From an uncultured Gammaproteobacteria bacterium (GTDB lineage: Bacteria > Patescibacteriota > Patescibacteriia > VMEV01 > CAYQCH01): a stretch of DNA of 64,000 bases. Under the pieces are notes generated by a model that saw only the letters and a list, made by a program, of their open reading frames with translations, had not been told where the DNA came from and searched no databases. This document shows, one piece after another, positions 1 to 64,000 of this stretch. The position numbers and the translations under genes were made by a program. Position 1 is the first letter of the stretch; each line of letters opens with the position of its first letter. The stretch spans positions 361 to 64,360 of the forward strand of contig CAYGRO010000007.1 in assembly GCA_964352335.1 (NCBI GenBank), written 5' to 3'.

Positions 1-44
1 TAACTCGGTTCGCGGTGAACTGGGTTGACACTGGTCAATCACCC

Positions 45-79
45 GGACCTCGTTCACAGTGAACGAGGTCCTTTTTATT
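45..79 (+). terminator. Rho-independent terminator-like hairpin (13-bp perfect stem, 1-nt loop) + T5
   Basis: ggacctcgttcac-a-gtgaacgaggtcc followed by tttttatt; sits only 3 nt upstream of the SD of the next ORF. Confidence 0.6.
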
Positions 80-89
80 CCTGGAGGGA

Positions 90-536
90 ATGATGACTGA
101 GAAGAACAAGGGGAGCGGCGGCCTCAGTCGTCGTAATCTCCTCAAGTTGGTGCGAGAGTCTGCTCTCGCTCTAGCTGCTGGCTACGTCCTGCAAGGATGT
201 GGTGGCAGTGGCGGAAGTAGTGGTGGTGGAGCTCCGGCTCCGACCGGAAGTCCTACCCCCACACAGAGGATCACGATTGGAGTGGCCACGCGCAAGCAGG
301 GCACCCCGAATACGGATCCCTCGTGGTCGTCGGTTTACGGCAGCCTGTATACCACGGTTGTCGTGAACTCGGTTTCGTTGGGAGATCCTCCCAAGGGTAA
401 GGACCTCAACTTCGGGGCCTTCCAAGCGATCGAGGCTGACAAGGCTGAGGTCAACATCGGCACCACGATCACTTGGCTTGAGGTGGCGCAAGCACCCGGC
501 TCGGTTGTCCTCGTCGAATCCTTTACGGCCGCTTAG
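90..536 (+). CDS. Putative Tat-exported lipoprotein (148 aa) encoded in ~60% GC DNA
   Basis: SD GGAGGG 1 nt before ATG; twin-arginine motif SRRNLLK; lipobox-like LQGC followed by Gly/Ser linker; GC3-rich codons unlike rest of window. Confidence 0.5.
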   Translation: MMTEKNKGSGGLSRRNLLKLVRESALALAAGYVLQGCGGSGGSSGGGAPAPTGSPTPTQRITIGVATRKQGTPNTDPSWSSVYGSLYTTVVVNSVSLGDPPKGKDLNFGAFQAIEADKAEVNIGTTITWLEVAQAPGSVVLVESFTAA

Positions 537-544
537 GAGGTCTC

Positions 545-1084
545 ATGGAAATCACTTTGCAGTTCACCTGTTCCCATGTCACCGACGAGTGTCGTGAGGG
601 GCTCAACCAAGACTCCAATAAGCCGACGCTGGCTTCGTGTCTGGCTTGTATGCCAGTCATGTTCAATAGCTCGTCGGTGCTCGATCTCTTGATCAGCATG
701 GAGCTCTTGCCGGTTACTCCCGGAAGTACGCTCGGACAAGCGCTGTTCGGCGCGACGGTCTTGGGCAAGGACAAGTTCGGACTTGGTCTCGAAGCCTTTC
801 GGACCACTACGGGCATGCTCGGCATGATGGTCAACGGCAAGATCGGAGGGTCGCTGTACATCGTTCGGCGAACGATGGACGGCTTGCTCTTGCTCTTTCC
901 TGGGTCATCGGATCGTTGGGCCGATCGTGTCGTCCACCCCGACGACATCTTCTGGTTCTTCGGTGACACCATCACTGACGAGCGAGTCCCCAAGGGCGAG
1001 AAGACCATTCACGAGCTCCTCCGAGAGGGGATCGGGCACGATGGTTTCGTCCTCAACGTGCGTTCGCTGGCTCGTGTCGGCTAA
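545..1084 (+). CDS. Hypothetical protein (179 aa), high-GC island gene 2
   Basis: SD AGGAGG 5 nt upstream of ATG; + frame has higher GC3 (~80%) than overlapping antisense ORFs; no recognisable family. Confidence 0.4.
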   Translation: MEITLQFTCSHVTDECREGLNQDSNKPTLASCLACMPVMFNSSSVLDLLISMELLPVTPGSTLGQALFGATVLGKDKFGLGLEAFRTTTGMLGMMVNGKIGGSLYIVRRTMDGLLLLFPGSSDRWADRVVHPDDIFWFFGDTITDERVPKGEKTIHELLREGIGHDGFVLNVRSLARVG

Positions 1085-1099
1085 CCACAGCATGGCGCA

Positions 1100-1129
1100 G
1101 GGAGGCACTTCTACCAAGAAGTGCCTCCC
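1100..1129 (+). other. Perfect 12-bp stem / 6-nt loop hairpin at right boundary of high-GC island 1
   Basis: gggaggcacttc-taccaa-gaagtgcctccc; GC content drops to host level immediately downstream; no T-tract. Confidence 0.5.
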
Positions 1130-1201
1130 GCCCAAACATTTACCACTTGATGTAACTAGATCAAAAGTTTGATCCACTAAATCAATTGTTAAATTACCAA
1201 T

Positions 1202-3202
1202 ATGCGTTTTCGTCAACTCGTCTCATCATTTCTCATTGTTGCTTTAGCGGTAACAGGGATGACTATTCCTACATCTGCTGCAGTCGACAGTGCAACAATC
1301 AATTATCTACAAAGCCAAGAGCAAAATAATGCTTGGGTAGTAATGGCACTTAGAGCAGGGGGGCAAACACCTTCTGCCAATCGTCTTTCTACTACACTGA
1401 ATTCTATTACAGATATAGAAAGAACTATTTTAGCTGTTACAGCTGCTAATCAAGACCCAACAAATTTTAATGGAGTGAACTTAATCCAAAAGCTCGATCT
1501 AGAAAGAAAAAATCGACAAATTGGAAGTACTACTCTTATTAATGACGATATCTTTGGTATCTTAGCCTATTATTCTGCAGGGATTCCTTTTACAGATTTA
1601 CGTATTGCGGAAAGTAAAGAATATATTCTCAATCATCAAAATAGTGATGGGGGATGGTCTCATTCTACTTCTTCACCATCAGACTCAAACGATACTGCGA
1701 TGGCAATTAGTGCGTTAATACGAGCTGGTGTTTCTCAAAATGATCCAGCGATTACAAAAGCAGTAAACTATATTAAAACAACACAAAATGATGATGGTGG
1801 TTTTGGTATTTCTCAAAATGCAGACTCAGATAGTGCTTCTACAGCATGGATTATTTCTGCTTTACAAACTGCAGGAAAAACACCGGCTTCTTTTACGAAA
1901 AATAATAAAACACCTTTCATGTTTTTAAATACTGTAAAGCATTCAGATGCTTCGTATAAATGGAAGGCAAATGAAGGTCGTGGAAATGCAACCATGACAG
2001 CCTATGTTGCTATCGCTTTAGCTGGTACCGGATATCCTGTTGCCACTCGAGCTGGTTCAACAACAACTTCAACAAATACAAGTACAAATGTTTCTCGAGT
2101 CGTTAATGATACAACAACAACGAATACACAACGAGTAGCAAATGATACAACGACAACAAATACCGTTCGAGTCGGTTCTCCAACACGAGGAGGGACTCAA
2201 GTAAACTTTAGAATCGAAGGAAGTCAAAATCAAATTTGTGAAGGAACTGCAACAGCGGCAAATCCATTAGATTTAGTAAAAAATGCGGCTTCACAATGTG
2301 GATATAGCTACTTTATCGATCAAACAAGTTTTGGTTCTTATTTGCAACGAGTAAATGCTGACCAAGCATCTGGTTCAAATGGATGGCTGTATTTAGTTAA
2401 CTGGACTCAACCTTCTGTTGCTGCCGATCAATATCAATTAAAAAATGGTGATTATGTCACTTGGTATTTCGGAGAATTCGATTGGAAACCATTAAGAGCA
2501 CAATTAATAAATGCATCTACAGCCCAACAACAAGGAAATGCCATTATTGAAGTTCAGCAATATCAAAGTGGTGCATGGCGTGCCTTTTCTGGAGCAACAG
2601 TGTATTTAACAGGTAGAACTGCTACAACCAATTCTTCTGGTCAAGCAAGTTTTTCTCTTCCAACCGGTTCTTATCAATTTTATGCAGATAGAGCGAATTA
2701 TATTCGTTCAGCGAAAGAAACTTTTAGTGTGAATACCGCTTCAACAAATACAACAACGACAAATACGAATTCAACGAATACAAATTCTTCAACAAGAATT
2801 AGTCGATCAGTTCCACTAGAATCAACAATTATTACAGACCGAGTGTATACGCAGAATACAAATACAACAACGTATAATCCAAATCCACCACAAATGTCAT
2901 TTTCTTTGAATCTAAGTGGTTCTACGACTTCCTTAGGTTTTGGTACACTAAGAGAAGGTCAAACAGCTACACAAAGTGTGACGGTAACAAATACAGGTAC
3001 GACAAGCTTATTAATGACGGCAACAGTAACAGGAGATGCCTTATATACAAATAACTTACGCTTAGATAATCAGTCTTGGGGAAGTTTTTCACGACGTATT
3101 AGTGTAAATAGCGCTTCTCGTATTGATGTATCATTAACTGTTCCTGTAAATTATTCAGACGGATACAAAAGAGGTGACCTCATATTTTGGGCGACTCAGT
3201 AA
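1202..3202 (+). CDS. Secreted multidomain protein: alpha/alpha-toroid (prenyltransferase/terpene-cyclase-like QxxDGGW repeats) + DUF4430-like domain + CarboxypepD_reg-like + beta-sandwich; Thr/Asn-rich linkers
   Basis: N-terminal signal peptide; repeated motifs NSDGGWSHS, QNDDGGFG; segment SNGWLYLVNWTQPSVAADQYQLKNGDYVTWYF homologous to C-terminus of the next gene; TNT-rich low complexity. Confidence 0.6.
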   Translation: MRFRQLVSSFLIVALAVTGMTIPTSAAVDSATINYLQSQEQNNAWVVMALRAGGQTPSANRLSTTLNSITDIERTILAVTAANQDPTNFNGVNLIQKLDLERKNRQIGSTTLINDDIFGILAYYSAGIPFTDLRIAESKEYILNHQNSDGGWSHSTSSPSDSNDTAMAISALIRAGVSQNDPAITKAVNYIKTTQNDDGGFGISQNADSDSASTAWIISALQTAGKTPASFTKNNKTPFMFLNTVKHSDASYKWKANEGRGNATMTAYVAIALAGTGYPVATRAGSTTTSTNTSTNVSRVVNDTTTTNTQRVANDTTTTNTVRVGSPTRGGTQVNFRIEGSQNQICEGTATAANPLDLVKNAASQCGYSYFIDQTSFGSYLQRVNADQASGSNGWLYLVNWTQPSVAADQYQLKNGDYVTWYFGEFDWKPLRAQLINASTAQQQGNAIIEVQQYQSGAWRAFSGATVYLTGRTATTNSSGQASFSLPTGSYQFYADRANYIRSAKETFSVNTASTNTTTTNTNSTNTNSSTRISRSVPLESTIITDRVYTQNTNTTTYNPNPPQMSFSLNLSGSTTSLGFGTLREGQTATQSVTVTNTGTTSLLMTATVTGDALYTNNLRLDNQSWGSFSRRISVNSASRIDVSLTVPVNYSDGYKRGDLIFWATQ

Positions 3203-3207
3203 GAGTT

Positions 3208-3317
3208 TACCTCCCCCTAACCCCCTCCTTATCAAGGAGGGGGAAGTATAATATCATGATGGACCTACGCATTATATTCCTTCCCCTCCTGTCTCAGGAG
3301 GGGATTGAGGGGAGGTA
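3208..3317. repeat. 110-bp MITE/REP-like palindromic element, copy A
   Basis: tacctccccctaaccccctcc...ggaggggattgaggggaggta terminal inverted repeats; second copy at 54757-54866 with ~85-90% identical ends and divergent centre. Confidence 0.6.
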
Positions 3318-3340
3318 TCTAATCGATAAATCAAATACCT

Positions 3341-4348
3341 ATGCTCAAACGACTTAGCTTTATCATCGCTTTCTTATCGCTCAGTTTGATTCCATTATCA
3401 ATGGTGTCTGCTGCAGGAATTGGAATTTCTCCTCAATCATTAGAGATTACACAATCTCCTGGTTCACAAACGGAAACAATGATCTCGGTTCACAATACAG
3501 GAGAAACAACAGCTCTTTACCAAATTTATGCGGACCAATACGAACGATTAATTTCTATCGATGGTGAAGAAATTCGTTTAGCTCCGGGTGAGGGAAGAGC
3601 GATCCCTATTACTGTGGGTTCATTTCCACCGGGAGAATTTACAACAGCAATCTCAATTGTTGCGACGGAAGTGTCGGTTGAAGATTTGCCTAAAACAGGT
3701 GTAAAACTTCCAGTCACAATCAATTCAGTATCACTTATTGAGCAGGGGCAAGCTAATATGATTCGTCAATATAGTTTATATTTCATTGCTTTTGCACTGA
3801 TTCTCTTATTACTAGCAATGTGGTTTCATTCTCGTCGATCAAAAATGCATAAACTGCTTGATACCGCTCAAGAAACATTGGCTAGTCATTCTCTCGAGCA
3901 AACAGCTGACCATTATAGAAAAAAACATCCACTTATTTTTATCAGTCTCTTAGCTTTACTTATTGCTGGTGGATTACTGATCTGGTCATTTATTGCCTCA
4001 GATCAACAGCCTGTAACGGTAGAGATTCAGCAAGGGGTCGAACAATATTCTGTAACAATTCAACATCCAAGTGGTGCAAAAATCTATACAGTACAATCAG
4101 ATCGAGCTATCTCTGCCTTTTCTGCTTTAGAACAAGTACGTGATCAATATGGAATCAGTTTAGCCTATGATCCACCAATTGAATTCGGAATCTTGGTCAC
4201 AGAAATTGATGGTTATACAAATGGGGAAGATGGGCAGTACTGGGTTTTTGAAGTAAATGGAAAACAAGTGCCATCAGCGGCAGATCGGACTCAATTACAA
4301 CCAAATGACCAATTAGTATGGAAATTTGTTATCCCGAGTGCAGAATAA
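3341..4348 (+). CDS. Membrane-anchored protein with C-terminal DUF4430-like domain (335 aa)
   Basis: Signal peptide, central TM helix, C-terminal GQYWVFEVNGKQVPSAADRTQLQPNDQLVWKF matching the corresponding segment of the upstream gene. Confidence 0.55.
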   Translation: MLKRLSFIIAFLSLSLIPLSMVSAAGIGISPQSLEITQSPGSQTETMISVHNTGETTALYQIYADQYERLISIDGEEIRLAPGEGRAIPITVGSFPPGEFTTAISIVATEVSVEDLPKTGVKLPVTINSVSLIEQGQANMIRQYSLYFIAFALILLLLAMWFHSRRSKMHKLLDTAQETLASHSLEQTADHYRKKHPLIFISLLALLIAGGLLIWSFIASDQQPVTVEIQQGVEQYSVTIQHPSGAKIYTVQSDRAISAFSALEQVRDQYGISLAYDPPIEFGILVTEIDGYTNGEDGQYWVFEVNGKQVPSAADRTQLQPNDQLVWKFVIPSAE

Positions 4349-4356
4349 ATTAAAAT

Positions 4357-4944
4357 GTGTATAATAAACTCTTCATTAATCAAAAAACTATGAATCAAAG
4401 AAAAGCTCTTGTAGCTCTCTCAGTCCTAGCGGTCATTTTTGCCGTTACTTTCCGTCTAGTCGACCACCCAGCTAATTTTGCTCCTATTGGTGCAATAGCG
4501 TTAATTTCTGCTTATTACCTAACTGCTCGAGGTTCTTGGGCTATTCCTTTAGGTGCAATGCTTTTGAGCGATGCCATCATCGGTTTTTATAGTCTTCCTG
4601 TGATGTTTGCTGTTTATGCAAGTTATTTAGCGATGTGGGGATTAGGACGATGGGCAAAAAATGCAGAAACAAAAACAGCCTTAGTTCCAGCAGTTCTATT
4701 TGGATCAATTACACATTTTGTGCTTACAAACTTTGCTGTATGGGCTTTTACAGGTATGTACGCAAAAACCCTTTCTGGTTTAGCGCTGTCTTATACAATG
4801 GCCATTCCATTTTTTAAATGGACATTAGCTGGAGATCTCTTTTTTGCTGGACTTTTTATTGCTATGATTGAAGGAGCGAGACAAATGGCAAAATCTATTG
4901 TATCAAAAGATGTAGTAGAAAATGTCATCTATCACCAATCTTAG
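4357..4944 (+). CDS. Small polytopic membrane protein, ECF-transporter S-component-like (195 aa)
   Basis: ~5-6 predicted TM helices, size and hydrophobicity profile of ECF S components; start may be the internal ATG at 4390. Confidence 0.4.
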   Translation: MYNKLFINQKTMNQRKALVALSVLAVIFAVTFRLVDHPANFAPIGAIALISAYYLTARGSWAIPLGAMLLSDAIIGFYSLPVMFAVYASYLAMWGLGRWAKNAETKTALVPAVLFGSITHFVLTNFAVWAFTGMYAKTLSGLALSYTMAIPFFKWTLAGDLFFAGLFIAMIEGARQMAKSIVSKDVVENVIYHQS

Positions 4945-4967
4945 TTTATCTTTAACCAAAAAGAGCT

Positions 4968-5090
4968 ATGGATGGAGAAAATGTTTGTACCACATGTGGT
5001 ACCCCAGTAAAATTACCTTCACAAGAAGGGCAAACAGAAGAAAATGGATCAGAACAATCTTCTGAATCAGCAGAGTCTTCTGCAGAATAA
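4968..5090 (+). CDS. Unannotated small acidic protein (40 aa) with single CxxC
   Basis: MDGENVCTTCGTPVKLPSQEGQTEENGSEQSSESAESSAE; followed by hairpin terminator; absent from ORF track (<60 aa). Confidence 0.3.
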   Translation: MDGENVCTTCGTPVKLPSQEGQTEENGSEQSSESAESSAE

Positions 5091-5096
5091 GTGAAT

Positions 5097-5122
5097 AACC
5101 GTCCTTTGGGGCGGTTTTTCTA
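5097..5122 (+). terminator. Rho-independent terminator
   Basis: aaccgtcc-tttg-gggcggtt followed by T-run. Confidence 0.5.
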
Positions 5123-5142
5123 TACTCCCTCCTAACCCTATT

Positions 5143-5391
5143 ATGAAAAAATACTTCAAATCCGAGTATACAAAGATCAAAGTTATTCCTCAGCAAGTAA
5201 AAGCAGAATTTCGTGGTCTTATGGACGACGGAACGATTAAAATTGCTTTAAAATCTGCTCCAGAGAAGGGGAAAGCGAATAAAGAATTGATCAGCTTTCT
5301 TGCAGAGGAACTGGGGGTTCGAAAGGAGCAAGTAATCATATCAGGTGGGTTAACAGGGAGGATGAAAGTTATTCGGATTCAGCAAGATTAA
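5143..5391 (+). CDS. YggU/DUF167 family protein (82 aa)
   Basis: Size and sequence pattern (…DGTIKIALKSAPEKGKANKELISFLAEELGV…) typical of UPF0235/YggU. Confidence 0.55.
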   Translation: MKKYFKSEYTKIKVIPQQVKAEFRGLMDDGTIKIALKSAPEKGKANKELISFLAEELGVRKEQVIISGGLTGRMKVIRIQQD

Positions 5392-5494
5392 TGAGATTCT
5401 CGCTGGAGTTTATCTCATAGTTGATACGGGGCGCGAATGACAGAGTTGATAAATGATCCCGATAGCATGCCTCCTGCACCATGTATCATGACCC

Positions 5495-5926
5495 ATGTTT
5501 TCTGAATACGGTTATCCACTACACAAAAAACTAAAAATATGGCAAAATATAGATGTCTCACTTTATTCAATCTCTATGCTTTTTCAGGATTTTCATGACA
5601 AAATGCATGTGAATGAAATTATCAAATGGGGAGTCTTTGATGGCTTCTTAGTTGGTTTATTCATTGCGATTTTTACAATTATTCACGCTAAACGTGAGAT
5701 AATTATTTCAAGTGCTGGTGGGTGGGAGCTTTCAGCAAGTTTATTTTTGATTGTTCTTGTTTCATTAAGCGGTTTAATTACGTCTATTATTATTTTCGCT
5801 AGACCAATTTATTGTTTAATGAATAAAAAATATCGAGATTCTTTTCTTACCATTGGGGTAAGTATTATCACGATTATGATTATGTCGGCCTTTGTTTTAT
5901 GGTCTGCTCCTTGGTTTACTTTATAG
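5495..5926 (+). CDS. Hypothetical small membrane protein (143 aa)
   Basis: ORF with 3-4 hydrophobic helices; no family recognised. Confidence 0.35.
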   Translation: MFSEYGYPLHKKLKIWQNIDVSLYSISMLFQDFHDKMHVNEIIKWGVFDGFLVGLFIAIFTIIHAKREIIISSAGGWELSASLFLIVLVSLSGLITSIIIFARPIYCLMNKKYRDSFLTIGVSIITIMIMSAFVLWSAPWFTL

Positions 5927-6054
5927 CTATTTTTTCACAGCTTTTTTATCAATTATTCAGTCACATTGGTAAAAAGACCAAAGAAAAATAGACTTACTTA
6001 TCGATCAATAGCAAAACAAGAATAAATAGATAAACGGTGCGATGCGGAGTATCT

Positions 6055-9000
6055 ATGCCAATAAAGAAAAAAACACCAAAGAAAAAAGTGGTTAAAAAAA
6101 CTCGAACAAAAACTCGAGCCACAAAAACCAAAACAACAACTCGTAAAAAACGAGCTTCTTCTGTTAGTAAAAAAACAGTGAAGGCAAAACCAGCAAAAAA
6201 GAAAACGACTAAGGTCGCTAAAAAAACGACTGTTAAATCAAAGAAGAAAAAAGTACTAGCTAAGCCTAAGAAAAAAGTAGTTAAAAAGTCTGTGCCCGCT
6301 GTGGCTGTAGAGCGAGCAATAAGTCCATCTACAAAAGCAGGTCAATTGCATAACCGACAAATACAGACAAAACAACATGTATATTTAGCTCCTACGAAAA
6401 CAAATACAGCTTTTTCTGTCTCTGGTTTTTCTTTTCAAAAAGCCTTATCTCAAGTACGAGATAAAGTACATACTACAGATGAGCCAATTGCGATAACTCC
6501 AATAGAAGCTCCAATAAAACTAGAGTTAGATGATCAGCCAGAACAGCCTCATTTTTCTCCCTATGTTTTAGATTTAAAATCAAGAAAAACAGTTGTTACA
6601 ACTCATAAACTTTCTCTCAATTCTGCTAAACCAGAACAAGTACAATTAGGTCTTTTTGAAGAAGAGGTTAAAACACCTGTTCAATTTATTGCTCAATCTT
6701 GGAATAATTTTCTTGCTTCACTCAAACCAAGAAGAAGAATTAATCTTATCCCTCGTGAACAAAAGCAAGGAGTCAGTTTATCTCAGAAGATCGCCAGAAA
6801 GCATAAACGATTTCAATTTCATTTAGAAGAATTTGGAGAGTTATTATCTCGTCCGTATCAACTTTGGAGAGATGCTAAACGACAAAAAACTTTTGGATTG
6901 CCTCGAGAAACGAGTAGGCAGAAACAAGTTCCACTAATTTCAAATAGAACAAGGTCTGGTGAAGCCATTCCTGTTTCTCGTATAGATAAAATTCATCAAA
7001 AAGCAAAAAATGTTGCCGCTTCTGCACAGATTTCTGTGACAAGTTTATCTGATGTATTAAAACGTCAACCCAAACCAAAGAAAACTTTTTCTTTAGAGCA
7101 TTTATCTTTGCAAAAAGCTTTTATGCCTTTTGCTGTTTTGGCTTTTGTCATTTTATTGCCTTTTGCTGGGGCGTCACTGTATGAAGGGCTTTCTCAAACA
7201 CAAGGTGAAGTATTAGGAGCAACAAATCAGGCTGTTTCGAAATTGCAATCAGCTACCAACTATGCAAAATCTTTTCAGTTTTTACAAGCGAGTAAAGATT
7301 TTCAACAGGCTTCACAAACATTTTTAGCGGCATCTGCATTAATTGAAAACCAACAAGGGCTTTCTACCAAGGCTTTATCTGTATTACCAGTTGTTGGAGA
7401 AAAAGTGAGAGCAGGGAAAGATTTATTAACGATTGGAAATGAATTATCAGAAGCAGCAACCTTATTTTCACAAGGTATTGCTGTATTGGCAGATGAAAAA
7501 CATTTTCTTGTGGATCAGCCGATGTCATATAAATTGGAATACCTTTTTGTTCGATTACAAGAAGCACAACCACATGTGCAATCAGCTGTTTCGATGTTAA
7601 ATGAAATCGATCCTGCAAATATCCCAGAAGATATTCAAGGTGATATTGAAATGCTTAAACAATCATTACCAGTTCTTTCAGAAAAATTACATCAGTTTAC
7701 GGAAATGGATCAATCTGTTCTTAGCTTTTTAGGGCATCAAAACTTAGAGCGATATTTAGTTGTATTTCAAAATAATACAGAATTACGAGCTACAGGTGGA
7801 TTTTTTGGAAGTCTTGCGTTAGTTGATATTGACCGAGCAGAAATAAAAAATATTGAAATCCCTGGTGGTGGTCCCTATGATTTTCAAGGAAGTCTTTACA
7901 AAAACTATGAATCACCAAGAGCAATGCAATTGATTAATCCTCGATGGGAGTTACAAGATACAAATTGGTTCTTTGATTGGCCAACATCTGCTCAAAAAAT
8001 TACACATGTCTATGAACAATCTGGTGGTCCAACTGTTGATGGTGTGATTGCTTTAAATACAAATGTACTACAAACATTGTTAGAATTTACTGGTCCCGTC
8101 CAATTAGCATCGTATGAAAAAGAATTCTCTGCCGAAAATTTTAGAGAAATTTTGCAACAACATGTTGAATTTGAATACGATGAAGAATTAAACCAGCCAA
8201 AGAAAATTATTGCAGACTTAGCTCCTGTTTTATTGGAACGAGTTAAGTTATTAGATCCTGTTGAATACTTAGAGTTAGCAGCACATTTAGGTGAATTATT
8301 TCAAACGAGAGAACTCTTTATTTATCATACAAATGAAGACGTGCAAAAAGAATTTTCTAAGTTAGGATGGTCAGGGGAAGTTGTACAAACAGAAAGCGAT
8401 TACTTAGCCATTGTACATACAAATTTAGCTGGTGGAAAAACAGATGGTGTTATCAAAGATTCTTATGATCTTACAACACATTTTTCTGAAAACAATACTA
8501 TTCAGCATACATTAACAATTGCACGTACACATACGGGTCAAAAAGGAATTCCATTAATTGGAGTACGAAATGTAGATTACTTAAGAGTTTATGTACCAAA
8601 AGGAAGTAAACTTATCTCCGCAACTGGTTTTGAAAAACCACCAACAGACTTATTTGAATCTCCTGGAGAAAATTGGATTGTTGACCAAGATTTATTAGCA
8701 AGCCAAGGTACATACACAGTAGATTCAACGACAGGAGTAGAAATCTATGAAGAATCTGGAAAAACAGTCTTTGCAGATTGGGTGCAAACAGATCCCGGAG
8801 AAAGACAAGAAATTCAAATTACTTATGAAGTGCCAGCGAGTGTTATTTCTGAATTTATTTTACCAACTCGTGAGTCTTCTTGGTTAGATTGGGTTACTGG
8901 TAAAACAGTTAATACAGAAGAAGAAGTAAAAGCCTATCAACTGTATTGGCAAAAACAATCAGGTGCATGGGACCCAGAAATGCATTTGAGTATTGATTAT

Positions 9001-9117
9001 CCACAAGAATGGCAATTACAATCCTTTTCTGATGTCACAGGAGATCATGGAATAGGTAAATGGTCAGCACAAGCGAGTATGAATGCAGACTCATTGTGGA
9101 ATTTCCTTCTTTATTAG
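6055..9117 (+). CDS. Large membrane-anchored protein with Lys-rich histone-H1-like N-terminal tail and ~650-aa extracytoplasmic domain
   Basis: SD GGAG 6 nt upstream of ATG at 6055; N-terminus KKKTPKKKVVKKTRTKTRATKTKTTTRKK…; single TM (FMPFAVLAFVILLPFAG) near residue 360. Confidence 0.55.
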   Translation: MPIKKKTPKKKVVKKTRTKTRATKTKTTTRKKRASSVSKKTVKAKPAKKKTTKVAKKTTVKSKKKKVLAKPKKKVVKKSVPAVAVERAISPSTKAGQLHNRQIQTKQHVYLAPTKTNTAFSVSGFSFQKALSQVRDKVHTTDEPIAITPIEAPIKLELDDQPEQPHFSPYVLDLKSRKTVVTTHKLSLNSAKPEQVQLGLFEEEVKTPVQFIAQSWNNFLASLKPRRRINLIPREQKQGVSLSQKIARKHKRFQFHLEEFGELLSRPYQLWRDAKRQKTFGLPRETSRQKQVPLISNRTRSGEAIPVSRIDKIHQKAKNVAASAQISVTSLSDVLKRQPKPKKTFSLEHLSLQKAFMPFAVLAFVILLPFAGASLYEGLSQTQGEVLGATNQAVSKLQSATNYAKSFQFLQASKDFQQASQTFLAASALIENQQGLSTKALSVLPVVGEKVRAGKDLLTIGNELSEAATLFSQGIAVLADEKHFLVDQPMSYKLEYLFVRLQEAQPHVQSAVSMLNEIDPANIPEDIQGDIEMLKQSLPVLSEKLHQFTEMDQSVLSFLGHQNLERYLVVFQNNTELRATGGFFGSLALVDIDRAEIKNIEIPGGGPYDFQGSLYKNYESPRAMQLINPRWELQDTNWFFDWPTSAQKITHVYEQSGGPTVDGVIALNTNVLQTLLEFTGPVQLASYEKEFSAENFREILQQHVEFEYDEELNQPKKIIADLAPVLLERVKLLDPVEYLELAAHLGELFQTRELFIYHTNEDVQKEFSKLGWSGEVVQTESDYLAIVHTNLAGGKTDGVIKDSYDLTTHFSENNTIQHTLTIARTHTGQKGIPLIGVRNVDYLRVYVPKGSKLISATGFEKPPTDLFESPGENWIVDQDLLASQGTYTVDSTTGVEIYEESGKTVFADWVQTDPGERQEIQITYEVPASVISEFILPTRESSWLDWVTGKTVNTEEEVKAYQLYWQKQSGAWDPEMHLSIDYPQEWQLQSFSDVTGDHGIGKWSAQASMNADSLWNFLLY

Positions 9118-9134
9118 TTCTTTTAGTCACTTTT

Positions 9135-11177
9135 ATGGCGAAAAAATCAAAAAAATCTAAACAAAAAAAGAAATTAGCTGATTTTAAAAAACAGCAATCA
9201 GATATGGTTGTGCAGGATAATCCTCTAGAAGAAACCGTACAGAATGAGAAGAAAGTAGAGATGAATTCTAAAAAGGAACGAAAGCCACGAAAAGGTTTAG
9301 GCCAAGAACTTATCGAAGTCTATGAATCAACAGGAGATGACTTAACTTCTGTAACCATGCTTGAGCATAGACGAAGAAGTTGGCAAAGAATGCTTTTGAT
9401 CATTCTTATTTTCCTTTTCTTTGTATTTATTGGTGTTGCCGTTGTGTCTTGGATTATTTGGGGTGGAAATAAAAGTTTCAGTGGAGATAATGTAGAGTTT
9501 AGTATCGCTGCTCCCACGGAAATTAATTCTGGACAAGAAGTGACTTATAAAATTGATTATGCGAATAGAGAAGATGTTAGTTTTAGAAAAGCAGAAATTG
9601 AATTGCGATTACCTCCTGGATTTATTTTCCTTTCTGCAGACCCAAGCCCAACAACGGGAGAAAACCTTTGGGATTTAGGTTCACTAAGTGCTGGAGACGA
9701 TGGAAGTATCGAAGTAATAGGGAAGCTTGTTGGAAAACCAGAAGTTGATACCACTATTTCTGGTGTATTACGATATTGGCCTGCAAACTTTAGTTCAGAG
9801 TTTCAAGAAGTAGCTTCTGCACAGTCTTTAGTAAAACCAGTACAAGCATTATTTAGAATTGAAGGTCCAGATCAAGTTCTGATTGGGCAAAAAGCGAGTT
9901 ATGCGGTAAATGTAAAAAATGATTCAGATAAGCTCATGAGCGATTTACAAGTACAAGCTATTTATCCAGCTGACTTTATTGTTGATTCAACGGAACCAGA
10001 AATTGTGGAACCATATGATACATGGGAAATTGAATCAATCGAACCGGGGCAAGAATATGAAATTCAAATTGATGGCTTCTTTTCTAAGCTTGAAGAACCA
10101 GAATTAGAGCTTATTGTTGTGCTATCTCAAAAAGGACCAGAAGAGGGTTATTTTGACCAAAAAGAAGAGCGTATATCTACTGTATTGATTGAAGGGGATT
10201 TACTTGTAAACCTCATTGCAAACGGTACAACAAAAGATACATCTGCCCAATGGGGAGATGTGATTAATGTATCAATTAATTATCAAAATAGTTCAGAAGC
10301 TCAATTAGCAGATCTAACTGTGATTGCAAAACTAGAAACTCGTTATCGGATAAATGAAGGGGAAAAAGGCAGTGCAGGTGGAATTAGTTTCTCATCTCTT
10401 ATCGATGCAAATAAAGGGAGCGTTAAAGAAGTAGATAAAATAAATGCTCAATCGGTACACGTGCGTACGATTACATGGGACGGAACAGATATTGATTCAC
10501 TAGAATCATTAGATGAAGATGAAGAAGGAACAATTAATCTTCAGTTTTCATTACTAGATGCAGAAGCTGCGATTAAAGCATTAGATCATGCAGGAGATGC
10601 AGAAATTGTTCTTGTTGCAGATGTCATTGTTGGAAAAACAGGAGGAGTAGATGAAGAAATTACGGTAACAAGTAATCCAATTACAATAAAATTGAATACA
10701 GATCTTACCATGGACGCATTCGCAAGATATTATGGTGAAAATGAAGAACAATTAGGAAATGGTCCATTACCACCAACGGTTGGAGAAAAAACAACTTATC
10801 GAGTTTTTGTTGATTTAACAAATTCTATTCATGAAGGGCAAGATATTATTGTTAGTACACAATTGCCATCTAATGTTTCTTGGGTAAATAATTATTCCGT
10901 AAGTGCTGGTGAAGTGGAATTTAGCTCAAGCGGTAGCGATTTAACTTGGCGTTTGAATAAATTGCCATTAGATGTAAATGAAGTTTCTCTCGCTTTTGAT
11001 GTTGAGTTAAATCCTCTAGAAACACAAATTGGTAAAGTAGCTGCTTTAACGAAGAAAATCACCATGACAGCTACAGACTCAATTACTGGTGGAAAACTCA
11101 TACAAACAGCTTCTCCATTAACAACGGCTATCGACCGAGATAAAACAGGTTCAGATAAAGGTTTGGTCACAAATTAA
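9135..11177 (+). CDS. Membrane-anchored protein with Lys/Glu-rich cytoplasmic N-tail and repeated beta-sandwich (DUF11-like) ectodomain
   Basis: Likely start MAKKSKKSKQKKK at 9135; TM LLIILIFLFFVFIGVAVVSWIIWGG; adjacent and co-oriented with 6055-9117. Confidence 0.55.
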   Translation: MAKKSKKSKQKKKLADFKKQQSDMVVQDNPLEETVQNEKKVEMNSKKERKPRKGLGQELIEVYESTGDDLTSVTMLEHRRRSWQRMLLIILIFLFFVFIGVAVVSWIIWGGNKSFSGDNVEFSIAAPTEINSGQEVTYKIDYANREDVSFRKAEIELRLPPGFIFLSADPSPTTGENLWDLGSLSAGDDGSIEVIGKLVGKPEVDTTISGVLRYWPANFSSEFQEVASAQSLVKPVQALFRIEGPDQVLIGQKASYAVNVKNDSDKLMSDLQVQAIYPADFIVDSTEPEIVEPYDTWEIESIEPGQEYEIQIDGFFSKLEEPELELIVVLSQKGPEEGYFDQKEERISTVLIEGDLLVNLIANGTTKDTSAQWGDVINVSINYQNSSEAQLADLTVIAKLETRYRINEGEKGSAGGISFSSLIDANKGSVKEVDKINAQSVHVRTITWDGTDIDSLESLDEDEEGTINLQFSLLDAEAAIKALDHAGDAEIVLVADVIVGKTGGVDEEITVTSNPITIKLNTDLTMDAFARYYGENEEQLGNGPLPPTVGEKTTYRVFVDLTNSIHEGQDIIVSTQLPSNVSWVNNYSVSAGEVEFSSSGSDLTWRLNKLPLDVNEVSLAFDVELNPLETQIGKVAALTKKITMTATDSITGGKLIQTASPLTTAIDRDKTGSDKGLVTN

Positions 11178-11185
11178 AACATGAT

Positions 11186-11258
11186 TCATGGTGCATGGGG
11201 CATGGTACAATTCGTTCATTTTGAGCTATGTATCCTGTACTCATGCACCATGTTTTTT
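11186..11258 (+). terminator. Rho-independent terminator (11-bp stem, long loop) + T6
   Basis: tcatggtgcatg…catgcaccatg followed by ttttttatt. Confidence 0.55.
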
Positions 11259-11307
11259 ATTCTAAACCATTGCAATTTATCCTCTTTTCTGGTATCGTAT
11301 CGATTCT

Positions 11308-12426
11308 ATGTATACTCTCAAAAAGCAATCAATAGTATCAAAAGCACGTCGCGGTGAAGTGCAAACGGAACATGGGGTGATCCAAACTCCATTTTTTATG
11401 ACGATTGCTACACGTGGGGCTGTAAAAACGCTTACAACAGAAGATATGCGTCAATTACAGGCGCAAATCATTCTTTCCAATACCTACCATTTAAATATGC
11501 GTCCTGGTACTGAGCTTTTAGACAAAGCAGGCGGACTACATTCCTTTATGAAATGGGATGGACCAATTTTAACAGATAGTGGCGGGTATCAAGTTTTTAG
11601 TTTAGCTAAAATGCGTAAAATTTCAGAACAAGGGGTAAAGTTTAAAGATCCTGTCTCTGGGACTAGCTATGAACTTACACCAGAAAGAGTTATCGACATT
11701 CAGTTGTCTATTGGAAGCGATATTATGATGGTTTTAGATGAATGCCCAGCATTGCCATGTACAAAAACAGAAATGGAAAAATCCATTGCACTCACTCATA
11801 GATGGGCACAAAGAGCTTATGATTATAGACAAAGCTTAATTGATTCCAAAAAAATTAAAGCTGGTCGGCATAATTTATTTGGAATTGTTCAAGGTGGGGT
11901 AGATAAAGAATTACGAAAACATTCTTTAGAAACACTATCTTCCATTCCTTTTGATGGTTATGCCATTGGTGGTTTAGCTGTTGGAGAGCCACGAGAAGAA
12001 ATGTATGAAATGCTCGATTTTCTCACACCACAAATGCCAGAGAATAAACCTCGTTATCTCATGGGGGTAGGGAAGCCAGAAGAAATTGTCCATGCGGTTA
12101 AACAAGGAGTTGATATGTTCGACTGTGTAATCCCAACGAGACATGCAAGACACGGTCAATTATTTGTCTTCACCGATAGAGAGAACCTTAATGGAGATTT
12201 TTACGAAGCAATTAATATCACCAATGAAAAATATGAAAATGATTTTACGGTCGTAGATGAAACCTATACAGATCAATTTTCTTTTACCTATACCAAAGCC
12301 TATTTGCGACATTTATTCAAAACAAATGAATTACTCGCATATAGGTTAGCAACACTCCATAATGTCCGTTTCTACTTAGAGTTAATGACCCTTATCCGTA
12401 AAGCGATTGAAGAAGATCGTTTATAA
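11308..12426 (+). CDS. tgt: Queuine tRNA-ribosyltransferase
   Basis: 372 aa; motifs LTDSGGYQVFSL, VQGGVDKELR, zinc-site CxCxxC…H region; typical TGT length. Confidence 0.85.
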   Translation: MYTLKKQSIVSKARRGEVQTEHGVIQTPFFMTIATRGAVKTLTTEDMRQLQAQIILSNTYHLNMRPGTELLDKAGGLHSFMKWDGPILTDSGGYQVFSLAKMRKISEQGVKFKDPVSGTSYELTPERVIDIQLSIGSDIMMVLDECPALPCTKTEMEKSIALTHRWAQRAYDYRQSLIDSKKIKAGRHNLFGIVQGGVDKELRKHSLETLSSIPFDGYAIGGLAVGEPREEMYEMLDFLTPQMPENKPRYLMGVGKPEEIVHAVKQGVDMFDCVIPTRHARHGQLFVFTDRENLNGDFYEAINITNEKYENDFTVVDETYTDQFSFTYTKAYLRHLFKTNELLAYRLATLHNVRFYLELMTLIRKAIEEDRL

Positions 12427-12428
12427 TC

Positions 12429-13169
12429 ATGATGCTTGTTACATGTACACCATGTACCATATCTCATGATAAGATTATGCAACAAGAAATTTGGGAAAAA
12501 GAATATGAACAAGGACAATTAGTTTCCTTGGATGATAAACCACAGTCATATATGAATCGGTATTTTCGTCGTCTCAAATTTTCTTTAGATAAAGATTTTG
12601 AGGATTGGTCTGTTTTAGATCTTGGTTCTGGGACAGGACGAAATAGCAATTTCTTAGCAGAAAAAGGTTCAGAAGTAACAGGAATAGAGATTGCAAAAAA
12701 TGCATTAGAATTGGCAAAGAAACGAGCTATTGAAATGGGGGTAAAAGTAAATTATCTTCATCAAAGTATTGGTGAGCCATACCCATTCAAAGACAATAGT
12801 TTTGATCTTGTTATGGATATTACATCTTCAAATTCACTCAATAATGCAGAGCGAGAAGTGTATTTAAAAGAAGTCCATCGAGTATTAAAACCTGGTGGGG
12901 CATTTTGGGTACGAACATTATCGTTAGATAACGATAAAAACGCTAAAAACTTATTGAAACTCTTTCCTGGTTCAGAAGAGCATACCTATATTATGCCTGG
13001 TACTGGTATTGAAGAACATGTCTTTACCAGACAAGAGTTTTATAAATTATATCAACAGTATTTCGATATAAAAAAGTTTGAAAAGCCAGTAACGTATACT
13101 CCATTTAAAGGACAACCGTATAAACGTCATTTTTTCTTCGCATGGATGAAGAAAAAGGAAGTGGAATAA
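12429..13169 (+). CDS. Class I SAM-dependent methyltransferase
   Basis: Motif I VLDLGSGTGRNS; 246 aa; start may be internal ATG (~12477). Confidence 0.7.
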   Translation: MMLVTCTPCTISHDKIMQQEIWEKEYEQGQLVSLDDKPQSYMNRYFRRLKFSLDKDFEDWSVLDLGSGTGRNSNFLAEKGSEVTGIEIAKNALELAKKRAIEMGVKVNYLHQSIGEPYPFKDNSFDLVMDITSSNSLNNAEREVYLKEVHRVLKPGGAFWVRTLSLDNDKNAKNLLKLFPGSEEHTYIMPGTGIEEHVFTRQEFYKLYQQYFDIKKFEKPVTYTPFKGQPYKRHFFFAWMKKKEVE

Positions 13170-13230
13170 AATACAATTTGGCAAAAAGAAAAGCGGCTTA
13201 AGGGCCGTTTTTTGCTTTAAAAAAGGGGGA

Positions 13231-13262
13231 GCCCGCAACAGTGTGTCGACTGTGTTGCGGGC
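13231..13262 (-). terminator. Hairpin terminator serving the high-GC island-2 gene (T6 follows on - strand)
   Basis: gcccgcaaca…tgttgcgggc 10-bp arms; on - strand followed by cccccttttttaaagc. Confidence 0.55.
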
Positions 13263-13286
13263 TCTATCCATCCTCCAAATTCCACG

Positions 13287-14051
13287 TTAGGCAAGCTCGG
13301 CTTCCCGTTGTCGTGGGGTGTCTTCCTCCGGCTCTGAGTTGTTCTCTTCTCGTGCTTTCGGTGGTTCGTTTCGCTTTCGCTCGACGATTTGTTTGAGCGG
13401 TTCACGACCTGAGTCGTTTTCCGTCTCTTCTTCTTCCTCACCTTGAAGTGACCATGAGGCAAGAATCTTGTCGTCATCCATGGCTTCGTCTTCTGCTCGC
13501 TCGATTTCAGCAACTGCTTCGTCGAGGTCAGTGAGAAGCTCATTGAGCTTAACGACGGCCTCTTGGTTGTCGACAGCCATCACGTCACTCGTAGAGATGG
13601 TGCCAAGATCTTTCACAGCAGATTCTAGCGCCATCCGGATCTCCAGAATCTCGTTGATGTCTTGGAGTTGGATGACACGAAGCGCGATGCGTTTGATCTG
13701 GTCGAGGATAAGTGAGAACTTCTTCTCACGTCCCTTGAGCGCCTTCTCTGGGTCGAGGTCGAATGCTTCGAACTCAGGATGGCGACCGCTCTTCTGTTTG
13801 GTGCGTTCAAAGATCTCTTTGAGCTTGTTGAGCAAGGTGCTTAGCTTTTCCTTGCGGATCAGCGTGTCTTGCTCTCGGGCCCCGATGAGACCGAGCTTGA
13901 TACCCAGTCTGGTTCGTTCGAGCCGAGTTCTGATAGCGCCTCGGTACCAGTAGCACGTGCAGGCAATGAATGCCACAGTGCTCATTGCGATAACCTCGGC
14001 ATTAGCCGCGATCCAGTAATCCCATGAGAGGGCAAAAGTCATGTAAGGCAT
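13287..14051 (-). CDS. N-terminally membrane-anchored coiled-coil protein with acidic C-terminal tail (254 aa), high-GC island gene
   Basis: SD AAGGAG 7 nt upstream of ATG at 14051; TM WIAANAEVIAMSTVAFIACTCYWY; charged heptad-like region; EEEEETEND… tail; GC3-rich. Confidence 0.55.
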   Translation of the reverse strand: MPYMTFALSWDYWIAANAEVIAMSTVAFIACTCYWYRGAIRTRLERTRLGIKLGLIGAREQDTLIRKEKLSTLLNKLKEIFERTKQKSGRHPEFEAFDLDPEKALKGREKKFSLILDQIKRIALRVIQLQDINEILEIRMALESAVKDLGTISTSDVMAVDNQEAVVKLNELLTDLDEAVAEIERAEDEAMDDDKILASWSLQGEEEEETENDSGREPLKQIVERKRNEPPKAREENNSEPEEDTPRQREAELA

Positions 14052-14111
14052 GGTAGTCTCCTTTACCCCTCTGGGGTGATTCTTCGTTACACGCGACAAC
14101 TTACTGTTCGG

Positions 14112-14140
14112 ATCATAACGAAAACTACGACCAAGGTCAA
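14112..14140 (-). promoter_or_regulatory. Sigma70-like promoter TTGACC-17-TATGAT for island-2 gene
   Basis: Read on - strand: ttgacc ttggtcgtagttttcgt tatgat, ~50 nt upstream of SD. Confidence 0.45.
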
Positions 14141-14252
14141 TTGGAAAGCCACCCTAAAACCCTTGTTTTTAATGTGGATAACTTAAAAAACACCTAAATT
14201 GTTGAGTATGCTAATCTCAGTAGTATGAGAAAAATGTTATACTAGAAGTCCT

Positions 14253-15530
14253 ATGGATCAAGCACCAGAAATACCTATTTTAACCGTTACCCAATTTAAC
14301 GATACCGTCAATCAAGTATTGGCGGATATGCGTGTTTGGGTAAAAGGAGAAATTTCTGGCTATAAAGTAAGTCAAAATAAATGGGTGACCTTCGACCTTA
14401 AAGATGAAGGGAGTAAGGTCAATGTATTTATGACCATTTATCAAGTTGACCAAGTACTAGAAGATGGAATGGAAGTAAAAGTATTTGGTAATCCACGTAT
14501 TTATGTTCCTTATGGAAAATATAGTTTTACTGCTCAACGAGTAGAACCTGTTGGAGAAGGGGCACAAAGAAGAGCTTTTGAATTGACCAAACAAAAATTG
14601 GAAACAGAGGGTCTTTTTGATCCAGCTTATAAAAAAGAGTTACCAAGATTTCCGCAAACAATCGGTATTGTCACATCTGCAGAAGCTGCTGCGTATACAG
14701 ATTTTTTGCGTATTTTAAATAATCGGTGGGGAGGCGTTACTACAATTTTGCGTCCATCCCTTGTACAAGGGAATAATGCACCAGGTGAGTTAGTAGATGC
14801 AATTGAATGGTTTAATAAATTTCATCCAGTAGATGTAATGGTGATCACTCGTGGAGGAGGGTCATTAGAAGATTTACAAGCATTTAATTCTGAACAGGTC
14901 TGTCGTGCAATTTTCGCATCTAGAATCCCTATTATTTGTGGTATTGGTCATGAACGAGATACATCGCTGGCAGAACTTGTTGCAGATAGACGTGCTTCTA
15001 CTCCATCGAATGCTGCTGAAATTGCTGTTCCAGATAAAGAAGAAATACAATGGCAATTACAAAGAATGGAAAAAACAATGTCAGATACGATCTATACTAA
15101 ATTAGCTGATTTACGTTCAAACTTGGAAGACATGCTCTCTCGTATGGAAAGTGTATTACGAGATTATGCAAAAACGTTTCAAGAATTGGATCATCGTCTA
15201 AAACTAAGTTTTCAAACGTATCGATTACAATTACAAGCTTTTCAACAAGATCTTGGTTCATTGGCCAAACGAATCCAGCTAGCATCAAATTCTGTTTTTA
15301 ATTCATACCATGATCAACTAGATCAATTGGGGAAATTACTCACTTCCTATAGTCCCAAACTAGTGCTTAAACGAGGATATAGTATCGCTCGTTTAGGGAA
15401 TGGAAAGGTTGCAACTTCTGTAAAACAAGTTAAAACTGGAGAAGTTATTCAAACTGAATTTGCAGATGGCTCTATTTCTTCCATTGTTGAATCAAAAGGG
15501 AAGTTGGTAGAGAATGGCCGATTATTGTAA
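14253..15530 (+). CDS. xseA: Exodeoxyribonuclease VII large subunit
   Basis: 425 aa; OB-fold N-terminus, GGGSLEDL motif, adjacent xseB. Confidence 0.85.
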   Translation: MDQAPEIPILTVTQFNDTVNQVLADMRVWVKGEISGYKVSQNKWVTFDLKDEGSKVNVFMTIYQVDQVLEDGMEVKVFGNPRIYVPYGKYSFTAQRVEPVGEGAQRRAFELTKQKLETEGLFDPAYKKELPRFPQTIGIVTSAEAAAYTDFLRILNNRWGGVTTILRPSLVQGNNAPGELVDAIEWFNKFHPVDVMVITRGGGSLEDLQAFNSEQVCRAIFASRIPIICGIGHERDTSLAELVADRRASTPSNAAEIAVPDKEEIQWQLQRMEKTMSDTIYTKLADLRSNLEDMLSRMESVLRDYAKTFQELDHRLKLSFQTYRLQLQAFQQDLGSLAKRIQLASNSVFNSYHDQLDQLGKLLTSYSPKLVLKRGYSIARLGNGKVATSVKQVKTGEVIQTEFADGSISSIVESKGKLVENGRLL

Positions 15531-15537
15531 TTACTTG

Positions 15538-15596
15538 GCTAGTAGGAGGGTAGGAGAGTAGCAACTACACTCCTACCTTCCTACTCTCCTACTAGC
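15538..15596 (+). other. Very stable ~24-bp-stem hairpin between xseA and xseB (no T-tract)
   Basis: gctagtaggagggtaggagagtag-caactacactc-…ctactctcctactagc; 2 GU, 1 mismatch. Confidence 0.7.
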
Positions 15597-15660
15597 TAAA
15601 AATACGATGCCAAAAAAACAACTAAGGAATAACAACATTAACTATTAAACACCACAATAA

Positions 15661-15882
15661 GTGGAAAATATGGCTAAAGCAAAAACATTTAATTTTGGAG
15701 AATCATTTAACGAACTGAATCAAATTGTTGATCAATTAGAATCTGGTGATATTGGTTTAGATCAAGCATTGAAGCAATATGAAGATGGTTTAAAACTTGT
15801 ATCTGAATGTAAAAAACAGTTAACGCAAGTCGAGAATAAAGTAAAAGTAATCCGAGATAAATACGTTGAAGAAGAGGTTTAA
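15661..15882 (+). CDS. xseB: Exodeoxyribonuclease VII small subunit
   Basis: 73 aa; FEESFNELNQIVDQLESGDIGLDQALKQYEDGLKL typical XseB. Confidence 0.8.
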   Translation: MENMAKAKTFNFGESFNELNQIVDQLESGDIGLDQALKQYEDGLKLVSECKKQLTQVENKVKVIRDKYVEEEV

Positions 15883-15903
15883 AGACTCGCTTTATACATT
15901 TTC

Positions 15904-16980
15904 ATGTTTACATTAATTTCTCTCATTGGTTTTACCCTAACACTAGTCCTCACTTGGGGGGTACGCCGATTTGCGCTTTCTCAAAATATTGTTGATGACC
16001 CCAAAGGGGTAGAGAGAAAGATTCATTCAAAGCCCAAACCACTTTTAGGTGGTGTTGCAATTTATCTAGGGCTTTGTTTTACAATTTTTCTATCGTATCT
16101 ATTAGAATTGCTTCCACAAGGCTCTATTTCTGGTAAGCAATTAATCGGTTTACTTTTCGGTGGTGCATGGCTTATTTTAGGAGGTGTTTTAGACGACAAA
16201 TATAATTTCTCACCTAAAAAACAAATCCTCTTTCCTTTGCTTGCTGTATTAACGGTCATTTCTAGTGGAATAGGAATTGAATCTTTTACCAATCCTTTTG
16301 GTGGACAATTCTTTTTAGATCAATTTGAATTTACATTATTTTCTTTAAAAGGCATTCCATATTCTGTCACATTATTAGCAGATGTCTTCACCTTTCTTTG
16401 GCTATTTGGTTTTATTTATGCCACGAAATTTTTTGATGGACTTGACGGACTCGTTTCTGGTATTACCGTTATTGGTGCTTTTACTGTTTTTGCAACGAGT
16501 TTATTACCTAAAGTAAATCAACCAGAAACCGCATTACTTGCTCTTATTGTGGCGAGTTGTTTTGCAGGATTTCTCTTCTTCAATTTTAATCCAGCCAGCA
16601 TTTTTTTAGGAGAGGCGGGGAGTACATTAGCGGGGTTTCTTATTGGAAGTTTGGCAATTATTGCAGAAAGTAAAATTACAACAACATTAGTTGTTATGTC
16701 ATTGCCTTTACTCGATTTACTTTGGACAGTAGTAAGAAGAACTTTTTTAGAAAAAACATCTCCAACAAAAGCAGATCGAAAACATATACACCATCGACTG
16801 CTCGATTCAGGTTTATCTCATCGTTCGGCTGTTTTTCTTTTGTATCTTTGGGCGATAGGTTTAGGTATTGTTGCATGGTTATATCAAAGTACTGAGTTAA
16901 TCGAATTGTTGTTTTTATCATTTGTTTTTCTCATTAGTTTTGCTATCTATCTTATTTATAGAATAAAAAAATATGCATAA
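15904..16980 (+). CDS. Glycosyltransferase family 4 phospho-sugar transferase (MraY/WecA family)
   Basis: 358 aa polytopic; motifs GGVLDDKYNFSPKKQ and KFFDGLDGLVSG. Confidence 0.8.
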   Translation: MFTLISLIGFTLTLVLTWGVRRFALSQNIVDDPKGVERKIHSKPKPLLGGVAIYLGLCFTIFLSYLLELLPQGSISGKQLIGLLFGGAWLILGGVLDDKYNFSPKKQILFPLLAVLTVISSGIGIESFTNPFGGQFFLDQFEFTLFSLKGIPYSVTLLADVFTFLWLFGFIYATKFFDGLDGLVSGITVIGAFTVFATSLLPKVNQPETALLALIVASCFAGFLFFNFNPASIFLGEAGSTLAGFLIGSLAIIAESKITTTLVVMSLPLLDLLWTVVRRTFLEKTSPTKADRKHIHHRLLDSGLSHRSAVFLLYLWAIGLGIVAWLYQSTELIELLFLSFVFLISFAIYLIYRIKKYA

Positions 16981-17425
16981 AGGCTTTTTTCTTTTATTTT
17001 TTGTTCTATTAGGTTCAGGTTGCCAAATACAACCAATAGCAGATTCAGTAGACAATGAAATAACTTCTGTACAAATTGGGAATGCAACTTATTCTGTTGA
17101 AGTAAAAGATACGCCAATAGAAAGAAACCAGGGGCTTTCTGGAAGAGAAAAGCTTGGAGAAAATGAAGGCATGCTCTTTTTATTTGATCAACCCCAAGAA
17201 TTAAGCTTTTGGATGAAAGATATGCAATTTCCATTAGATTTCATTTGGATAAATGACCAAGTCGTTATTGGGTTAGATGAACATATTCCTCATCCTGCAA
17301 TAAATAACAACGAAATTGCCCGTTTAAGCTCTCCAGAAGCGACTGATACAGTTTTAGAAGTAAATGCTGGGCACATAGAGCTTTATGGTCTTAAAATAGG
17401 GGATTTGGTTAAATATGAGCGGTAG
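16973..17425 (+). CDS. DUF192-family lipoprotein
   Basis: Signal + lipobox LGSGC; FPLDFIWIND… motif of DUF192; overlaps upstream gene by 8 nt. Confidence 0.55.
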   Translation: MHKGFFLLFFVLLGSGCQIQPIADSVDNEITSVQIGNATYSVEVKDTPIERNQGLSGREKLGENEGMLFLFDQPQELSFWMKDMQFPLDFIWINDQVVIGLDEHIPHPAINNNEIARLSSPEATDTVLEVNAGHIELYGLKIGDLVKYER

Positions 17426-17426
17426 A

Positions 17427-17455
17427 TTGACAAATTAGGATTGTTTTCGTATAAT
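17427..17455 (+). promoter_or_regulatory. Consensus sigma70 promoter TTGACA-17-TATAAT upstream of rplU
   Basis: ttgaca aattaggattgttttcg tataat, exact consensus hexamers and spacing. Confidence 0.7.
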
Positions 17456-17461
17456 CTGCTT

Positions 17462-17534
17462 ACACAAATTAAGGGCCTTTCGTGGGGCTTTTTAAGTTCC
17501 TCAGTAAGAGGACGCCACAGAAAGCCAAAAACTT
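17462..17534 (+). promoter_or_regulatory. 5' leader of rplU (possible L21-leader-type autoregulatory RNA)
   Basis: ~75-nt structured untranslated leader between promoter and rplU ATG; family assignment unverified. Confidence 0.3.
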
Positions 17535-17852
17535 ATGAGTAAAATCGCTGTTATCAAAACAGGGGGGAAGCAATATAAGGTCAAAGAAAAGGATCTCATC
17601 AAGGTTGAGAAGCTAGAAATTGAAGAAGGTCAAACAGTGACTTTTGACGAAGTGCTTCTCGTAGCTGATGAAAACGGATCTGACGTTCAAATTGGTACTC
17701 CTACACTTTCTACAAAAGTAACTGGAAAAGTTCTTGAACAAGGACGAGCGAAAAAAGTGAATGTGGTTAAATACAAAGCCAAAACGCGTTACCACAAAAA
17801 ATACGGACATCGTCAACCATTTACAAAAATAGAGATTGAAAAAATCGCGTAA
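17535..17852 (+). CDS. rplU: 50S ribosomal protein L21
   Basis: 105 aa; MSKIAVIKTGGKQYKV… canonical L21 N-terminus. Confidence 0.9.
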   Translation: MSKIAVIKTGGKQYKVKEKDLIKVEKLEIEEGQTVTFDEVLLVADENGSDVQIGTPTLSTKVTGKVLEQGRAKKVNVVKYKAKTRYHKKYGHRQPFTKIEIEKIA

Positions 17853-17860
17853 AAAATTAA

Positions 17861-17920
17861 ATCCCTTTCTTGTCTAATAATCAATACTAATTGATTTCTA
17901 AACAAGGAAGGGATTTTTTC
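17861..17920 (+). terminator. Rho-independent terminator after rplU
   Basis: atccctttcttg…caaggaagggat 12-bp stem (1 GU) followed by tttttt. Confidence 0.65.
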
Positions 17921-17948
17921 GTCAACAGTCAACTATAGTTGGAGTGCT

Positions 17949-18104
17949 ATGGAAGTAGATTGGCTTGATCGGGCAAGCCAGATGGTGCTTGGTTTGTCAG
18001 CGCTATTAGTCATTGTCATCGTTGTGGCAATGATGTGGCTTTTCATTGGAGAACCGCTCTACTACCGCTGGAAGGAGGCATGCGATAAGCGGAAGTCGGC
18101 ATAG
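17949..18104 (+). CDS. Small single-TM protein (51 aa) in high-GC island 3
   Basis: SD GGAG 5 nt upstream; MEVDWLDRASQMVLGLSALLVIVIVVAMMWLFIGEPLYYRWKEACDKRKSA; not in ORF track (<60 aa). Confidence 0.35.
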   Translation: MEVDWLDRASQMVLGLSALLVIVIVVAMMWLFIGEPLYYRWKEACDKRKSA

Positions 18105-18131
18105 GTGGGAAGAGGCAGCAAGAGGGCAAGA

Positions 18132-18185
18132 CCTCGTTTTGTGAAAGCGTCAACACGCAATTATGAAACGAGGCTCTTCTTTTTT
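18132..18185 (+). terminator. Hairpin (8-bp stem, 26-nt loop) + T-rich run after island-3 ORF
   Basis: cctcgttt…aaacgagg then ctcttctttttt. Confidence 0.4.
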
Positions 18186-18963
18186 ACGAGGGGTTTTGTA
18201 ATGCTCCTACAACTTTTCTCACAAAATTTCGCGGGGAAATACGTGGTAATTGCGTAATGATTTTATTTACAATACCAGTGGTGACAATAACCTTTCTTTT
18301 TTCAATACCTTTTACAGCAAGTTGAGCAACTTTTTGAGATGTCATTACATTGCTATAGCGTAAGACTTTTAATGATTCCATTTCTGCTTCTTTTTGAAAT
18401 CCACTAATAGTTGGTCCCGGACAAATAGTCGTAATAGAGATACCAGTATCTTTTAGTTCTTCAGATAAAGCTTCAGAGAATGAAAGAACAAAAGCTTTTG
18501 TTGCATAGTAAACTGCCATATAAGGACCAGGTAAAAATGCAGCGACAGAAGCAATATTTACAATTTGCCCAGAAGTTCTTTTTTTCATTTGAGGTAGTAC
18601 CAATTTTGTTAATTCCACAAGAGTTGTGGTATTCAATTGAATCATATCTACTTCTCGATGAGAATCTGTTTCTTCAAATTTTCCAGCGAGCCCAAATCCA
18701 GCATTATTAATTAAAAGGTCAACAATAATACCTCTTGATTGCATTTGTTCAAATGCAACTTTTGCTGAACCAGGTTTTGCTAAATCAATAGGGAAGTAAC
18801 CAACGCGAATACCGTAATCTTCTTCTAAATTTTCTTTCACTCGTGTCAGTTTTCTTTCATCTCGAGAAAGTAAGAATAGGTCATATCCTTTTTGGGCATA
18901 AAGCTCACTTAGTTCGCGTCCAATGCCTCCCGAAGCACCCGTTATTACAACAGTTTTTTTCAT
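18184..18963 (-). CDS. Short-chain dehydrogenase/reductase (SDR)
   Basis: TGASGGIGRE Rossmann motif, NNAG, YxxxK catalytic motif (YYATK). Confidence 0.85.
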   Translation of the reverse strand: MKKTVVITGASGGIGRELSELYAQKGYDLFLLSRDERKLTRVKENLEEDYGIRVGYFPIDLAKPGSAKVAFEQMQSRGIIVDLLINNAGFGLAGKFEETDSHREVDMIQLNTTTLVELTKLVLPQMKKRTSGQIVNIASVAAFLPGPYMAVYYATKAFVLSFSEALSEELKDTGISITTICPGPTISGFQKEAEMESLKVLRYSNVMTSQKVAQLAVKGIEKRKVIVTTGIVNKIITQLPRISPRNFVRKVVGALQNPS

Positions 18964-19016
18964 AAAAGATTTGAGAATAAGGTCTTTATTTTATCAATTT
19001 GAGTCACTGTAATCAA

Positions 19017-19045
19017 TTGACAATGTCTATTTTCTTAGCTATAGT
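19017..19045 (+). promoter_or_regulatory. Consensus sigma70 promoter TTGACA-17-TATAGT for island-4 gene
   Basis: ttgaca atgtctattttcttagc tatagt; AT-rich host-like DNA directly abutting GC-rich ORF. Confidence 0.6.
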
Positions 19046-19069
19046 TTTATATCAACCAAGGAGGTTGCT

Positions 19070-19390
19070 ATGGCTGTTTTCTTGACGGCCGTAGTAGAAC
19101 TACCGGTCGGAACAAAGCGATATGCCGTCGACCTAACGGTTGACGTCGAAGAATTCGAGTCGGATTGCCCCTGTTATTGGTGCGACGGAATGGGGGCGCG
19201 CCTCGTTCTTATCAGCGCTTTACGCGTCTGGTCCACTCGCAAAAACAGGATTGTCTACCCCCAGCTACTTTATTGGATGGACGCAGTCTATGAAGCTGAG
19301 GAGCGACTTGGTGCTGGACGTCCGGTCTGCATCAACTGTTGGGACAGCGAGCTCTTGCCCTATGTGCGGGAGCGAGCATTGTTCAAATGA
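19070..19390 (+). CDS. Cys-rich small protein (106 aa), high-GC island 4; putative zinc-binding
   Basis: SD AAGGAGG 5 nt upstream; motifs DCPCYWCDG and CINCWD; no family recognised. Confidence 0.45.
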   Translation: MAVFLTAVVELPVGTKRYAVDLTVDVEEFESDCPCYWCDGMGARLVLISALRVWSTRKNRIVYPQLLYWMDAVYEAEERLGAGRPVCINCWDSELLPYVRERALFK

Positions 19391-19424
19391 GTCATCACTT
19401 GTCTGTGGTGGCTCTTTTCATTTT
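19391..19424 (+). terminator. Imperfect hairpin + T-tract after island-4 ORF
   Basis: gtcatcac…gtggtggc (2 GU) followed by tcttttcatttt. Confidence 0.4.
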
Positions 19425-20055
19425 AGGACAATAATATTTTCAAATAATTCTTAAGTGGGGTGAGTGCTAATTGTGACCATTCTTCAATAACACAATTATC
19501 ATCTGCGCAAAGCGCTTCCAATTTATCCAGTGAAATAAAAGAACCTTGAGCGATTTCTTTTGCTAAATTTAGTTCGGTTGAATTTGATTTGATTAAATAC
19601 AATAAACCAAAATGCACTTTTCCTACAGCATTTGTATCATCATTTATATAACCTAAAGGCGTAATTGTTGCTAAATCAAATAACCCCAATTCTTCTTCTA
19701 TTTCTCGTAATAAACTTGTATAAATAGGATTGTGATTCTCTGCATCTTCTTTATCTATATGTCCACCTATACCCCAAGACCATTTTCCATGTAAACGGTC
19801 TTCAGTTGCATGTTCTTTTTTTGACGCTCTTTGATAGGCAAAGAGCTCATTTTTTTCGTTAGTAATAAGGCAATAGGCAATTGGCTGTTGAAAGGTGTCA
19901 TCGTTTTCTGCTAATCCTCGTTTGAGATATTCAAAGTTATCAAGAATAAGGTTTTCATAATCATATTGGTCATGCGCAAGGAAACCTTGAAAATAGTTAT
20001 TCGCAAATAATGTTTCTCGTTTGATTACAAGAATTTCTTTTTCCATTTTATCCAT
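19423..20055 (-). CDS. NUDIX-family hydrolase
   Basis: Nudix box GGHIDKEDAENHNPIYTSLLREIEEELG. Confidence 0.65.
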   Translation of the reverse strand: MDKMEKEILVIKRETLFANNYFQGFLAHDQYDYENLILDNFEYLKRGLAENDDTFQQPIAYCLITNEKNELFAYQRASKKEHATEDRLHGKWSWGIGGHIDKEDAENHNPIYTSLLREIEEELGLFDLATITPLGYINDDTNAVGKVHFGLLYLIKSNSTELNLAKEIAQGSFISLDKLEALCADDNCVIEEWSQLALTPLKNYLKILLS

Positions 20056-20090
20056 AAGAGGGGAGAGTAATAATTGTATGACTCAAATTA

Positions 20091-21641
20091 TCACTCTTTG
20101 AGGCTTTCTGCAATTTGTGCTTTAGCAAAATCATTTACCCATTTTTTCGAGAGGTTAAATTCTTGCCAAGGGAGTTTTTCTTCAGGCGTATAGCTGACAA
20201 TAGGATAACATGCTTCAGGCTCTGCACAGATTTTGATTAAATCATATAGATCTAGATCTAAAACCATTAGTTTGTAGTTTTGCTTTTGTGAAAAATCGAG
20301 TATTGTTGGTATTGCGTCTTCGGAAAGATTATTTGTAAGATACGAAAGATCAATGCGTTCGTTTGCATGAAATCGTTCAATATTTTTTAAGGTGATTAAT
20401 TTGTCTACATTTACAAAAGAAAGAATGATCCAGCCAGTAAGTCCTATAACAAGCACAGGCTTTAAGAAGCTAAATTCTTGTTTCCAGATCTTTAGAACTG
20501 CAGAGATCAAGCAAATACCTAAAAAGAGCATAAACGCATGAACAAAAAATCGTGTATACGTAAATCCATAGGCTTGTTCATATAAACTCAAACGAAGATG
20601 AGACGAGTAAAGAATAATTGTTGTGACAAGAATCAAAAAACTTGAAAGGATTTGTCGTGTTTTTGTGGTCTCGTTACTTTTTTTCGTGGTAAAAACGGAA
20701 AATCCTAAGATAAGAGATAGATTGATAAGTGTAATAGCAATTAATTCACCAAAGCCTCGACGGGCATATTCGGCAAAGGTCATATTTTCTAGAAAACTAA
20801 GATCAGCTCCATGGAAAAAATACGCAAATTGAACGATTACAAAAACAAAATAAATAATATTTACTAGAGAAAGAATAGTAATCGTCGTTACAGGTAAAAT
20901 ACTTGACTTAAACTCAGTTGTTTTGTCGGCTGAGGTGTTTTTTTCAGATGCTATCATCCAGGTAAAAGCGGCTAATCCCCAAAAGGCGATTAAGGTGATA
21001 ATAATCCTTCCAATTAATTCATCAGCTATATCGATTTGTATAACGGAAGTGAAGTCAAGTAAAAGTTGATTAAATACTGGATCTGCAGAAGCAAGAAGTG
21101 CAAGAATAATAAATAAAAGCGGGCTGGCAATAATGATTGCTTTAAGTATTTGTTTGTAGACAGGGGATGAGTGTGATTTTTTAAATTGAAGCAAATTAGC
21201 AAAAGAGCGAATAGGTGTGGGCAATTGCTCAAGTAGTTTCACGAGCATTCGTGGGAAGAATTCCCAAACAAAAGAGAGGTCAAACCAAGGGGATTGACTC
21301 CATCCAGTGAGCAAAATTCCACTTGAAAGTGCTAGTACAGGTATAAGCAAGAAGTTAAGTGCGATAATGACCTTAGATTTAAAGATCAAGAAAACAAAAG
21401 AGAGTAGGATAGATGAAGCCATTGTGACCCAGCCTGCAAGAGACTTTTTTTCAATACGTTCCCAAAAAAGTGAGAGATAGCCAATAAAAAGACTCATAAG
21501 AAAAAGGGGGTAATTAATACCCAATCCATGATCAAAAAAAAGCCACTGGAAAAGAGTGGCTAGTAGAAGGGGGATAGCAAAGAAAAGAAATTGTTTCTTT
21601 TTTGAAAAGCGTGCATGAAGTGGTTTTTTTAGTATGTCCAT
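20091..21641 (-). CDS. Hypothetical polytopic membrane protein (516 aa)
   Basis: ~12 hydrophobic helices; no family recognised. Confidence 0.45.
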   Translation of the reverse strand: MDILKKPLHARFSKKKQFLFFAIPLLLATLFQWLFFDHGLGINYPLFLMSLFIGYLSLFWERIEKKSLAGWVTMASSILLSFVFLIFKSKVIIALNFLLIPVLALSSGILLTGWSQSPWFDLSFVWEFFPRMLVKLLEQLPTPIRSFANLLQFKKSHSSPVYKQILKAIIIASPLLFIILALLASADPVFNQLLLDFTSVIQIDIADELIGRIIITLIAFWGLAAFTWMIASEKNTSADKTTEFKSSILPVTTITILSLVNIIYFVFVIVQFAYFFHGADLSFLENMTFAEYARRGFGELIAITLINLSLILGFSVFTTKKSNETTKTRQILSSFLILVTTIILYSSHLRLSLYEQAYGFTYTRFFVHAFMLFLGICLISAVLKIWKQEFSFLKPVLVIGLTGWIILSFVNVDKLITLKNIERFHANERIDLSYLTNNLSEDAIPTILDFSQKQNYKLMVLDLDLYDLIKICAEPEACYPIVSYTPEEKLPWQEFNLSKKWVNDFAKAQIAESLKE

Positions 21642-21699
21642 ACAAAGAAAAAGATAAGTAGTGATACAGATTAAAACGGAGGAGTTAAAAAAATCTTAC

Positions 21700-21731
21700 A
21701 AAAAATAGCATCTATGCGATGCTATTTTTTG
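21700..21731. terminator. Bidirectional rho-independent terminator
   Basis: aaaaa atagcatc tatgc gatgctat ttttt; A-tract upstream and T-tract downstream. Confidence 0.65.
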
Positions 21732-21746
21732 ATCTACCAAATGAGC

Positions 21747-22154
21747 TTATTTCCAAATGGCTAATAATCCACCGATAAGCAATACCCAGACTAATTGATA
21801 GGTAATAAAAATAGTATAAAGAGGCATTTTTCTGTCTTCATACGCTTTGATAATCAAATGAGTTGATGCAATAAAACCAAGCCACGCCCAGAAACCTGTC
21901 ATCGCACCTTGTGCAAATGTAGTTGCTTCTGTTAGTGAAACAAAGTAAGCAAGAACCCATGCAAGAACGAGACTAGAAAGAAAGCTAATTCCCATCGCTT
22001 TAAGGGCATCTTCTTTTTTGATGTCTTCTGGCTTTTTATTCATGGCTTTCATCCATGCTTTTCCAAAAAACATTGGTGCATACCAGAATGCTCCAATAAT
22101 CATATAAATGACTCCGCTGACAAAGACTGCTAGTAAATTGATGTTTTCGAGCAT
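21747..22154 (-). CDS. DUF1761-family membrane protein
   Basis: 135 aa, 4 TM, N-terminal YMIIGAFWYAPMFFGKAW pattern. Confidence 0.5.
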   Translation of the reverse strand: MLENINLLAVFVSGVIYMIIGAFWYAPMFFGKAWMKAMNKKPEDIKKEDALKAMGISFLSSLVLAWVLAYFVSLTEATTFAQGAMTGFWAWLGFIASTHLIIKAYEDRKMPLYTIFITYQLVWVLLIGGLLAIWK

Positions 22155-22182
22155 ATTAAAAAGAATAAAGATTAAAAATAGC

Positions 22183-22800
22183 CTAAATTTTAGTTCTTCC
22201 CTTAATGGCTTTACTCAATGTTACCTCATCTGCATATTCAACAACAGACCCCATTGGAAGTCCTTGGGCAAGGCGAGAAAGGGCAATACCTTTGTTTTGT
22301 AATAACTTTTGTAAGTATAACACAGTCGCTTCACCTTCATAATCAGAATTAAAGGCGAAAATAATTTCATTTACACGAGTTGATTCAATGCGAGCAAGTA
22401 ATTGTTTCACATTTAATAATTCAGGTGTAATCCCTTCTAGTGGATTAATATTTCCACCAAGCACATGATAAACGCCGTGGAATTCTCCACTATGTTCAAT
22501 TGCTGCTAGGTCATGATTTTCTGCAACGATGCAAATGGTAGATGTATCTCTTTTTTCATCGCGACAGATTTCGCAATATTCTTGTTGAGAAAAGTTTTGA
22601 CAGGTTTTACAGAATTGAATTGTTTCGTGCAATTCAGTTAAAACATCGGCAAAGTTTTTAATTTGATGTTTAGGTTGTTTGAGCAAATAAAAAACCAGCT
22701 TCTCAGCGGATTTTGGTCCAATACCGGGAAGTCGGTCAAAATGATCGATTAGGTTTTTTATTGGTTCAGGGAAACGCAGCATTCCTTTTACAATTGACAA
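22183..22800 (-). CDS. recR: Recombination protein RecR
   Basis: HhH (RLPGIGPKSAEKL), C4 zinc finger CKTCQNF…CEIC, Toprim domain. Confidence 0.9.
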   Translation of the reverse strand: MSIVKGMLRFPEPIKNLIDHFDRLPGIGPKSAEKLVFYLLKQPKHQIKNFADVLTELHETIQFCKTCQNFSQQEYCEICRDEKRDTSTICIVAENHDLAAIEHSGEFHGVYHVLGGNINPLEGITPELLNVKQLLARIESTRVNEIIFAFNSDYEGEATVLYLQKLLQNKGIALSRLAQGLPMGSVVEYADEVTLSKAIKGRTKI

Positions 22801-22806
22801 TTAACC

Positions 22807-22840
22807 ACTGACAACTGACATCTCTTCGTCAGTGGTCAGT
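22807..22840 (-). other. Intercistronic hairpin between ybaB and recR
   Basis: actgacaactgac-atctcttc-gtcagtggtcagt (13-bp stem, 1 mismatch). Confidence 0.5.
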
Positions 22841-22857
22841 AGTCAGTTGTTAGTTGT

Positions 22858-23145
22858 TTACGAGAGTCCTGGGAAATCAAAGTCTCCAGATTGTTGAAGC
22901 TTCAGTGCCATCGCTTTTTGTACTTTTTTAACAGTTTCATTTACCGCATCTACCAAAGAAGCTTCCATTCGTGTTTTATCTTGTAATAATTCGTCAGAAA
23001 CGATGATGGTGTGAACTTTTTGGTTACCATCCATAGTGATTTTTACACCTTTTGTTTCATGTTCAATCATTTCATCTCCTAAAACTGATTGAATTTTTTT
23101 CGCTTGGTCACGTAAGTCTTTGATTTGTTTAAGTTTGTTGAACAT
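22858..23145 (-). CDS. ybaB: Nucleoid-associated protein YbaB/EbfC
   Basis: 95 aa; typical YbaB length and position upstream of recR. Confidence 0.8.
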   Translation of the reverse strand: MFNKLKQIKDLRDQAKKIQSVLGDEMIEHETKGVKITMDGNQKVHTIIVSDELLQDKTRMEASLVDAVNETVKKVQKAMALKLQQSGDFDFPGLS

Positions 23146-23167
23146 AAGTATTGAGTTTACGAATTAG

Positions 23168-23244
23168 TGATACGAATCTGCGAATACATTCGAATCTACA
23201 AATGGATTATTCGTAGATTAGCATACATTCGCAGATTGGCATCA
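23168..23244. repeat. Imperfect 32-bp-arm inverted repeat between dnaB and ybaB
   Basis: tgatacgaatctgcgaatacattcgaatctac / gtagattagcatacattcgcagattggcatca, 26/32 complementary. Confidence 0.55.
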
Positions 23245-23248
23245 TACC

Positions 23249-24673
23249 TTAGAATTTAGGGATATTTATTGGTGCCATTGGCGGTGGTGGGGTTGCCGGT
23301 GGTAATGGTGGTGGGGCGGAAGCTTGTAAATGCCTTTTCTCGAGATTTTTGTAACTTACTTTAGATCCATCGAAGAAGAGTTTTACAACACCTGTTGGTC
23401 CATTACGATGCTTCGCGATATGTATTTCTCCAATATTTTTTTCTTCTGGCGTTAATTCTTCTGGTCGGTAATTTCTATCTGCAGCTTTTCTATAAATAAA
23501 CATTACAATATCTGCATCTTGCTCGATAGACCCAGATTCACGAAGATGAGAAAGTTTTGGAATCGCTGGTTTTGTTTGTTCAACCGCACGTGAAAGCTGA
23601 GAAAGCGCAATAATTGGGATATTTAGCTCACGAGCAATTTGTTTAAGCGCACGAGAAATTTCAGAAATTTCTTGGGTACGGTTTTCTTTACTTCGGCCTT
23701 CCATTAATTGTAGGTAATCGATAATAAGAAGTCCTAGTCCATGCTCGGTTTGTAGTCGTCGAGCTTTGGTTCTAATTTCCATGATATTTGCTCCGGCATT
23801 ATCGTCTATAAAAATTGGGGCTTCAGATAATACCCCCATGGCATGACCAAGTTTAGGAAAATCTTGTGATTCTGGTCCATCAGAGAGTTTTCCTGTTCTC
23901 ATTTTCCATAAATCAATATCTGCTTGCGAACAAAGTAACCGGTCAACAAGTTGTTCTTTACTCATTTCCAGACTAAAAATTCCAATAGGGATTTTCTCAT
24001 TTACTGCAATATGACGAGCAATATCCAAGGCAAAGGTTGTTTTACCTACAGATGGACGAGCAGCCAAGATAATAAGATCAGATTTTTGAAAACCAGCTAA
24101 AAGATTATCTAATTCAGTAAAGCCAGAAGCAATACCTCGGATTTTACCACCATCTCTATGCAAAATATCAATACGCTCAAAAGCAGCACTTAAGACATCT
24201 CTTACGGGAGCAAAGTTTTGTTTTAAAAAGTTTTGTGAAACAGCAAAAATAGATTGTTCGGCTTTATCTAGCAATCCGTCTAATTCGTCTTCTTCATTGA
24301 AAGCCATTTCACTAATTTCAGAAGCGGCTCCTTGTAAACGTCTTAGTGTAGATTTTTTACTGATGATATCTGCGTAATTTTTTACATGAGCAGAAGAGGG
24401 GACGCGACTAGCAAGCCCAGTTAAAAAAGATCGTCCACCAACTGCTTCTAATTTTCCTTGTTCATCTAATTTATTAGAAAGTGTTAATAAATCGATTGGT
24501 TCTTGGTTTCCATAAAGATCAAGCATTGCTCGATAAACTGTTGCATGCTGAGATCGGTAAAAATCTTCTGGTCGCAATGAATCAGCCACTTTAATCATGG
24601 CATTTTTATCGATAAGTAATGATCCTAAAATGGATTCTTCTGCATCTAAATTATGTGGAGGGATACGTTCCAT
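23249..24673 (-). CDS. dnaB: Replicative DNA helicase DnaB with Pro-rich C-terminal extension
   Basis: Walker A GKTTFAL, H2/H3/H4 motifs; probable start MERIPPHNLDAEESILG at 24673; C-terminus …APPPLPPATPPPPMAPINIPKF. Confidence 0.9.
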   Translation of the reverse strand: MERIPPHNLDAEESILGSLLIDKNAMIKVADSLRPEDFYRSQHATVYRAMLDLYGNQEPIDLLTLSNKLDEQGKLEAVGGRSFLTGLASRVPSSAHVKNYADIISKKSTLRRLQGAASEISEMAFNEEDELDGLLDKAEQSIFAVSQNFLKQNFAPVRDVLSAAFERIDILHRDGGKIRGIASGFTELDNLLAGFQKSDLIILAARPSVGKTTFALDIARHIAVNEKIPIGIFSLEMSKEQLVDRLLCSQADIDLWKMRTGKLSDGPESQDFPKLGHAMGVLSEAPIFIDDNAGANIMEIRTKARRLQTEHGLGLLIIDYLQLMEGRSKENRTQEISEISRALKQIARELNIPIIALSQLSRAVEQTKPAIPKLSHLRESGSIEQDADIVMFIYRKAADRNYRPEELTPEEKNIGEIHIAKHRNGPTGVVKLFFDGSKVSYKNLEKRHLQASAPPPLPPATPPPPMAPINIPKF

Positions 24674-24784
24674 GTCGAGAATTGTATACTTGTTTAGGGT
24701 GGTTATTTTAACCCATCTCAGCTTGTTGAGCAATCTCACAGTATAGCCACAGGTTTTACACAAAACAAAAATCTCAGCATTGCT

Positions 24785-24860
24785 GAGATTTTTGTGGTGG
24801 GCCCGCTGGGATTCGAACCCAGGACCATTAGCTTAAAAGGCTACTGCTCTACCAACTGAG
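24785..24860 (-). tRNA. tRNA-Lys (anticodon UUU), CCA encoded
   Basis: Cloverleaf: acceptor GGGCTCG/CGGGCCC, D-arm GCTC…GAGC, anticodon loop CTTTTAA, T-arm CTGGG TTCGAAT CCCAG. Confidence 0.85.
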
Positions 24861-24984
24861 CTACGAGCCCATTTATATACAATAATATCTAGAACCTATA
24901 AATAAGTAATAAGACATATAATATAAAAATGACGCCATGCATTCACTGCAAAGCGTGAGAAAATCATAACATAAATCATTTTCT

Positions 24985-27711
24985 GTGGCAAGATATATGC
25001 TAGAATATGAATATATGCAAAAAATAAACGATTTTTACCAAATTAGCGCAAGCGAAGTTTTAAAAACAATAAATTCCTCAGAGCAAGGTCTTTCTACGAA
25101 AGAGGCTGGTTTACGATTAAAAGAGCATGGGTTAAATCGCCTGCCATCGGCTCAGCGTATATCTGCCTGGAAGATTCTCTTTGAACAAGTGAAGAGCCCG
25201 TTAGTTTTTGTCTTAGTATTTGCAGCTGCAATAAGTTTTTTTATTGGGGAGAAATTTGATGTAATCATTATCACAGCAGTAGTCATTATCAATACGATTA
25301 TAGGTTTTTGGCAAGAATACAAAGCAGATAAGTCCATTGAACAACTACAAAACCTTGTAAAGCAATACGCCACAGTGATCAGAGATGGGCAAAGAATGGA
25401 TATCTTATCTGAACAAATTGTTATTGGTGATATTCTCGTTTTGGAGTCTGGAGATAAAATTTCTGCAGACGCACGTTTGCTTTCTGTGCATGATTTTTAT
25501 ACGAATGAGGCAAGTTTAACAGGAGAATCAAATCCCGTGCATAAAGTAATAGAGATACTAGCTGGTAAATTTGGAATTGGAGATCAAAAAAACATGGTTT
25601 TTATGGGAAGTACTGTTGAGCGAGGTAGGGCAAAAGCAATTGTAATTGCAATAGGTTCTGAGACACAAATAGGAAAAATTGCACATTTAGTACAAAAGAC
25701 GGTAGATGAAGCAACTCCATTGCAAGTGCAGTTAAAAAAATTATCTGGTTTATTAACAATTTTTGTTCTTATTGCGGCTGTATTTGTTTTGCTTATCGGA
25801 TTTTTACGAGGAATGCACTTTAATGAGATATTAGTAACAAGTGCGGCTTTAGCTGTTTCAGCGATTCCAGAGGGATTACTCGTTGCATTTACTCTCGTAC
25901 TTGTTGTGGGGATGAAAAGAATTTTAAAACAAAATGCATTAGTGAGAAAACTAGTTGCAGCAGAGACTTTAGGTTCTGTATCAATTGTGTGTTCAGATAA
26001 AACAGGGACAATTACAGAGGGGGTTATGAAGGTAGATCAAATTATTATTGGTGGTTTACCAAGTAAGTCGATGAAAGGGTTTAATGCAAAAGTGGCAAAG
26101 TCAGCTGAAGAAATGCATTTATTCGCTCTAAAAATAATGGCATTATGTAATAATGCCTATAGGAAAAATTCAGATGATAAGTTAAAACAAGCTGAAATAG
26201 TAGGTGACTCAACTGATGTCGCTTTATTATCATCTACATTACATGCTGGTTATATTAAAGAGGAAATAGAAAAAGAATATACTCGAATTGACGAAATCCC
26301 ATTTCACGAAACATATAAATACCAAGCGACATTACATCGTATCGCCAATGATGGAGCTATGGTCTTTGCAAAAGGTGCTCCAGAAGCAATTTTAAACATG
26401 TGTTCTCGTTTTCAAAAAGGCAAAAAATCGTATCAATTAACAAAGGAATCGGAAGAAGAAATACGAACTGATTATGAAGATTTAACCAAGCAAGGTTTGC
26501 GTGTTTTAGCTTTGGCATATTCAAAAACAACAAAACAAATTGAATCATTTGACACACTTATTGATGATAGGGCAAATCCACAATTATCTGATTTAGTTTT
26601 TTTGGGCTGGGTTGGTTTAAAAGATCCTGTTCGAGAAGAAGTGAAGGCTGCTTTTAAAACAATGCAGAAAGCAAGTATTCGTACGGTTATTATAACTGGG
26701 GATCATAAATTTACCGTTCAGGCCATAGTAAATGAATTAGGAAAAGAAGTTGCTGATGAACGTATTTTAGAAGGAAAAGATTTAGACAAACTTTCTGAGG
26801 CTCAATTAGATGCGATTGTAGAAAATATTGATATCTATGCAAGAGTTGAGCCAAAACATAAATTGAGGATTATTCAATCTTGGAAAAGAAAAGGGGAGGT
26901 TGTTGCCATGTTAGGGGATGGAGTTAATGATGCTCCTGCATTAAAAGCTGCTGATATTGGAGTTGCTGTAGGAGAGAATGCTACTGATGTGGCTAAAGAA
27001 ACATCAGATATTATTTTATTAGAAGGGAATTTTAAAGTAATTGAGTCTGCCATTCGAGAAGGGCGAGTTATCTTTGATAATATTCGTAAAATTTTTCTGT
27101 ATTTAATCTCGGATAGTTTTACCGGGATTTTATTGATTAGTATCTCACTCGTACTTGGTTATCCAATTCCATTACTTGTGGCTCATATTCTTTGGATTAA
27201 TATTGCATCAGATGGGCTATTGAATTTAGCACTTACTGTAGAACCAGCAGAAAAAGATGTCATGCTTTATCCTCCTCGTAAAAAGGATGAGCCAATTATC
27301 AATAAAGAAATTTATGTTTTAATTGCGACCATTACATCGGTGGCGGTATTACTAGCAACTCCACTGTATATCTACATGTTTAACCATACAGGGGATTTAG
27401 AGTATGCAAGAACATTAGTCTTTACTGCTTTTGCAATTGATTCCATTATTTATGTCTTTAGTATTAAATCACTACGTCAGCCAATCTGGAAAATTAATCC
27501 ATTTTCTAATCGATGGTTAATCCTTGCTGTTTTGGTAACGGCATTAATGCAAGTACTTATTGTTTACGTTCCATTTTTACAAAAATTACTTAAAACAGTT
27601 CCTCTTAATGCATTTGATTGGGTACTTGTCTTTGGGATAGGGTTTGCTGGAATTATTATTCGAGAATCAATCAAATGGCTTTATTGGCATAATAAACGTA
27701 TAGAGGTTTGA
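24985..27711 (+). CDS. P-type cation-transporting ATPase (P2-type, Ca2+/Mg2+-like)
   Basis: 908 aa; phosphorylation motif CSDKTGTITEG, TGES, hinge GDGVNDAPAL; true start possibly internal Met (~25015). Confidence 0.85.
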   Translation: MARYMLEYEYMQKINDFYQISASEVLKTINSSEQGLSTKEAGLRLKEHGLNRLPSAQRISAWKILFEQVKSPLVFVLVFAAAISFFIGEKFDVIIITAVVIINTIIGFWQEYKADKSIEQLQNLVKQYATVIRDGQRMDILSEQIVIGDILVLESGDKISADARLLSVHDFYTNEASLTGESNPVHKVIEILAGKFGIGDQKNMVFMGSTVERGRAKAIVIAIGSETQIGKIAHLVQKTVDEATPLQVQLKKLSGLLTIFVLIAAVFVLLIGFLRGMHFNEILVTSAALAVSAIPEGLLVAFTLVLVVGMKRILKQNALVRKLVAAETLGSVSIVCSDKTGTITEGVMKVDQIIIGGLPSKSMKGFNAKVAKSAEEMHLFALKIMALCNNAYRKNSDDKLKQAEIVGDSTDVALLSSTLHAGYIKEEIEKEYTRIDEIPFHETYKYQATLHRIANDGAMVFAKGAPEAILNMCSRFQKGKKSYQLTKESEEEIRTDYEDLTKQGLRVLALAYSKTTKQIESFDTLIDDRANPQLSDLVFLGWVGLKDPVREEVKAAFKTMQKASIRTVIITGDHKFTVQAIVNELGKEVADERILEGKDLDKLSEAQLDAIVENIDIYARVEPKHKLRIIQSWKRKGEVVAMLGDGVNDAPALKAADIGVAVGENATDVAKETSDIILLEGNFKVIESAIREGRVIFDNIRKIFLYLISDSFTGILLISISLVLGYPIPLLVAHILWINIASDGLLNLALTVEPAEKDVMLYPPRKKDEPIINKEIYVLIATITSVAVLLATPLYIYMFNHTGDLEYARTLVFTAFAIDSIIYVFSIKSLRQPIWKINPFSNRWLILAVLVTALMQVLIVYVPFLQKLLKTVPLNAFDWVLVFGIGFAGIIIRESIKWLYWHNKRIEV

Positions 27712-27739
27712 TGATTTTACTGATACAATAAAAACAAAA

Positions 27740-28750
27740 ATGAAATCAATAACAAATACAACAGCTGAATTAAGCGCTTTATTTCCACCTGGTACTGCTG
27801 GGCGAGATATGGTTTCGCAAATTCCAATTTTTTTAGGAAATGCGTTGGTTTCTGATGTTAAAAAGCATTTCATTAAACATGCTTTGGAATATAAAACATT
27901 AAACTATTTGTATATTGTCGATGCTAGTCATCATCTCCTTGGTGTCACTTCGGTTAAAGAATTACTGCAAGCAAAAGGGGGGAGTAAATTATCCTCTATC
28001 ATGAAAAAAACGATTGTCTCTGTAAATCCATTAGATACGGTTCCTCATGTTGCATTATTAGCATTGAGACATAATTTAAAAATGCTTCCTATTGTTGATC
28101 ATAAAAAACGGCTAGTTGGTGCATTCAGTTCACAAAAATTATTAGATATTTTAAATAAAGAATTTGGTAATGACCTTTTAAGATTGTCTGGGGTGAGTGT
28201 TCCTAGGAAGCATTTTCATTTTCAACAAGTAAAAATCATCTACTCCCGATTACCATGGATGCTTATTGGTATGTTCGGAGGCTTGCTTACAGGTCTTATT
28301 ATCGGTGCATTTAAATCTTCCATTGAAGCGATTGTTTTATTGGCTGTTTTTATTCCTGTGATTATGAGTTCAGGGGCAACAAGTGCCAATCAATCTGCCA
28401 TGATTTTTTTAAGAAATCTTATTCATGGCGATATTAACGGTTGGACAAGGTATGTGTTAAATGAGATTAGAATTTCTGGTGCGATTGCATCCATTTTGTC
28501 TATTCTCTTATATCTTATCTTGGCATTCTATCCAGGGGATATGGTTTTAGCTGGCGCTGTAAGTATTTCACTTTTTTTTACCATTATCTCTGGGTCATTG
28601 GTGGGGGTATTTACTCCTATGGTTTTAAATAAACTAAAATTAGATCCCTCTACAGGTGCTGGACCTTTTTTAACAATACTTAAAGATTTGATCGCAATGA
28701 CAATTTATTTTACAATTGCCACTTCTTTTTTAACGTATTTTGGAGGATAA
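27740..28750 (+). CDS. mgtE: Mg2+ transporter MgtE (CBS pair + MgtE TM domain)
   Basis: 336 aa; CBS-like N-half, 5 TM C-half with conserved D/P-rich helices. Confidence 0.7.
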   Translation: MKSITNTTAELSALFPPGTAGRDMVSQIPIFLGNALVSDVKKHFIKHALEYKTLNYLYIVDASHHLLGVTSVKELLQAKGGSKLSSIMKKTIVSVNPLDTVPHVALLALRHNLKMLPIVDHKKRLVGAFSSQKLLDILNKEFGNDLLRLSGVSVPRKHFHFQQVKIIYSRLPWMLIGMFGGLLTGLIIGAFKSSIEAIVLLAVFIPVIMSSGATSANQSAMIFLRNLIHGDINGWTRYVLNEIRISGAIASILSILLYLILAFYPGDMVLAGAVSISLFFTIISGSLVGVFTPMVLNKLKLDPSTGAGPFLTILKDLIAMTIYFTIATSFLTYFGG

Positions 28751-28754
28751 AACT

Positions 28755-29402
28755 ATGAATGTATATCAATTACAAAAAGATGGAAAACTTTCAAAATCGG
28801 ACAGAGATGAAGTTGTTTCGATTTTGAATAATCATGGAATTATTGTAATGCCAACAGATACAAGTTATGGTCTTGCTGCGAAAATAGATGATGAAAAAGC
28901 ATTAAAGAAGCTAGTTAAAGTAAAAGGAAGAGAAAAAGGGAAGACAATGTCTATCGTTGTTAAAGGGCAAGCACAAGCTTTAAAATACGGAGTTATTTCA
29001 TGCAATCCAAAAGCCTTATGGAAAGCATTTCTCCCTGGTCCGCTAACTCTTGTTGTTTGGTCGAAAGTAAAAAAACTCCCATTGATAAGAAGAGAAGATA
29101 ATACCTTGGCGATAAGATTTGTACCAACCCCAGTTGTGAATCAAATTTTAAGAGCCATTGATACTCCTGTGACCATTACTTCTGCTAATCGTGGAAGAAA
29201 AACTGATGTTTATTCCCTTGATGAATTTAAGAAACAGTATAAAAATGGTACATTACCAGAAGCGTTTATTGATGCAGGTAAATTAAAAAAACAGAAACCT
29301 TCTACCATTGTAAGTGCCCTTAAAGGAGAAAAGGTCATTGTGCTAAGAAAGGGACCTGTTTCCGAAAAACAAATTAAACAAGCTATTAAGAATTCTCATT
29401 AA
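28755..29402 (+). CDS. tsaC: L-threonylcarbamoyladenylate synthase (Sua5/YrdC/TsaC family)
   Basis: SD GGAGGA 7 nt upstream of ATG; IVMPTDTSYGLAA… YrdC fold. Confidence 0.8.
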   Translation: MNVYQLQKDGKLSKSDRDEVVSILNNHGIIVMPTDTSYGLAAKIDDEKALKKLVKVKGREKGKTMSIVVKGQAQALKYGVISCNPKALWKAFLPGPLTLVVWSKVKKLPLIRREDNTLAIRFVPTPVVNQILRAIDTPVTITSANRGRKTDVYSLDEFKKQYKNGTLPEAFIDAGKLKKQKPSTIVSALKGEKVIVLRKGPVSEKQIKQAIKNSH

Positions 29403-29411
29403 CTTTATTTT

Positions 29412-31001
29412 ATGTCAGATCGACCTAAACCTGTTGTTCTCATTTCATTAGATGGATGGGGGGCAAGTGCTATTACAGATGGAAATGCCATCGAACAAGC
29501 CAATACGCCCAATATGGATAATTTAATGAGAAATTATCCATTTACCTACGTAGATGCCTCCGGGATTTCTGTTGGTTTGCCATGGGGTGAGGTTGGGAAT
29601 TCAGAGGTAGGCCATCTTAATCTTGGTGCGGGTCAAGTTATTTATCAAAATTTACCTCGAATTCAAATTTCTATTCAAGATGGAAGTTTTCAAAAGAATG
29701 AACATTTTTTAAATGTGATTAAACAGGTCAAAAAGAATAAAACTAAACTTCATTTATTGGGGATTCTTTCAAGTGGTGGAGTCCATGGGCATATGGATCA
29801 CTGTTTTGAATTATTAAAAATGTGTAAAGAAAATAAATTGAAAAAAAATGTTTTTGTTCATGCCATCACAGATGGACGTGATACACCTGCAGCGGTTGCG
29901 GACCAATTTATTGCTCAGTTATTGGCTGTAATGAAAAAAACAAAGGTTGGTCAATTAGCTTCTATGGTTGGTCGGTATTATGCAATGGATAGGAATAATA
30001 ACTGGGACAGAACAAAGCTCGCCTATGAGCTTATGACCAAAGGATTAGGGTTACAATTTAAAGATCCTCTTGAAGCAATAAAAGAATTGTATGGTCAAGA
30101 TATGAAAGATGAGCAATTGCAGCCCACAGTAATGGTAGATAAAAAAGGAAATCCATTGGCCATTGTAGAACCCGGTGATGCAGTTATCTTTTGGAATTAT
30201 CGTCCAGATCGTGCCAGACAAATAACAAAGGCCTTTGTTTTAGATGAATTTGAAGGGTTTGAAAGAGAAAAAATTGATCCATTACAATTTGTCACGATGA
30301 TGGAATATGAATCAGGGCTTCCTGTAGACGTTGCTTTTCCTCCGCAAAATATTCAAGAACCTGTTGGAAAAATCATTTCAGATGCTGGCTTGAAACAATT
30401 ACGTTTAGCCGAAACAGAAAAATACGCTCATGTAACCTATTTTTTCAATGGTGGTTCCGAAGAAGAATTACCAAATGAGGATAGAGCGCTTGTTCCATCT
30501 CCCAATGTAGCTACTTATGATTTACAGCCAGAGATGTCTGCTGACGGTATTGCCCAAAAGGCTGTAAAAGAAATTGGTTCAGGTAAATATGATTTTATTA
30601 TGTTAAATTTTGCTAACGCCGATATGGTTGGGCATACAGGGAATTTTGAAGCAGCCAAAAAAGCCGTTGAAGCTGCTGATGCTGGCGTAGGAAAAATAAC
30701 TGATGCGGTATTAAAGCAAGGTGGGGCTGTTGTGATTACAGCTGATCATGGAAATGCGGAGCAAATGAAAGACCCATTAAAAGGAACTGAGGTAAAAGAG
30801 CATTCTACTTCTTCTGTTCCATTAATCATCATTCAAGATTCTCGCAAAAGAGAATTAGATGAAGCGACATTTGAAGCCTTAAGAAAACAAATTACTCCAA
30901 TCGGGATTTTAGGAGATGTTGGTCCAACAGTTCTTGCATTATTGGGGCTAAACCCTTCGGCAGAAATGACGGGTAGAAGTCTATTGGATGATTTGATCTA
31001 A
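29412..31001 (+). CDS. gpmI: 2,3-bisphosphoglycerate-independent phosphoglycerate mutase
   Basis: 529 aa; LISLDGWG…, SEVGHLNLGAGQ, C-terminal DHGN metal-site motifs. Confidence 0.9.
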   Translation: MSDRPKPVVLISLDGWGASAITDGNAIEQANTPNMDNLMRNYPFTYVDASGISVGLPWGEVGNSEVGHLNLGAGQVIYQNLPRIQISIQDGSFQKNEHFLNVIKQVKKNKTKLHLLGILSSGGVHGHMDHCFELLKMCKENKLKKNVFVHAITDGRDTPAAVADQFIAQLLAVMKKTKVGQLASMVGRYYAMDRNNNWDRTKLAYELMTKGLGLQFKDPLEAIKELYGQDMKDEQLQPTVMVDKKGNPLAIVEPGDAVIFWNYRPDRARQITKAFVLDEFEGFEREKIDPLQFVTMMEYESGLPVDVAFPPQNIQEPVGKIISDAGLKQLRLAETEKYAHVTYFFNGGSEEELPNEDRALVPSPNVATYDLQPEMSADGIAQKAVKEIGSGKYDFIMLNFANADMVGHTGNFEAAKKAVEAADAGVGKITDAVLKQGGAVVITADHGNAEQMKDPLKGTEVKEHSTSSVPLIIIQDSRKRELDEATFEALRKQITPIGILGDVGPTVLALLGLNPSAEMTGRSLLDDLI

Positions 31002-31047
31002 TAGCAAGAAAAACGTATTATCTTTTCAGATTTGATTTAATTTATTT

Positions 31048-32343
31048 ATGTTTAAATATCTTCTTCCTAATTCGTGGAAACGTCTTTATCATTTTTCTTG
31101 GGCAATAGTGAGTATTCTTGTTTATGGTTTGCCTTCTAGAAAAATGAAAATCATTGGTGTTACAGGAACTGATGGGAAAACAACAACGACAACTCTCATT
31201 CATTCTGCCTTAAAAGAGTCTGGCATAAAAGTTGCCATGATCAATGGACTTACCTTTAGTCTTCCTTCAAAAGAATGGAAAAATGCTTCTGACAATTCAA
31301 CACCGGGGAGATTGGCGATTAGAAAATTTTTGAAACAAGCGAAAAAAGAAGGTTGTGAGGTTGTGGTTTTGGAAGTTACTTCATGGGGGCTAGAGCAATA
31401 CCGTTTATTAGGAGTTGCTTTTGATGTGGCTGTTATTACCAATTTTGCTCATGAACATTTAGACTTGCATAAGTCTATGAATCGTTATCGGTCAATGAAA
31501 GGGAAGTTATTTAAAGCTCTGGATTCAAAGCGTAAGCCAGGACAAGAAAAAATAGCGATTGTTAATAAAGATGACGAATCATTTGCGTATTTCAATCGGT
31601 TTAAAGCAGATAAAGTTATAAGCTATAGTTTAAAACAAGATGCCGATCTTAAAGTAGGGGGGATACAACAAAAACCTCAACTCAAATTTGATTTGTATAT
31701 GGAATCACAAAAATTTCCTGTTGAATTACAAATTAAAGGTGTTTTTAATATTTCAAATGCACTTGCTGCTATTGGAGCTGCTCGTGCAGTGGGGGCTGGT
31801 ATTGAATCTAGTATAAAAGGAATGGAAAAAGTTGAACAAGTACCAGGAAGAATGGAATTTATCGATGCGGGGCAACCATTTTATGTGGTTGTAGATTTTG
31901 CACATACTGCTCAAGCATTTGAAGCTATTTTTGCTTCGGCCCGTTCTATGGTGGGAGAAGGGAATCAAATTATTGCTGTTTACGGTTCAGCTGGTGGTCG
32001 AGACAAAGGACGTAGAAAAATGATTGGTGACATCGCAGGGAAAATGATCGATTATAGTATTTTAACAACTGATGACCCGAGAAATGAAGATCCAGAAAAA
32101 ATTGCTGGACAAATTATTGAGGGACTTGCACTGCATCATAAAAAAGTGAATGATGATTTCATTTTTGTAAAAGACCGCGCTGAGGCAATTGCCAAAGGGA
32201 TAGACCTCGCAAAGGATGGAGATATCGTTCTTACATTAAGCATGGGGGCATATGAAATCATGTATGTTGGCGATGGAAAAGTACAATGGTCAGATAAAGA
32301 AGCTGCGAAAAAAGGTTTACAAAAGCGTGGGTTTCTCACCTAG
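31048..32343 (+). CDS. Mur ligase family protein (MurE/MurF-like)
   Basis: P-loop GVTGTDGKTTTT; 431 aa with Mur ligase middle and C-terminal domains. Confidence 0.65.
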   Translation: MFKYLLPNSWKRLYHFSWAIVSILVYGLPSRKMKIIGVTGTDGKTTTTTLIHSALKESGIKVAMINGLTFSLPSKEWKNASDNSTPGRLAIRKFLKQAKKEGCEVVVLEVTSWGLEQYRLLGVAFDVAVITNFAHEHLDLHKSMNRYRSMKGKLFKALDSKRKPGQEKIAIVNKDDESFAYFNRFKADKVISYSLKQDADLKVGGIQQKPQLKFDLYMESQKFPVELQIKGVFNISNALAAIGAARAVGAGIESSIKGMEKVEQVPGRMEFIDAGQPFYVVVDFAHTAQAFEAIFASARSMVGEGNQIIAVYGSAGGRDKGRRKMIGDIAGKMIDYSILTTDDPRNEDPEKIAGQIIEGLALHHKKVNDDFIFVKDRAEAIAKGIDLAKDGDIVLTLSMGAYEIMYVGDGKVQWSDKEAAKKGLQKRGFLT

Positions 32344-32384
32344 AAAATTGATTTGAAAGAATCTAAACAACAAAAAGTACTACT

Positions 32385-32414
32385 TTGACACCTTGTATAG
32401 AACCCTTTTATACT
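32385..32414 (+). promoter_or_regulatory. Sigma70-like promoter TTGACA-18-TATACT upstream of gdh
   Basis: ttgaca ccttgtatagaaccctt t tatact. Confidence 0.5.
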
Positions 32415-32430
32415 AGGTGGACTTTAATTA

Positions 32431-33687
32431 TTGTATAAGCCTATGACGACAAATAATCCGTTTGAATCAGCCATGAAACAATTAGACAATGCGGCTGAAT
32501 ACATTTCAGATCAAGATCAACAATATGTAGCTGTATTGCGTAATCCGAAACGACAAGTAGAGGTATCTATTCCATTTCGAATGGATGATGGTTCATTAAA
32601 AATCGCACAAGGATATCGTGTTCAATATGATGATCATCGAGGTCCGTTCAAAGGTGGGATTCGGTATCATCAAGATACAGATATCGATGAGGTAAAGGCC
32701 TTAGCTTTTTGGATGGCGGTAAAAACAGCAACTGTTGGAATTCCACTCGGTGGAGGAAAAGGTGGGGTGACAATCAATCCAAAAGAATTATCAGAAACTG
32801 AGTTAGAAAATCTTTCTCGAGCATGGGCTCGTGTCATGGCTCCTATAATTGGCCCAGATATTGATATTCCCGCGCCAGATGTAAATACGACACCACAAAT
32901 AATGGAGTGGATTGCCGATGAATATGCAAAAATCACAGGAAAGTCACAGCCTGGGGTTATTACAGGTAAACCTATTGAAGCTGGTGGAAGTGAAGGGAGA
33001 GGCACTGCTACTGCGCAAGGGGCTTTTTACTGCCTAGAAGAATTAATGAAAAAGCTAACAAGAGAGCCTGAATCTACAACAGTAGCGATTCAAGGATTTG
33101 GAAATGCTGGTGCTCATTTTGCTAACCTTTGTTTTGATGCTGGCTATAAAGTGATTGCCGTATCAGATTCTCGTGGTGGTATATTGAACAAAGATGGGTT
33201 AGATCCAAGAAAGGTACTTGAACACAAAAACTTAACAGGGTCTGTTCAAGGTTTTGATGGAGCCGAAGATATCACAAATGAAACTCTACTTACAACAGAA
33301 TGCACAATATTAGCTCCTGCTGCTTTAGAAAATGCTATTACAGATAGGAATGCTGATACTATCAAAGCAATGGCAATTATAGAATTAGCTAATGGTCCCA
33401 CAACACCAATGGCAGACGAAATTCTTACGAAAAAAGGGGTTACAATTATCCCTGATGTATTAGCAAATGCTGGAGGAGTAACAGTTAGTTACTTTGAATG
33501 GTATCAAAACCAAAATAATGAGAAATGGTCAGAAGAAGAGGTCTTACAAAAGCTAGAGCCAATTATGAAAGAAGCTTTTACCGCTATTTGGTCGAAGAAG
33601 GAAGAAGTAGGTAAAGATATGCGAACAGCTGCCTTTATTTTAGCAATACAAAGAATTATTGATGCAATGAAAGAGGCAAAACTCTAA
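32431..33687 (+). CDS. gdhA: Glutamate dehydrogenase (Glu/Leu/Phe/Val dehydrogenase family)
   Basis: 418 aa; GGGKGG and GFGNAG dinucleotide motifs; TTG start in track, alternative ATG at 32443. Confidence 0.9.
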   Translation: MYKPMTTNNPFESAMKQLDNAAEYISDQDQQYVAVLRNPKRQVEVSIPFRMDDGSLKIAQGYRVQYDDHRGPFKGGIRYHQDTDIDEVKALAFWMAVKTATVGIPLGGGKGGVTINPKELSETELENLSRAWARVMAPIIGPDIDIPAPDVNTTPQIMEWIADEYAKITGKSQPGVITGKPIEAGGSEGRGTATAQGAFYCLEELMKKLTREPESTTVAIQGFGNAGAHFANLCFDAGYKVIAVSDSRGGILNKDGLDPRKVLEHKNLTGSVQGFDGAEDITNETLLTTECTILAPAALENAITDRNADTIKAMAIIELANGPTTPMADEILTKKGVTIIPDVLANAGGVTVSYFEWYQNQNNEKWSEEEVLQKLEPIMKEAFTAIWSKKEEVGKDMRTAAFILAIQRIIDAMKEAKL

Positions 33688-33705
33688 AAACAAATAAAAA
33701 AAAAG

Positions 33706-33728
33706 CAGGGCAAGACCCTGTTTTTTTT
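33706..33728 (+). terminator. Rho-independent terminator after gdh
   Basis: caggg-caaga-ccctg followed by T8. Confidence 0.6.
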
Positions 33729-33794
33729 CTGTGTAGATATTACTATACTTTTCTGTAAAATAAACCTACAATAAAGTAGATTAACCATAGAAAC

Positions 33795-36020
33795 ATGCGA
33801 ATTTCAATTCACCCTATTTTAGGTGCTTTTCTTTTTTCTTCATTATTTGGAATGATTGCTCCAATTGCACATTCTGGTGACTTATCAGTTAGTAGTGCTT
33901 CTTTTGTTCATGCTGAAGTAGGACAATTGCTCGTACAATACCAAGGACAAACAAAACCTCAACTTTTACAATATAGTACCAATAAAGAAGCGCAAAAAGC
34001 ATTACAAAAATTTCAGAAAAGAAGCGATATTCTTTTTGCACAACCTAATTATACTTATCAAGCATCCGCATTACCAAATGATCAATTGATTGCTTCTCAA
34101 AAACATCTGGGCCAAATTAAAGCAACAGAAGGATGGAATAGTGCAACAAGTGCCAAAGATGTTGTGATTGCCGTTATTGATAGTGGGGTTGATATTGGTC
34201 ATCCTGATTTAAAAAATAATCTTTGGAAGAATCCAAGAGAAACAAAAAACTCAATCGATTCAGATAATAATGGTTATGTAGATGATATAAATGGTTGGGA
34301 CTTTTTAGAAGGAATTGCGGACCCTCGCCCTAAATATTATGAAAGTACACCAGAAGATTCTATTGGGGTTCAACATGGAACCATGGTTGCTGGTATAATC
34401 GCATCGCAAGGAAATAATGGGATTGGTACTGCAGGAATTGCATGGGAAGCACAATTAATGACATTGCGAGTTCTAAATCATATTGGGATTGGTAATTCAG
34501 AAACCGTTACAGAAGCTTTACGATATGCCATTAATAACGGTGCGGATATTATTAATATGAGTTTGGTTGGAACAGATTATGATCCGATGGTTGTTGATTT
34601 ATTAAATCAAGCTTACGAAAAGGGCATTATCGTTGTGGCTGCTGCTGGAAATAATGGTGCAAATTTAAATGCATTAGAGACTTATCCTGTTTGTTACAAT
34701 CAAATGGGTGCCGCTACCGTTATCGGGGTTGGTGCTATTGATAAAGATTTCAATAGACCTAATTTTTCAAATTATGGTTCAGACTGTGTCGATATTGTAG
34801 CTCCAGGTGTAAATGTGTATTCAACAAGGTTTGTTGGTGAAGGGTTTACTGATCAAATAAAGTATAAAGCCCTTTTTAGTGGAACCTCATTTGCTGCTCC
34901 TCAAGTAACAGGTTTGGTGGCTTTGATGAAACAACTAAAACCAGATCTTAATACGGAGCAAGCACTCTTCTTTTTACAAACGGGTTCAACTTCATTAGCG
35001 GGAATACATGTTAAAGGTGCAGGGTTTGATTATGCACTAAATATGGAAGGTACAATGGATCTTTTTGTTCAAACTATTGTCGATAATCCTGATCCTGTAA
35101 TCGATATTCCTGCGACTCAACAAGATAACCCTGAATTTTTAGTTTATCCACTTGGTGAGTTTGGCTCAGTTGCTTTTAAATATGAATTACCAGGTCCACA
35201 ATTAGTAACTCCTGTTGTTTTTGAGGATCAAATTTTTGCAAAGGGGATGCGCATGACTTTAAATACACCATTTACCGTATTAATAAATGCTTGGCGAGGT
35301 GGTTCGAAATCACTCTATCAGTATAATCTGATATCCCAAGAAATGAAGTTATTATTCGAGTTACCTATTGGAAATGACCAAACAATTGGGCAAACGGCTA
35401 TAGGTAAAGTTGATGTAGACAATAAAGATGATTTGATTATTGCTTCTGGTCCAGATGCTCAGCCGTATATTGGTTTATATGATATGAAAGGGACATTAAA
35501 ATACTCATTTAAGCCCTATAATGATGAAATTAATGGAGGGCTTTCTGTTGCTTTATGGGATATTAATAATGATGGCTTAAATGAAATTGTTGTTGTTCCA
35601 GAAAATCAGACGGATGGTCATATTAAGATTTTTGATTATACCGGATTACTTATCAAAGAATGGGTCGCTTATGAGAACTTTGGTGGTGGAGCAACGCTTT
35701 CTACAGGGGATATTAATAATGATGGTGTAGAAGAATTAATTGTTGGTCCAGGTGGAACAGGTGGGCCACATGTAAAAATCTTCAATGTAAATGGAGAAAT
35801 GGTTCAAGAATTTTTTGCGGGTGATGTTATCGATGCTGGTGGTGCAGATGCTAAATTTTATGATTTTGATAGAGATGGCATTAATGATTTTGTCTTTTCA
35901 TTTAAAATGGCTGGTACTCCAGTTATTCGTTTATACGATATGCAAGGAAAATTTAAAGCAGAATATGGCGTATTAGACGGTGATTATCGTGAAGGCGTCG
36001 GAATTGTACTTATTGATTAA
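33795..36020 (+). CDS. Secreted subtilisin-like S8 peptidase with C-terminal FG-GAP/beta-propeller repeats
   Basis: Signal peptide; catalytic triad contexts VIAVIDSGVD, HGTMVAGIIAS, GTSFAAPQVTG; C-terminal INNDG repeats. Confidence 0.8.
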   Translation: MRISIHPILGAFLFSSLFGMIAPIAHSGDLSVSSASFVHAEVGQLLVQYQGQTKPQLLQYSTNKEAQKALQKFQKRSDILFAQPNYTYQASALPNDQLIASQKHLGQIKATEGWNSATSAKDVVIAVIDSGVDIGHPDLKNNLWKNPRETKNSIDSDNNGYVDDINGWDFLEGIADPRPKYYESTPEDSIGVQHGTMVAGIIASQGNNGIGTAGIAWEAQLMTLRVLNHIGIGNSETVTEALRYAINNGADIINMSLVGTDYDPMVVDLLNQAYEKGIIVVAAAGNNGANLNALETYPVCYNQMGAATVIGVGAIDKDFNRPNFSNYGSDCVDIVAPGVNVYSTRFVGEGFTDQIKYKALFSGTSFAAPQVTGLVALMKQLKPDLNTEQALFFLQTGSTSLAGIHVKGAGFDYALNMEGTMDLFVQTIVDNPDPVIDIPATQQDNPEFLVYPLGEFGSVAFKYELPGPQLVTPVVFEDQIFAKGMRMTLNTPFTVLINAWRGGSKSLYQYNLISQEMKLLFELPIGNDQTIGQTAIGKVDVDNKDDLIIASGPDAQPYIGLYDMKGTLKYSFKPYNDEINGGLSVALWDINNDGLNEIVVVPENQTDGHIKIFDYTGLLIKEWVAYENFGGGATLSTGDINNDGVEELIVGPGGTGGPHVKIFNVNGEMVQEFFAGDVIDAGGADAKFYDFDRDGINDFVFSFKMAGTPVIRLYDMQGKFKAEYGVLDGDYREGVGIVLID

Positions 36021-36046
36021 TAACTACTCCTTAAGGAAAAAGCACT

Positions 36047-37069
36047 ATGGCTAAACAAGCAATTTTTGAAAAAAAGAATATTCTTGTCACAGGGGGGGCA
36101 GGGTTTATTGGTTCTCATCTTTGTGATGAATTAATCAATCGTGGAAAAGTAATTTGTGTCGATAATTTTGTTTCTAGTAGTCAGTCGAATATCGATCATC
36201 TCTTACAGAATCCAAATTTTATTTTCATCAACCATGATATTACACAACCTTTAGATTTAACGGCTTATCCAGAATTAGAAAGATTTCGAGTTGAATTTCA
36301 AGGTGTGCAAGAAGTGTATCATTTAGCTTGTCCAACAAGTCCAAAGAATTTTGAACAAGTTCGAGTTCAAACAATGGATGCAAATACACTTGGTGTGAAA
36401 AATATGTTGGATTTAGCAAAGCAATATAATGCTCGATTTCTTTTTGCATCTTCTTCTGTTGTTTACGGGGATCGCCCAAAAGAAGACCCCTATTTTCATG
36501 AAGGAGTTGTTGGGACATTAGATCAAAATAGTCCAAGAGCTGTTTATGACTTAGGAAAAAAGTTTGCAGAAACAATGGTCATGACCTATCAAGAAGCATT
36601 TGGATTAAAAACACGTATTGCGAGAATTTTTAGAACCTATGGCCCAAGAATGATGTTAAATGACGGAAGAATGGTTCCAGATTTTATTACAAATGCCTTA
36701 AAAGGAGATGAGCTGGTCATTTATGGTGATGATGACTTTAGTACATCACTTTGTTATGTTTCTGATATTGTTGACGGACTAGTACGATTGATGGAAATAA
36801 ATGAAGATCATTTAACAGTAAATTTAGGAAGCGACCAAAATCTACCATTGGTAGAAGTTGCTCAAAAGGTTATTGCATTATCAAACTCAGCTTCATCTAT
36901 TCGATTTGAACCACCCTTATTGTTTATGTCACCATTGGGGTTACCAATTATCACGAGAGCAAAAGATGAATTTGGCTGGATACCGATTGTGACACTAGAA
37001 AATGGGCTAATACAAACGATTAACTATGCCAAAGCCGAACGTTCTCGTTTAGGGGCTAGCATGCGCTAA
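36047..37069 (+). CDS. NAD-dependent epimerase/dehydratase (UDP-glucuronate decarboxylase-like)
   Basis: ILVTGGAGFIGSHL Rossmann, YxxxK; 340 aa. Confidence 0.75.
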   Translation: MAKQAIFEKKNILVTGGAGFIGSHLCDELINRGKVICVDNFVSSSQSNIDHLLQNPNFIFINHDITQPLDLTAYPELERFRVEFQGVQEVYHLACPTSPKNFEQVRVQTMDANTLGVKNMLDLAKQYNARFLFASSSVVYGDRPKEDPYFHEGVVGTLDQNSPRAVYDLGKKFAETMVMTYQEAFGLKTRIARIFRTYGPRMMLNDGRMVPDFITNALKGDELVIYGDDDFSTSLCYVSDIVDGLVRLMEINEDHLTVNLGSDQNLPLVEVAQKVIALSNSASSIRFEPPLLFMSPLGLPIITRAKDEFGWIPIVTLENGLIQTINYAKAERSRLGASMR

Positions 37070-37127
37070 TAAAGGGGCTTCTATTGATGATATTAGCTTC
37101 ATTTGCTAATCTGACGAGCATAAAACT

Positions 37128-37796
37128 ATGAAAGTAACTGCCGTTATTCCAGCATATAATGAAGAACAAATGATTCAAGAAGTCATTGATTTAGTACGGC
37201 CTCATGTAGATGAGGTCATTGTTATTGATGATGGCTCAAAAGATCAAACCTATGAAAATGCAAAAGATTCTGGAGCTGTCGTTACTCGTCATCTTATAAA
37301 TAGAGGACAAGGTGCTGCTTTGCAAACAGGGATGGATTTGGCTTTATATAGAGGAGCAGACTATATTGTTCATTTTGATTCTGATGGTCAACATCCTCAA
37401 GACCAGATTAAAGATTTACTCGCTCCATTACAAACAGGGGATTACGATATCGTAACTGGGTCTCGTTTTTTAGATCAAACATCAAATATTCCAAAAGTAC
37501 GTAAGCTCGTTTTAACAGGTGGGGCTTTGTTTACTCGTTTAATGAGCGGATTAAAAGTAACAGATTCGCATAATGGGTTTAGAGCATTAAATAAAAAAGC
37601 TGCGACACTTATTCAATTGCGACAAGATAGAATGGCTCATGCTTCTGAATTAATCCAATTAGTTGCGCGCCATGAATTGAGGCATAAAGAAGTACCTGTG
37701 ACTATTACCTATACAGATTATTCTATGGCAAAGGGGCAGAGTTCTTGGAATGCTATTAAAATTGTCATTGATCTCATTAAAGGGTCAATGTTGTAA
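37128..37796 (+). CDS. GT2 glycosyltransferase (dolichyl/polyprenyl-phosphate sugar synthase-like)
   Basis: VIPAYNEE, DDGSKD, DxD context; 222 aa. Confidence 0.8.
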   Translation: MKVTAVIPAYNEEQMIQEVIDLVRPHVDEVIVIDDGSKDQTYENAKDSGAVVTRHLINRGQGAALQTGMDLALYRGADYIVHFDSDGQHPQDQIKDLLAPLQTGDYDIVTGSRFLDQTSNIPKVRKLVLTGGALFTRLMSGLKVTDSHNGFRALNKKAATLIQLRQDRMAHASELIQLVARHELRHKEVPVTITYTDYSMAKGQSSWNAIKIVIDLIKGSML

Positions 37797-37828
37797 GGGT
37801 TTATTTCAGGTCAAATGTTAAAGGTAAA

Positions 37829-38218
37829 TTGTATTCATCTATGTTGATTTTCCAGATTATTGCCAGCGTTTTTATCCTCTTTGCGATGCAAAGAATTTTA
37901 ACGAGGTATAAACAAGCAAGAGTACCTAAAAGCGAGGTATTGATCTGGCTTTTATTTTGGTTTTTCGTGGCAATTGCTGTTTGGTGGCCACGTGGAACAG
38001 ATCTTATTGCTAATGCCCTAGGAATTAGTCGTGGATATGAATTAGTCGTTGCTGTTTCATTGGCATTACTCTTTTTCATGGTTTTTAAGCTCTTTACCCA
38101 TGTGCATCAATTGCACGCTCAAATGACCGATCTCGTGCGAAAATTGGCTATTCAGCAACAAGAAGAGAAGAAAGTTACTTCATTTGATGGGTCTAAAAAA
38201 AGCGATCTACAAAATTAG
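37829..38218 (+). CDS. DUF2304-like small membrane protein
   Basis: 129 aa, 3 TM, follows GT2 gene as in many polyprenyl-P glycosyltransferase loci. Confidence 0.5.
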   Translation: MYSSMLIFQIIASVFILFAMQRILTRYKQARVPKSEVLIWLLFWFFVAIAVWWPRGTDLIANALGISRGYELVVAVSLALLFFMVFKLFTHVHQLHAQMTDLVRKLAIQQQEEKKVTSFDGSKKSDLQN

Positions 38219-38226
38219 GACAATAC

Positions 38227-39318
38227 TTGGTTATGAATGTTATGAAAAAAGTAAAAGTCGTCAGCGTTATCGTTACTTATAATGCGTATAAAGGAGGCTT
38301 TTTTCCTCGTTGTTTAGAACATTTAGACTTGATTGAATTAAAGAATGATCAATTTGAAATAGATCATCATATTATCGTTGTTGACTCAGCTTCTTCTGAT
38401 CAAACACCTGAAAAAATTAAACAGTCTCATTCACAGATCCAGGTAATCGCAAGTGAGAAAAATTTAGGATATGCAGGAGGGAATAATCTCGGGTTTGAGG
38501 AGGCTCAAAAAATGGGGGCTGACTATATTGCTATTATCACACAAGATGTTTATATCAAGCCACAATGGCTTTTAGAAGCACTTAAAGTCGCTGAATCTGA
38601 TAAATCTATTGGTATTGTTCAACCTTTATTGCTTTTATGGCCTCAAAGAGATCGAATTAATTCAACAGGAAATGCGATTCACTTTTTAGGGTATGGATAT
38701 GCACGAGGATATCAAGATTCTTTAGTTGATTATCGTAATTCTGGGATCGAAGAAATCCCATATTCTAGTGGTGCTGTTTTTCTGTATTCCATGAATGCTT
38801 ATCGAGCCATTGGAGGATTTGATGAAGAGATGTGGATGTATAATGAAGATCAAGATTTGGGTTGGAGACTTCTTTTGGCTGGGTATAAAAGTGTACTAGC
38901 GCCAAATAGTCGAGCCTATCATCAATACGAATTTTCTCGAAGTATTACCAAAATGTATTATATGGATAGAAATAGATTGATAGTCATCTTTCAAAACTAC
39001 CATATTGCAACTCTGCTTATCATTTTTAAAGCCCTCTTTTTAAATGAATTAGCTGGTTTCGTTTTAGCTTGGCGCGGAGGGTGGTTAAAAGAGAAGCTTG
39101 CTGTCTGGAAGTACTTTTTAAAACCTCAAAGTTGGAAACTGATTTTACAGAAACGAAGGCTCAGGCAAGCAAATAGGGTAGTGAAAGACAAAGATCTTAT
39201 TAAGCACTTCACAGGGCAAATTTTATTTCAAGATGTCATGAACCCTCTTATAAAATATCTTGCGAATCCTATTTTGGGTCTCTATTATTGGGTAGTAAAA
39301 TTGATCATTTTTTGGTAA
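38227..39318 (+). CDS. GT2 glycosyltransferase
   Basis: VSVIVTYN…, VVDSASSDQT, DxD region; 363 aa. Confidence 0.7.
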   Translation: MVMNVMKKVKVVSVIVTYNAYKGGFFPRCLEHLDLIELKNDQFEIDHHIIVVDSASSDQTPEKIKQSHSQIQVIASEKNLGYAGGNNLGFEEAQKMGADYIAIITQDVYIKPQWLLEALKVAESDKSIGIVQPLLLLWPQRDRINSTGNAIHFLGYGYARGYQDSLVDYRNSGIEEIPYSSGAVFLYSMNAYRAIGGFDEEMWMYNEDQDLGWRLLLAGYKSVLAPNSRAYHQYEFSRSITKMYYMDRNRLIVIFQNYHIATLLIIFKALFLNELAGFVLAWRGGWLKEKLAVWKYFLKPQSWKLILQKRRLRQANRVVKDKDLIKHFTGQILFQDVMNPLIKYLANPILGLYYWVVKLIIFW

Positions 39319-39357
39319 ATAAAAAATGTATTCAAGGGCTTTAGAAACTCTCTGTTA

Positions 39358-40485
39358 TTGAATAATATACGTATGCATATCTCTCATATCGTCTCAACAT
39401 ATCCTCCGTATAAGGGAGGGATGGGAAATGTTGCATTTGAAATGGTAAAAGGATTAAAGAAAAAGGGCTATAAAACAAGTGTTTTGACGCCTAATTACCC
39501 TCAAGGGTTAACTCAACAATACGATGCAGACATTATCAAATTGGATCCAGTGTTTTCTTATGGGAATTCTGCTTTTGTACCAAGTTTGTATTCACATCTA
39601 AAAAAGACAAATCTTATTCATTTGCATTATCCCTTTTTTGGAGGGGCAGAAACGGTTGCCTTCTTCAAGAGAAATCACCCAGATATTCCTCTTGTCATTT
39701 CTTATCATATGGATGTGCAGGGAGCTGGATTACTCAAGGCTTTTTTTCAAATCTACAGAAAAACGTTTTTCCCATGGATTATGAATAAAGCCGATACAAT
39801 TATTGTTTCCTCAAAAGATTATACTCAAGCTTCAAATTTTTTGAGTCTTGTGAAGCAAAAGAATATTATTGAACTTCCGTTTGGGGCAGATAATATCTAT
39901 CAACCTAGTTCAAGAAAACTTGATTTAGGAAAAGTACAACTACTCTTTGTTGGTGGATTAGATAAAGCTCATTATTTTAAAGGACTACATAATTTACTTA
40001 ATGCGCTTGGTCAATTACAGAAACAATCAGCAGATTTCCACCTCTCTATTGTCGGTGACGGAGATTTACGAGAATCGTACGAATTAACCGTTAGAAAAAA
40101 TAATCTTAAAGAGAAAGTGACATTTAGAGGGAAGTTAAATGATGCTGATTTAGTAAAAGCCTATCAACAAGCAGATTGTACGATTTTGCCTTCTGTTGAT
40201 AGATCAGAGGCATTTGGCCTTGTTTTAATTGAGTCTATGGCTTGCGGGACGCCTGTTATTGCTTCAAATCTCCCTGGAGTAAGAAGCGTTGTAGACCATG
40301 GCAAGACTGGCTTTTTGGTTGAGCCAAATAATGTGCAAGAATTAGCAAATCAAGTAAAGAAATTAATGGAGGATAAATCACTTCGACAAGAAATGTCGCA
40401 AAATGCAATAAATAAGGTAGAAACAGATTATCGATGGCCAAAAGTCATAGATCAATTAGATGTTGTTTACAAATCACTTTTATGA
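39358..40485 (+). CDS. GT4 (GT-B) glycosyltransferase
   Basis: C-terminal EAFGLVLIESMACGTPVIAS…GKTGFLVEP motif. Confidence 0.8.
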   Translation: MNNIRMHISHIVSTYPPYKGGMGNVAFEMVKGLKKKGYKTSVLTPNYPQGLTQQYDADIIKLDPVFSYGNSAFVPSLYSHLKKTNLIHLHYPFFGGAETVAFFKRNHPDIPLVISYHMDVQGAGLLKAFFQIYRKTFFPWIMNKADTIIVSSKDYTQASNFLSLVKQKNIIELPFGADNIYQPSSRKLDLGKVQLLFVGGLDKAHYFKGLHNLLNALGQLQKQSADFHLSIVGDGDLRESYELTVRKNNLKEKVTFRGKLNDADLVKAYQQADCTILPSVDRSEAFGLVLIESMACGTPVIASNLPGVRSVVDHGKTGFLVEPNNVQELANQVKKLMEDKSLRQEMSQNAINKVETDYRWPKVIDQLDVVYKSLL

Positions 40486-41678
40486 AACTAGTTTTGATTA
40501 CCAATTTATATGAGCCATATGCTCGAGGTGGGGCAGAAGTAATTGTAAAACGCACTGCTTTAGAGCTTTTAAAATTAGGGCATGATGTTTCAATCATTAC
40601 AGCTAAGCCTTGGTCTGGTCTATCCTCGTTAAAGCCAGAGAAAGAAGAAATGAATAATGGGATAAAAATGATCCGCTATTATCCTTTAAATATCTTTTTC
40701 TATCGTAATGATGGTAATTGGCCGCTATTTTTTAGGTTTATTTGGCATTTCTTTGACCTTGTTAATGTTGTTTCAGCAATAACCGTTAAAAAGATTTTAC
40801 TAAGCGAAAAACCTGATCTTATTCTTACCCATAATTTAATTGGGCTCGGTTTTTTACTTCCCAAGGTTATTAAACAAACGAAGATAAAACACATCCATGT
40901 TTTACATGATATTCAATTAGCTATTCGCTCAGGGGTTATGAAACAAGGAGAGGAGCAAGCCTGGTTTGTCTCTGGTTTCATTGCTCGAATGTATCAAGGG
41001 ATTGTAAAAGCATTATTTGGCTCACCTGATATTTGTATTTCTCCATCAAAATTTTTACGAGATTTTTATGAAAAATTAGGCTATTTCCCAGACTCTCAAA
41101 AAGAAGTTATTCAAAATCCAATCGATCAACTGTTTTTCGAAGGTCAGCAATCAAAAAATAGAGCGGGTACAGAAGGGAATACTTCATTTGGGTATATAGG
41201 ACAATTAGTTGAGCATAAAGGCTTAAAAACTCTTTTAAAGGCCTTTTTAAGTATTACTGATCCCTCTATTCGTCTAGAAATTGTTGGTTCTGGTGCTATG
41301 GAAGAAGAAATCAAAGATTGTGCTAATAAAGATACTCGAATTACTTTTCATGGACGTATTCCAAATGAAGAATTACCAGCTTTTTATCAATCAATTGATG
41401 TAACTCTCGTGCCAACAGAAACGTATGAAAATTCACCAACCGTGGTTTTTGAATCCTTGGCTTCTGGTAAGCCTGTGATTGTTTCGTCAATCGGAGGGGC
41501 TGCAGAGATGATTGATGAAGGGAAAAATGGGTTTGTCTTTAAACCAGGGGATAGCAAAGAACTTTCGGAAAAAATACGAGACATTATAAAAGTGCAAGAA
41601 AAAATGCAGGACTATTGTTTACGATTAGCTGGCGAGCTAGAAAAAAGAGAGTATGCAAAACGTATTTTAAGCATTTAA
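40482..41678 (+). CDS. GT4 (GT-B) glycosyltransferase
   Basis: Start ATGA overlaps upstream stop; ENSPTVVFESLASGKPVIVSSIGG…GKNGFVFKP. Confidence 0.75.
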   Translation: MKLVLITNLYEPYARGGAEVIVKRTALELLKLGHDVSIITAKPWSGLSSLKPEKEEMNNGIKMIRYYPLNIFFYRNDGNWPLFFRFIWHFFDLVNVVSAITVKKILLSEKPDLILTHNLIGLGFLLPKVIKQTKIKHIHVLHDIQLAIRSGVMKQGEEQAWFVSGFIARMYQGIVKALFGSPDICISPSKFLRDFYEKLGYFPDSQKEVIQNPIDQLFFEGQQSKNRAGTEGNTSFGYIGQLVEHKGLKTLLKAFLSITDPSIRLEIVGSGAMEEEIKDCANKDTRITFHGRIPNEELPAFYQSIDVTLVPTETYENSPTVVFESLASGKPVIVSSIGGAAEMIDEGKNGFVFKPGDSKELSEKIRDIIKVQEKMQDYCLRLAGELEKREYAKRILSI

Positions 41679-41702
41679 CAATCTAGTCTTTTGATAGTTT
41701 GC

Positions 41703-42146
41703 CTAAAGTTTTTTAAGAAAATGAACGACTCTTGCTGATTCTTTATATCCAATTTCTTCATGAAAAGCATGGCTGTTTTTATTACTTAAATCCGCGTCAG
41801 AACCCATTTCTGTGCAACCACTGTGTTTTGCCCAGGTTTCAATAAGCTCAACAAGTTTTTTTGCAATACCTTGTTTGCGATATTCCTTTTTTACAAAAAT
41901 ACCTTCGATATAACCAACATTTCGTGTTTCTGCTCCTTCAACATAATCAGTACGAATAGATGCATTAATGAAAGCAATAGGGGTATTATCTTGATCTAAA
42001 CAGAGATAACTTCGGTATTGTTCAGGTGTTTGAAGTTGTTGTTTGAATTCTGCTTCCAATTCTTTTTTATCTTGTTCAGGCCAAAGCTCATGGGCAAGGT
42101 TAACCCAAGGGGTGAGGTGGTCGATTCCTATTTGATGATAAGTCAT
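41703..42146 (-). CDS. GNAT family N-acetyltransferase
   Basis: Acetyl-CoA motif YRKQGIAKKLVELIETWAK; probable start MTYHQIG. Confidence 0.7.
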   Translation of the reverse strand: MTYHQIGIDHLTPWVNLAHELWPEQDKKELEAEFKQQLQTPEQYRSYLCLDQDNTPIAFINASIRTDYVEGAETRNVGYIEGIFVKKEYRKQGIAKKLVELIETWAKHSGCTEMGSDADLSNKNSHAFHEEIGYKESARVVHFLKKL

Positions 42147-42151
42147 AGAGG

Positions 42152-44302
42152 TTAAAATCGGTAAGTAAATATAGTATTTATCCCACCATCTATCTCTATC
42201 CATTCATTCGCTTGTAGTTTTGCTTGTTCTTTTATTTGTGCGGCATTATCCCAATAATTATTTAGGACAAAATAAACCGTATCAACCCCCGTTAATTCAA
42301 CGGCCTTTTCGGCATTTTCTCTACTAGGGGTATCATAAACCATATTTAAATAGAGGTTGTATAAAGGGCTTGACGTTGGAATAGGGTAGTAAAAAATGGT
42401 TTGGTTATCATCTGTCTTAAAATAGGTTTGAAACCCGAATTCTTTAATCGCTGCCGCAGAGACACTTTGATTAGCTAATACCACAAAATTTGTCTTTTTT
42501 TCTCCAATCTTTTTTACTGTTGAAAGATCCGTTGCGCTTACACTATATTGTCTACCTAATTCATAACGATTATTTCTTGGGTAAGAAGCAAAGACGACTC
42601 CTGTGATAATCCAAGCCAGTGAAAAAGCAAAAATAAGTTGTTCATATTTATATTGTTCAATGCGTCTCCATAACCAAATCAGAGCAATGATAAGTAATGG
42701 AGAAGCGGCTAAAAATGCTGTATGAAAGAGTCTTCCAGCATATGCTTGGTTTTCATATTGAATAAGACCAGGAAAGCTAATAAATGTAGACAAGAGAATT
42801 GCATTGAATAAAAAAATAAGAGCGCTTAATCCATAAACACGTAAATAACTATACCGAGACCGCAATGCTAACCAATAAACCATGATGAAGACAATCAAAG
42901 TAAGCATCCACCAAATATTTTCTTGAATAAAGTATCCAAATTCAAAAAAGAATGAACGATACTGGTTTTCAGCAAGAAAAGGCCTTATCGGCAGCCATGC
43001 AAAGACATCGGAGAGTTGTACTTCAGATAGGGGTTTAACGATCGCACCTAATTGTGGGGAAAGCTTTCCATTAATAAAAAAGATTAATGGCATAACAAGG
43101 CTTCCAATAGCAACAACAGAAAAAACAATCATTCGATGTATCCATGGTAAATGATGTATTCTTGTTCGGTAAAGTTCATGTGTAAGCAATGTAAGAAAGA
43201 GAATTGATGGGATTCCAGCAAGTGGGTGAATAACCGCAGAAGTAATTCCCATCATCCATAAAAACCAAAGTGGGATTGTATTTGAACGATAGGAAAGCAG
43301 GGTAAACGAACCAATGACAATAAAAAGAAATAAGATACTTGCTAAACCTTGTGGGGTCGTGCTGATAAAAAAAGAAAACGGAATACAGAGATAAACAAGA
43401 CTAAGCCAGAGAGATGATTTTGTAATCGGTTTTTCTTCAATTGCTTGATAGGACCATTCTGATAAAAAAAGTGGGATACCAAATGCTGCTAAAAGGGGAA
43501 CGAGTAATTTATCTGCCCAAAGTAAAGAAAAGCCAAGCAGTTTATTTAATGAAACGATAAGCGCGTATTGGCCAATATAATAAGGTGTTTTGGGTAAGAC
43601 TAATCCGGTATCTGCAATGAGTGTTTGTGCTTCTTGATGAATAAATGGATCAAAACCATAACCAATTTTGTAGACAATTAGTGCAATGCCATAACAGAGG
43701 AATAAATGGAAGGAAACAAGAAAATAACTAATAACCTTCTGTTTGATCTTCCAAAGGGATAAAATCCATATAAGAGTACAAAGAAAAAACAACCCCCAAA
43801 AATTAGGGGAAAGAGTATTCCAAGGGGAAGTAATTGCTTCAGTAGTTTGTCCTTGGAAAAGTTGAATCAATAGCCAAAATAGGAGTACGAGATAGGTTCC
43901 GATAAGGAGTATCTTTGGAGTTGATTTTCTTAAGGAAATAAAAGGTGGATCTAAGGTAAGTTGAGATTGTTTTCCAGAAGAGTTTTTTAATAAGAAAATA
44001 CCAATAATTGGAAGGCAAAGAAAAACCAGAGCTTGTCCACCAGCTGAAAGGTCCCATAAATAATATTGTATAGATCCAATTAAACTAAGTGATACCAATA
44101 AGAGCAATAGCGCAAAGCTAAGTTGAAAAACAAGATGTCTCTTAGGCATGAGTTCTTGTCCCCAAAGGAGAAGTTGAAAAAAAACAAAGACGCCACCAAA
44201 TAAAGAAGCGACCCAAGAATTATTCCAAACAAAGAGGTTTAAAATAACAGGGAGTAAAAGCCCATAGGAGACTATGGTATACTGAAACAAAGATAATGGC
44301 AT
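42152..44302 (-). CDS. Large polytopic membrane protein (716 aa), putative GT-C-type glycosyltransferase/polymerase
   Basis: ~14 TM helices then ~170-aa soluble C-terminal domain; within glycan cluster. Confidence 0.45.
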   Translation of the reverse strand: MPLSLFQYTIVSYGLLLPVILNLFVWNNSWVASLFGGVFVFFQLLLWGQELMPKRHLVFQLSFALLLLLVSLSLIGSIQYYLWDLSAGGQALVFLCLPIIGIFLLKNSSGKQSQLTLDPPFISLRKSTPKILLIGTYLVLLFWLLIQLFQGQTTEAITSPWNTLSPNFWGLFFLCTLIWILSLWKIKQKVISYFLVSFHLFLCYGIALIVYKIGYGFDPFIHQEAQTLIADTGLVLPKTPYYIGQYALIVSLNKLLGFSLLWADKLLVPLLAAFGIPLFLSEWSYQAIEEKPITKSSLWLSLVYLCIPFSFFISTTPQGLASILFLFIVIGSFTLLSYRSNTIPLWFLWMMGITSAVIHPLAGIPSILFLTLLTHELYRTRIHHLPWIHRMIVFSVVAIGSLVMPLIFFINGKLSPQLGAIVKPLSEVQLSDVFAWLPIRPFLAENQYRSFFFEFGYFIQENIWWMLTLIVFIMVYWLALRSRYSYLRVYGLSALIFLFNAILLSTFISFPGLIQYENQAYAGRLFHTAFLAASPLLIIALIWLWRRIEQYKYEQLIFAFSLAWIITGVVFASYPRNNRYELGRQYSVSATDLSTVKKIGEKKTNFVVLANQSVSAAAIKEFGFQTYFKTDDNQTIFYYPIPTSSPLYNLYLNMVYDTPSRENAEKAVELTGVDTVYFVLNNYWDNAAQIKEQAKLQANEWIEIDGGINTIFTYRF

Positions 44303-44921
44303 GAAAATGTCACTTGTACTAAAGCTAAGATATTTATATTATAGCATTTCAAAAATTCATTGTCTTTGTTCTGTATTACTTATGATCATAATTCAGTCAC
44401 TCTATTTTGCCTTGCCAATGTATTTAGGAAATATGGCGCCAGTAGTTGTAAAAAAACTACCTTTTTTAGATAGACCTGTTGATGGTGGTGCATTACTAAA
44501 TGGCAAGCCACTTTTTGGGAAAAACAAAACATGGAGAGGAATCGTCTTTGCAATACTATTCGGAATTCTGGCGGTATATTTACAAAGATGGATTGGTATT
44601 TACTCGAGTTATTTCCACGATTTGGAATTGATCGACTATAGCAATAGTTTTGCTCTTTTCTTGGGCGGTGTTATGGGGCTAGGAGCGATTATCGGGGATT
44701 TGTTTAAAAGCTTTTTGAAACGAAGAATTGGTATAGCCTCCGGACGACCATGGGTTCCATTTGATCAAATTGATTTGGTTGTTGGTGGATTGTTTTTAAC
44801 CTCTTTTTTCTATTGGCCAGGTTGGAATTATGCACTTATCATTTTACTTATTACCCCTGTTTTACATTGGATAACTAATTTGTTCGCCTATTTATTAAAG
44901 CTAAAAGAAGTTCCATGGTAG
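44301..44921 (+). CDS. CarS-like CTP:alcohol cytidylyltransferase (DUF46/CDP-archaeol synthase family)
   Basis: GKNKTWRGIVFAILFG and GDLFKSFLKRRIGIASGRPWVPFDQIDLVVG resemble recalled CarS conserved blocks. Confidence 0.55.
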   Translation: MKMSLVLKLRYLYYSISKIHCLCSVLLMIIIQSLYFALPMYLGNMAPVVVKKLPFLDRPVDGGALLNGKPLFGKNKTWRGIVFAILFGILAVYLQRWIGIYSSYFHDLELIDYSNSFALFLGGVMGLGAIIGDLFKSFLKRRIGIASGRPWVPFDQIDLVVGGLFLTSFFYWPGWNYALIILLITPVLHWITNLFAYLLKLKEVPW

Positions 44922-45529
44922 AGAAAAAAATCGATCAATTAAATAAAGATGGTCAAGAGCTTAGAGCTATCACTCTTGCTCCTGTTTTTAAGTTTTTAAC
45001 AAAGTTGAAAATTCAAGCAAATGATATTACAGCGCTAAGATTACTTAGTTTACCTGTCTATCTTTATTTTATTGCTGATCACCCAGCAATTGCTGTGACA
45101 ACCTTGCTTATAGGGACATTTCTAGATTGGTTTGATGGTGGACTTGCACGCTACCAAAATAAGGCTTCTGATAGAGGAAAATTTTGGGATGTATTAGCTG
45201 ATCATACTATTTATGTTGTTGGGGTATTTGGCTTATTCTTTTTAAACACAATTTCACCAATCATTTTATCTTATCAATTGCTCATCGTTCCTATTCTGTA
45301 TTTACTTGCAACTATTGCCGCCGCTGAGTCAATGAAAACTGATTGGATCATTCATCCCTATTATCGAATTGTCTATTTCAAACCTTTTGGAATAGTCGCC
45401 ATGGTTCTTTATGCTTATTGGGGGGTGGACTATCTAGAAGAGACCATATATCTATTAAATATTGTCATGTCGGCATTGACCTTGTATTATATCTGGGTTC
45501 TACAAAAACGCTGGAAATCACATGACTAA
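44915..45529 (+). CDS. CDP-alcohol phosphatidyltransferase
   Basis: Exact family motif DG(x2)AR(x8)G(x3)D(x3)D: DWFDGGLARYQNKASDRGKFWDVLAD; overlaps upstream gene by 7 nt. Confidence 0.75.
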   Translation: MVEKKIDQLNKDGQELRAITLAPVFKFLTKLKIQANDITALRLLSLPVYLYFIADHPAIAVTTLLIGTFLDWFDGGLARYQNKASDRGKFWDVLADHTIYVVGVFGLFFLNTISPIILSYQLLIVPILYLLATIAAAESMKTDWIIHPYYRIVYFKPFGIVAMVLYAYWGVDYLEETIYLLNIVMSALTLYYIWVLQKRWKSHD

Positions 45530-47120
45530 ATTGACTGAAGTTAAACGAAAAATCAAAGAAAAACCCCAATTGGTACTTATTATCTTCGGGGTTGCTTTTT
45601 TCTTTATTTATAGCTGGCTCTATCTTTCTACTCCAGCCATTTATAATTCTCCTGATGAAACAGCAACGGCAATCTTTACAAATACCTATTTAGAGTCGTC
45701 AAGTTTTCAAATACCATTTAGTCCAAATCCTACCAATACAATTCACCCAAGAAGTGTGAATATTGCTGGTTCAAGCTTTGTCCCTGGTGGGTTTATTGGT
45801 TTACCTCTATTACTAGCAATCATTGGTAAGTTATTTGGTTCATTCTTTTTACTTACTTTTCCCGCACTTTTAGCGGTCATTGCTATCATTTGCTCGTATA
45901 GAATTTTTTCAGCAGTATTTTCTAAACAAATAGCTTTTTATTCGTCGATCTTGTTTTTCTTTTTACCACAATGGTGGCATTTTGTTTCAAAAGGATTTTT
46001 ACCAAATACCGTCTTTTTATCACTTCTTCTTATTGCCATTACTTGTTTTTTTATTGCGCATGACCAAAATAGAGCAAAATACCAGTCTCATCTATTTTCA
46101 TTTCTCTCTGGTATAACATTGCTTACAGCGCTTGTCATTCGCCCAAATGAATTCGTATGGGTGAGCGGTTGTATTCTTTTGCTTTTAATTGTGTATAGAA
46201 AAAAAGTAGAAATCCCTTTCATTATTTCTCTCTTTATAGGAGGGCTTATACCACTTGTCTTGGTTCTCACTATTCAATCGCAAACCTATGGTGGGGTATT
46301 TGTCACTGGTTATGATCAGCTTGAAGCAGTAGACCAAATTTCTTTTCTCTCTAAATTAATTGCAAATATCTTTCCTTTTGGGGTTGATCTTATTCAGTCT
46401 GCAAAAACGCTCTTTCTTTTTGTCTTTCAATTATTCTGGTGGCAAATTATTTTAATTGCACTAGGCTTTGTCTCCTTTGTGAAACGGCCTTTAAAATCAA
46501 ATGAACAAAAAATATATACAGCTATTTTTCTGCTAGTTTCCCTCTATTTATTTCTTTATTATGGTGCCTGGATTATTGCTGATGATTTAGATGTAACAAG
46601 AGTCAGTATTGGTATTTCCTATATTCGGTATTGGCTTCCATTTTCAGTTCTTTCAATTCCATTTATGGTTATGGGGCTAGAATACCTTGCTGAGAAAGCA
46701 AAGCCAAAAAAAGTAGTCTTTTCTGTTCTATTTATTTCACTACTTATCGGTCAAACTATTTTTGTCTATCAAGGGAAAGATGGTCTTCGAAAGATTCAGC
46801 AAACTGTAGTAAACTATAAAGACATACAAGATGGCATTCTACTTTCAACAGAACAAAATGCTATTATTGTAGGGGAGAGAATAGATAAAATCATTTGGCC
46901 TAAAAGACAAGTAATTCACTTTGAAGATCAAGATTATTCTTTTGTTTCAAACTTACCTTTGGTACTAGAGCACTATCCAGTTTACTGGCTTACTCTATTG
47001 CCGTATGATCATGTACTTATTTGGGAACAAACTGAATTTGCTCCTATTGGTTTAGAGCTTGAAACGATCGATTTTTCTCAAAGTGGTTACTCACTATATA
47101 AAATTCACTATGCTAACTAG
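45522..47120 (+). CDS. GT-C fold membrane glycosyltransferase (PMT/ArnT-like)
   Basis: 532 aa, ~11 TM with N-terminal periplasmic loop; overlaps neighbours. Confidence 0.5.
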   Translation: MTKLTEVKRKIKEKPQLVLIIFGVAFFFIYSWLYLSTPAIYNSPDETATAIFTNTYLESSSFQIPFSPNPTNTIHPRSVNIAGSSFVPGGFIGLPLLLAIIGKLFGSFFLLTFPALLAVIAIICSYRIFSAVFSKQIAFYSSILFFFLPQWWHFVSKGFLPNTVFLSLLLIAITCFFIAHDQNRAKYQSHLFSFLSGITLLTALVIRPNEFVWVSGCILLLLIVYRKKVEIPFIISLFIGGLIPLVLVLTIQSQTYGGVFVTGYDQLEAVDQISFLSKLIANIFPFGVDLIQSAKTLFLFVFQLFWWQIILIALGFVSFVKRPLKSNEQKIYTAIFLLVSLYLFLYYGAWIIADDLDVTRVSIGISYIRYWLPFSVLSIPFMVMGLEYLAEKAKPKKVVFSVLFISLLIGQTIFVYQGKDGLRKIQQTVVNYKDIQDGILLSTEQNAIIVGERIDKIIWPKRQVIHFEDQDYSFVSNLPLVLEHYPVYWLTLLPYDHVLIWEQTEFAPIGLELETIDFSQSGYSLYKIHYAN

Positions 47121-48621
47121 TTCTCATTATCGTGATGTCTTAAAACTGATTCGGATAGCACTGATCATCCTTTTTTGTTTCCTTGTTTTTTGGCTTATTA
47201 AACAAGATATCGCTTTTTCGGGTAAGTTTGCCGTTGAGCATGATTATTCCTCTCCATCACCTTTTTTTACTGAGCTAGTCCCTACGCAAAGAGTTGCCCT
47301 GTCAGATGCAGGGAATAGATTTATTGAAGAACCTATCTATACAACTCTTCGATATCCTCGTCCGTTTCAAGAATTACAATTGAATCTAACTTTTGATAAT
47401 CCAGATAATCTTTTTGTCGAATTTGGTCCGCAAATCGGTTTGCCAGAAGTTTATAAATTGCAAGCATTAAACCATCCTCTCTTAAATACATTATTAACCT
47501 CAAGTGATGATTGGGATAGCATCGGTGATCATCTTTATCAAAAAAGGTTTACAGATTATAGCTACGATTCAGTTGATCAGTTTACAAATGCTTTGCCGCC
47601 AATACAATCGGTGGGGTATTACGGAGTTGATTGGCAAAAACCTTATTTGCCAGAGTTTTCACAATTAATGAATCCTGTGACCATTACAACACCTCTTCGT
47701 GGGACACATCATTTCTATTTAGCATCAAATCAGCCATATATTGATCTTGATATCGACTTTCAAGATATTAATGCAACAAAAGGAAAAGATTTTGTTTCCG
47801 TTCAAATCAAAAATTGGGATGGTACTCTTTTGGAAGAGTGCTTGGCCAAGGACGATGGGGAAGAAAGAGAAAAAGGGGTCACATCAAAAAAGCAATCGCT
47901 TCATTGTGAAATAGCATTAGCATCACCTCAAGTGGTGATTGTGAGCATAGAAACAACCGATGATATTATCTTTCATTCAATTACAAGTTCAACACCATAT
48001 ATTGTGGCAAAAGACCATTTACGATTAGCTGGTGGAAATGAATATCTTTCAGAATTTGGAGCTGACAAAATTTCTTCTGTTGAAATTGTTACATCTGCTC
48101 GAAGTTGGGGGGCAATGACAACACATCGTTCTACTCTGCAGTCATTACGATTGGTTCGAGAGCAAGTTGCATTAGTTGAACCGTATCAAGCTGTTCATTA
48201 TCAAATGCCATCAAGTCAACGATTTTTGCTAGAAAAAGGATATTCATTTATCACAGAAAAAGGGAATGTAATTATTGATGGTAGAGGGGTTTATGCTTTA
48301 CCTGGTGCCAACTACTTTAGTCCTAAACCATGGCTTATTGATTCTACAACTGACCCGCAAGTTATAGGGATAAATTATCTTCTTACAGATTATGTTCCAC
48401 CAATTCAACAAGAAGACGGTTCAGTATTGCAGAAAGTAACAATAGATTTGGCAACTGTTTTTGCTCCAACAAAAGCATTACGGTTTCAGTGGTCATTACC
48501 TACGATGGAAGACAAAACGAACTTTGTCCTTAAAACAATACAAGCTCAGTATAAATCTGAGCCGATAACACTCTCTAATATACAAGAAAAGTTTTCACGA
48601 TTTATTGAAAGGGAATTTTAA
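47059..48621 (+). CDS. Hypothetical protein with N-terminal TM anchor (≈500 aa)
   Basis: Likely start MLTSSHY at 47110; single N-terminal TM then soluble domain. Confidence 0.45.
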   Translation: MKRSIFLKVVTHYIKFTMLTSSHYRDVLKLIRIALIILFCFLVFWLIKQDIAFSGKFAVEHDYSSPSPFFTELVPTQRVALSDAGNRFIEEPIYTTLRYPRPFQELQLNLTFDNPDNLFVEFGPQIGLPEVYKLQALNHPLLNTLLTSSDDWDSIGDHLYQKRFTDYSYDSVDQFTNALPPIQSVGYYGVDWQKPYLPEFSQLMNPVTITTPLRGTHHFYLASNQPYIDLDIDFQDINATKGKDFVSVQIKNWDGTLLEECLAKDDGEEREKGVTSKKQSLHCEIALASPQVVIVSIETTDDIIFHSITSSTPYIVAKDHLRLAGGNEYLSEFGADKISSVEIVTSARSWGAMTTHRSTLQSLRLVREQVALVEPYQAVHYQMPSSQRFLLEKGYSFITEKGNVIIDGRGVYALPGANYFSPKPWLIDSTTDPQVIGINYLLTDYVPPIQQEDGSVLQKVTIDLATVFAPTKALRFQWSLPTMEDKTNFVLKTIQAQYKSEPITLSNIQEKFSRFIEREF

Positions 48622-48623
48622 CT

Positions 48624-49007
48624 ATGACTACACCAACTAATCGTCAATGGTTTTTAAAAAAACTCACCAAAGATCTTTTTTTCTTTAGTGGTTCTTTTTG
48701 GGGTATCTTATTTATTCTTGAGCTTATCAAAAATGGTTTAGTTTCAAATTACTTTTCATTGCCACATTTAGCGCTTTGGGTTTTCCTTTTTGGGATAATC
48801 GCCTTGGTTTTTGATACAAATACAGGAATGAGCCAGTTTGATCAAAACCAAGGTATAAAGAAAAGAGAGCGGGTTTTCTTAGTCCTCTTTTCTGTGCTTA
48901 TTGCCTTTATTCTTATAATAGCGACGAACTTTTCTCTACCTTTGACCCTTTTATTAATATTTGTTACGGTTTTGGCACTTTGGTCAGTCGTTTATACAAA
49001 ATCTTAA
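48624..49007 (+). CDS. Small membrane protein (127 aa)
   Basis: 4 hydrophobic helices; tightly packed after upstream gene. Confidence 0.4.
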   Translation: MTTPTNRQWFLKKLTKDLFFFSGSFWGILFILELIKNGLVSNYFSLPHLALWVFLFGIIALVFDTNTGMSQFDQNQGIKKRERVFLVLFSVLIAFILIIATNFSLPLTLLLIFVTVLALWSVVYTKS

Positions 49008-49019
49008 TCACAAAAGCAT

Positions 49020-49841
49020 ATGAAATACCTTATTTTTGGTAACGGTTATTTAGGAAATAAGTTTAATGATGCTTTAGAAGATAGCGTTATTGATTTAGCT
49101 CGTATCGATAATCCTGAGCAAGTTCGTGAAGCCATTTTGAAACATAAACCAGATGTCGTTATTAATTGTGCGGCAAGAACAGGGACACCAAATATTGACT
49201 GGTGTGAGGATCATAAATTAGAAACGCTCGATGCAAATCTTCGAGGACCTATGACACTTTTGAAGGTTTGTGAAGAGTTAAACCAATATTGGGTCCAAAT
49301 CGGGAGTGGTTGTATTTATCAAGGAGATGATAATGGAAAAGGGTGGTCAGAAGAGGATGCGCCAAATTTTACAGGAAGTTATTATAGTAAAGTAAAAGCA
49401 TGGATGAATGATATTTTAAAAGATTATCCAGTTTTACAATTGCGATTACGCATGCCATTAGATTCTGAGCCAACACCAAGAAATTTCATTTGGAAGATTA
49501 CTCATTATGATCAAGTTATTAGCATGGCAAATTCCATCACTGTTATTGATGACTTAATTCTTGCAATGAAACAGCTGACAGAAAAAAAGGCAACGGGTAT
49601 TTATAATGTTGTAAACCCAGGGGTGATCGACCATAAAGAAATTTTAGCAATGTATAAAGAAATTGTTGACCCAAATCATACTTGCGAATTTATTACAATC
49701 GAACAATTAGATCAATTAACAAAAGCGCCAAGATCTAATTGTATGCTTTCATCAGAAAAATTAGAGGCAGCAGGTGTTCACCTACCGCCTGTTCATGAAC
49801 GAGTAAAAGAAGTATTAGTTGAATATAAAAATAAGCTCTAG
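49020..49841 (+). CDS. RmlD-like NAD(P)-dependent sugar-nucleotide reductase
   Basis: MKYLIFGNGYLG…; RmlD substrate-binding fold length 273 aa. Confidence 0.65.
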   Translation: MKYLIFGNGYLGNKFNDALEDSVIDLARIDNPEQVREAILKHKPDVVINCAARTGTPNIDWCEDHKLETLDANLRGPMTLLKVCEELNQYWVQIGSGCIYQGDDNGKGWSEEDAPNFTGSYYSKVKAWMNDILKDYPVLQLRLRMPLDSEPTPRNFIWKITHYDQVISMANSITVIDDLILAMKQLTEKKATGIYNVVNPGVIDHKEILAMYKEIVDPNHTCEFITIEQLDQLTKAPRSNCMLSSEKLEAAGVHLPPVHERVKEVLVEYKNKL

Positions 49842-49842
49842 T

Positions 49843-50673
49843 ATGAATCTTCCTTCGCTTTTAGTGCTATTTATTGGGGGGTGGGGAGTTGCCCCAAATG
49901 ATGCGAATAATCTATTTTATTCAAGTCAGTTTTCTTTTTTGGATGAATATATTTCTGCTTATCCTTCACTTACTATTTCAAAGCCCAAACAAACTCTAGC
50001 GAAAACATATCAAATGATTGGAGGAGGGGGGGCTGAGCAAAAAGCATTGCTCCCACTTTTAACTGAGCATCAAATTAGATTAGTTGCGATTGGAGGTGCA
50101 GAACGATATGGTCTTTTGACTTCAGATTTGGCCTCTACTGATGCTATTTTTGAGGAATCAAATTCTTATTATTGTTCAACACCACCGACTCCTTCACTCA
50201 GCGATCATCCTGAATCTTCTCTTTCTCAAATTACTAAGCAAATTGAAGCACAAATGAAGTATGCAAAAGATGCTGTTATTTTTGCTTCTATTGAGTCTAT
50301 AGCAACAGCATTACGCTATCACTCAAAAGACGTCGTTAATAAAAGTATTATCGCGACAGATAAATATTTGAAAAAAACAATACAAGAAGCACTTGTGGCT
50401 GGTATTCGTATTTTAATTATCGGAGACTCTATTGGTGCAGAATCTTTTGGTGATGATAATGAGCAAAAGGAAGAATTATTACCAGTTGTTTTTATTGCAA
50501 AAGATCAAGAAGGTTTAAGAGCTTCTGACAAAGATTATGCCAATGATTCTGTTTTTCCGCTCAAGCCTTCTGGAACAATTCATGATCTTGCGCCAACCAT
50601 TCTTTCTCTCATGCATATTCCCAAACCAGAATATTTTTCTGGAACAAACCTTTTTTCTGAAAGTTTAAATTAA
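49843..50673 (+). CDS. Alkaline-phosphatase-superfamily metalloenzyme resembling iPGM phosphatase domain without the transferase insert
   Basis: N-terminus LVLFIGGWGVAP (cf. iPGM LISLDGWG) and C-terminus HDLAPTILSLMHIPKPEYFSGTNLF (cf. gpmI in this window …GPTVLALLGLNPSAEMTGRSL). Confidence 0.5.
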   Translation: MNLPSLLVLFIGGWGVAPNDANNLFYSSQFSFLDEYISAYPSLTISKPKQTLAKTYQMIGGGGAEQKALLPLLTEHQIRLVAIGGAERYGLLTSDLASTDAIFEESNSYYCSTPPTPSLSDHPESSLSQITKQIEAQMKYAKDAVIFASIESIATALRYHSKDVVNKSIIATDKYLKKTIQEALVAGIRILIIGDSIGAESFGDDNEQKEELLPVVFIAKDQEGLRASDKDYANDSVFPLKPSGTIHDLAPTILSLMHIPKPEYFSGTNLFSESLN

Positions 50674-50677
50674 GCCT

Positions 50678-51046
50678 ATGATGAAGTTTTCTGGAATTGT
50701 TGAAAAAGGGGAAGGACAAGCTTCTCTCATAGCTGTTCCAACAGCCAATATTTCGCTTTCTCATGATAAACCAAATCCCGGTATTTATGCTTGTTCAATT
50801 GAGCTAGAAGAAGTGGTCTATAATGGAATTGCGTATATCGGCAAAGCTTGGTTATTGAGTGGGGCACCAGAGCGCATTGAGTTTCATCTATTTGACTATG
50901 AAGGACCAGCATTTTATGGTAAATCTATAACGGTTGACCTTAAAGAGTTTTTACGAGAACCGATTGAATTTACGTCAGAAGATCAAGCGAATAAACAAAT
51001 CATAAATGATATTAAAGCTGCAAATGCTTTCTTTTCAAACAACTAA
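50678..51046 (+). CDS. ribK: Riboflavin kinase (monofunctional RFK domain)
   Basis: GIVEKGEGQASLIAVPTANISL… matches RibF C-terminal kinase-domain pattern. Confidence 0.6.
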   Translation: MMKFSGIVEKGEGQASLIAVPTANISLSHDKPNPGIYACSIELEEVVYNGIAYIGKAWLLSGAPERIEFHLFDYEGPAFYGKSITVDLKEFLREPIEFTSEDQANKQIINDIKAANAFFSNN

Positions 51047-51638
51047 TATGTTTACAGGAATTATTGAACAAACAGGGAAAGTAAAAGACCTCACAGAAAA
51101 AGATCAAACTGCTACATTAACAGTTATCTCTTCTGGTTTTTTTGATGAAGTAAAACCAGGCGATAGCGTTGCTGTTAATGGGACTTGTTTAACGGTTGTT
51201 ACACATGATGCAGATTCTGCGACATTTGACTTGGGGCCTGAAACTTTAGAAAAAACAACGTTAAAAAATCAATGTAAAGACCAGGTGGTGAATTTAGAAT
51301 TACCACTAAGAATGTCTGATCGGCTCGGTGGTCATTTTGTCCAAGGACATGTAGACGGCAAAGCAAAGGTTCTTTCTATTGAAACAAAGGGTTCAACTTT
51401 ATGGATGCAATTAGAAATTGACCCTGCCTATTCGGCCTATATTCTAGACAAAGGATCAATTGCTATTGATGGTGTAAGTTTGACCATTGCAGAAAAAGAA
51501 AAGACAAGAATAAGTATTATGCTTATGAATTACACATTAGATAAAACAAATTTAAAGGACAGAAAAGTGGGGGATGAAGTGAATGTGGAATTTGATATCT
51601 TAGCAAAAATGACTCATCAAATGATTTCAAAAAAATAA
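51045..51638 (+). CDS. ribE: Riboflavin synthase alpha subunit
   Basis: MFTGIIEQTGKV N-terminus, two lumazine-binding repeats; start overlaps upstream stop. Confidence 0.85.
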   Translation, partial: NMFTGIIEQTGKVKDLTEKDQTATLTVISSGFFDEVKPGDSVAVNGTCLTVVTHDADSATFDLGPETLEKTTLKNQCKDQVVNLELPLRMSDRLGGHFVQGHVDGKAKVLSIETKGSTLWMQLEIDPAYSAYILDKGSIAIDGVSLTIAEKEKTRISIMLMNYTLDKTNLKDRKVGDEVNVEFDILAKMTHQMISKK

Positions 51639-51639
51639 T

Positions 51640-52107
51640 ATGCAAAGTAATTCCTTTAAAGAACAGGTATTAGAAAATACAAAAATTGCGATTGTTCGTT
51701 CTCGTTTCAATGAATCTGTGACTCAAAATATGTTAGATGCTTGTATTGATTCACTTAAATCAGCTGGGTTAACAGATAAAGATATTTCTATTACCGAAGT
51801 TCCTGGTGCCTTTGAAATTCCTCTCGTTGCTTCCGTATTGGCAAAACAGGATTTTGATGCCGTGATTACACTTGGTTGTGTCATGCGCGGTCAAACACCT
51901 CATGATCGTTATATTAGTCATGCCGTTATTGAGAAATTACAAGACATTGCTCTACAAGTGAATAAGCCAATCATTTTAGGTGTGATCACTCCATTAGACC
52001 AAGAACAAGCTGTGGCTCGTTCAAGTGGTGAGCATAATAAAGGGGTAGAAGCTGCATTATCTGCAGTGGAAATGATTCAGAGAATGCGAGAGATAACAAA
52101 GAGTTAA
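51640..52107 (+). CDS. ribH: 6,7-dimethyl-8-ribityllumazine synthase
   Basis: 155 aa; KIAIVRSRFNE…GAFEIP motifs. Confidence 0.85.
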   Translation: MQSNSFKEQVLENTKIAIVRSRFNESVTQNMLDACIDSLKSAGLTDKDISITEVPGAFEIPLVASVLAKQDFDAVITLGCVMRGQTPHDRYISHAVIEKLQDIALQVNKPIILGVITPLDQEQAVARSSGEHNKGVEAALSAVEMIQRMREITKS

Positions 52108-52133
52108 TATCCTTTACTTACTAGTGTGACGAT

Positions 52134-53213
52134 ATGAATGCAATCATCTTAGCCGGAGGACAAGGAACTCGGCTTTGGCCAATGTCTCGACGAGACAAGC
52201 CGAAGCAATTTTTTTCTATTCTTTCTTCGTATCCAATGATTGTAGAAGTGTATAATCGACTTGCTCATCAGTTTTCTGCTGATCAAATTTATATTGCCAC
52301 CTTAGAGCCCTTTGTTCCGATTACCAAAGAGTTATTACCAGAATTGAAAGACACACATTTTTTTACAGAACCAAGTAAAAGGGATAGCGGCCCAGCGATG
52401 GCCTTAGCCGCTTGGAGACTACAAAAAGAAGGCAAAGGTGATGAAGCATTCGTTTTTATCCCTACAGACCATTATATTGCTGATATTGATCGTTTTTTGC
52501 ATACAATAGCCATTGGTGGTCAACTCGTTAATGAGACCGGTAAAATGGTTGATATTAGTGTGACACCAGAATTTGCAAGTACAACATTGGGCTATACCCA
52601 AATTGGTGATCAATTTAAAACAATTGATGGAATAGAAGTATTCGCTTTCGCTGGGCATACCGAAAAACCAGATCATGCCAAAGCAAAAGAATATGTCGAT
52701 TCAGGTAAATATTTATGGCATGCCAATTATTATATGTGGACGCCAAAGTTATTGCTCGAAGCCTATAAAAAACATGCTCCAGAAATCTATACACTTTTAG
52801 AGCAAATGGACGTAGCTAGTTCAAAAGAAGACAAAGATGCCTTATATGATAAAATGCCAAGTGTTTCTATTGATTATGCTGTTACAGAAAAAATTGATTC
52901 AGAAGATGTTCTCATTATCAAAGGTGATTTTGGCTGGTCAGATATTGGTGCTTGGGATGTTTTGCATGATCGACTGAAGCAAAAACAAGCAGATGAAAAT
53001 CAAAATGTCTTAAAAGGAGATATTATTGCTTTAGAAACAAGTAATAGTCTTATCTACTCGCAACAAAATAAAATGATTGCTACTATTGGTTTAAGTGATA
53101 TGGTTGTTGTTGATACTCCCGATGCTTTATTGATTTGTCCAAAAGGGAGGTCACAAGAAGTCAAAAAACTCATCAATAAAATGAAATCTAATAAGCTTGA
53201 TAACTATCTATAA
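52134..53213 (+). CDS. Mannose-1-phosphate guanylyltransferase-like nucleotidyltransferase
   Basis: N-terminal ILAGGQGTRLWP signature; 359 aa. Confidence 0.8.
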   Translation: MNAIILAGGQGTRLWPMSRRDKPKQFFSILSSYPMIVEVYNRLAHQFSADQIYIATLEPFVPITKELLPELKDTHFFTEPSKRDSGPAMALAAWRLQKEGKGDEAFVFIPTDHYIADIDRFLHTIAIGGQLVNETGKMVDISVTPEFASTTLGYTQIGDQFKTIDGIEVFAFAGHTEKPDHAKAKEYVDSGKYLWHANYYMWTPKLLLEAYKKHAPEIYTLLEQMDVASSKEDKDALYDKMPSVSIDYAVTEKIDSEDVLIIKGDFGWSDIGAWDVLHDRLKQKQADENQNVLKGDIIALETSNSLIYSQQNKMIATIGLSDMVVVDTPDALLICPKGRSQEVKKLINKMKSNKLDNYL

Positions 53214-53219
53214 AGAATT

Positions 53220-54239
53220 ATGCGTTGGTTTATTCGAATTATTATCCTCCTTCTTATTCTCTCTGCACCAATTTGGTTTTGGTATCGTTCGCTTACAAAT
53301 TCATTTGAAGACGATATTCTTATACAACAGGATTTATTTTATGTTGTGGAACAGGGAAGCACACTAAATAGTGTTGCAGCCGACTTAGCAGAACAAGGGG
53401 TTATTGAAAAGGCAAGTACATTAAAATGGTTAGGTAAAATAGAGGGTGATACAACTATTTTCGCAGCAGCTTATGCGCTAAAGCCTGAGATGACTGTTAG
53501 AGAGGTTTATGAAGCTATTACACAAGGAAAAGCATTTTCTGATGAGGTACAAGTTACCGTTATCGAAGGCTTAACTCTAGATCAAATCGGAGATCAATTT
53601 GAAGAAGCTGGTTTAGTAACTTCTGATGCTTTTGTCACAGCAGCGAGTAGTGGTTTAAGTCGGTTTATAAATACGTATAGCTTTTTAACTGATCTACCAA
53701 AAGATTCAACATTAGAAGGATATCTTTTCCCAGATACATATCGGTTCTTTAAAGATGCAACAGTAGATGATATTTTACAGAAGTTGCTAACAACTTTCGA
53801 CACACGTTTAACCTCTGAAATGCGTATTGAAATTGCTAAATCTGGTAGAACTATTCATGAGGTTGTTACACTAGCAAGCATTGTACAAGATGAAGTAAGA
53901 ACTGAGGATCAAATGCTTACTGTTGCGGGGATATTTCAAAATCGTTTAGATGAAGGAATCGCTTTGCAAACAGATGCGAGTATTAATTACATCACAAGAA
54001 GTGGGCGAGATCGTTCTACGCTTGAGGATTTAGAAATTGATAGTCCATACAACACCTATAAATATGCAGGCTTACCTCCTGGTCCTATTGGGGCCCCTGG
54101 AGCGCAAGCATTATTAGCAGCAGTCACTCCTGAAGAGACAGAATATTTCTATTTCCTTACCGATAAGGCAGGGAGAGTGTATTATGGTAAGACATTCGCA
54201 GAACATCAAAATAACCGCCAATATTTAGATCATGAATAA
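53220..54239 (+). CDS. mltG: Endolytic murein transglycosylase MltG (YceG family)
   Basis: N-terminal TM then YceG domain (…EGYLFPDTY…). Confidence 0.8.
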   Translation: MRWFIRIIILLLILSAPIWFWYRSLTNSFEDDILIQQDLFYVVEQGSTLNSVAADLAEQGVIEKASTLKWLGKIEGDTTIFAAAYALKPEMTVREVYEAITQGKAFSDEVQVTVIEGLTLDQIGDQFEEAGLVTSDAFVTAASSGLSRFINTYSFLTDLPKDSTLEGYLFPDTYRFFKDATVDDILQKLLTTFDTRLTSEMRIEIAKSGRTIHEVVTLASIVQDEVRTEDQMLTVAGIFQNRLDEGIALQTDASINYITRSGRDRSTLEDLEIDSPYNTYKYAGLPPGPIGAPGAQALLAAVTPEETEYFYFLTDKAGRVYYGKTFAEHQNNRQYLDHE

Positions 54240-54320
54240 TTCTCTTGTCTCTAGACGAAAGATTTGATATTGTAGGCTCAAAGTAAATAATTGACTCTCT
54301 CGTCTTTGCTCTTTGCAACT

Positions 54321-54743
54321 ATGCTGTCTATCCATATTTACCAAGTCCAAAAAACAAAAGACGCTGATTTACAGCGGATGGTTTCTGATTTCTATAAACG
54401 GATTGGTTCTGCAAAGGTAGAAGAAGTCACATTTAAATCAGAAGAAGATATGGTAAAATCGCTTCCACAACGCGGTTTTTTTATTGCCTTGGAAGCAAAT
54501 GGTAAAATGCTTGATTCTGAGAAATTAGCGAAATTAATCGAAGAAAAGAAAAATCAAGGAATATCTTCCTTGTTTTTTTTAATTGGTCCGCCGGACGGCT
54601 TTACTCAAAAACCGGAATCAATCGATATGGAATTATCTCTTTCTGCCATGACATTTTCCCATCAAACAATTCGTTTATTACTTGCTGAGCAATTGTATAG
54701 AGCAACCGCCATCTTAGAAGGAAAGCCGTTTGCGAAACATTGA
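54321..54743 (+). CDS. rlmH: 23S rRNA (pseudouridine1915-N3)-methyltransferase RlmH (SPOUT)
   Basis: ~140 aa, SPOUT fold pattern; track ORF starts at upstream TTG (54291). Confidence 0.75.
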   Translation: MLSIHIYQVQKTKDADLQRMVSDFYKRIGSAKVEEVTFKSEEDMVKSLPQRGFFIALEANGKMLDSEKLAKLIEEKKNQGISSLFFLIGPPDGFTQKPESIDMELSLSAMTFSHQTIRLLLAEQLYRATAILEGKPFAKH

Positions 54744-54756
54744 TGTTTGGTCACTT

Positions 54757-54866
54757 TACCGCCCCCTAACCCCCTCCTAAGATAGGTGGGGGAAGAACAA
54801 AAATCTTGTGAAATCAATTTACTCACACCCTCCCCACCTATCTTAGGAGGGGACCGAGGGGCGGTA
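54757..54866. repeat. 110-bp MITE/REP-like palindromic element, copy B
   Basis: taccgccccctaaccccctcc…ggaggggaccgaggggcggta; t→g at pos 5 compensated by a→c at pos 106 relative to copy A. Confidence 0.6.
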
Positions 54867-54917
54867 ATTGACCAGCATCATCTAATAAAAACAACTCATA
54901 ACACATAACCCAACCCT

Positions 54918-55598
54918 ATGAAAGAACCAATCATTTTCTCACTCGGAGGATCACTCATTGTTCCTGATCAAATTGATGCGGACTTTATTAAGGCATTTAA
55001 AAAAATCATTACGGAACGATTAGATGAGTATCGACAATTCATTTTAGTTGCCGGGGGAGGGAAAACAGCTCGAAGATATATTTCTGCGGCACAAGAAGTG
55101 AATAATCCGGAAGATGAAGATCTTGATTGGTTGGGAATCCATTCATCAAGACTAAATGGGCATTTACTGCGAACGGTTTTAAAAGATTATGCCGACCCAG
55201 AAATGATTACTTCTCCAGAAAAGATGACTCCAAGAGATGCGAAGATTCTTGTTGGTGCTGGTTATCGACCTGGAAATTCTACAGATTATGTGGCGACATT
55301 ATTTGCGAAAGCCTATGGAATCAAAACGGTCATTAACCTCTCTAATATTGATCATGTTTACGATAAAGATCCATATAAATTTGAAGATGCTCAAGCGCTT
55401 AAAACAATCTCATGGGCTGATTTTCAAAAGATGGTAGGGAGTGAATGGGTGCCTGGAATGAACTCACCATTTGACCCTGTCGCAACAAAATTAGGGGCAG
55501 AATTAGGTCTAAAAGTAGTTGTCATGAAAGGAACTGACCTAGAAAACCTTGCTAATTATTTGGATGGAAAAGACTTTAAAGGGACCATAATTGGCTAA
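54918..55598 (+). CDS. pyrH: Archaeal-type UMP kinase (amino-acid kinase family)
   Basis: 226 aa; GGS…DFIK, VAGGGKTARRYI, C-terminal GT.IG resemble archaeal PyrH. Confidence 0.7.
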   Translation: MKEPIIFSLGGSLIVPDQIDADFIKAFKKIITERLDEYRQFILVAGGGKTARRYISAAQEVNNPEDEDLDWLGIHSSRLNGHLLRTVLKDYADPEMITSPEKMTPRDAKILVGAGYRPGNSTDYVATLFAKAYGIKTVINLSNIDHVYDKDPYKFEDAQALKTISWADFQKMVGSEWVPGMNSPFDPVATKLGAELGLKVVVMKGTDLENLANYLDGKDFKGTIIG

Positions 55599-55611
55599 TA
55601 AAGCCCCTTCC

Positions 55612-55640
55612 TTGACGTTTTTCCTTGTTTTTTGTATTAT
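55612..55640 (+). promoter_or_regulatory. Sigma70 promoter TTGACG-17-TATTAT upstream of rplJ leader
   Basis: ttgacg tttttccttgttttttg tattat. Confidence 0.6.
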
Positions 55641-55787
55641 CTACCTACCGTAGACAACGGGCATTTAAGACCCGTCGAGGTTCAAGCAGGAGCTTTTCCT
55701 TGTTTTTTTATCTAAAAAAGCAGAGAATAGCTCCTCAAAAGGTCGTACCTCTTGAGAATCTACGGTTTACAAAACCGTATTTTTTTT
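55641..55787 (+). promoter_or_regulatory. rplJ (L10) leader with rRNA-mimic hairpin and intrinsic attenuator abutting the start codon
   Basis: caggagct…gagaatagctcctc stem (aatagctc resembles 23S H44 region); tacggttt-acaa-aaccgta + T8 immediately followed by ATG. Confidence 0.55.
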
Positions 55788-56327
55788 ATGGCAAAATCAA
55801 GACAACAAAAAGAACAATCCCTCAAAACATTAACAGACAATCTTACCTCTGGTAAATCTGCTGTTTTTGTAAACTTTGACGGACTTACAGTTACAGAAAC
55901 ACAAGAGTTTCGTGCCCAATGTCGAGAAAATAACTTGGCATATATGGTTGCGAAGAAAACTCTTTTACGTAAAGCATTAGAAGCAGCTAATCTTTCTGAA
56001 GTAGATACAAGCATCTTTGAAAAAGGTGTTGGTACTGTTATCGGTTTGGAAGATGAAGTTGCTCCAGCTCAAGTAGCTGACAAATTCGCAAAGACTCATG
56101 AAGCAATGACAATCTTAGGTGGAGTTATGACTGAAAACCCAGAAGGGACTAAGTTCATGGATATCGCTCAAGTTTCAGCGCTTGCAAAACTTCCTTCAAA
56201 AGAAGTATTACTTGGTCGTTTGGTTGGTAGCATCAATGCTCCAGTCTCTGGATTTGTAAATGTACTTGCTGGAAATATCCGAGGTCTTGTTAATGTTCTT
56301 AATGGAATTAAAGACCAACAATCTTAA
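55788..56327 (+). CDS. rplJ: 50S ribosomal protein L10
   Basis: MAKSRQQKEQSLKTLTD… typical L10; no SD. Confidence 0.85.
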   Translation: MAKSRQQKEQSLKTLTDNLTSGKSAVFVNFDGLTVTETQEFRAQCRENNLAYMVAKKTLLRKALEAANLSEVDTSIFEKGVGTVIGLEDEVAPAQVADKFAKTHEAMTILGGVMTENPEGTKFMDIAQVSALAKLPSKEVLLGRLVGSINAPVSGFVNVLAGNIRGLVNVLNGIKDQQS

Positions 56328-56372
56328 TTGGTAGATGTGCAATCATTTGTGCATCATTGAAATGATAAAATT

Positions 56373-56792
56373 ATGTCAGAAGAAGTAACAAAAAAAGAAG
56401 TGGAAGTACCTGCAAAATTTAAAGGTATCGTGGAAGAAATCGAAAAAATGTCTGTACTAGATCTTTCTGAATTAGTTTCTCTTTTAGAAGACAAATTCGG
56501 AGTATCTGCAGCTGGAGCTCCAATGATGATGGCTGGAGTTATGCCAGGAGCAGAAGCTGGTGCTGCTGCTGAAGAAAAATCAGAATTCGCTGTTGAATTA
56601 ACAGACGGTGGTGCGAACAAAATTGCTGTAATTAAAGCAATTCGAGCTGTTAGCTCTGATCTTTCACTTAAAGATGCGAAAGACATGGTAGACGGTGCTC
56701 CACAAGTTATTAAAGAAGGTGTGAAAAAAGAAGATGCAGAAGCAATGAAAGCTGCTATCGAAGAAGCTGGTGGAAAAGTAACTTTAAAATAA
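56373..56792 (+). CDS. rplL: 50S ribosomal protein L7/L12
   Basis: 139 aa; Ala/Gly hinge, C-terminal …IKAIRAVSSDLSLKDAKDMVDGAP…. Confidence 0.9.
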   Translation: MSEEVTKKEVEVPAKFKGIVEEIEKMSVLDLSELVSLLEDKFGVSAAGAPMMMAGVMPGAEAGAAAEEKSEFAVELTDGGANKIAVIKAIRAVSSDLSLKDAKDMVDGAPQVIKEGVKKEDAEAMKAAIEEAGGKVTLK

Positions 56793-56811
56793 GCCTTTTC
56801 TCTCAAAACGA

Positions 56812-56845
56812 AAAGAACTCGGCTAATCCCGAGTTCTTTTTATTT
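56812..56845 (+). terminator. Rho-independent terminator after rplL
   Basis: gaactcgg-ctaatc-ccgagttc + tttttattt. Confidence 0.75.
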
Positions 56846-56849
56846 GCCT

Positions 56850-57043
56850 AACAGAGGTGTCGAGTTGCCTCATTTATAGTATTGCTATTTCTATTTAAAG
56901 ATTTACAACTTATGTTTGACGCTGACGTTAGTCCTTCATTTTTGAGCGGGCAAAAACGAAGCAAACCTGCCTGCCGGCAGGAACCCGCTGGGGTACTAGG
57001 AGCTTCTTGCTTGTTCCTCAGTACTAATAATTATCACAGAAGC
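56850..57043 (+). ncRNA. Candidate small structured RNA (terminator-bounded ~195-nt intergenic unit)
   Basis: Lies between two + strand intrinsic terminators; nested GC-rich helices agcggg…cctgccggcagg…cccgct; no convincing ORF. Confidence 0.25.
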
Positions 57044-57083
57044 AGCTATTCCCCCAGACCTCAATAGCTCATTTTTGATTTTT
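57044..57083 (+). terminator. Rho-independent terminator
   Basis: agctatt-(12-nt loop)-aatagct + catttttgattttt. Confidence 0.55.
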
Positions 57084-57106
57084 CTTGATTCGCTTGATTT
57101 AATTAA

Positions 57107-57141
57107 AAAGCGTTATCAGGATGACAACGTTTTTTAAGAGA
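57107..57141. terminator. Bidirectional terminator (serves convergent - strand gene)
   Basis: aaaaa gcgttatc aggat gacaacg tttttt. Confidence 0.45.
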
Positions 57142-57172
57142 GATTGATTTTAACTATCAAAACCTACTAGTT

Positions 57173-59452
57173 CTAAAGTGATTCAAGTTGATAAAGCTTA
57201 TTTGTAGACAAGAGATAGACAATATTCGTTTCTGGGTCAACGGCTAGGTCGACAAAATTATCTGCTCCTTCAATGAGATATTGACCAATAAATTTACCCG
57301 TCTTTTCAAAGATAAGTAAACGACTTGGTTCGATAAGATAGACTTTTGTAGTTAGGTCATTCGTCCAAATCTTTTGTGCATTTTCTAATGGGGGGTCAAT
57401 AGGATCTAAAACTAATCCTGGATTAGCAGGAACTCCAGAATTATATTGGACAATTTTATTAGGGAGTAATGCATAGATAGATCCATCAATTGCAAGATCT
57501 CTTGCTGAGCTAAGATCTACCGATTGGTCAGAAATCCAATTTGATAAGACAGAATAATTTGGTGCTGTATTAGATCGCATAATCTGATTCGTTTCTGGAG
57601 AAAGGGTATAGAGTCGGCTATTAAAGTAAGCAGATCCAATCAAGTTAGATTGTAAATTTGCAACGGTGCTTGTTCCTTGTCCTGTTGCAATATTAATAGC
57701 GGTAACCGTATTTGATCCAACGGTAATTAATGTATCTGCTCCATTGGGGGTAATCGAATTCCATTGAGTAAGGTCGGTTGCTAAGTTAATCGTAGATTTA
57801 GTATTATCTGCTTTTGATAATTGCAATAAAGTTGATGGCGTGGTTCCCATCACAAGCAAAGAGTTATTTGTTAAAACAACCTCTTGTGCAGGACTTCCAA
57901 AGAATCCTTGTGCATCTTTAAGTAATTCAGTAGGAGCTGAAAGGATTGTTTCTTTTCGTAATTTACTTTGTTGGATTATTAATTTTGCTTGTAGCTCTTC
58001 TCTTTGTTGATTTAATGATTCAATTGAAGCTATTTCATTCAATTTTGCTTCACTGTCTTGAACAAGCCCTATTGCATCTGATTCTCTTCCTACGATTAAA
58101 AATGCATCTGTTTTATCAATGTTTTCTTGGGCAATACTAAGATTTGTTTCGGCGGCGGCTAATTGGTCGGCTTTTGCTTGCTGTGACTTTTTCACTTTAT
58201 TTCCTCCAAAAAGAAGAAGTGCAATAACAAGTATTCCAACATAAAACAGTGGTTGTTTGGCAATTCCAGAGCGTTTAAAATTTGATCCAGCTCTACCTAA
58301 GGGGCGCATGAGAGACTTAATTCTTTGTTTCCAAAGTGATGATTTTATTACTTGATTATTTGTATGCAACATTTCCATGGCTGAACGAGAAGATGGTGCA
58401 TTCGAAAAACGCTTTTGAACAAAAAGAATTGTTTTAGAAATGATAAACTGACCAGTTTTTACTGTGGTTTGAAGTGCTTCAATGGCTATAGAGCTATTCT
58501 TTTTTTGCCCAGCAGAAGGAATAACTTCTGAGTGGTTTGGAGTAAGACTAGAGGTTACTTGATTTTTAATACCAGAAAAAAATGATCCAATACTACCAAG
58601 CCCCATACCCCCTTGATTACCTAAGAGTTTTTGGGTGTCAGATTGCGTTTGTAATAGCGTATCTATAGAGTCTTGCACATTTCCTGGTGTTTCAAAGAGT
58701 GCTTGTTGGTTTGTCATTGGGTAGGGAGACAGCTTTAACGTAATCCCCGAAACAATATGGTCATTTGGTCTAAACTGTACTTGGTTTTCAAAATGTTTTA
58801 ATGCGGGGCTGGCAGATAATGTAGATAAAACATGTTTGATTTCTGTTAGGGAAATGTAGTTGAGTAAATTAGGGGTACAAAAGAATAATTGGTCATTTTT
58901 TGGCAAAGTACTTGTAAGAATATTTTGGAAAAACTTTTGTGGGATTTGATGACTCGGTAAAATATCTGGTGAGTCAAAAATACTAATTAATTTCTTTGTG
59001 TCTAATTGAGCATTATTTAATAACCATCCAGTAATTTTTCCAAATCGACTTGTGTAATATTGTAAGCGTTTTGGATTTGTATCTGGAGCAATCATTCCCA
59101 CGAGCATCGCCCAAGATTGAATTGGAAGTGGGGCAGAGATATCATGTAAAAAATGTGAAATTTCTGAATTCATTTTTTGAAGACATTGTTCGAAAAAATC
59201 ATCAATAGTAATAGAGACTTGATTGCCTTCTAGCAAGGCTTGTTGGTAACGAATGGTGTCGATTAGTCGACTAGATAATTCTTTGATGATAGATGGATTA
59301 TCTACCGGTCCTTCTTGAAAAACAATGAAACCGAAAAATTTGAGCGATCTATGCTCATCTAATTCAATGTCGATACTCCAAGAATGGCTGACAGCATTGC
59401 TCAAATCTTGCTGAATAGAGAAATGGGCAAATGGGAGATCTAGTCGGTTCAT
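57173..59452 (-). CDS. Hypothetical bitopic membrane protein (759 aa): cytoplasmic N-domain, TM, extracytoplasmic beta-rich (propeller-like) C-domain
   Basis: Central TM LFYVGILVIALLLFGG; Ser/Thr/Asn-rich repeated beta-strand region at C-terminus. Confidence 0.45.
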   Translation of the reverse strand: MNRLDLPFAHFSIQQDLSNAVSHSWSIDIELDEHRSLKFFGFIVFQEGPVDNPSIIKELSSRLIDTIRYQQALLEGNQVSITIDDFFEQCLQKMNSEISHFLHDISAPLPIQSWAMLVGMIAPDTNPKRLQYYTSRFGKITGWLLNNAQLDTKKLISIFDSPDILPSHQIPQKFFQNILTSTLPKNDQLFFCTPNLLNYISLTEIKHVLSTLSASPALKHFENQVQFRPNDHIVSGITLKLSPYPMTNQQALFETPGNVQDSIDTLLQTQSDTQKLLGNQGGMGLGSIGSFFSGIKNQVTSSLTPNHSEVIPSAGQKKNSSIAIEALQTTVKTGQFIISKTILFVQKRFSNAPSSRSAMEMLHTNNQVIKSSLWKQRIKSLMRPLGRAGSNFKRSGIAKQPLFYVGILVIALLLFGGNKVKKSQQAKADQLAAAETNLSIAQENIDKTDAFLIVGRESDAIGLVQDSEAKLNEIASIESLNQQREELQAKLIIQQSKLRKETILSAPTELLKDAQGFFGSPAQEVVLTNNSLLVMGTTPSTLLQLSKADNTKSTINLATDLTQWNSITPNGADTLITVGSNTVTAINIATGQGTSTVANLQSNLIGSAYFNSRLYTLSPETNQIMRSNTAPNYSVLSNWISDQSVDLSSARDLAIDGSIYALLPNKIVQYNSGVPANPGLVLDPIDPPLENAQKIWTNDLTTKVYLIEPSRLLIFEKTGKFIGQYLIEGADNFVDLAVDPETNIVYLLSTNKLYQLESL

Positions 59453-59486
59453 AGGGTATTAAAATAGGGGAGATTTTCAAGTCAGC

Positions 59487-59515
59487 TTTACAGATAAAAT
59501 CAAAGTTATTATACT
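59487..59515 (+). promoter_or_regulatory. Sigma70-like promoter TTTACA-17-TATACT
   Basis: tttaca gataaaatcaaagttat tatact upstream of wHTH gene. Confidence 0.5.
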
Positions 59516-59567
59516 GGATTCGTCTCACAGATTCAACTATTTTATTCACCCTATTTAGGCAAAATCT

Positions 59568-60197
59568 ATGCTTGATCAATTATTTGGTTCAAAAACACGT
59601 GTAGCATTACTCAAGCTCTTTTTTGAAAACAAAGACCGTGCTTATTTTGTTCGGGAGCTCACCAGAGAGATTGATGCCCAAATTAACTCAGTAAGGCGGG
59701 AATTGGAGAATTTAGTGCAATTAGGCATTGTTGGTGTGGTAGAAGAACCACCTGAACCAGAGTTAAAAGAGTGGGAAGAAGAAGTCCCGAAAGGGTTAAA
59801 TAGAAAGAAGTTTTATCAGTTGAATCATTTATTTGTTCTACATGATGAACTATCTTCGTTATTTTCAAAATCACATTTGATGTTGGAAAAAGATCTCATG
59901 GATAAATTAGCAGAGCTCGATAACCTCTATTTATTGGTTATGACAGGGTTCTTTACAAAAAATACAGAGACTAAGACTGATATATTGGTCGTTGGTTCAG
60001 TCAATAAAAACGCCTTGTCTCAAATAGTTGCTCAGTACGAGAAAAAGCTTGAACAAGAAATCAACTATACAACAATGACACTAAAAGAGTATGAATATCG
60101 CCAAGAAATCACCGATCGATTCCTTTATGACATTTTAGTAAATGACAAAATTGTCTTAGTAGATAAAATCGGTATCGAAGACTTTAAACGTGGTTAA
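59568..60197 (+). CDS. Winged-helix transcriptional regulator-like protein (209 aa)
   Basis: N-terminal wHTH pattern KTRVALLKLFFENKDRAYFVRELTREIDAQINSVRRELENLVQLGIV. Confidence 0.5.
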   Translation: MLDQLFGSKTRVALLKLFFENKDRAYFVRELTREIDAQINSVRRELENLVQLGIVGVVEEPPEPELKEWEEEVPKGLNRKKFYQLNHLFVLHDELSSLFSKSHLMLEKDLMDKLAELDNLYLLVMTGFFTKNTETKTDILVVGSVNKNALSQIVAQYEKKLEQEINYTTMTLKEYEYRQEITDRFLYDILVNDKIVLVDKIGIEDFKRG

Positions 60198-60202
60198 GCT
60201 GT

Positions 60203-60559
60203 ATGTATTTATTTATTGATACAAATGAAAGCAGATTCGCTTTTTTTCAAGAAAAAGAGACTTTTGAGCATCTTCAATGGAATGCTGTGGAACAAGAGCA
60301 GTCACTAAGTCGAGAAATCAAAGCAAAAAGTACACACTTTAAAGGAATTATTGTTTTACAAGGAAAAGGCGGATTTTCTCAAACCCGAGAAGGAATCGTC
60401 TTTGCCAATATTTTTAATCAAACCAAGCAAATTCCTATCATGGCTATATCTGCAGACGACTTAGAGTCTCAATCACTCGATGAATTAGTCGTACAGCTTA
60501 AAGCAACAGGGAATAAGCCGTTAATGCCCCACTATTTTGCAGAAGCGAATATTTCTTGA
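60203..60559 (+). CDS. Minimal TsaB-like protein (118 aa)
   Basis: MYLFIDTNESRFAFF… and GKGGFSQTREGIVFANIF resemble TsaB N-terminal half. Confidence 0.4.
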   Translation: MYLFIDTNESRFAFFQEKETFEHLQWNAVEQEQSLSREIKAKSTHFKGIIVLQGKGGFSQTREGIVFANIFNQTKQIPIMAISADDLESQSLDELVVQLKATGNKPLMPHYFAEANIS

Positions 60560-60625
60560 CCGCCATCAGAGCGAAAAAGCTACTATCCTGCCAGCTACTA
60601 GCTAATACAAACATTTATCCACAGA

Positions 60626-60650
60626 ACCCACGAATTATCGTGGGTTTTTT
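60626..60650 (+). terminator. Rho-independent terminator
   Basis: acccacga-atta-tcgtgggt + tttttt. Confidence 0.75.
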
Positions 60651-60653
60651 GTG

Positions 60654-60682
60654 TTGACCAGTGGCGAGTGGTGGGGTACAAT
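60654..60682 (+). promoter_or_regulatory. dcw-cluster promoter TTGACC-17-TACAAT
   Basis: ttgacc agtggcgagtggtgggg tacaat. Confidence 0.6.
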
Positions 60683-60690
60683 TGGTTTGT

Positions 60691-60715
60691 AGTGGCATGA
60701 AGTGGGGAAGAGTGG
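60691..60715 (+). promoter_or_regulatory. Candidate MraZ operator: three AGTGG direct repeats at 10-bp phase just downstream of -10
   Basis: AGTGGcatgaAGTGGggaagAGTGGtg at 60691/60701/60711; two more AGTGG copies in the promoter spacer. Confidence 0.5.
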
Positions 60716-60980
60716 TGAATCTACTTTTTCTCTACACATCGCGCTTTTCGATGCCAGCAGTTGTATACGGTTAAACTGGCTTTACCTTTTTCCGGGGTTC
60801 AAGAATTTGCACTTATTTAAAGTCTTTCTATGAACCCCGAACCAAATGGTTTATACCAAAGGGGAATAACTAATACGTATTAGAACTTACCCTTTGTGAT
60901 TAACACCTACCTATGTCTGGTTATCGTGAAGGGTGCTCCTTGCATCGGATACGGTCATGGATCACTCAAGAATGCCCAAT

Positions 60981-61412
60981 ATGTTTATCGGAGAATACAA
61001 TCACTCAGTTGATGACAAAGGAAGAATGGCAATCCCTGCCAAATTCCGAACAAAGCTCAAATCTGGAGCTGTCATTACCAAAGGACTAGACAATTGTCTG
61101 GTTATTTACCCTAAAGCAGAATGGGAAACACTAGCGGAAAAGTTATCTTCTTTGCCTATCAGCCAAGCAAATACACGAGCATTCTCTCGTTTGATGCTTG
61201 CCGGAGCTATGGATATAGAGCTTGATAAGCAGGGAAGAATGATTATTCCAGAATATCTAAGAAAGTTCGCTGACTTAGAAAAAAAGGTAATCATTGCTGG
61301 TCTTTACAATAGGCTAGAGGTGTGGGATGAGACTAAATGGGAAGGGTATCGATCTGAAACTGAAGAAGCAAGCTCCGAAATCGCTGAGCAACTTGGCGAA
61401 TTAGGTGTTTAA
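60981..61412 (+). CDS. mraZ: Transcriptional regulator MraZ
   Basis: MFIGEYNHSVDDKGRMAIPAKFR and second DKQGRMIIP repeat (tandem MraZ domains). Confidence 0.85.
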   Translation: MFIGEYNHSVDDKGRMAIPAKFRTKLKSGAVITKGLDNCLVIYPKAEWETLAEKLSSLPISQANTRAFSRLMLAGAMDIELDKQGRMIIPEYLRKFADLEKKVIIAGLYNRLEVWDETKWEGYRSETEEASSEIAEQLGELGV

Positions 61413-61421
61413 ACCCCAACT

Positions 61422-62339
61422 ATGAAACATCAACCCGTTTTACTTGAACAAGTAATAGAAGCCTTGGCTATCAAAAAAGATGGCATCTATATTGATGGAA
61501 CTATTGGCTATGGTGGTCATGCCGAAGTTATTGCGTCTCACTTAAGTAAACAAGGTCAATTAATTGGCTTTGATAGAGATGAAACAGCTTTAGCTCATAC
61601 CAAAGAAAGATTAAGTAAGTATCCTCAAGTAAAGCTTGTACATGCTTCATATGGGGAAATACCAGAACAAGTAAATGAGCTTGTCGACGGAATCTTATTA
61701 GATCTTGGTGCCTCTTCTCCTCAATTTGATGAAGCTCATCGAGGGTTTTCTTTCAAACAAGATGGACCATTAGATATGCGTTTTGACATCAGTGGCACAA
61801 AAATTACTGCTGCTGATATCGTGAACACGTATCAAGAGAAAGAGTTAGTCTCAATTCTCAAAGAATACGGCGAAGAACGTCAGGCAAGGTTTATTGTCCG
61901 AGCCATAATGGAACGGAGACAAACACAGCCATTTGAAACAACATCTGATCTAGCATTGCTTATTGAAGATGTTATTCCAAGACGGTTTTGGCCAAAAAGT
62001 ATTCATCCTGCAACTAGAACGTTTCAAGCGTTACGAATTGCCGTAAATGACGAATTAGAGATTATCAAGCAAGCAATACCAAATCTTATTGCTCGCTTAA
62101 AACCTGGAGGACGTATCGCAATTATTTCTTTCCATTCTTTAGAAGACCGTCTTGTAAAACGGGCTTATAAAGAAGCAGAGAACGATTGCATTTGCCCAAA
62201 AGACTTTCCAATTTGTCAGTGTGACAAAGAACAAACAATACGTATTCTCTCAAAAAAACCAATTAGTGCGACAAAAATACAAATAAAAAACAACGTTCGG
62301 TCTCGTAGTGCTAAACTGCGTGTGGCTGAGCGAATATAA
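61422..62339 (+). CDS. rsmH: 16S rRNA (cytosine1402-N4)-methyltransferase RsmH
   Basis: HQPVLL…, DGTIGYGGH, LDLGASSPQFD motifs. Confidence 0.9.
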   Translation: MKHQPVLLEQVIEALAIKKDGIYIDGTIGYGGHAEVIASHLSKQGQLIGFDRDETALAHTKERLSKYPQVKLVHASYGEIPEQVNELVDGILLDLGASSPQFDEAHRGFSFKQDGPLDMRFDISGTKITAADIVNTYQEKELVSILKEYGEERQARFIVRAIMERRQTQPFETTSDLALLIEDVIPRRFWPKSIHPATRTFQALRIAVNDELEIIKQAIPNLIARLKPGGRIAIISFHSLEDRLVKRAYKEAENDCICPKDFPICQCDKEQTIRILSKKPISATKIQIKNNVRSRSAKLRVAERI

Positions 62340-62343
62340 TACT

Positions 62344-62703
62344 ATGAAAAAGCGATCAATATTTGCTTCGTATAAAAGAAAGTTCCGTTTAAATTATCGT
62401 CAAATGGGGTCATGGTTTATCCAGAGTCGTCATGCAAGAGTAGGAGTACTAGGTTTGACCATGTTCATGGGGTTATTCTATGTTTTACAAATGAATGTTT
62501 CTGCTACAAAAGGGTATGATATTCGAGAATTAGAGCAGACAAAAACAACTTTACAAAAACAAGCTCGTCGGTTAGAGTTGGAAGCTATGGAGCTACAATC
62601 AGTAGATAGATTAATGGCTCAATTACCGCAATACCGCCTTGTTGAGGCACAACCAGACGCATATTTGAGTACAGCAACAACAACTTTTGCTGCAGCTCGT
62701 TAG
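62344..62703 (+). CDS. ftsL: Cell division protein FtsL-like (small bitopic membrane protein)
   Basis: Position between rsmH and ftsI; N-terminal basic region, TM, coiled-coil. Confidence 0.5.
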   Translation: MKKRSIFASYKRKFRLNYRQMGSWFIQSRHARVGVLGLTMFMGLFYVLQMNVSATKGYDIRELEQTKTTLQKQARRLELEAMELQSVDRLMAQLPQYRLVEAQPDAYLSTATTTFAAAR

Positions 62704-62775
62704 TCTGAAAAACTCAATAAGTTTACGAGAGGTGGTTATTGTATAAACCACCTTTTAATAAACAAAAAAACAGAT

Positions 62776-64000
62776 ATGAAGCTCAAACGTCTAAAACAAA
62801 AATGTCTACTATTGCTCAAACAATTTGAGCTACAGCCGTCACAGGTAAAATCACGTTTGGGGATTCAAGAATTTGATCGTCTTTATGTTCTTTTGATCGT
62901 TTTAGGACTTATGACCTTGCTTATTATTGCAAGGCTTTTTTCATTACAAGTATTTGATTATTCGTTTTATTCTGCTCTCGCTTCTGATCAACATGAAATA
63001 CAAGCTATTTTAACAGCAGATAGGGGAGATTTATTGGTCACCGACCATGCACAACCAAATCAGGAATTCGCAATTGCAACAGATAAAGAGTATATGCAAA
63101 TTTATGCTGTTCCAAAACAAATTACGGACCCAGAAGCCGTTGCAGAAAAATTAGCTCATTTTGTTAATAAATCTGAAGAAGAATTAATCCCAATTCTTTC
63201 TAAACCAGATGATCCCTATGAGCCAATTGAAAAAAAAGTAAGTATTGAACGATATGAAAAGATTCAAGAATTAGAATTGGCTGGGATTTATGGTATAGAA
63301 GAAACACATCGATATTATGTCGACGATAATATTGGAAGCAATGTTTTAGGGTTTTTAGGAGTAAAAGAAGATAAGCCATTTGGGTTATATGGCCTAGAAG
63401 GTTATTTTCAAGATATTTTGGCTGGAGAAGAAGGGTTTTTCCAAACTGAACGGGATGTTGCTGGTAGATGGATTGTTCTATCTGATAAAGAGGTTAATGA
63501 AGCAAAAGATGGAGCAGATATTGTTCTTACTATCGACAGGACGCTTCAGTTTATGACTTGTGATGCCTTGAACAAATCAATTGATCGGCATGGTGCAAGT
63601 GGAGGTGCTGCTATTGTGATGGACCCGAAAACAGGAAAAATTTTAGCAATGTGTTCTGGTCCAGATTTTAATCCGAATTTTTATTCAGATGTAAATTCTG
63701 CCAATGACTACAATAATAAAGCTATTTTTGAAGCCTATGAAGTTGGGTCTATTTTCAAACCTATCGTTATGGCATCTGCAATCGATTTAGAATATATTAC
63801 TCCAGATACAAAATTTCTAGACACTGGAGCAGAAGAAATCGAAGAATATACGATTAGAAATGCAGACGACAAAATATACGGAGAAGTAAATATGGCTCAG
63901 GTTTTGGAAAATTCGATCAATACTGGGATGATTTTTGTTTCTCGGCAATTAGGTCAAGATCGTTTTAGAGATTATATGGAACGATTTGGATTTGGTGAGC
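62776..64000 (+). CDS. ftsI: Penicillin-binding protein 2/FtsI transpeptidase (3' partial, runs off window)
   Basis: TM then dimerisation domain and transpeptidase SxxK motif (GSIFKP); open to end of window. Confidence 0.8.
   Translation, partial: MKLKRLKQKCLLLLKQFELQPSQVKSRLGIQEFDRLYVLLIVLGLMTLLIIARLFSLQVFDYSFYSALASDQHEIQAILTADRGDLLVTDHAQPNQEFAIATDKEYMQIYAVPKQITDPEAVAEKLAHFVNKSEEELIPILSKPDDPYEPIEKKVSIERYEKIQELELAGIYGIEETHRYYVDDNIGSNVLGFLGVKEDKPFGLYGLEGYFQDILAGEEGFFQTERDVAGRWIVLSDKEVNEAKDGADIVLTIDRTLQFMTCDALNKSIDRHGASGGAAIVMDPKTGKILAMCSGPDFNPNFYSDVNSANDYNNKAIFEAYEVGSIFKPIVMASAIDLEYITPDTKFLDTGAEEIEEYTIRNADDKIYGEVNMAQVLENSINTGMIFVSRQLGQDRFRDYMERFGFGE

Follow-up and report, generated by a model that had tools for sequence, protein, structure and literature searches.

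Two palindromic intergenic elements in a Patescibacteria-like genome as probable inserted pairs of a BoxC-like repeat unit, and the bracketing of DUF559 endonuclease genes by such units

Each of the two 110-bp palindromic elements in the 64-kb stretch of DNA analysed here (the window) is a heads-out inverted pair of a repeat unit of about 38 nt. We hold it highly probable that both are inserted members of the BoxC/triplex-motif class of repeats and, in what appears to be a new result, units of this kind very often bracket small, stand-alone genes for DUF559 (Vsr-like PD-(D/E)XK) endonucleases. The account that takes these observations together, in which inserted BoxC-like triplex-motif pairs are gene-less forms tied to DUF559 cassettes, is in our judgement a likely one; the part of it that makes DUF559 the enzyme mobilising the units is put forward tentatively.

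The elements and their repeat unit

The initial annotation had placed the two elements, copy A and copy B, at 3208-3317 and 54757-54866, and the sequences found there match the letters that it quoted exactly. Both copies are intergenic and each lies between co-directional genes, copy A between a 666-aa DUF4430/prenyltransferase-like gene, with its stop at 3202, and a 335-aa DUF4430 gene, with its start at 3341, and copy B between the end of rlmH at 54743 and the start of an archaeal-type UMP kinase gene at 54918. Their parts are as follows.

3206..3319, no strand: copy A, heads-out inverted pair of two units
3208..3217, + strand: copy A left head, TACCTCCCCC, the third (Hoogsteen-type) block
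3221..3243, + strand: copy A left hairpin, CCCCCTCCTT-ATC-AAGGAGGGGG
3244..3282, no strand: copy A spacer, 39 nt, AT-rich
3283..3303, + strand: copy A right hairpin, CCCCTCCTG-TCT-CAGGAGGGG
3307..3317, + strand: copy A right head, GAGGGGAGGTA, which is the right unit's mirrored purine block, of reverse-Hoogsteen type
54755..54868, no strand: copy B, heads-out inverted pair of two units
54757..54766, + strand: copy B left head, TACCGCCCCC, with G at position 5 and the compensating C in the right head
54770..54792, + strand: copy B left hairpin, CCCCCTCCTA-AGA-TAGGTGGGGG
54832..54852, + strand: copy B right hairpin, CCCCACCTA-TCT-TAGGAGGGG
54856..54866, + strand: copy B right head, GAGGGGCGGTA

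The anatomy common to the two copies is a head of 10 nt, a linker of 3, a hairpin of 23, a spacer of 39, a hairpin of 21, a linker of 3 and a head of 11 nt. The left arms are 83% identical across 46 nt and the right arms, counted by eye, about 83% identical; terminal inverted repeats are present in both copies, with the outer stem TACCNCCCC/GGGGN'GGTA. The centres, previously called unrelated, are largely but not wholly so, the spacers being identical at 17 of 39 positions. The 16-mer CCCCCTAACCCCCTCC, common to the copies, occurs three times with up to three mismatches, against an expectation of 0.16, and the hairpin pattern four times, against 0.02. In copy A, the left head mirrors the pyrimidine strand of the hairpin and has the right head as its Watson–Crick partner. 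The arms of copy B (36 nt) are 86% complementary, and the inverted repeat of this copy extends outward, with one bulge, through TGGTCA..TGACCA to about 54748-54875.

The compensatory change at positions 5 and 106, on which the initial annotation had remarked, is real (T..A in copy A, G..C in copy B), and a second one, absent from that annotation, lies in the hairpins. In copy B, the 3' strand of the left hairpin has T in place of A (AGGTGGGG) and the 5' strand of the right hairpin A in place of T (CCCCACCT), which keeps the pairing between the arms and breaks both local hairpins: the left hairpin has a local T.T mismatch and forms a perfect match only with the right arm, and the right hairpin has a local A.A mismatch for which the left arm compensates. 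Measured against shuffled sequences, the RNA folds have z values of -5.05 and -5.32 for copy A and -9.95 and -8.96 for copy B, and the DNA folds of -5.2 and -9.4, respectively; no shuffle folded as well as either copy, as RNA or as DNA. Across the units of the family, the loop-closing pair also covaries (UA 30, GC 7, AU 6), in counts uncorrected for shared ancestry. The compensatory changes argue for arm-to-arm complementarity; repair between the arms of a palindrome would, however, give the same pattern without any selection on an RNA fold. In other double elements, T.T is frequent at the corresponding position (5 of 16, as read from the elements listed).

The unit consists of a head, (T)ACC-W-CCCC, followed after 2-5 nt by a hairpin, CCCCTCCT-loop-AGGAGGGG. 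A covariance model (R1) trained on 57 units, all of them from other organisms, finds exactly four units and nothing else in the 64-kb window (32-53 bits, E 2e-15 to 1.5e-8): at 3206-3244 (+, 53.1 bits) and 3281-3319 (-, 46.6 bits) in copy A, and at 54755-54793 (+, 36.9 bits) and 54830-54868 (-, 32.0 bits) in copy B. A solo half-site suggested at 5123-5138 did not hold up, being a 13/16 match to the head (0.18 expected per window by chance) that lacks a hairpin, is missed by R1 at E<=10 and is absent from relatives.

A pattern scan of genomes found the unit in at least 120 genome loci, belonging to Nitrospirota, Patescibacteria, Bacteroidota, Desulfuromonadales, anammox Planctomycetota, Acidobacteriota, Gammaproteobacteria and others, and it is also present on IMG/VR phage contigs, where as many as 12 hairpins lie within 11 kb. 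This spread over many phyla and phages, together with a layout known from the E. coli BoxC/PIT/TMECO repeats, removes the novelty that had been claimed for the element. Units in other genomes are solo as well as in inverted pairs. The closing GGGGNGGTA is present in double elements though the scan pattern left it free and, in a hairpin-only scan, ACCACCCC or GGGGTGGT adjoins the hairpins, again unforced by the pattern. Double elements of the Nitrospira type are not simple inverted repeats; in the hairpin on their right, the stems are mirrored and the loop is complementary. Searched by BLAST, the element had no match among plasmids, and its phage matches were limited to a variant unit in Haemophilus phage SuMu and, by chance, a Microcystis phage. 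At the gathering threshold of Rfam, the sole match in the window is a tRNA-Lys, the element belonging to no family, and its matches at E<=10 were rejected as spurious, consisting only of sub-threshold miRNA-precursor hairpins.

Empty sites in relatives

In relatives that keep the gene order, the spacers at the two sites are short and empty, and we therefore regard the elements as insertions, in agreement with the initial annotation. At the site of copy B, the spacer is 36 nt long and empty in the closest relative (UMP kinase 89% identical), compared with 174 nt in the window; at that of copy A, relatives have orthologous spacers of 19 and 28 nt, compared with 138 nt. A search of the relatives' orthologous spacers at both sites found no unit. 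Insertion of both copies is preferred because the alternative, several losses, is less parsimonious. The flanks of the filled and empty window sites have diverged strongly, and neither a duplication nor an exact boundary can be read from them. A related single unit shows a clean filled/empty polymorphism of about 98 nt, with ends CACAAAATA/CACAAATAC and no TA duplication. The rlmH–pyrH spacer is a hot spot, in which the inserts differ between relatives.

The empty sites bear directly on the possibility that the elements are host-selected, cis-acting RNAs within a polycistronic transcript, kept for their fold as a processing or stabilizing hairpin or for translational control, with an anti-SD-like CCUCC sequestering an SD-like GGAGG. 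Such a role would account for the very stable RNA structures predicted on both strands, for the two compensatory changes between the copies and for the co-directional genes around both of them, and in many other loci AGGAGGGG lies 5-10 nt ahead of a start codon. We nevertheless consider it improbable: relatives in which the gene order is identical lack the elements in their orthologous spacers; the genes alongside are unrelated, both at the two sites and across the at least 120 loci; units stand in either orientation relative to genes; and Rfam offers no family, the miRNA-like matches being spurious. Neither element contains an intrinsic terminator, and no U tract follows a hairpin. In addition, the window elements end 24 and 52 nt upstream of the next start codon, which is too far for a role as a Shine–Dalgarno sequence. 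A cis-regulatory leader with a common upstream or downstream gene was likewise rejected, given the heterogeneous neighbours and the mixed orientation. We see no dedicated host function for the window elements; side effects might come from the highly stable structure, RNA or DNA, that stands between genes read in one direction, and from the SD-like GGAGG blocks.

A layout shared with the BoxC repeats

On its G-rich strand (CCCCTCCTTATCAAGGAGGGGG..GGGGAGGTA), the unit runs as a pyrimidine block, a loop, a purine block, a short linker and a mirror of the purine block, and it is because of this three-block architecture that we assign the window elements to the BoxC/PIT/TMECO class, as members of different sequence. 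BoxC/PIT repeats are reportedly found in E. coli and other Enterobacteria, Bergler in 1992 and Hoyne and Maher in 2000 being said to have described them, and we know of no explanation of the origin of BoxC/PIT/triplex-motif repeats since the 1990s. The TMECO motif is identical to BoxC and has the consensus 5'-CCCTCNCCC N3-6 GGGNGAGGG N3 GGGNGAGGG-3'; its triplex has been demonstrated by CD and NMR (Holder et al. 2015, PMC4666352). The same authors report 23 intergenic, strain-variable copies in MG1655, of which five are inverted pairs (four heads-in and one heads-out, as we read their Table 1), with higher local variability at the loci, no transposase nearby and no mobility genes found; the motif was reported in Proteobacteria only, and not in phages or plasmids.

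The likeness extends to detail. BoxC/PIT/TMECO repeats, like the window units, have a pyrimidine block, a loop of 3-7 nt, a complementary purine block, a linker of 2-5 nt and a mirrored purine block in which the A.T pair faces A or T; like the window family, they are G/C-rich, always intergenic, solo or in inverted pairs, and present or absent between related genomes; and, like the window elements, they carry no promoter or terminator signature. The window units, CCCCTCCT/AGGAGGGG/GGGG(W)GGT with a third block of GGGG(A/C)GGT in the copies themselves, nevertheless differ from the TMECO consensus, CCCTCNCCC/GGGNGAGGG/GGGNGAGGG, and, where the pairs of E. coli are mostly heads-in, those of the window are heads-out. 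The hosts differ too, a Patescibacteria-like genome of about 36% GC as against Enterobacteria, and the window family is found in many phyla and on phage contigs rather than in Proteobacteria only. The lineage of the window is read from homologues that carry the labels Doudnabacteria, Moranbacteria or Patescibacteria, and from its DUF4012 and DUF6580 genes.

A generic mirror-block finder, with 7-nt stems and perfect rules, matches the arms of copy A alone in the 64 kb, and a generic triplex-motif finder matches the right unit of copy A at 3282-3316 (+). In each arm of copy B, unlike in BoxC/PIT/TMECO, a single position goes against the strict triplex rule (the C/G of the head, and the T.T or A.A of the hairpin), yet the copy remains symmetric in Watson–Crick terms. 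The triplex of the window elements is a prediction from their sequence, and triplex formation may not matter for these elements. Where the stems are asymmetric, the third block is mirrored in 82 cases and direct in 10, and the variable base of the head in 118 units is T in 61, A in 54, G in two and C in one. The length of the C-run in the head correlates with that of the G-run in the purine strand (odds ratio 7, p 2e-5; p 0.008 for solo units), values that are uncorrected for shared ancestry, and this co-variation is compatible with a triplex. For the alpha-proteobacterial-type flanks of DUF559 genes (L248-L256), both triplex orders, pyrimidine and purine, were rejected as the block order without a linker is sterically implausible, and the triplex reading is therefore not universal.

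DUF559 genes and the movement of the units

Apart from two-component signalling proteins and ABC transporters, DUF559 is the sole family that recurs among the 2006 ORFs of the at least 120 genome loci. Five of six DUF559 genes in the motif-selected loci abut units, as does the gene of a viral locus (L153), and at L022, L059, L118, L121 and L153 the gene stands between inverted units that share this architecture and in some cases the sequence type as well. In a gene-first test, 68 metagenome DUF559 loci from a single-protein query were chosen regardless of the motif; a triplex motif lies within 130 nt of a gene end in 39 of them, the other 29 being without a strict motif, and the density of the motif is 76 hits in 23.7 kb near the gene compared with 16 in 61 kb far from it. 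Two loci (L315 and L316) have in common a 535-bp unit–gene–unit cassette with perfect terminal inverted repeats of about 65 nt, 94% identical between two unrelated contexts. In E. coli itself, TMECO #9 lies 168 nt downstream of ycjD, on the same strand. The DUF559 link, including this case, is unreported in Holder et al. 2015, and a search of the literature outside subscription journals, on DUF559, ycjD, boxC and intrastrand triplexes, gave no paper linking DUF559 with these repeats.

Most units, at more than 110 of the at least 120 genome loci listed and at 114 of 115 viral loci, have no DUF559 gene nearby. Flanking repeats are missing from 7 of 18 viral DUF559 loci. In the clearest cassettes (L153 and L315), the units are heads-in around the gene, as against heads-out in the window copies. 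The association gives no causal direction, and it might reflect no more than a preference of DUF559 genes for such repeats as insertion sites.

The DUF559 profile matches a DUF559 structure (3HRL, E 1.5e-29) and the homing endonuclease I-Bth0305I (PDB 3R3P, E 0.005). Like Vsr-fold homing endonucleases of the EDxHD family, such as I-Bth0305I, and like free-standing homing genes, DUF559 genes are small, selfish-looking and found at variable positions, including on phage contigs; unlike them, the DUF559 cassettes are not borne by introns or inteins and are bracketed by structured inverted repeats, and homing serves as an analogy for DUF559/YcjD. By that analogy, the nuclease would cut at or near the folded unit (a hairpin, cruciform or triplex in single-stranded DNA), and the units would be copied either by repair of the break from a filled copy, in a homing-like manner, or by excision and insertion. 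Gene-less units and pairs, as in the window, would be non-autonomous derivatives or empty target sites of DUF559 cassettes. No DUF559 gene is present in the 64-kb window, and so its copies would depend on a nuclease encoded elsewhere, or would be fossils. It is possible, though we would not press the point, that the BoxC/PIT/triplex-motif repeats from E. coli to Patescibacteria and phages represent either terminal repeats together with gene-less derivatives or else homing sites, and belong to an unrecognized class of small mobile elements whose sole gene encodes a DUF559 (YcjD-like, Vsr-fold) endonuclease recognizing the folded unit, with the window palindromes as non-autonomous members.

Holder et al. 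propose for TMECO that non-B DNA, as triplex or cruciform, arises and decays locally and is kept because it promotes local recombination or variation, with no dedicated mobilizing enzyme. Their finding of higher local variability and no nearby transposase (PMC4666352) fits this proposal, as do the different inserts per relative at the rlmH–pyrH hot spot; origin de novo, however, fails to explain why 38-nt units are near-identical in different phyla and in phages, why cassettes in unrelated contexts are 94% identical, and why the association with DUF559 is strong and gene-specific, and we think the proposal unlikely to hold for the window elements. A REP/REPIN doublet moved by a RAYT, or by a Y1 transposase of the IS200/IS605 type that acts on hairpins in single-stranded DNA, is very improbable, although there are resemblances: hairpin units that are short and flanked by a conserved head, doublets in inverted orientation that form long hairpins, many intergenic copies (some of which start CTAC and end GTAG), and a small nuclease gene itself lying between inverted units. 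No RAYT was seen, and no Y1 transposase family recurs among the 2006 ORFs, where DUF559 is the only recurrent nuclease, a Vsr-like PD-(D/E)XK enzyme rather than an HUH/Y1 transposase; the head, (T)ACCWCCCC, is on the opposite side of the hairpin and unlike the GTAG/GTGG head of REPs, and the window copies start TTAC, not GTAG. A classical MITE derived from a DDE transposon (e.g. IS630/Tc1-mariner-like), inserting at TA and duplicating it, is scarcely credible, for although a size of about 110 bp, terminal inverted repeats, TA at both ends of both copies and empty sites in relatives would suit it, and Correia, RUP and Nezha elements are likewise non-coding, of about 100-150 bp, with terminal inverted repeats and a predicted long hairpin in intergenic spacers, the TA falls within the inverted repeat TACC..GGTA that all family members conserve and is not a flanking duplication, the inverted repeat of copy B reaches 9 nt further out, the clean filled/empty pair of the related unit shows no duplicated TA, no locus among the at least 120 has a DDE transposase with these ends, and the building block (a half-unit of about 38-48 nt) also occurs solo, which is unexpected of a MITE dependent on terminal repeats. 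The description as a REP/MITE-like, structured, intergenic repeat is supported; the 2-bp TA target duplication that had been suggested is not, and neither is a RAYT or DDE transposase as partner.

Taken by itself, the window element adds one further family to the short structured intergenic repeats. Repeats of the BoxC/triplex-motif kind reach genomes of the candidate phyla radiation and phage contigs, with a core that is near-identical across phyla. The bracketing of DUF559 genes, which may explain how such repeats spread, bears on the old question of what spreads BoxC-type repeats and of what the YcjD/DUF559 proteins do, and can be tested in E. coli. If the link to DUF559 holds, it would add a new class of enzyme for mobile DNA, to stand beside the RAYT–REP system.

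Anatomy and spread of the repeat unit

The two 110-bp palindromes described in the initial annotation, copy A and copy B, are present in the window at the positions and with the sequence that it quoted. Their layout is listed below, together with the matches to R1, our covariance model of the repeat unit.

Features of the two elements and matches to R1
Copy A, 3208-3317: 666-aa gene on the left (stop 3202), 335-aa gene on the right (start 3341)
Copy A left, 3206-3244, + strand: R1 match, 53.1 bits
Copy A right, 3281-3319, - strand: R1 match, 46.6 bits
Copy B, 54757-54866: rlmH on the left (end 54743), archaeal-type UMP kinase gene on the right (start 54918)
Copy B left, 54755-54793, + strand: R1 match, 36.9 bits
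Copy B right, 54830-54868, - strand: R1 match, 32.0 bits
Left half, both copies: head 10 nt (TACC-N-CCCCC), linker TAA, hairpin 23 nt
Middle, both copies: spacer 39 nt, AT-rich
Right half, both copies: hairpin 21 nt, linker 3 nt, head 11 nt (GAGGGG-N'-GGTA)

All four flanking genes lie on the + strand. The left arms of the two copies are 83% identical over 46 nt, and words common to both exceed chance (3 against 0.16 expected; 4 against 0.02). The compensatory change proposed at positions 5 and 106 is real (T..A in copy A, G..C in copy B), and a second one had been overlooked: in copy B the 3' strand of the left hairpin carries A->T and the 5' strand of the right hairpin T->A, so that copy B is perfect only as a long inter-arm hairpin, whereas copy A is perfect as two local hairpins. 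Both copies fold far better than shuffled sequences, on both strands and as RNA or DNA (z -5.05 to -9.95), and their islands of C-runs and G-runs are conspicuous because the window has a GC content of ~36%. No promoter or terminator signature was found within the copies, and no Rfam family matched them.

A first pattern, derived from the four window arms, gave nine matches in IMG/VR contigs of 48-63% GC, and these additionally possess a closing GGGGNGGTA that the pattern did not force. A variable-gap pattern matched at least 120 loci in GTDB species genomes, the hosts among the matches listed being Nitrospirota (many), Saccharibacteria, Paceibacterota, Nomurabacteria, Bacteroidota (Spirosoma, Hymenobacter, Odoribacter, Prevotellaceae), Geobacter/Desulfuromonadales, Scalindua/Brocadia, Terriglobia, Elusimicrobia, Acinetobacter, Thiomargarita and others. 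When viral contigs were scanned for the hairpin only, with unconstrained flanks, many hairpins had ACCACCCC 2-5 nt upstream or GGGGTGGT downstream. The matches in other genomes and viral contigs thus define, at the sequence level, a repeat unit of ~38 nt, consisting of a head, (T)ACC-W-CCCC, a short linker and a hairpin, CCCCTCCT-loop-AGGAGGGG. Units are arranged in four ways: solo, as one hairpin between two heads (~48 nt), as heads-out pairs (the window and comparison loci L001, L007, L042, L117 and L125) and as heads-in pairs (L147).

R1 was trained on 57 units, none from the window, and over the 64 kb it found nothing besides the four window units at E<=10. The solo half-site suggested at 5123-5138 did not hold up: it is a 13/16 match, with 0.18 expected by chance, lacks the hairpin and is not kept in relatives.

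Several unusual arrangements were also seen. The 11-kb IMG/VR contig 3300008255_004712 (L147) contains 12 hairpin units, its heads-in pairs lying ~85 nt apart, which is unusually dense for a contig of putative viral origin. In six Nitrospirota loci (L012, L022, L034, L038, L050 and L115) the double elements depart from simple inverted repeats, with a left hairpin CCCCTCC-TTACAAA-GGAGGGG and a right hairpin CCTCCCC-TTTGTAA-GGGGAGG, the latter having mirrored stems and a complementary loop, so that the left head can pair with the 3' strand of the right hairpin and the loops could kiss. IMG/VR contig 3300005804_000120 gives a type II hammerhead ribozyme hit (L005, 996-1103; 43.8 bits against an Rfam gathering threshold of 37) in which a complete unit of the repeat (TACCTCCCCCC..GGGGGTGGTA) makes up stem III and stands against the model as an insertion of 47 nt.

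Other repeats occur in the window. An intergenic palindrome at 15535-15599, directly 3' of the stop of a 425-aa ORF and without a T tract, has arms of 27 nt with 85% complementarity, the first purine-rich and the second pyrimidine-rich (TAGTAGGAGGGTAGGAGAGTAG / CTACCTTCCTACTCTCCTACTA). An intergenic inverted repeat at 23168-23244 (arms 36 nt, 81% complementary, gap 5 nt; TGATACGAATCTGCGAATACATTCGAATCTACAAAT / ..) lies just past the annotated start of a 504-aa minus-strand ORF. Short tandem coding repeats at 2096-2167 and 2744-2887, with periods of 36 nt and 15 nt (ACAAATAC-type) and Thr/Asn-rich by our reading, lie within the 666-aa DUF4430/prenyltransferase-like gene just 5' of copy A.

Insertion at the two window sites

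At the copy B site, the closest relative, with a UMP kinase of 89% identity and the same gene order over 20 kb, shows an rlmH-pyrH spacer of 36 nt, compared with 174 nt in the window. At the copy A site, two other relatives have orthologues of the 335-aa DUF4430 gene with 67% and 55% identity, and spacers of 28 and 19 nt, respectively, compared with 138 nt. An R1 search of the orthologous loci of these relatives found no unit. Judged from these comparisons, both window copies are evidently insertions. A different variant of the double element is present at another location in the relative with 67% identity.

The right window flank of copy A (TCTAATCGAT..) aligns with the entire spacer of comparison locus L273 (TCTCGATT..), which places the insert directly 3' of the stop codon, including five extra bases (GAGTT). 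No duplication can be read at copy A against L273, and the proposed TA target duplication is unsupported.

The rlmH-pyrH spacer is a general landing place for insertions. Its inserts differ in other relatives: in L270 (2818-2998) it holds two ~100-nt copies of another repeat type (..GTCACCCTGAGCCTGCCGAAGGGTCTCATC..), and in L271 and L272 (2588-2956) a 23S_rRNA_IVP/bAvd-like four-helix-bundle gene with CTAAAAC-type repeats on both sides.

A BoxC-like three-block architecture

The head of the unit is the mirror image of the pyrimidine strand of its hairpin, and the G-rich strand therefore reads pyrimidine block, loop, purine block, linker, mirrored purine block. A repeat, CCCTCGCCCCTCTGGGGAGAGGGTTAGGGTGAGGGG, with a median of 15 copies per E. 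coli genome, was found 3' of ycjD, the E. coli member of the DUF559 family of small Vsr-like endonucleases; the copy near ycjD is TMECO #9 of Holder et al. 2015 (PMC4666352), alias BoxC or PIT element. TMECO (consensus CCCTCNCCC N3-6 GGGNGAGGG N3 GGGNGAGGG) forms a class II purine-motif intrastrand triplex, by CD and NMR, and is present in MG1655 as 23 intergenic copies, including five inverted pairs; it differs between strains and has no promoter or terminator activity, and its authors "never found ... transposases or integrases" (PMC4666352). The window unit shares the block order and mirror rule of TMECO; its sequence is different and its triplex is putative.

A generic finder for the three-block layout detected the two arms of copy A in the 64 kb and nothing else. 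In 115 of 118 units the variable head base is T or A, each of which the purine motif permits opposite an A.T pair. The length of the head C-run follows that of the G-run in the purine strand (odds ratio 7, p 2e-5; solo units alone, p 0.008; these statistics ignore ancestry). The mirror relation is kept in variants with other stems, such as the SuMu phage unit TCTCCCCC-TAA-CCCCCTCT.. and the Nitrospira 'type 2' units. Among asymmetric stems, 82 have a mirrored third block and 10 a direct one, or ~26 against 3 when cleanly asymmetric stem types are counted. The loop-closing pair of the hairpin covaries (UA 30, GC 7, AU 6). Copy B has one violation of the triplex rule per arm, with Watson-Crick symmetry kept, and the N/N' head pair is T.T in 5/16 double elements.

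The two window elements belong, as insertions, to a repeat family that crosses phyla and has a BoxC-like architecture. The initial reading of a REP/MITE-like, structured and mobile element was partly right; its unsupported parts were the TA duplication, the solo half-site and the novelty, the element being a new sequence within a known kind of repeat.

DUF559 genes bracketed by inverted units

DUF559 genes are preferentially bracketed by inverted units of BoxC-like architecture. When all 2006 ORFs of the 120 genome loci listed were clustered, the only recurrent families were two-component signalling proteins, ABC transporters and a small DUF559/Vsr-like protein (~110-140 aa; PF04480, E ~1e-30). 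Units directly abut five of the six DUF559 genes in the loci listed (Nitrospirales, Terriglobia, Patescibacteria, a Pseudomonadales MAG and 'Psychracetigena') and likewise that of viral locus L153; DUF559 genes without an abutting unit number one in ~0.9 Mb. Typically, a unit ends 0-13 nt ahead of the ATG, and at the 3' side the ORF extends across the head of an inverted unit, so that its C-terminus is ..T(T/S)PP..L. In L059 and L022 a complete, window-like heads-out pair lies immediately 5' of the gene.

In a gene-first test, similarity of the protein was the sole criterion for picking 68 metagenomic DUF559 loci (35-52% identity to the Patescibacteria protein). A strict three-block motif lay <=130 nt from a gene end in 39 of them, and the motif density was 76 hits per 23.7 kb close to the gene, compared with 16 per 61 kb at greater distance. 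The stems were varied, including BoxC-like GGAGAGG/GGTGAGG and window-like GGAGGGG/GGGGAGG. Flanking C-run/G-run repeats were present in 11/18 viral DUF559 loci. Structures matched by the DUF559 profile were PDB 3HRL (E 1.5e-29) and I-Bth0305I, a homing endonuclease with the Vsr fold (3R3P; E 0.005). The 64-kb window contains no DUF559 gene, and we found no paper tying the gene family to the repeats in the literature on DUF559, ycjD, boxC and intrastrand triplexes.

In L109 (6972-7020; a Patescibacteria MAG) and other DUF559 ORFs, the ORF calls run through units, giving recurring peptide tails (N-terminus ..FPLLDQEGLGEVV..; C-terminus ..T(T/S)PP..PLL..EGG); the presence of such a tail in a 'hypothetical protein' may be a sign of these repeats. 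L308 (173-646 and 1068-1340) has a tandem array of at least eight three-block units with a 55-nt period directly 5' of its DUF559 gene and further units 3'. L248-L256 (IMG/VR, 4-9 kb) form a conserved group of small contigs, putatively viral or prophage-like, in which inverted [head][small hairpin][main hairpin] repeats of other sequence flank the DUF559 gene; upstream lies a GAACA-N7-GAACA-like direct repeat that resembles the alpha-proteobacterial LexA box.

At least one unit-gene-unit cassette has been moved or copied: a 535-bp segment recurs with 94% identity in two contigs of the same metagenome whose sequences are otherwise unrelated. It consists of a DUF559 ORF between perfect terminal inverted repeats of ~65 nt, and each repeat comprises a three-block unit and 14 bases on its outer side. 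A single unit also showed a clean ~98-nt presence/absence between flanks 86-88% identical. In E. coli K-12 (L276, NC_000913.3 1351200-1351830), three features follow ycjD on its own strand: a degenerate BoxC-like unit at the stop codon, a duplicated piece of the gene's 3' end and TMECO #9, the last of these 168 nt downstream. A 16-bp perfect palindrome lies just 5' of the ycjD start.

The DUF559 nuclease may spread the repeats: it would recognise the folded unit and make the break from which units, pairs or whole cassettes are copied, pairs without a gene then being internally deleted derivatives or empty target sites. Alternatively, the direction may be the reverse, with the nuclease gene homing into the repeats. 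The link to DUF559 is the part of these results that deserves follow-up.

Follow-up and report, generated by a model that had tools for sequence, protein, structure and literature searches.

By standard practice, recent horizontal transfer is inferred first of all from an atypical base composition, and in the amelioration model of Lawrence and Ochman the atypical GC content of acquired genes is expected to drift toward the composition of the host. Biased gene conversion has reportedly been proposed for bacteria by Lassalle and colleagues in 2015. Integron cassettes consist of a promoterless open reading frame (ORF) and an attC site and are arrayed beside an integrase gene. Morons are independent transcription units added between two prophage genes (Cumby et al., 2012; PMC3594210).

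The locus described here occupies positions 13230–14161 on the minus strand of the window, the whole 64,000-nucleotide stretch of DNA that was analyzed. It resembles phage morons in that a single accessory gene carries its own promoter and terminator, separates two genes that adjoin each other in related genomes, and stands out by its GC content (52.1% compared with 35.9%). In contrast to morons, the unit is found in a core-chromosome context with no phage or prophage, appears to be inherited in place across species, provides no evidence of horizontal spread, and has an odd composition that seems to be old rather than the mark of a recent arrival. It also resembles the islets described by Lawrence and Ochman in being a sharp-edged compositional outlier with an orphan product and presence/absence variation. 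Unlike these islets, the unit does not converge on the GC content of the host despite saturated synonymous divergence, has no donor homologues in the searched databases, and possesses orthologues in three other lineages that are equally or more GC-rich.

The preferred reading, to which a probability of about 0.55 is assigned, is that the unit is resident and autonomous, encodes an orphan membrane protein, is vertically inherited, and is held in a stationary GC-rich state, with selection at the transcript level as the favored cause. The host would be an AT-rich Patescibacteria/CPR-like bacterium, and the unit would be an autonomous single-gene transcription unit of its resident chromosome.

Boundaries and regulatory elements of the unit

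The edges of the unit, which measures 932 bp, were defined by comparison with the closest relative (L024), from which exactly this stretch is missing. In 100-bp windows, GC content is 50–60% across approximately 13200–14140 and 29–41% on either side, while the 2 kb flanking the unit on each side are 35.9 and 35.8% GC. Measured against 932-bp windows over 20–64 kb (mean 36.1%, standard deviation 1.7, maximum 42%), the GC content of the unit has a z score of 9.5; the host genome is at ~36% GC compared with 52% in the unit. The edges of the island are sharp (≤40 bp) and match the limits of the transcription unit, and the GC-rich stretch takes in both the 5′UTR and the terminator. The earlier note on this DNA had described a self-contained high-GC cassette, and promoter, Shine-Dalgarno site, coding sequence, and terminator are indeed all present in one monocistronic minus-strand unit.

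The neighborhood of the unit in the window is core chromosome, with tgt, xseAB, and the genes for L21, RecR, and DnaB. The immediate neighbors are tgt and a class-I methyltransferase (MTase) gene on one side and xseA on the other. No mobility genes were found near the unit, no tRNA target lies at it (the sole tRNA of the window is located at 24795–24870), and neither terminal inverted repeats nor a target-site duplication were found at 13230 and 14161. A Logan contig from an independent assembly equals window positions 7024–22819 at 15796 of 15796 bases, which, together with orthologous islands from unrelated sequencing projects, argues against an assembly artifact. Same-species contigs from different samples are 99.9–100% identical. 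The MTase gene possesses a small terminator of its own on the plus strand (13180–13216), which is convergent with that of the unit and appears in the fold of 13165–13235 as a hairpin followed by T6. Just outside the unit, the intergenic region between the divergently oriented xseA and the unit contains a perfect DnaA-box consensus, TTATCCACA (14173–14181, minus strand). This box is conserved in the window, L017, and L024, and perfect DnaA boxes in the window number three compared with 0.7 expected.

A predicted sigma-70-type promoter, TTGACC-17-TATGAT(C), lies at 14112–14140 on the minus strand and agrees with the consensus at 10 of 12 positions in a consensus scan. TTGACC is located at 14140–14135 and TATGAT at 14117–14112, separated by a 17-nt spacer, and this is the sole such site within 12900–14400. 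A lone consensus match is not significant by itself, as shuffled sequences yield 1.7. The exact pattern recurs at the corresponding position in all relatives whose upstream region is available and nowhere else in 28 loci; it is conserved in the window, L016, and L017–L021. This putative promoter is the one proposed in the earlier note, and its presence and conservation in relatives speak for the proposal. A conserved AGTAAG follows the promoter near the inferred transcription start. The 5′UTR would span ~54 nt (14052–14105, minus strand) and contains a 4-bp hairpin, CCCC-AGA-GGGG (14066–14076), directly 5′ of the strong Shine-Dalgarno site AAGGAG (14058–14063), six nt before the ATG; the earlier note had already named a Shine-Dalgarno site. 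Hairpin and Shine-Dalgarno site are found in all four lineages, with one compensatory change in L016 (GCCC…GGGC). Overall, the 5′UTR folds no better than shuffles (z = +1.1).

At the other end, a predicted intrinsic terminator is located at 13219–13264 on the minus strand. Its perfect 12-bp stem, GAGCCCGCAACA/TGTTGCGGGCTC, is formed by two 12-nt arms with 100% complementarity (13253–13264 and 13229–13240) that enclose a 12-nt loop with GTCGAC. The stem is followed by C4 at 13225–13228 and by T6 at 13219–13224, so that the T run starts 4 nt past the stem. The structure folds at −31.7 kcal/mol (z = −4.3), none of 200 shuffles being as good, and the candidate terminator, situated 3′ of the gene, combines a GC-rich stem-loop with a U run. 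The automatic terminator scan missed the hairpin because C4 lies between the stem and the T run. A hairpin at 13231–13262 with T6 had been proposed earlier; hairpin and T run are borne out, whereas the coordinates fell ~2 nt short at each end. L017 matches the window throughout the stem and over most of the loop and has a weaker U run as its tail, CCCCCTTTCCT; the outer stem, GAGCCCGCG, recurs in L015. A conserved 3′UTR block, TTTGGAGGATGGATA (13265–13279, minus strand), directly adjoins the stem on its 5′ side and pairs with the C/U tail in the minimum free energy fold. This block is nearly identical between the window and L017, though the adjacent coding sequences share only ~30% amino acid identity.

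The terminator hairpin was also considered as the end of a mobile element or as an uptake sequence, and both were rejected given that it is single-copy in the window and accompanied by neither terminal inverted repeats nor a target-site duplication. Its one metagenome match (L026), on a eukaryote-like contig of high GC content, is due to chance. An integron gene cassette was likewise rejected since the unit has its own promoter, ends in a perfect stem and T run unlike an imperfect attC, is isolated, and has no integrase nearby.

A predicted orphan membrane protein

The coding sequence extends from 14051 to 13287 on the minus strand (254 amino acids plus TAA) and specifies a predicted orphan single-pass membrane protein. 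The ATG start is preferred over an upstream TTG, which would give a 270-aa ORF, because AAGGAG lies six nt upstream of the ATG and because of the aligned N-termini of the homologues. GC content at the first, second, and third codon positions is 0.62, 0.36, and 0.60, respectively. Between the coding sequences of the window and L017, dN is 0.73 and dS is ~2, which corresponds to an ω of ~0.35 or less, and the ORF is intact in every lineage. Judged from sequence, this is a real protein-coding gene, as indicated by homology, conserved length and architecture, intact ORFs, and ω below 1. The Ser-rich ORF of 161 aa on the opposite strand (13468–13953, plus strand) had been called spurious, and this view is upheld. 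Its open length of 168 codons compares with a null mean of 148 in synonymous-codon shuffles of the sense gene (p = 0.35), as composition predicts, and the homologues do not conserve the frame that contains their longest antisense ORF. Dual coding was rejected on these same grounds.

Hydropathy predicts only one transmembrane (TM) segment, at codons 13–35 (13947–14015, minus strand). In the window protein, the hydrophobic segment comprises residues 14–32 with a mean Kyte-Doolittle value of 1.62, and the best 19-aa window has a mean of 1.6–2.0 in all four homologues. In the four family members, no Lys or Arg precedes the TM segment and 2–4 occur in the next 15 residues, and hydropathy together with the positive-inside rule suggests a single-pass N-out/C-in topology. 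An AlphaFold model built from a four-sequence alignment (mean pLDDT 64) places helices at residues 3–16 and 18–35 and is all-helical to approximately residue 202, after which it is disordered, with pLDDT below 50 at residues 205–221 and 228–254. From pLDDT and charge counts, an acidic, Pro-containing tail at codons 196–254 (13290–13466, minus strand) is predicted to be disordered, and the net charge of the whole protein is −15. With one hydrophobic segment, a helical body, and 18 Asp and Glu among the last 60 residues, the N-terminal TM segment and acidic tail of the initial description are both recovered. The homologues, which measure 254–274 aa, share the start, the TM segment, and the motifs S-x-R-x-P and LDQIK, and their alignment contains a conserved C-terminal peptide, P-[PR]-[QRK]-[RK]-x-A-E-[PL]-A. 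The protein would expose ~12 residues outside the cell, cross the membrane with one TM helix, and present to the cytoplasm an all-helical domain of ~165 residues that ends in the acidic disordered tail.

In the division machinery, ZipA and EzrA act as scaffolds or adaptors that lie in the cytoplasm and are anchored at the N-terminus. The unit protein is similar to them in shape, with an N-terminal TM anchor, a cytoplasmic bulk, helical and charged regions, and a flexible linker leading to a short conserved end. However, it is much shorter than EzrA, is without the globular C-terminal domain of the ZipA type, and has no sequence or fold similarity to either. In addition, unlike these division scaffolds, it is dispensable and confined to one small clade. 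No match was obtained to any division or scaffold profile or fold searched (EzrA, ZipA, DivIVA, FtsB/L, SepF, and others), nor were there Pfam, PHROG, NCBIfam, PADLOC, PDB, phage, or plasmid matches to the protein. The suggested likeness to division or scaffold proteins of high-GC Gram-positives does not hold, as there is no family match and the homologues are all in AT-rich relatives. The protein might conceivably serve as a membrane-tethered cytoplasmic adaptor, in which the acidic tail and C-terminal peptide would bring a partner to the membrane. It represents a new and very narrow membrane-anchored family in poorly understood, probably episymbiotic bacteria.

Homologues and inheritance of the unit

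A word-indexed search with the unit protein matched only itself. A HMMER scan of all 1.84 billion representative proteins identified only three remote homologues (~30% identity, E = 8e-22 to 5e-14), and no homologue outside the clade was found in these 1.84 billion representatives, in 5.8 billion 90% clusters, in phage and plasmid records, in IMG/VR, or in JGI contigs. Scans of the IMG/VR and JGI metagenomes with the family alignment and tblastn against phage and plasmid records gave no hits, and PHROG, phage records, IMG/VR, and BFVD contained no match to the unit. The homologues form four clusters in all, from one clade and the same slot, and their hosts are related AT-rich Patescibacteria-like genomes. 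In L016 and L017–L019, the slot is organized as tgt-MTase-[gene]-xseA-xseB-GT4-DUF192-L21, and in L015 the homologue adjoins the MTase gene. The homologues have the same promoter, UTR hairpin, and terminator as the window wherever the respective regions are assembled. Identity between the coding sequences is 25–33% and about equal for near and far species pairs.

In L024, whose MTase and XseA are 96 and 87.5% identical to those of the window, ~130 bp separate the MTase gene from xseA and the unit is missing, as it is from the outgroups L002, L003, and L004. The empty site of L024 reads …AAAAGAGGGGG/CTTATTTTTATGTGGATAAG…, compared with …AAAAAAGGGGG/AGCCCGC…(unit)…AAAACC/CTTGTTTTTAATGTGGATAAC… in the window, and L024 retains AAAAGAGGGGG, the complement of the terminator tail of the unit. 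The MTase gene abuts xseA in L024 and in the outgroup L002, and tgt abuts xseA in the outgroup L004, in agreement with the earlier description of the unit as inserted between the MTase gene and xseA. The unit is dispensable, since precisely this stretch is missing from the closest relative. L024 probably lost it, as suggested by parsimony (one loss compared with three gains among the window, L024, L017, and L016) and by the one retained tail motif. The evidence supports vertical transmission of the gene in a small clade, always in the MTase-xseA slot and on the opposite strand; the gene evolves ~3–7 times faster than its neighbors under relaxed purifying selection.

Persistent GC-richness and its possible causes

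Across lineages, the homologous genes have a GC content of 0.52–0.61 and a GC3 of 0.54–0.74 compared with ~0.27. The GC3 of neighboring genes is 0.18–0.33 in L016 and L017 and 0.44 for the MTase gene of L015. In the flanks, dS is 0.8–2.1 between the window and L024 and ranges from 1.2 to beyond saturation between the window and L017. Because the flanks are saturated and the homologues are GC-rich, an imported GC3 could have been retained passively only from an ancestral value above 1. This argument for stationary composition is semi-quantitative, since dS is saturated and was estimated by NG86 (Jukes-Cantor correction) while composition is biased. The earlier note had held an AT-rich homologue at the same position to count against its reading; relatives do carry a homologue there, yet it is GC-rich. 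GC-richness appears as a stationary, gene-specific state and not as that of an import yet to ameliorate; it extends to all codon positions, the Arg/Lys ratio, the UTRs, and every lineage. The Arg/Lys ratio is 1.28 in the proteins of the GC-rich islands of the window compared with 0.58 in host proteins. Island genes prefer NAC over NAU codons (Asn 0.73, Asp 0.69, Tyr 0.62, and His 0.60, compared with 0.07–0.18 in the host) and also favor TTC, ATC, CTC, GTC, and AAG. Origin of the gene from relatives with ~50% GC was rejected, given that the islands use CTC, CAC, ATC, and AAG where L002 uses CTG/CTT, CAT, ATT, and AAA, and that these relatives are without the gene.

The coding sequence folds at −250 to −311 kcal/mol compared with −163 to −170 kcal/mol for host genes of equal length. 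Relative to synonymous-codon shuffles, its z score is −1.9 to −3.2, and that of a host control gene is −2.7. Selected RNA structure was rejected as an explanation, since the whole-transcript z score of −3.5 stems mostly from the terminator and the score of the coding sequence is no better than that of the host control. The favored cause of the GC-richness would be selection on the transcript as a nucleic acid, in which a GC-rich body is joined to one hairpin at the 5′ end and a strong one at the 3′ end. In a transcriptome rich in AU, such an mRNA would stand out by unusual stability or by a different regulation. The gene keeps a GC excess of ~15 points at the same position in several species with synonymously saturated neighbors, whereas amelioration predicts that such an excess fades. 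This pattern was not found described in the literature searched on GC islands in CPR genomes, persistence, and amelioration. If confirmed, it would provide an orthologous natural test bed for whether bacterial GC content is set by mutation, biased conversion, or selection on nucleic acids, and it would caution against naming such islands "foreign" in MAG annotation.

Recent import of an un-ameliorated high-GC cassette, e.g., from Actinobacteria or another donor of high GC, would account for the atypical composition and sharp edges, for codon usage that favors C- and G-ending codons, and for the absence of the unit from L024 and the three outgroups. It is nevertheless very improbable. Orthologues in the same slot carry the same promoter, leader, and terminator in L016 and L017, where flank dS is saturated, and the L015 orthologue lies beside the MTase gene. 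The protein, cluster, phage, plasmid, IMG/VR, and JGI searches returned no homologue outside the clade, and the unit lacks a mobility gene, tRNA, inverted repeats, and target-site duplication alike. Since the same-slot homologues are themselves GC-rich, a recent arrival is in practice ruled out. The foreign high-GC insert implied by the earlier note conflicts with a set of only three homologues, all of which occupy the same slot in AT-rich relatives and share the regulatory elements. A mobile pool of moron-like genes has also been considered, in which recombination at the conserved cassette ends repeatedly exchanges divergent GC-rich genes at the slot, so that the coding sequence is always "young"; the pool would reside in elements of these bacteria, phages or others, that have so far escaped sampling. 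Cassette ends that are conserved around coding sequences of ~30% identity, an identity that is about the same (25–33%) for near and far pairs, presence/absence variation, and a GC3 that differs between lineages all fit such a pool, and the unit shows every formal feature of a moron save the phage context. However, the searches of phages, plasmids, and viral contigs found no family member, nor did one turn up in any other setting, and a dN of 0.73 with an ω of ~0.35 or less suffices for vertical divergence under relaxed constraint. The terminator hairpin, moreover, has no second copy in the window, and the one metagenome match to it is due to chance. Another GC-rich island of the window, island 4, co-diverges with its flanks and yet is GC-rich, so replacement is not needed to explain the composition. 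A moron-like pool is thereby considered unlikely.

Gene conversion biased toward GC, or a recombination hotspot local to these accessory loci, would raise GC everywhere through frequent recombination and GC-biased mismatch repair. Such a process would be expected to act like mutation rather than codon selection, and the rise in GC at all codon positions, in amino acid usage, and in the UTRs is of this kind; the locus also shows presence/absence variation. The unit shares with gene-conversion and isochore-like regions a stable, locus-specific GC excess in synonymous sites, amino acid usage, and adjacent non-coding sequence. It differs from them in its scale of ~0.3–1.2 kb, in edges that coincide with a transcription unit within ≤40 bp and without decay over distance, and in an amplitude far larger than reported in bacteria. 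The effect found here (GC3 +0.35 to +0.45) is far above that reported for bacterial gene conversion, which counts against this explanation, and the probability that it applies is low. The same low standing is given to codon-based translational gating, whereby rare C- and G-ending codons would tie translation to the supply or modification of tRNAs or would hold output low. The strong preference for NAC over NAU, together with TTC, ATC, CTC, GTC, and AAG, and the separation of GC3 into two discrete classes are in line with gating, and queuosine is a candidate modification because tgt lies two genes upstream. Gating leaves unexplained, however, the GC-rich UTRs and the shifts in GC1 and amino acid composition; the ribosomal protein gene for L21 shifts only slightly (GC3 0.30), and the proximity of tgt may be a coincidence. 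Least credible is the idea that the ORF is incidental to a structured non-coding RNA, a DNA-level element, or an assembly chimera. GC-rich patches within AT-rich genomes often signal structured RNAs, and the whole transcript folds at z = −3.5, but most of this excess is the terminator hairpin. Homologous proteins that agree in length, start, TM segment, and motifs, an ω below 1, an identical sequence in an independent assembly, and orthologous islands in other projects all speak against an incidental ORF. Rfam 15 gave no match in the unit at the gathering threshold, and the weak matches (≤28 bits compared with 50–90) cover the terminator region only.

The unit is not isolated in its composition, as at least three further small GC-rich units in the window (islands 1, 3, and 4) behave alike. 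GC3 among 63 window ORFs is bimodal, with four island ORFs at 0.59–0.73, a fifth (51 aa) at 0.60, and the other 59 at 0.17–0.45 (median 0.25). Orthologues of island 4 are 76 and 65% identical compared with 77–80 and 66–77% for the flanks and track the species tree, with an ω of ~0.2 and a GC3 of 0.51–0.65, and orthologues of island 1 are GC-rich within an AT-rich flank. These sister islands keep their GC excess under purifying selection of an ordinary kind. Polarized third-position changes in island 4 amount to eight GC>AT and three AT>GC, at few sites and with parsimony bias. The GC3 of the islands varies between genomes from 0.41 to 0.74, which is also readable as decay at unequal rates. Tentatively, active and heritable maintenance of GC-richness may unite the unit with islands 1, 3, and 4 in one class of chromosomal genes within AT-rich Patescibacteria-like genomes, a bacterial "micro-isochore," although this is somewhat doubtful as yet. 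Possible causes may be GC-rich "armored" transcripts, as a stable or specially translated regulon, or locus-targeted GC-biased repair or conversion. Should the idea of a micro-isochore be true, composition would be something that the gene conserves and not the fading trace of an import, and atypical GC as routine evidence for recent horizontal transfer would be undercut. An enrichment of TCGA in the unit, seen by eye and missing in the other islands, proved to result mostly from amino acid sequence and codon usage.

Anatomy and setting of the Island 2 unit

Island 2 lies on the minus strand between a methyltransferase (MTase) gene and xseA. GC content is 36.8% over the whole window, and at 100-bp resolution it reaches 50-60% from about 13200 to 14140, against 29-41% on either side. 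When its limits are taken from L024, a JGI metagenome locus and the closest relative found, the unit occupies 13230-14161 (932 bp) at 52.1% GC, which is 9.5 SD above the level in other 932-bp stretches of the window (maximum 42%). The high-GC minus-strand island of the earlier note is therefore borne out, its coordinates shifted by a few bases, as is its reading as a self-contained cassette, all elements of which were located on that strand. The predicted promoter consists of TTGACC (14140-14135) and TATGAT (14117-14112), 17 nt apart. It is followed by a leader of about 54 nt containing a CCCC-AGA-GGGG hairpin (14066-14076) directly 5′ of AAGGAG (14058-14063). The coding sequence opens with ATG at 14051 and runs for 254 codons to TAA at 13289-13287. 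A conserved 3′UTR block then separates it from the predicted terminator, a perfect 12-bp hairpin (13264-13253/13240-13229) followed by C4 and T6 (13228-13219). This hairpin folds at -31.7 kcal/mol (z = -4.3) and was overlooked by an automatic scan because of the four C between stem and T run. No inverted or direct repeats were found at the unit edges, and no mobility or tRNA genes near it. A 74-aa ORF (13047-13271, minus strand) begins at the conserved GGAGGATG in the 3′UTR, crosses the terminator and continues antisense into the MTase gene. The same frame is open in L017, a related locus, and the ORF is probably untranslated because no spacer separates the SD-like GGAGG from the ATG.

The sequence is confirmed by an independent Logan contig (run ERR3534985), identical to window 7024-22819 at 15,796 of 15,796 bases and spanning Island 2 and two other islands; the unit protein is also on record from a 72.8-kb NCBI contig. 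Elsewhere the window consists of ordinary core chromosome (tgt, a class-I SAM MTase, xseA/xseB, a GT4 glycosyltransferase, L21, RecR, DnaB, a P-type ATPase, iPGM, a Mur ligase and GDH), with no prophage context in the window. Among species representatives, the nearest genomes are MAGs, more distant matches are Saccharibacteria and Andersenbacteria MAGs (XseA identity 40-47%), and the host is treated here as Patescibacteria/CPR-like. The MAGs carrying loci L002-L005 are titled ‘uncultured Gammaproteobacteria bacterium’; their gene content looks CPR-like, and the titles are probably mislabelled.

A narrow orphan family at a fixed chromosomal slot

A word-indexed search of 5.8 billion clusters returned nothing beyond the unit protein itself, and HMMER, run exhaustively over 1.84 billion representatives, added three proteins: P0006 (274 aa, E = 8e-22), P0007 (257 aa as called, E = 1.4e-17) and P0008 (261 aa, E = 4.8e-14). 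Each is about 30% identical to the window protein and has the same architecture, with conservation of the N-terminus and TM segment, a TRLG…LGL stretch, S-x-R-x-P, LDQIK, the acidic tail and a C-terminal P-[PR]-[QRK]-[RK]-x-A-E-[PL]-A. The database start of P0007 is 17 codons too late (L016:7851-7901); judged by the conserved leader and SD and by the alignment of N-termini, translation should begin at L016:7851, with MPILSLASSFEALVAAN…. The 254-aa protein has no match among Pfam, PHROG, NCBIfam or PADLOC models, and the gene constitutes a new, very narrow orphan family.

The proposed architecture of a TM helix, a helical region and an acidic tail is upheld by hydropathy, an AlphaFold2 model and charge counts. 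Hydropathy gives one TM-grade segment (residues 14-32), preceded by no K/R and followed by four within 15 residues, so by the positive-inside rule the short N-terminus would lie outside and the bulk of the protein in the cytoplasm. The AlphaFold2 model, built on the four-sequence alignment (mean pLDDT 64, pTM 0.40), predicts helices to about residue 202 and disorder beyond; the last 60 residues include 18 D+E, and the net charge of the whole protein is -15. The protein's likeness to cytoplasmic adaptors with an N-terminal anchor, such as ZipA or EzrA, is one of outline only, and it belongs to none of these families. The earlier note likened it to scaffold or division-type proteins of high-GC Gram-positives, a kinship that is unsupported, and the protein's function is a matter of inference.

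The genes of P0006-P0008 occupy the same slot as the window gene, on the opposite strand to their neighbours between the MTase gene and xseA, within a conserved order of DUF4012 protein, CLIPPER-like protein, tgt, MTase, the unit gene, xseA, xseB, GT4, DUF192 and L21. The regulatory elements are better conserved than the protein. TTGACC-N17-TATGATC followed by AGTAAG is found in the window, L016 and L017 (in L015 the assembly lacks this upstream stretch), the leader hairpin and AAGGAG occur in four of four lineages, with one compensatory change in L016, and the window and L017 have the same terminator stem and, for the most part, the same loop, the outer stem being common to L015 as well. With slot and regulatory elements shared, vertical inheritance is the simplest reading. 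A foreign insert with actinobacterial affinities, the reading implied by the earlier note, is not supported, as homologues were found only at the same slot of related genomes.

It is nevertheless an extra piece between two genes, as had been proposed. In L024 (MTase 96% and XseA 87.5% identical), only about 130 bp separate the MTase stop codon from the xseA start codon, and the junction, AAAAGAGGGGG directly followed by CTTATTTTTATGTGGATAAG, equals the window without 13230-14161. L024 keeps the A-run and GGGGG complementary to the unit's terminator tail. This retention, together with parsimony (unit present in the window, L017 and L016, absent in L024), favours one clean loss, in L024, over three gains. 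In more distant relatives with genomes of roughly 50% GC, the gene is missing at this site: the MTase gene abuts xseA in L002, tgt abuts xseA in L004, and another gene lies upstream of xseA in L003. Thus, the AT-rich sub-clade probably acquired the unit at its base, and the unit is dispensable.

Persistence of GC-richness in Island 2 and its sister islands

The gene is GC-rich within AT-rich flanks in every lineage. Gene GC is 0.52 in the window (whole unit), 0.52 in L016, 0.61 in L017 and 0.58 in L015, and gene GC3 is 0.60, 0.55, 0.74 and 0.60, against flanking-gene GC3 of about 0.21, 0.18-0.30, 0.25-0.33 and 0.44, respectively. The earlier note had held that an AT-rich homologue at the same position would count against an insert; homologues do stand there, and they are GC-rich rather than AT-rich. 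Flanking genes are well diverged, with protein identities of 56-89% between the window and L017 and 33-78% between the window and L016. By the Nei-Gojobori method, their dS is 0.8-2.1 against L024, the closest relative, and from 1.2 to beyond the correctable range against L017, so that synonymous sites are at or close to saturation. With that much synonymous change per lineage, a GC3 excess of foreign origin should by now be down to about a quarter of its starting value or less, and back-calculation from the present GC3 of 0.55-0.74 requires an ancestral GC3 above 1. If inheritance was vertical, passive retention of a foreign signature is therefore untenable. The unit protein itself is only 25-30% identical in the same comparisons of the window with L017 and L016, and between the window and L017 the gene has dN = 0.73, dS of about 2 and omega of about 0.35 or less. 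Relaxed purifying selection on a coiled-coil/disordered protein suffices to explain this fast divergence, making hypermutation or cassette swapping unnecessary.

GC3 is bimodal among the 63 non-overlapping ORFs of the window. Four (90-536, 545-1084, the unit gene and 19070-19390) fall at 0.59-0.73, and a 51-aa ORF (17949-18104) is at 0.60, whereas the other 59 range from 0.17 to 0.45 (median 0.25), the highest being a 76-aa ORF of doubtful coding status and the remainder at or below 0.39. The islands to which these ORFs belong are likewise conserved in place. Island 1 (1-1207, 56.5% GC) is a two-gene unit whose first product (90-536, 148 aa) has a Tat-like signal (RRNLLK) and lipobox-like Cys and whose second (545-1084) is a 179-aa orphan. 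A terminator-like hairpin and T run (about 38-76) lie directly upstream of its first SD and a strong hairpin (about 1100-1137) follows the second ORF. Its orthologues P0009/P0010 (57% identity) hold the same position upstream of a prenyltransferase/DUF4430 gene, GC-rich in an AT-rich flank. Island 3 (17919-18239), a GC-rich patch between L21 and an SDR gene, encodes a 51-aa single-TM peptide (17949-18104, plus strand); counterparts in L024 and L017 are in the same place and GC-rich, with the small TM ORF poorly conserved, and conservation is good in the L21 terminator hairpin immediately upstream. Island 4 (19033-19448), with a predicted promoter TTGACA-17-TATAGT, encodes a 106-aa CxxC…CxxC, zinc-ribbon-like protein (19070-19390, plus strand, GC3 0.59), whose ORF has no gene call on this genome's Logan contig. 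It sits between NUDIX and SDR genes in L024 and L025 (76% identity) and L017 (65%), and L016 has two tandem paralogues. Its divergence tracks that of its flanks, with omega of about 0.2, and its GC3 stays at 0.41-0.65. The GC-richness of the unit and its sister islands is thus an old, conserved property and not a fading signal of import. Literature searches on GC islands in CPR genomes, on persistence and on amelioration turned up no description of such conserved GC-richness.

Genome GC runs from about 36% to 55% among L002-L005, the window, L016, L017 and L024, with gene order kept and XseA identity of 59-88%, which is a large genome-wide change in GC content inside a single clade, and apparently a fast one. 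Only its AT-rich members were found to carry the GC-rich orphan genes.

Candidate forces and neighbouring features

The force that maintains this composition remains inferred. The favoured guess is that selection at the transcript level would keep the unit GC-rich. The GC-rich stretch follows the transcription unit, which pairs a 5′ hairpin and GC-rich body with an exceptionally strong 3′ hairpin, and the body has an MFE of -250 to -311 kcal/mol compared with -163 to -170 for length-matched host genes. Against synonymous shuffles its z of -1.9 to -3.2 brackets the host control (-2.7), so no structure beyond composition is demonstrated. Codon usage in the islands strongly prefers C-ending codons and AAG/GAG, unlike that of L002, the relative with about 50% GC. 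Island proteins also have an R/K ratio of 1.28, compared with 0.58 in host proteins, and this shift toward Arg therefore indicates pressure on the nucleic acid that goes beyond synonymous codon choice. Codon-based translational gating, to which the striking NAC/NAU contrast and the nearby tgt lend some appeal, leaves the GC-rich UTRs and the amino-acid shifts unexplained and is very unlikely. GC-biased gene conversion is just as improbable, as it fits neither such sharp edges nor so large an amplitude; the contigs available for this question carry no polymorphism.

Recurrent, moron-like replacement from an unsampled GC-rich mobile pool is somewhat less improbable, yet still unlikely, with no such pool visible in any database searched. 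Morons are recognized by carrying a promoter and terminator of their own, by a GC content unlike that of their neighbours and by a location between genes that adjoin in relatives (PMC3594210). The unit shares these features with phage morons but lacks the decisive ones: it lies outside any phage and gives no sign of horizontal spread. It also resembles a horizontally acquired islet, yet departs from one in donor, mobility and amelioration. Several other candidates were rejected. Dual coding fails because the antisense ORF, rightly called spurious before, has the length expected from composition and a frame that is not conserved. No Rfam RNA matches at the gathering threshold. A TCGA motif mostly reflects amino-acid sequence and codon usage and is absent from the other islands, and a mobile-element hairpin is contradicted by a terminator hairpin that is single-copy in the window and by edges without repeats.

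The MTase gene beside the unit (12429-13169, plus strand) encodes a generic class-I SAM enzyme (Methyltransf_25/11) that matches PADLOC mad2, of a methylation-associated defence system (E = 1e-21), probably at domain level only. On the other side, where the unit and xseA diverge, the intergenic region contains a perfect DnaA-box consensus, TTATCCACA (14173-14181, minus strand). An AT-rich inverted repeat (14164-14192) flanks this box, which is conserved across the window, L017 and L024. Two other perfect matches (8997-9005 and 60615-60623) bring the window to three, against 0.7 expected, a count reached in 2 of 100 shuffles. At xseA (14228-14255), a TATACT box conserved in five lineages (the window, L002, L016, L017 and L024) stands exactly 9 nt before the ATG and there is no Shine-Dalgarno site, which suggests a leaderless or near-leaderless mRNA.
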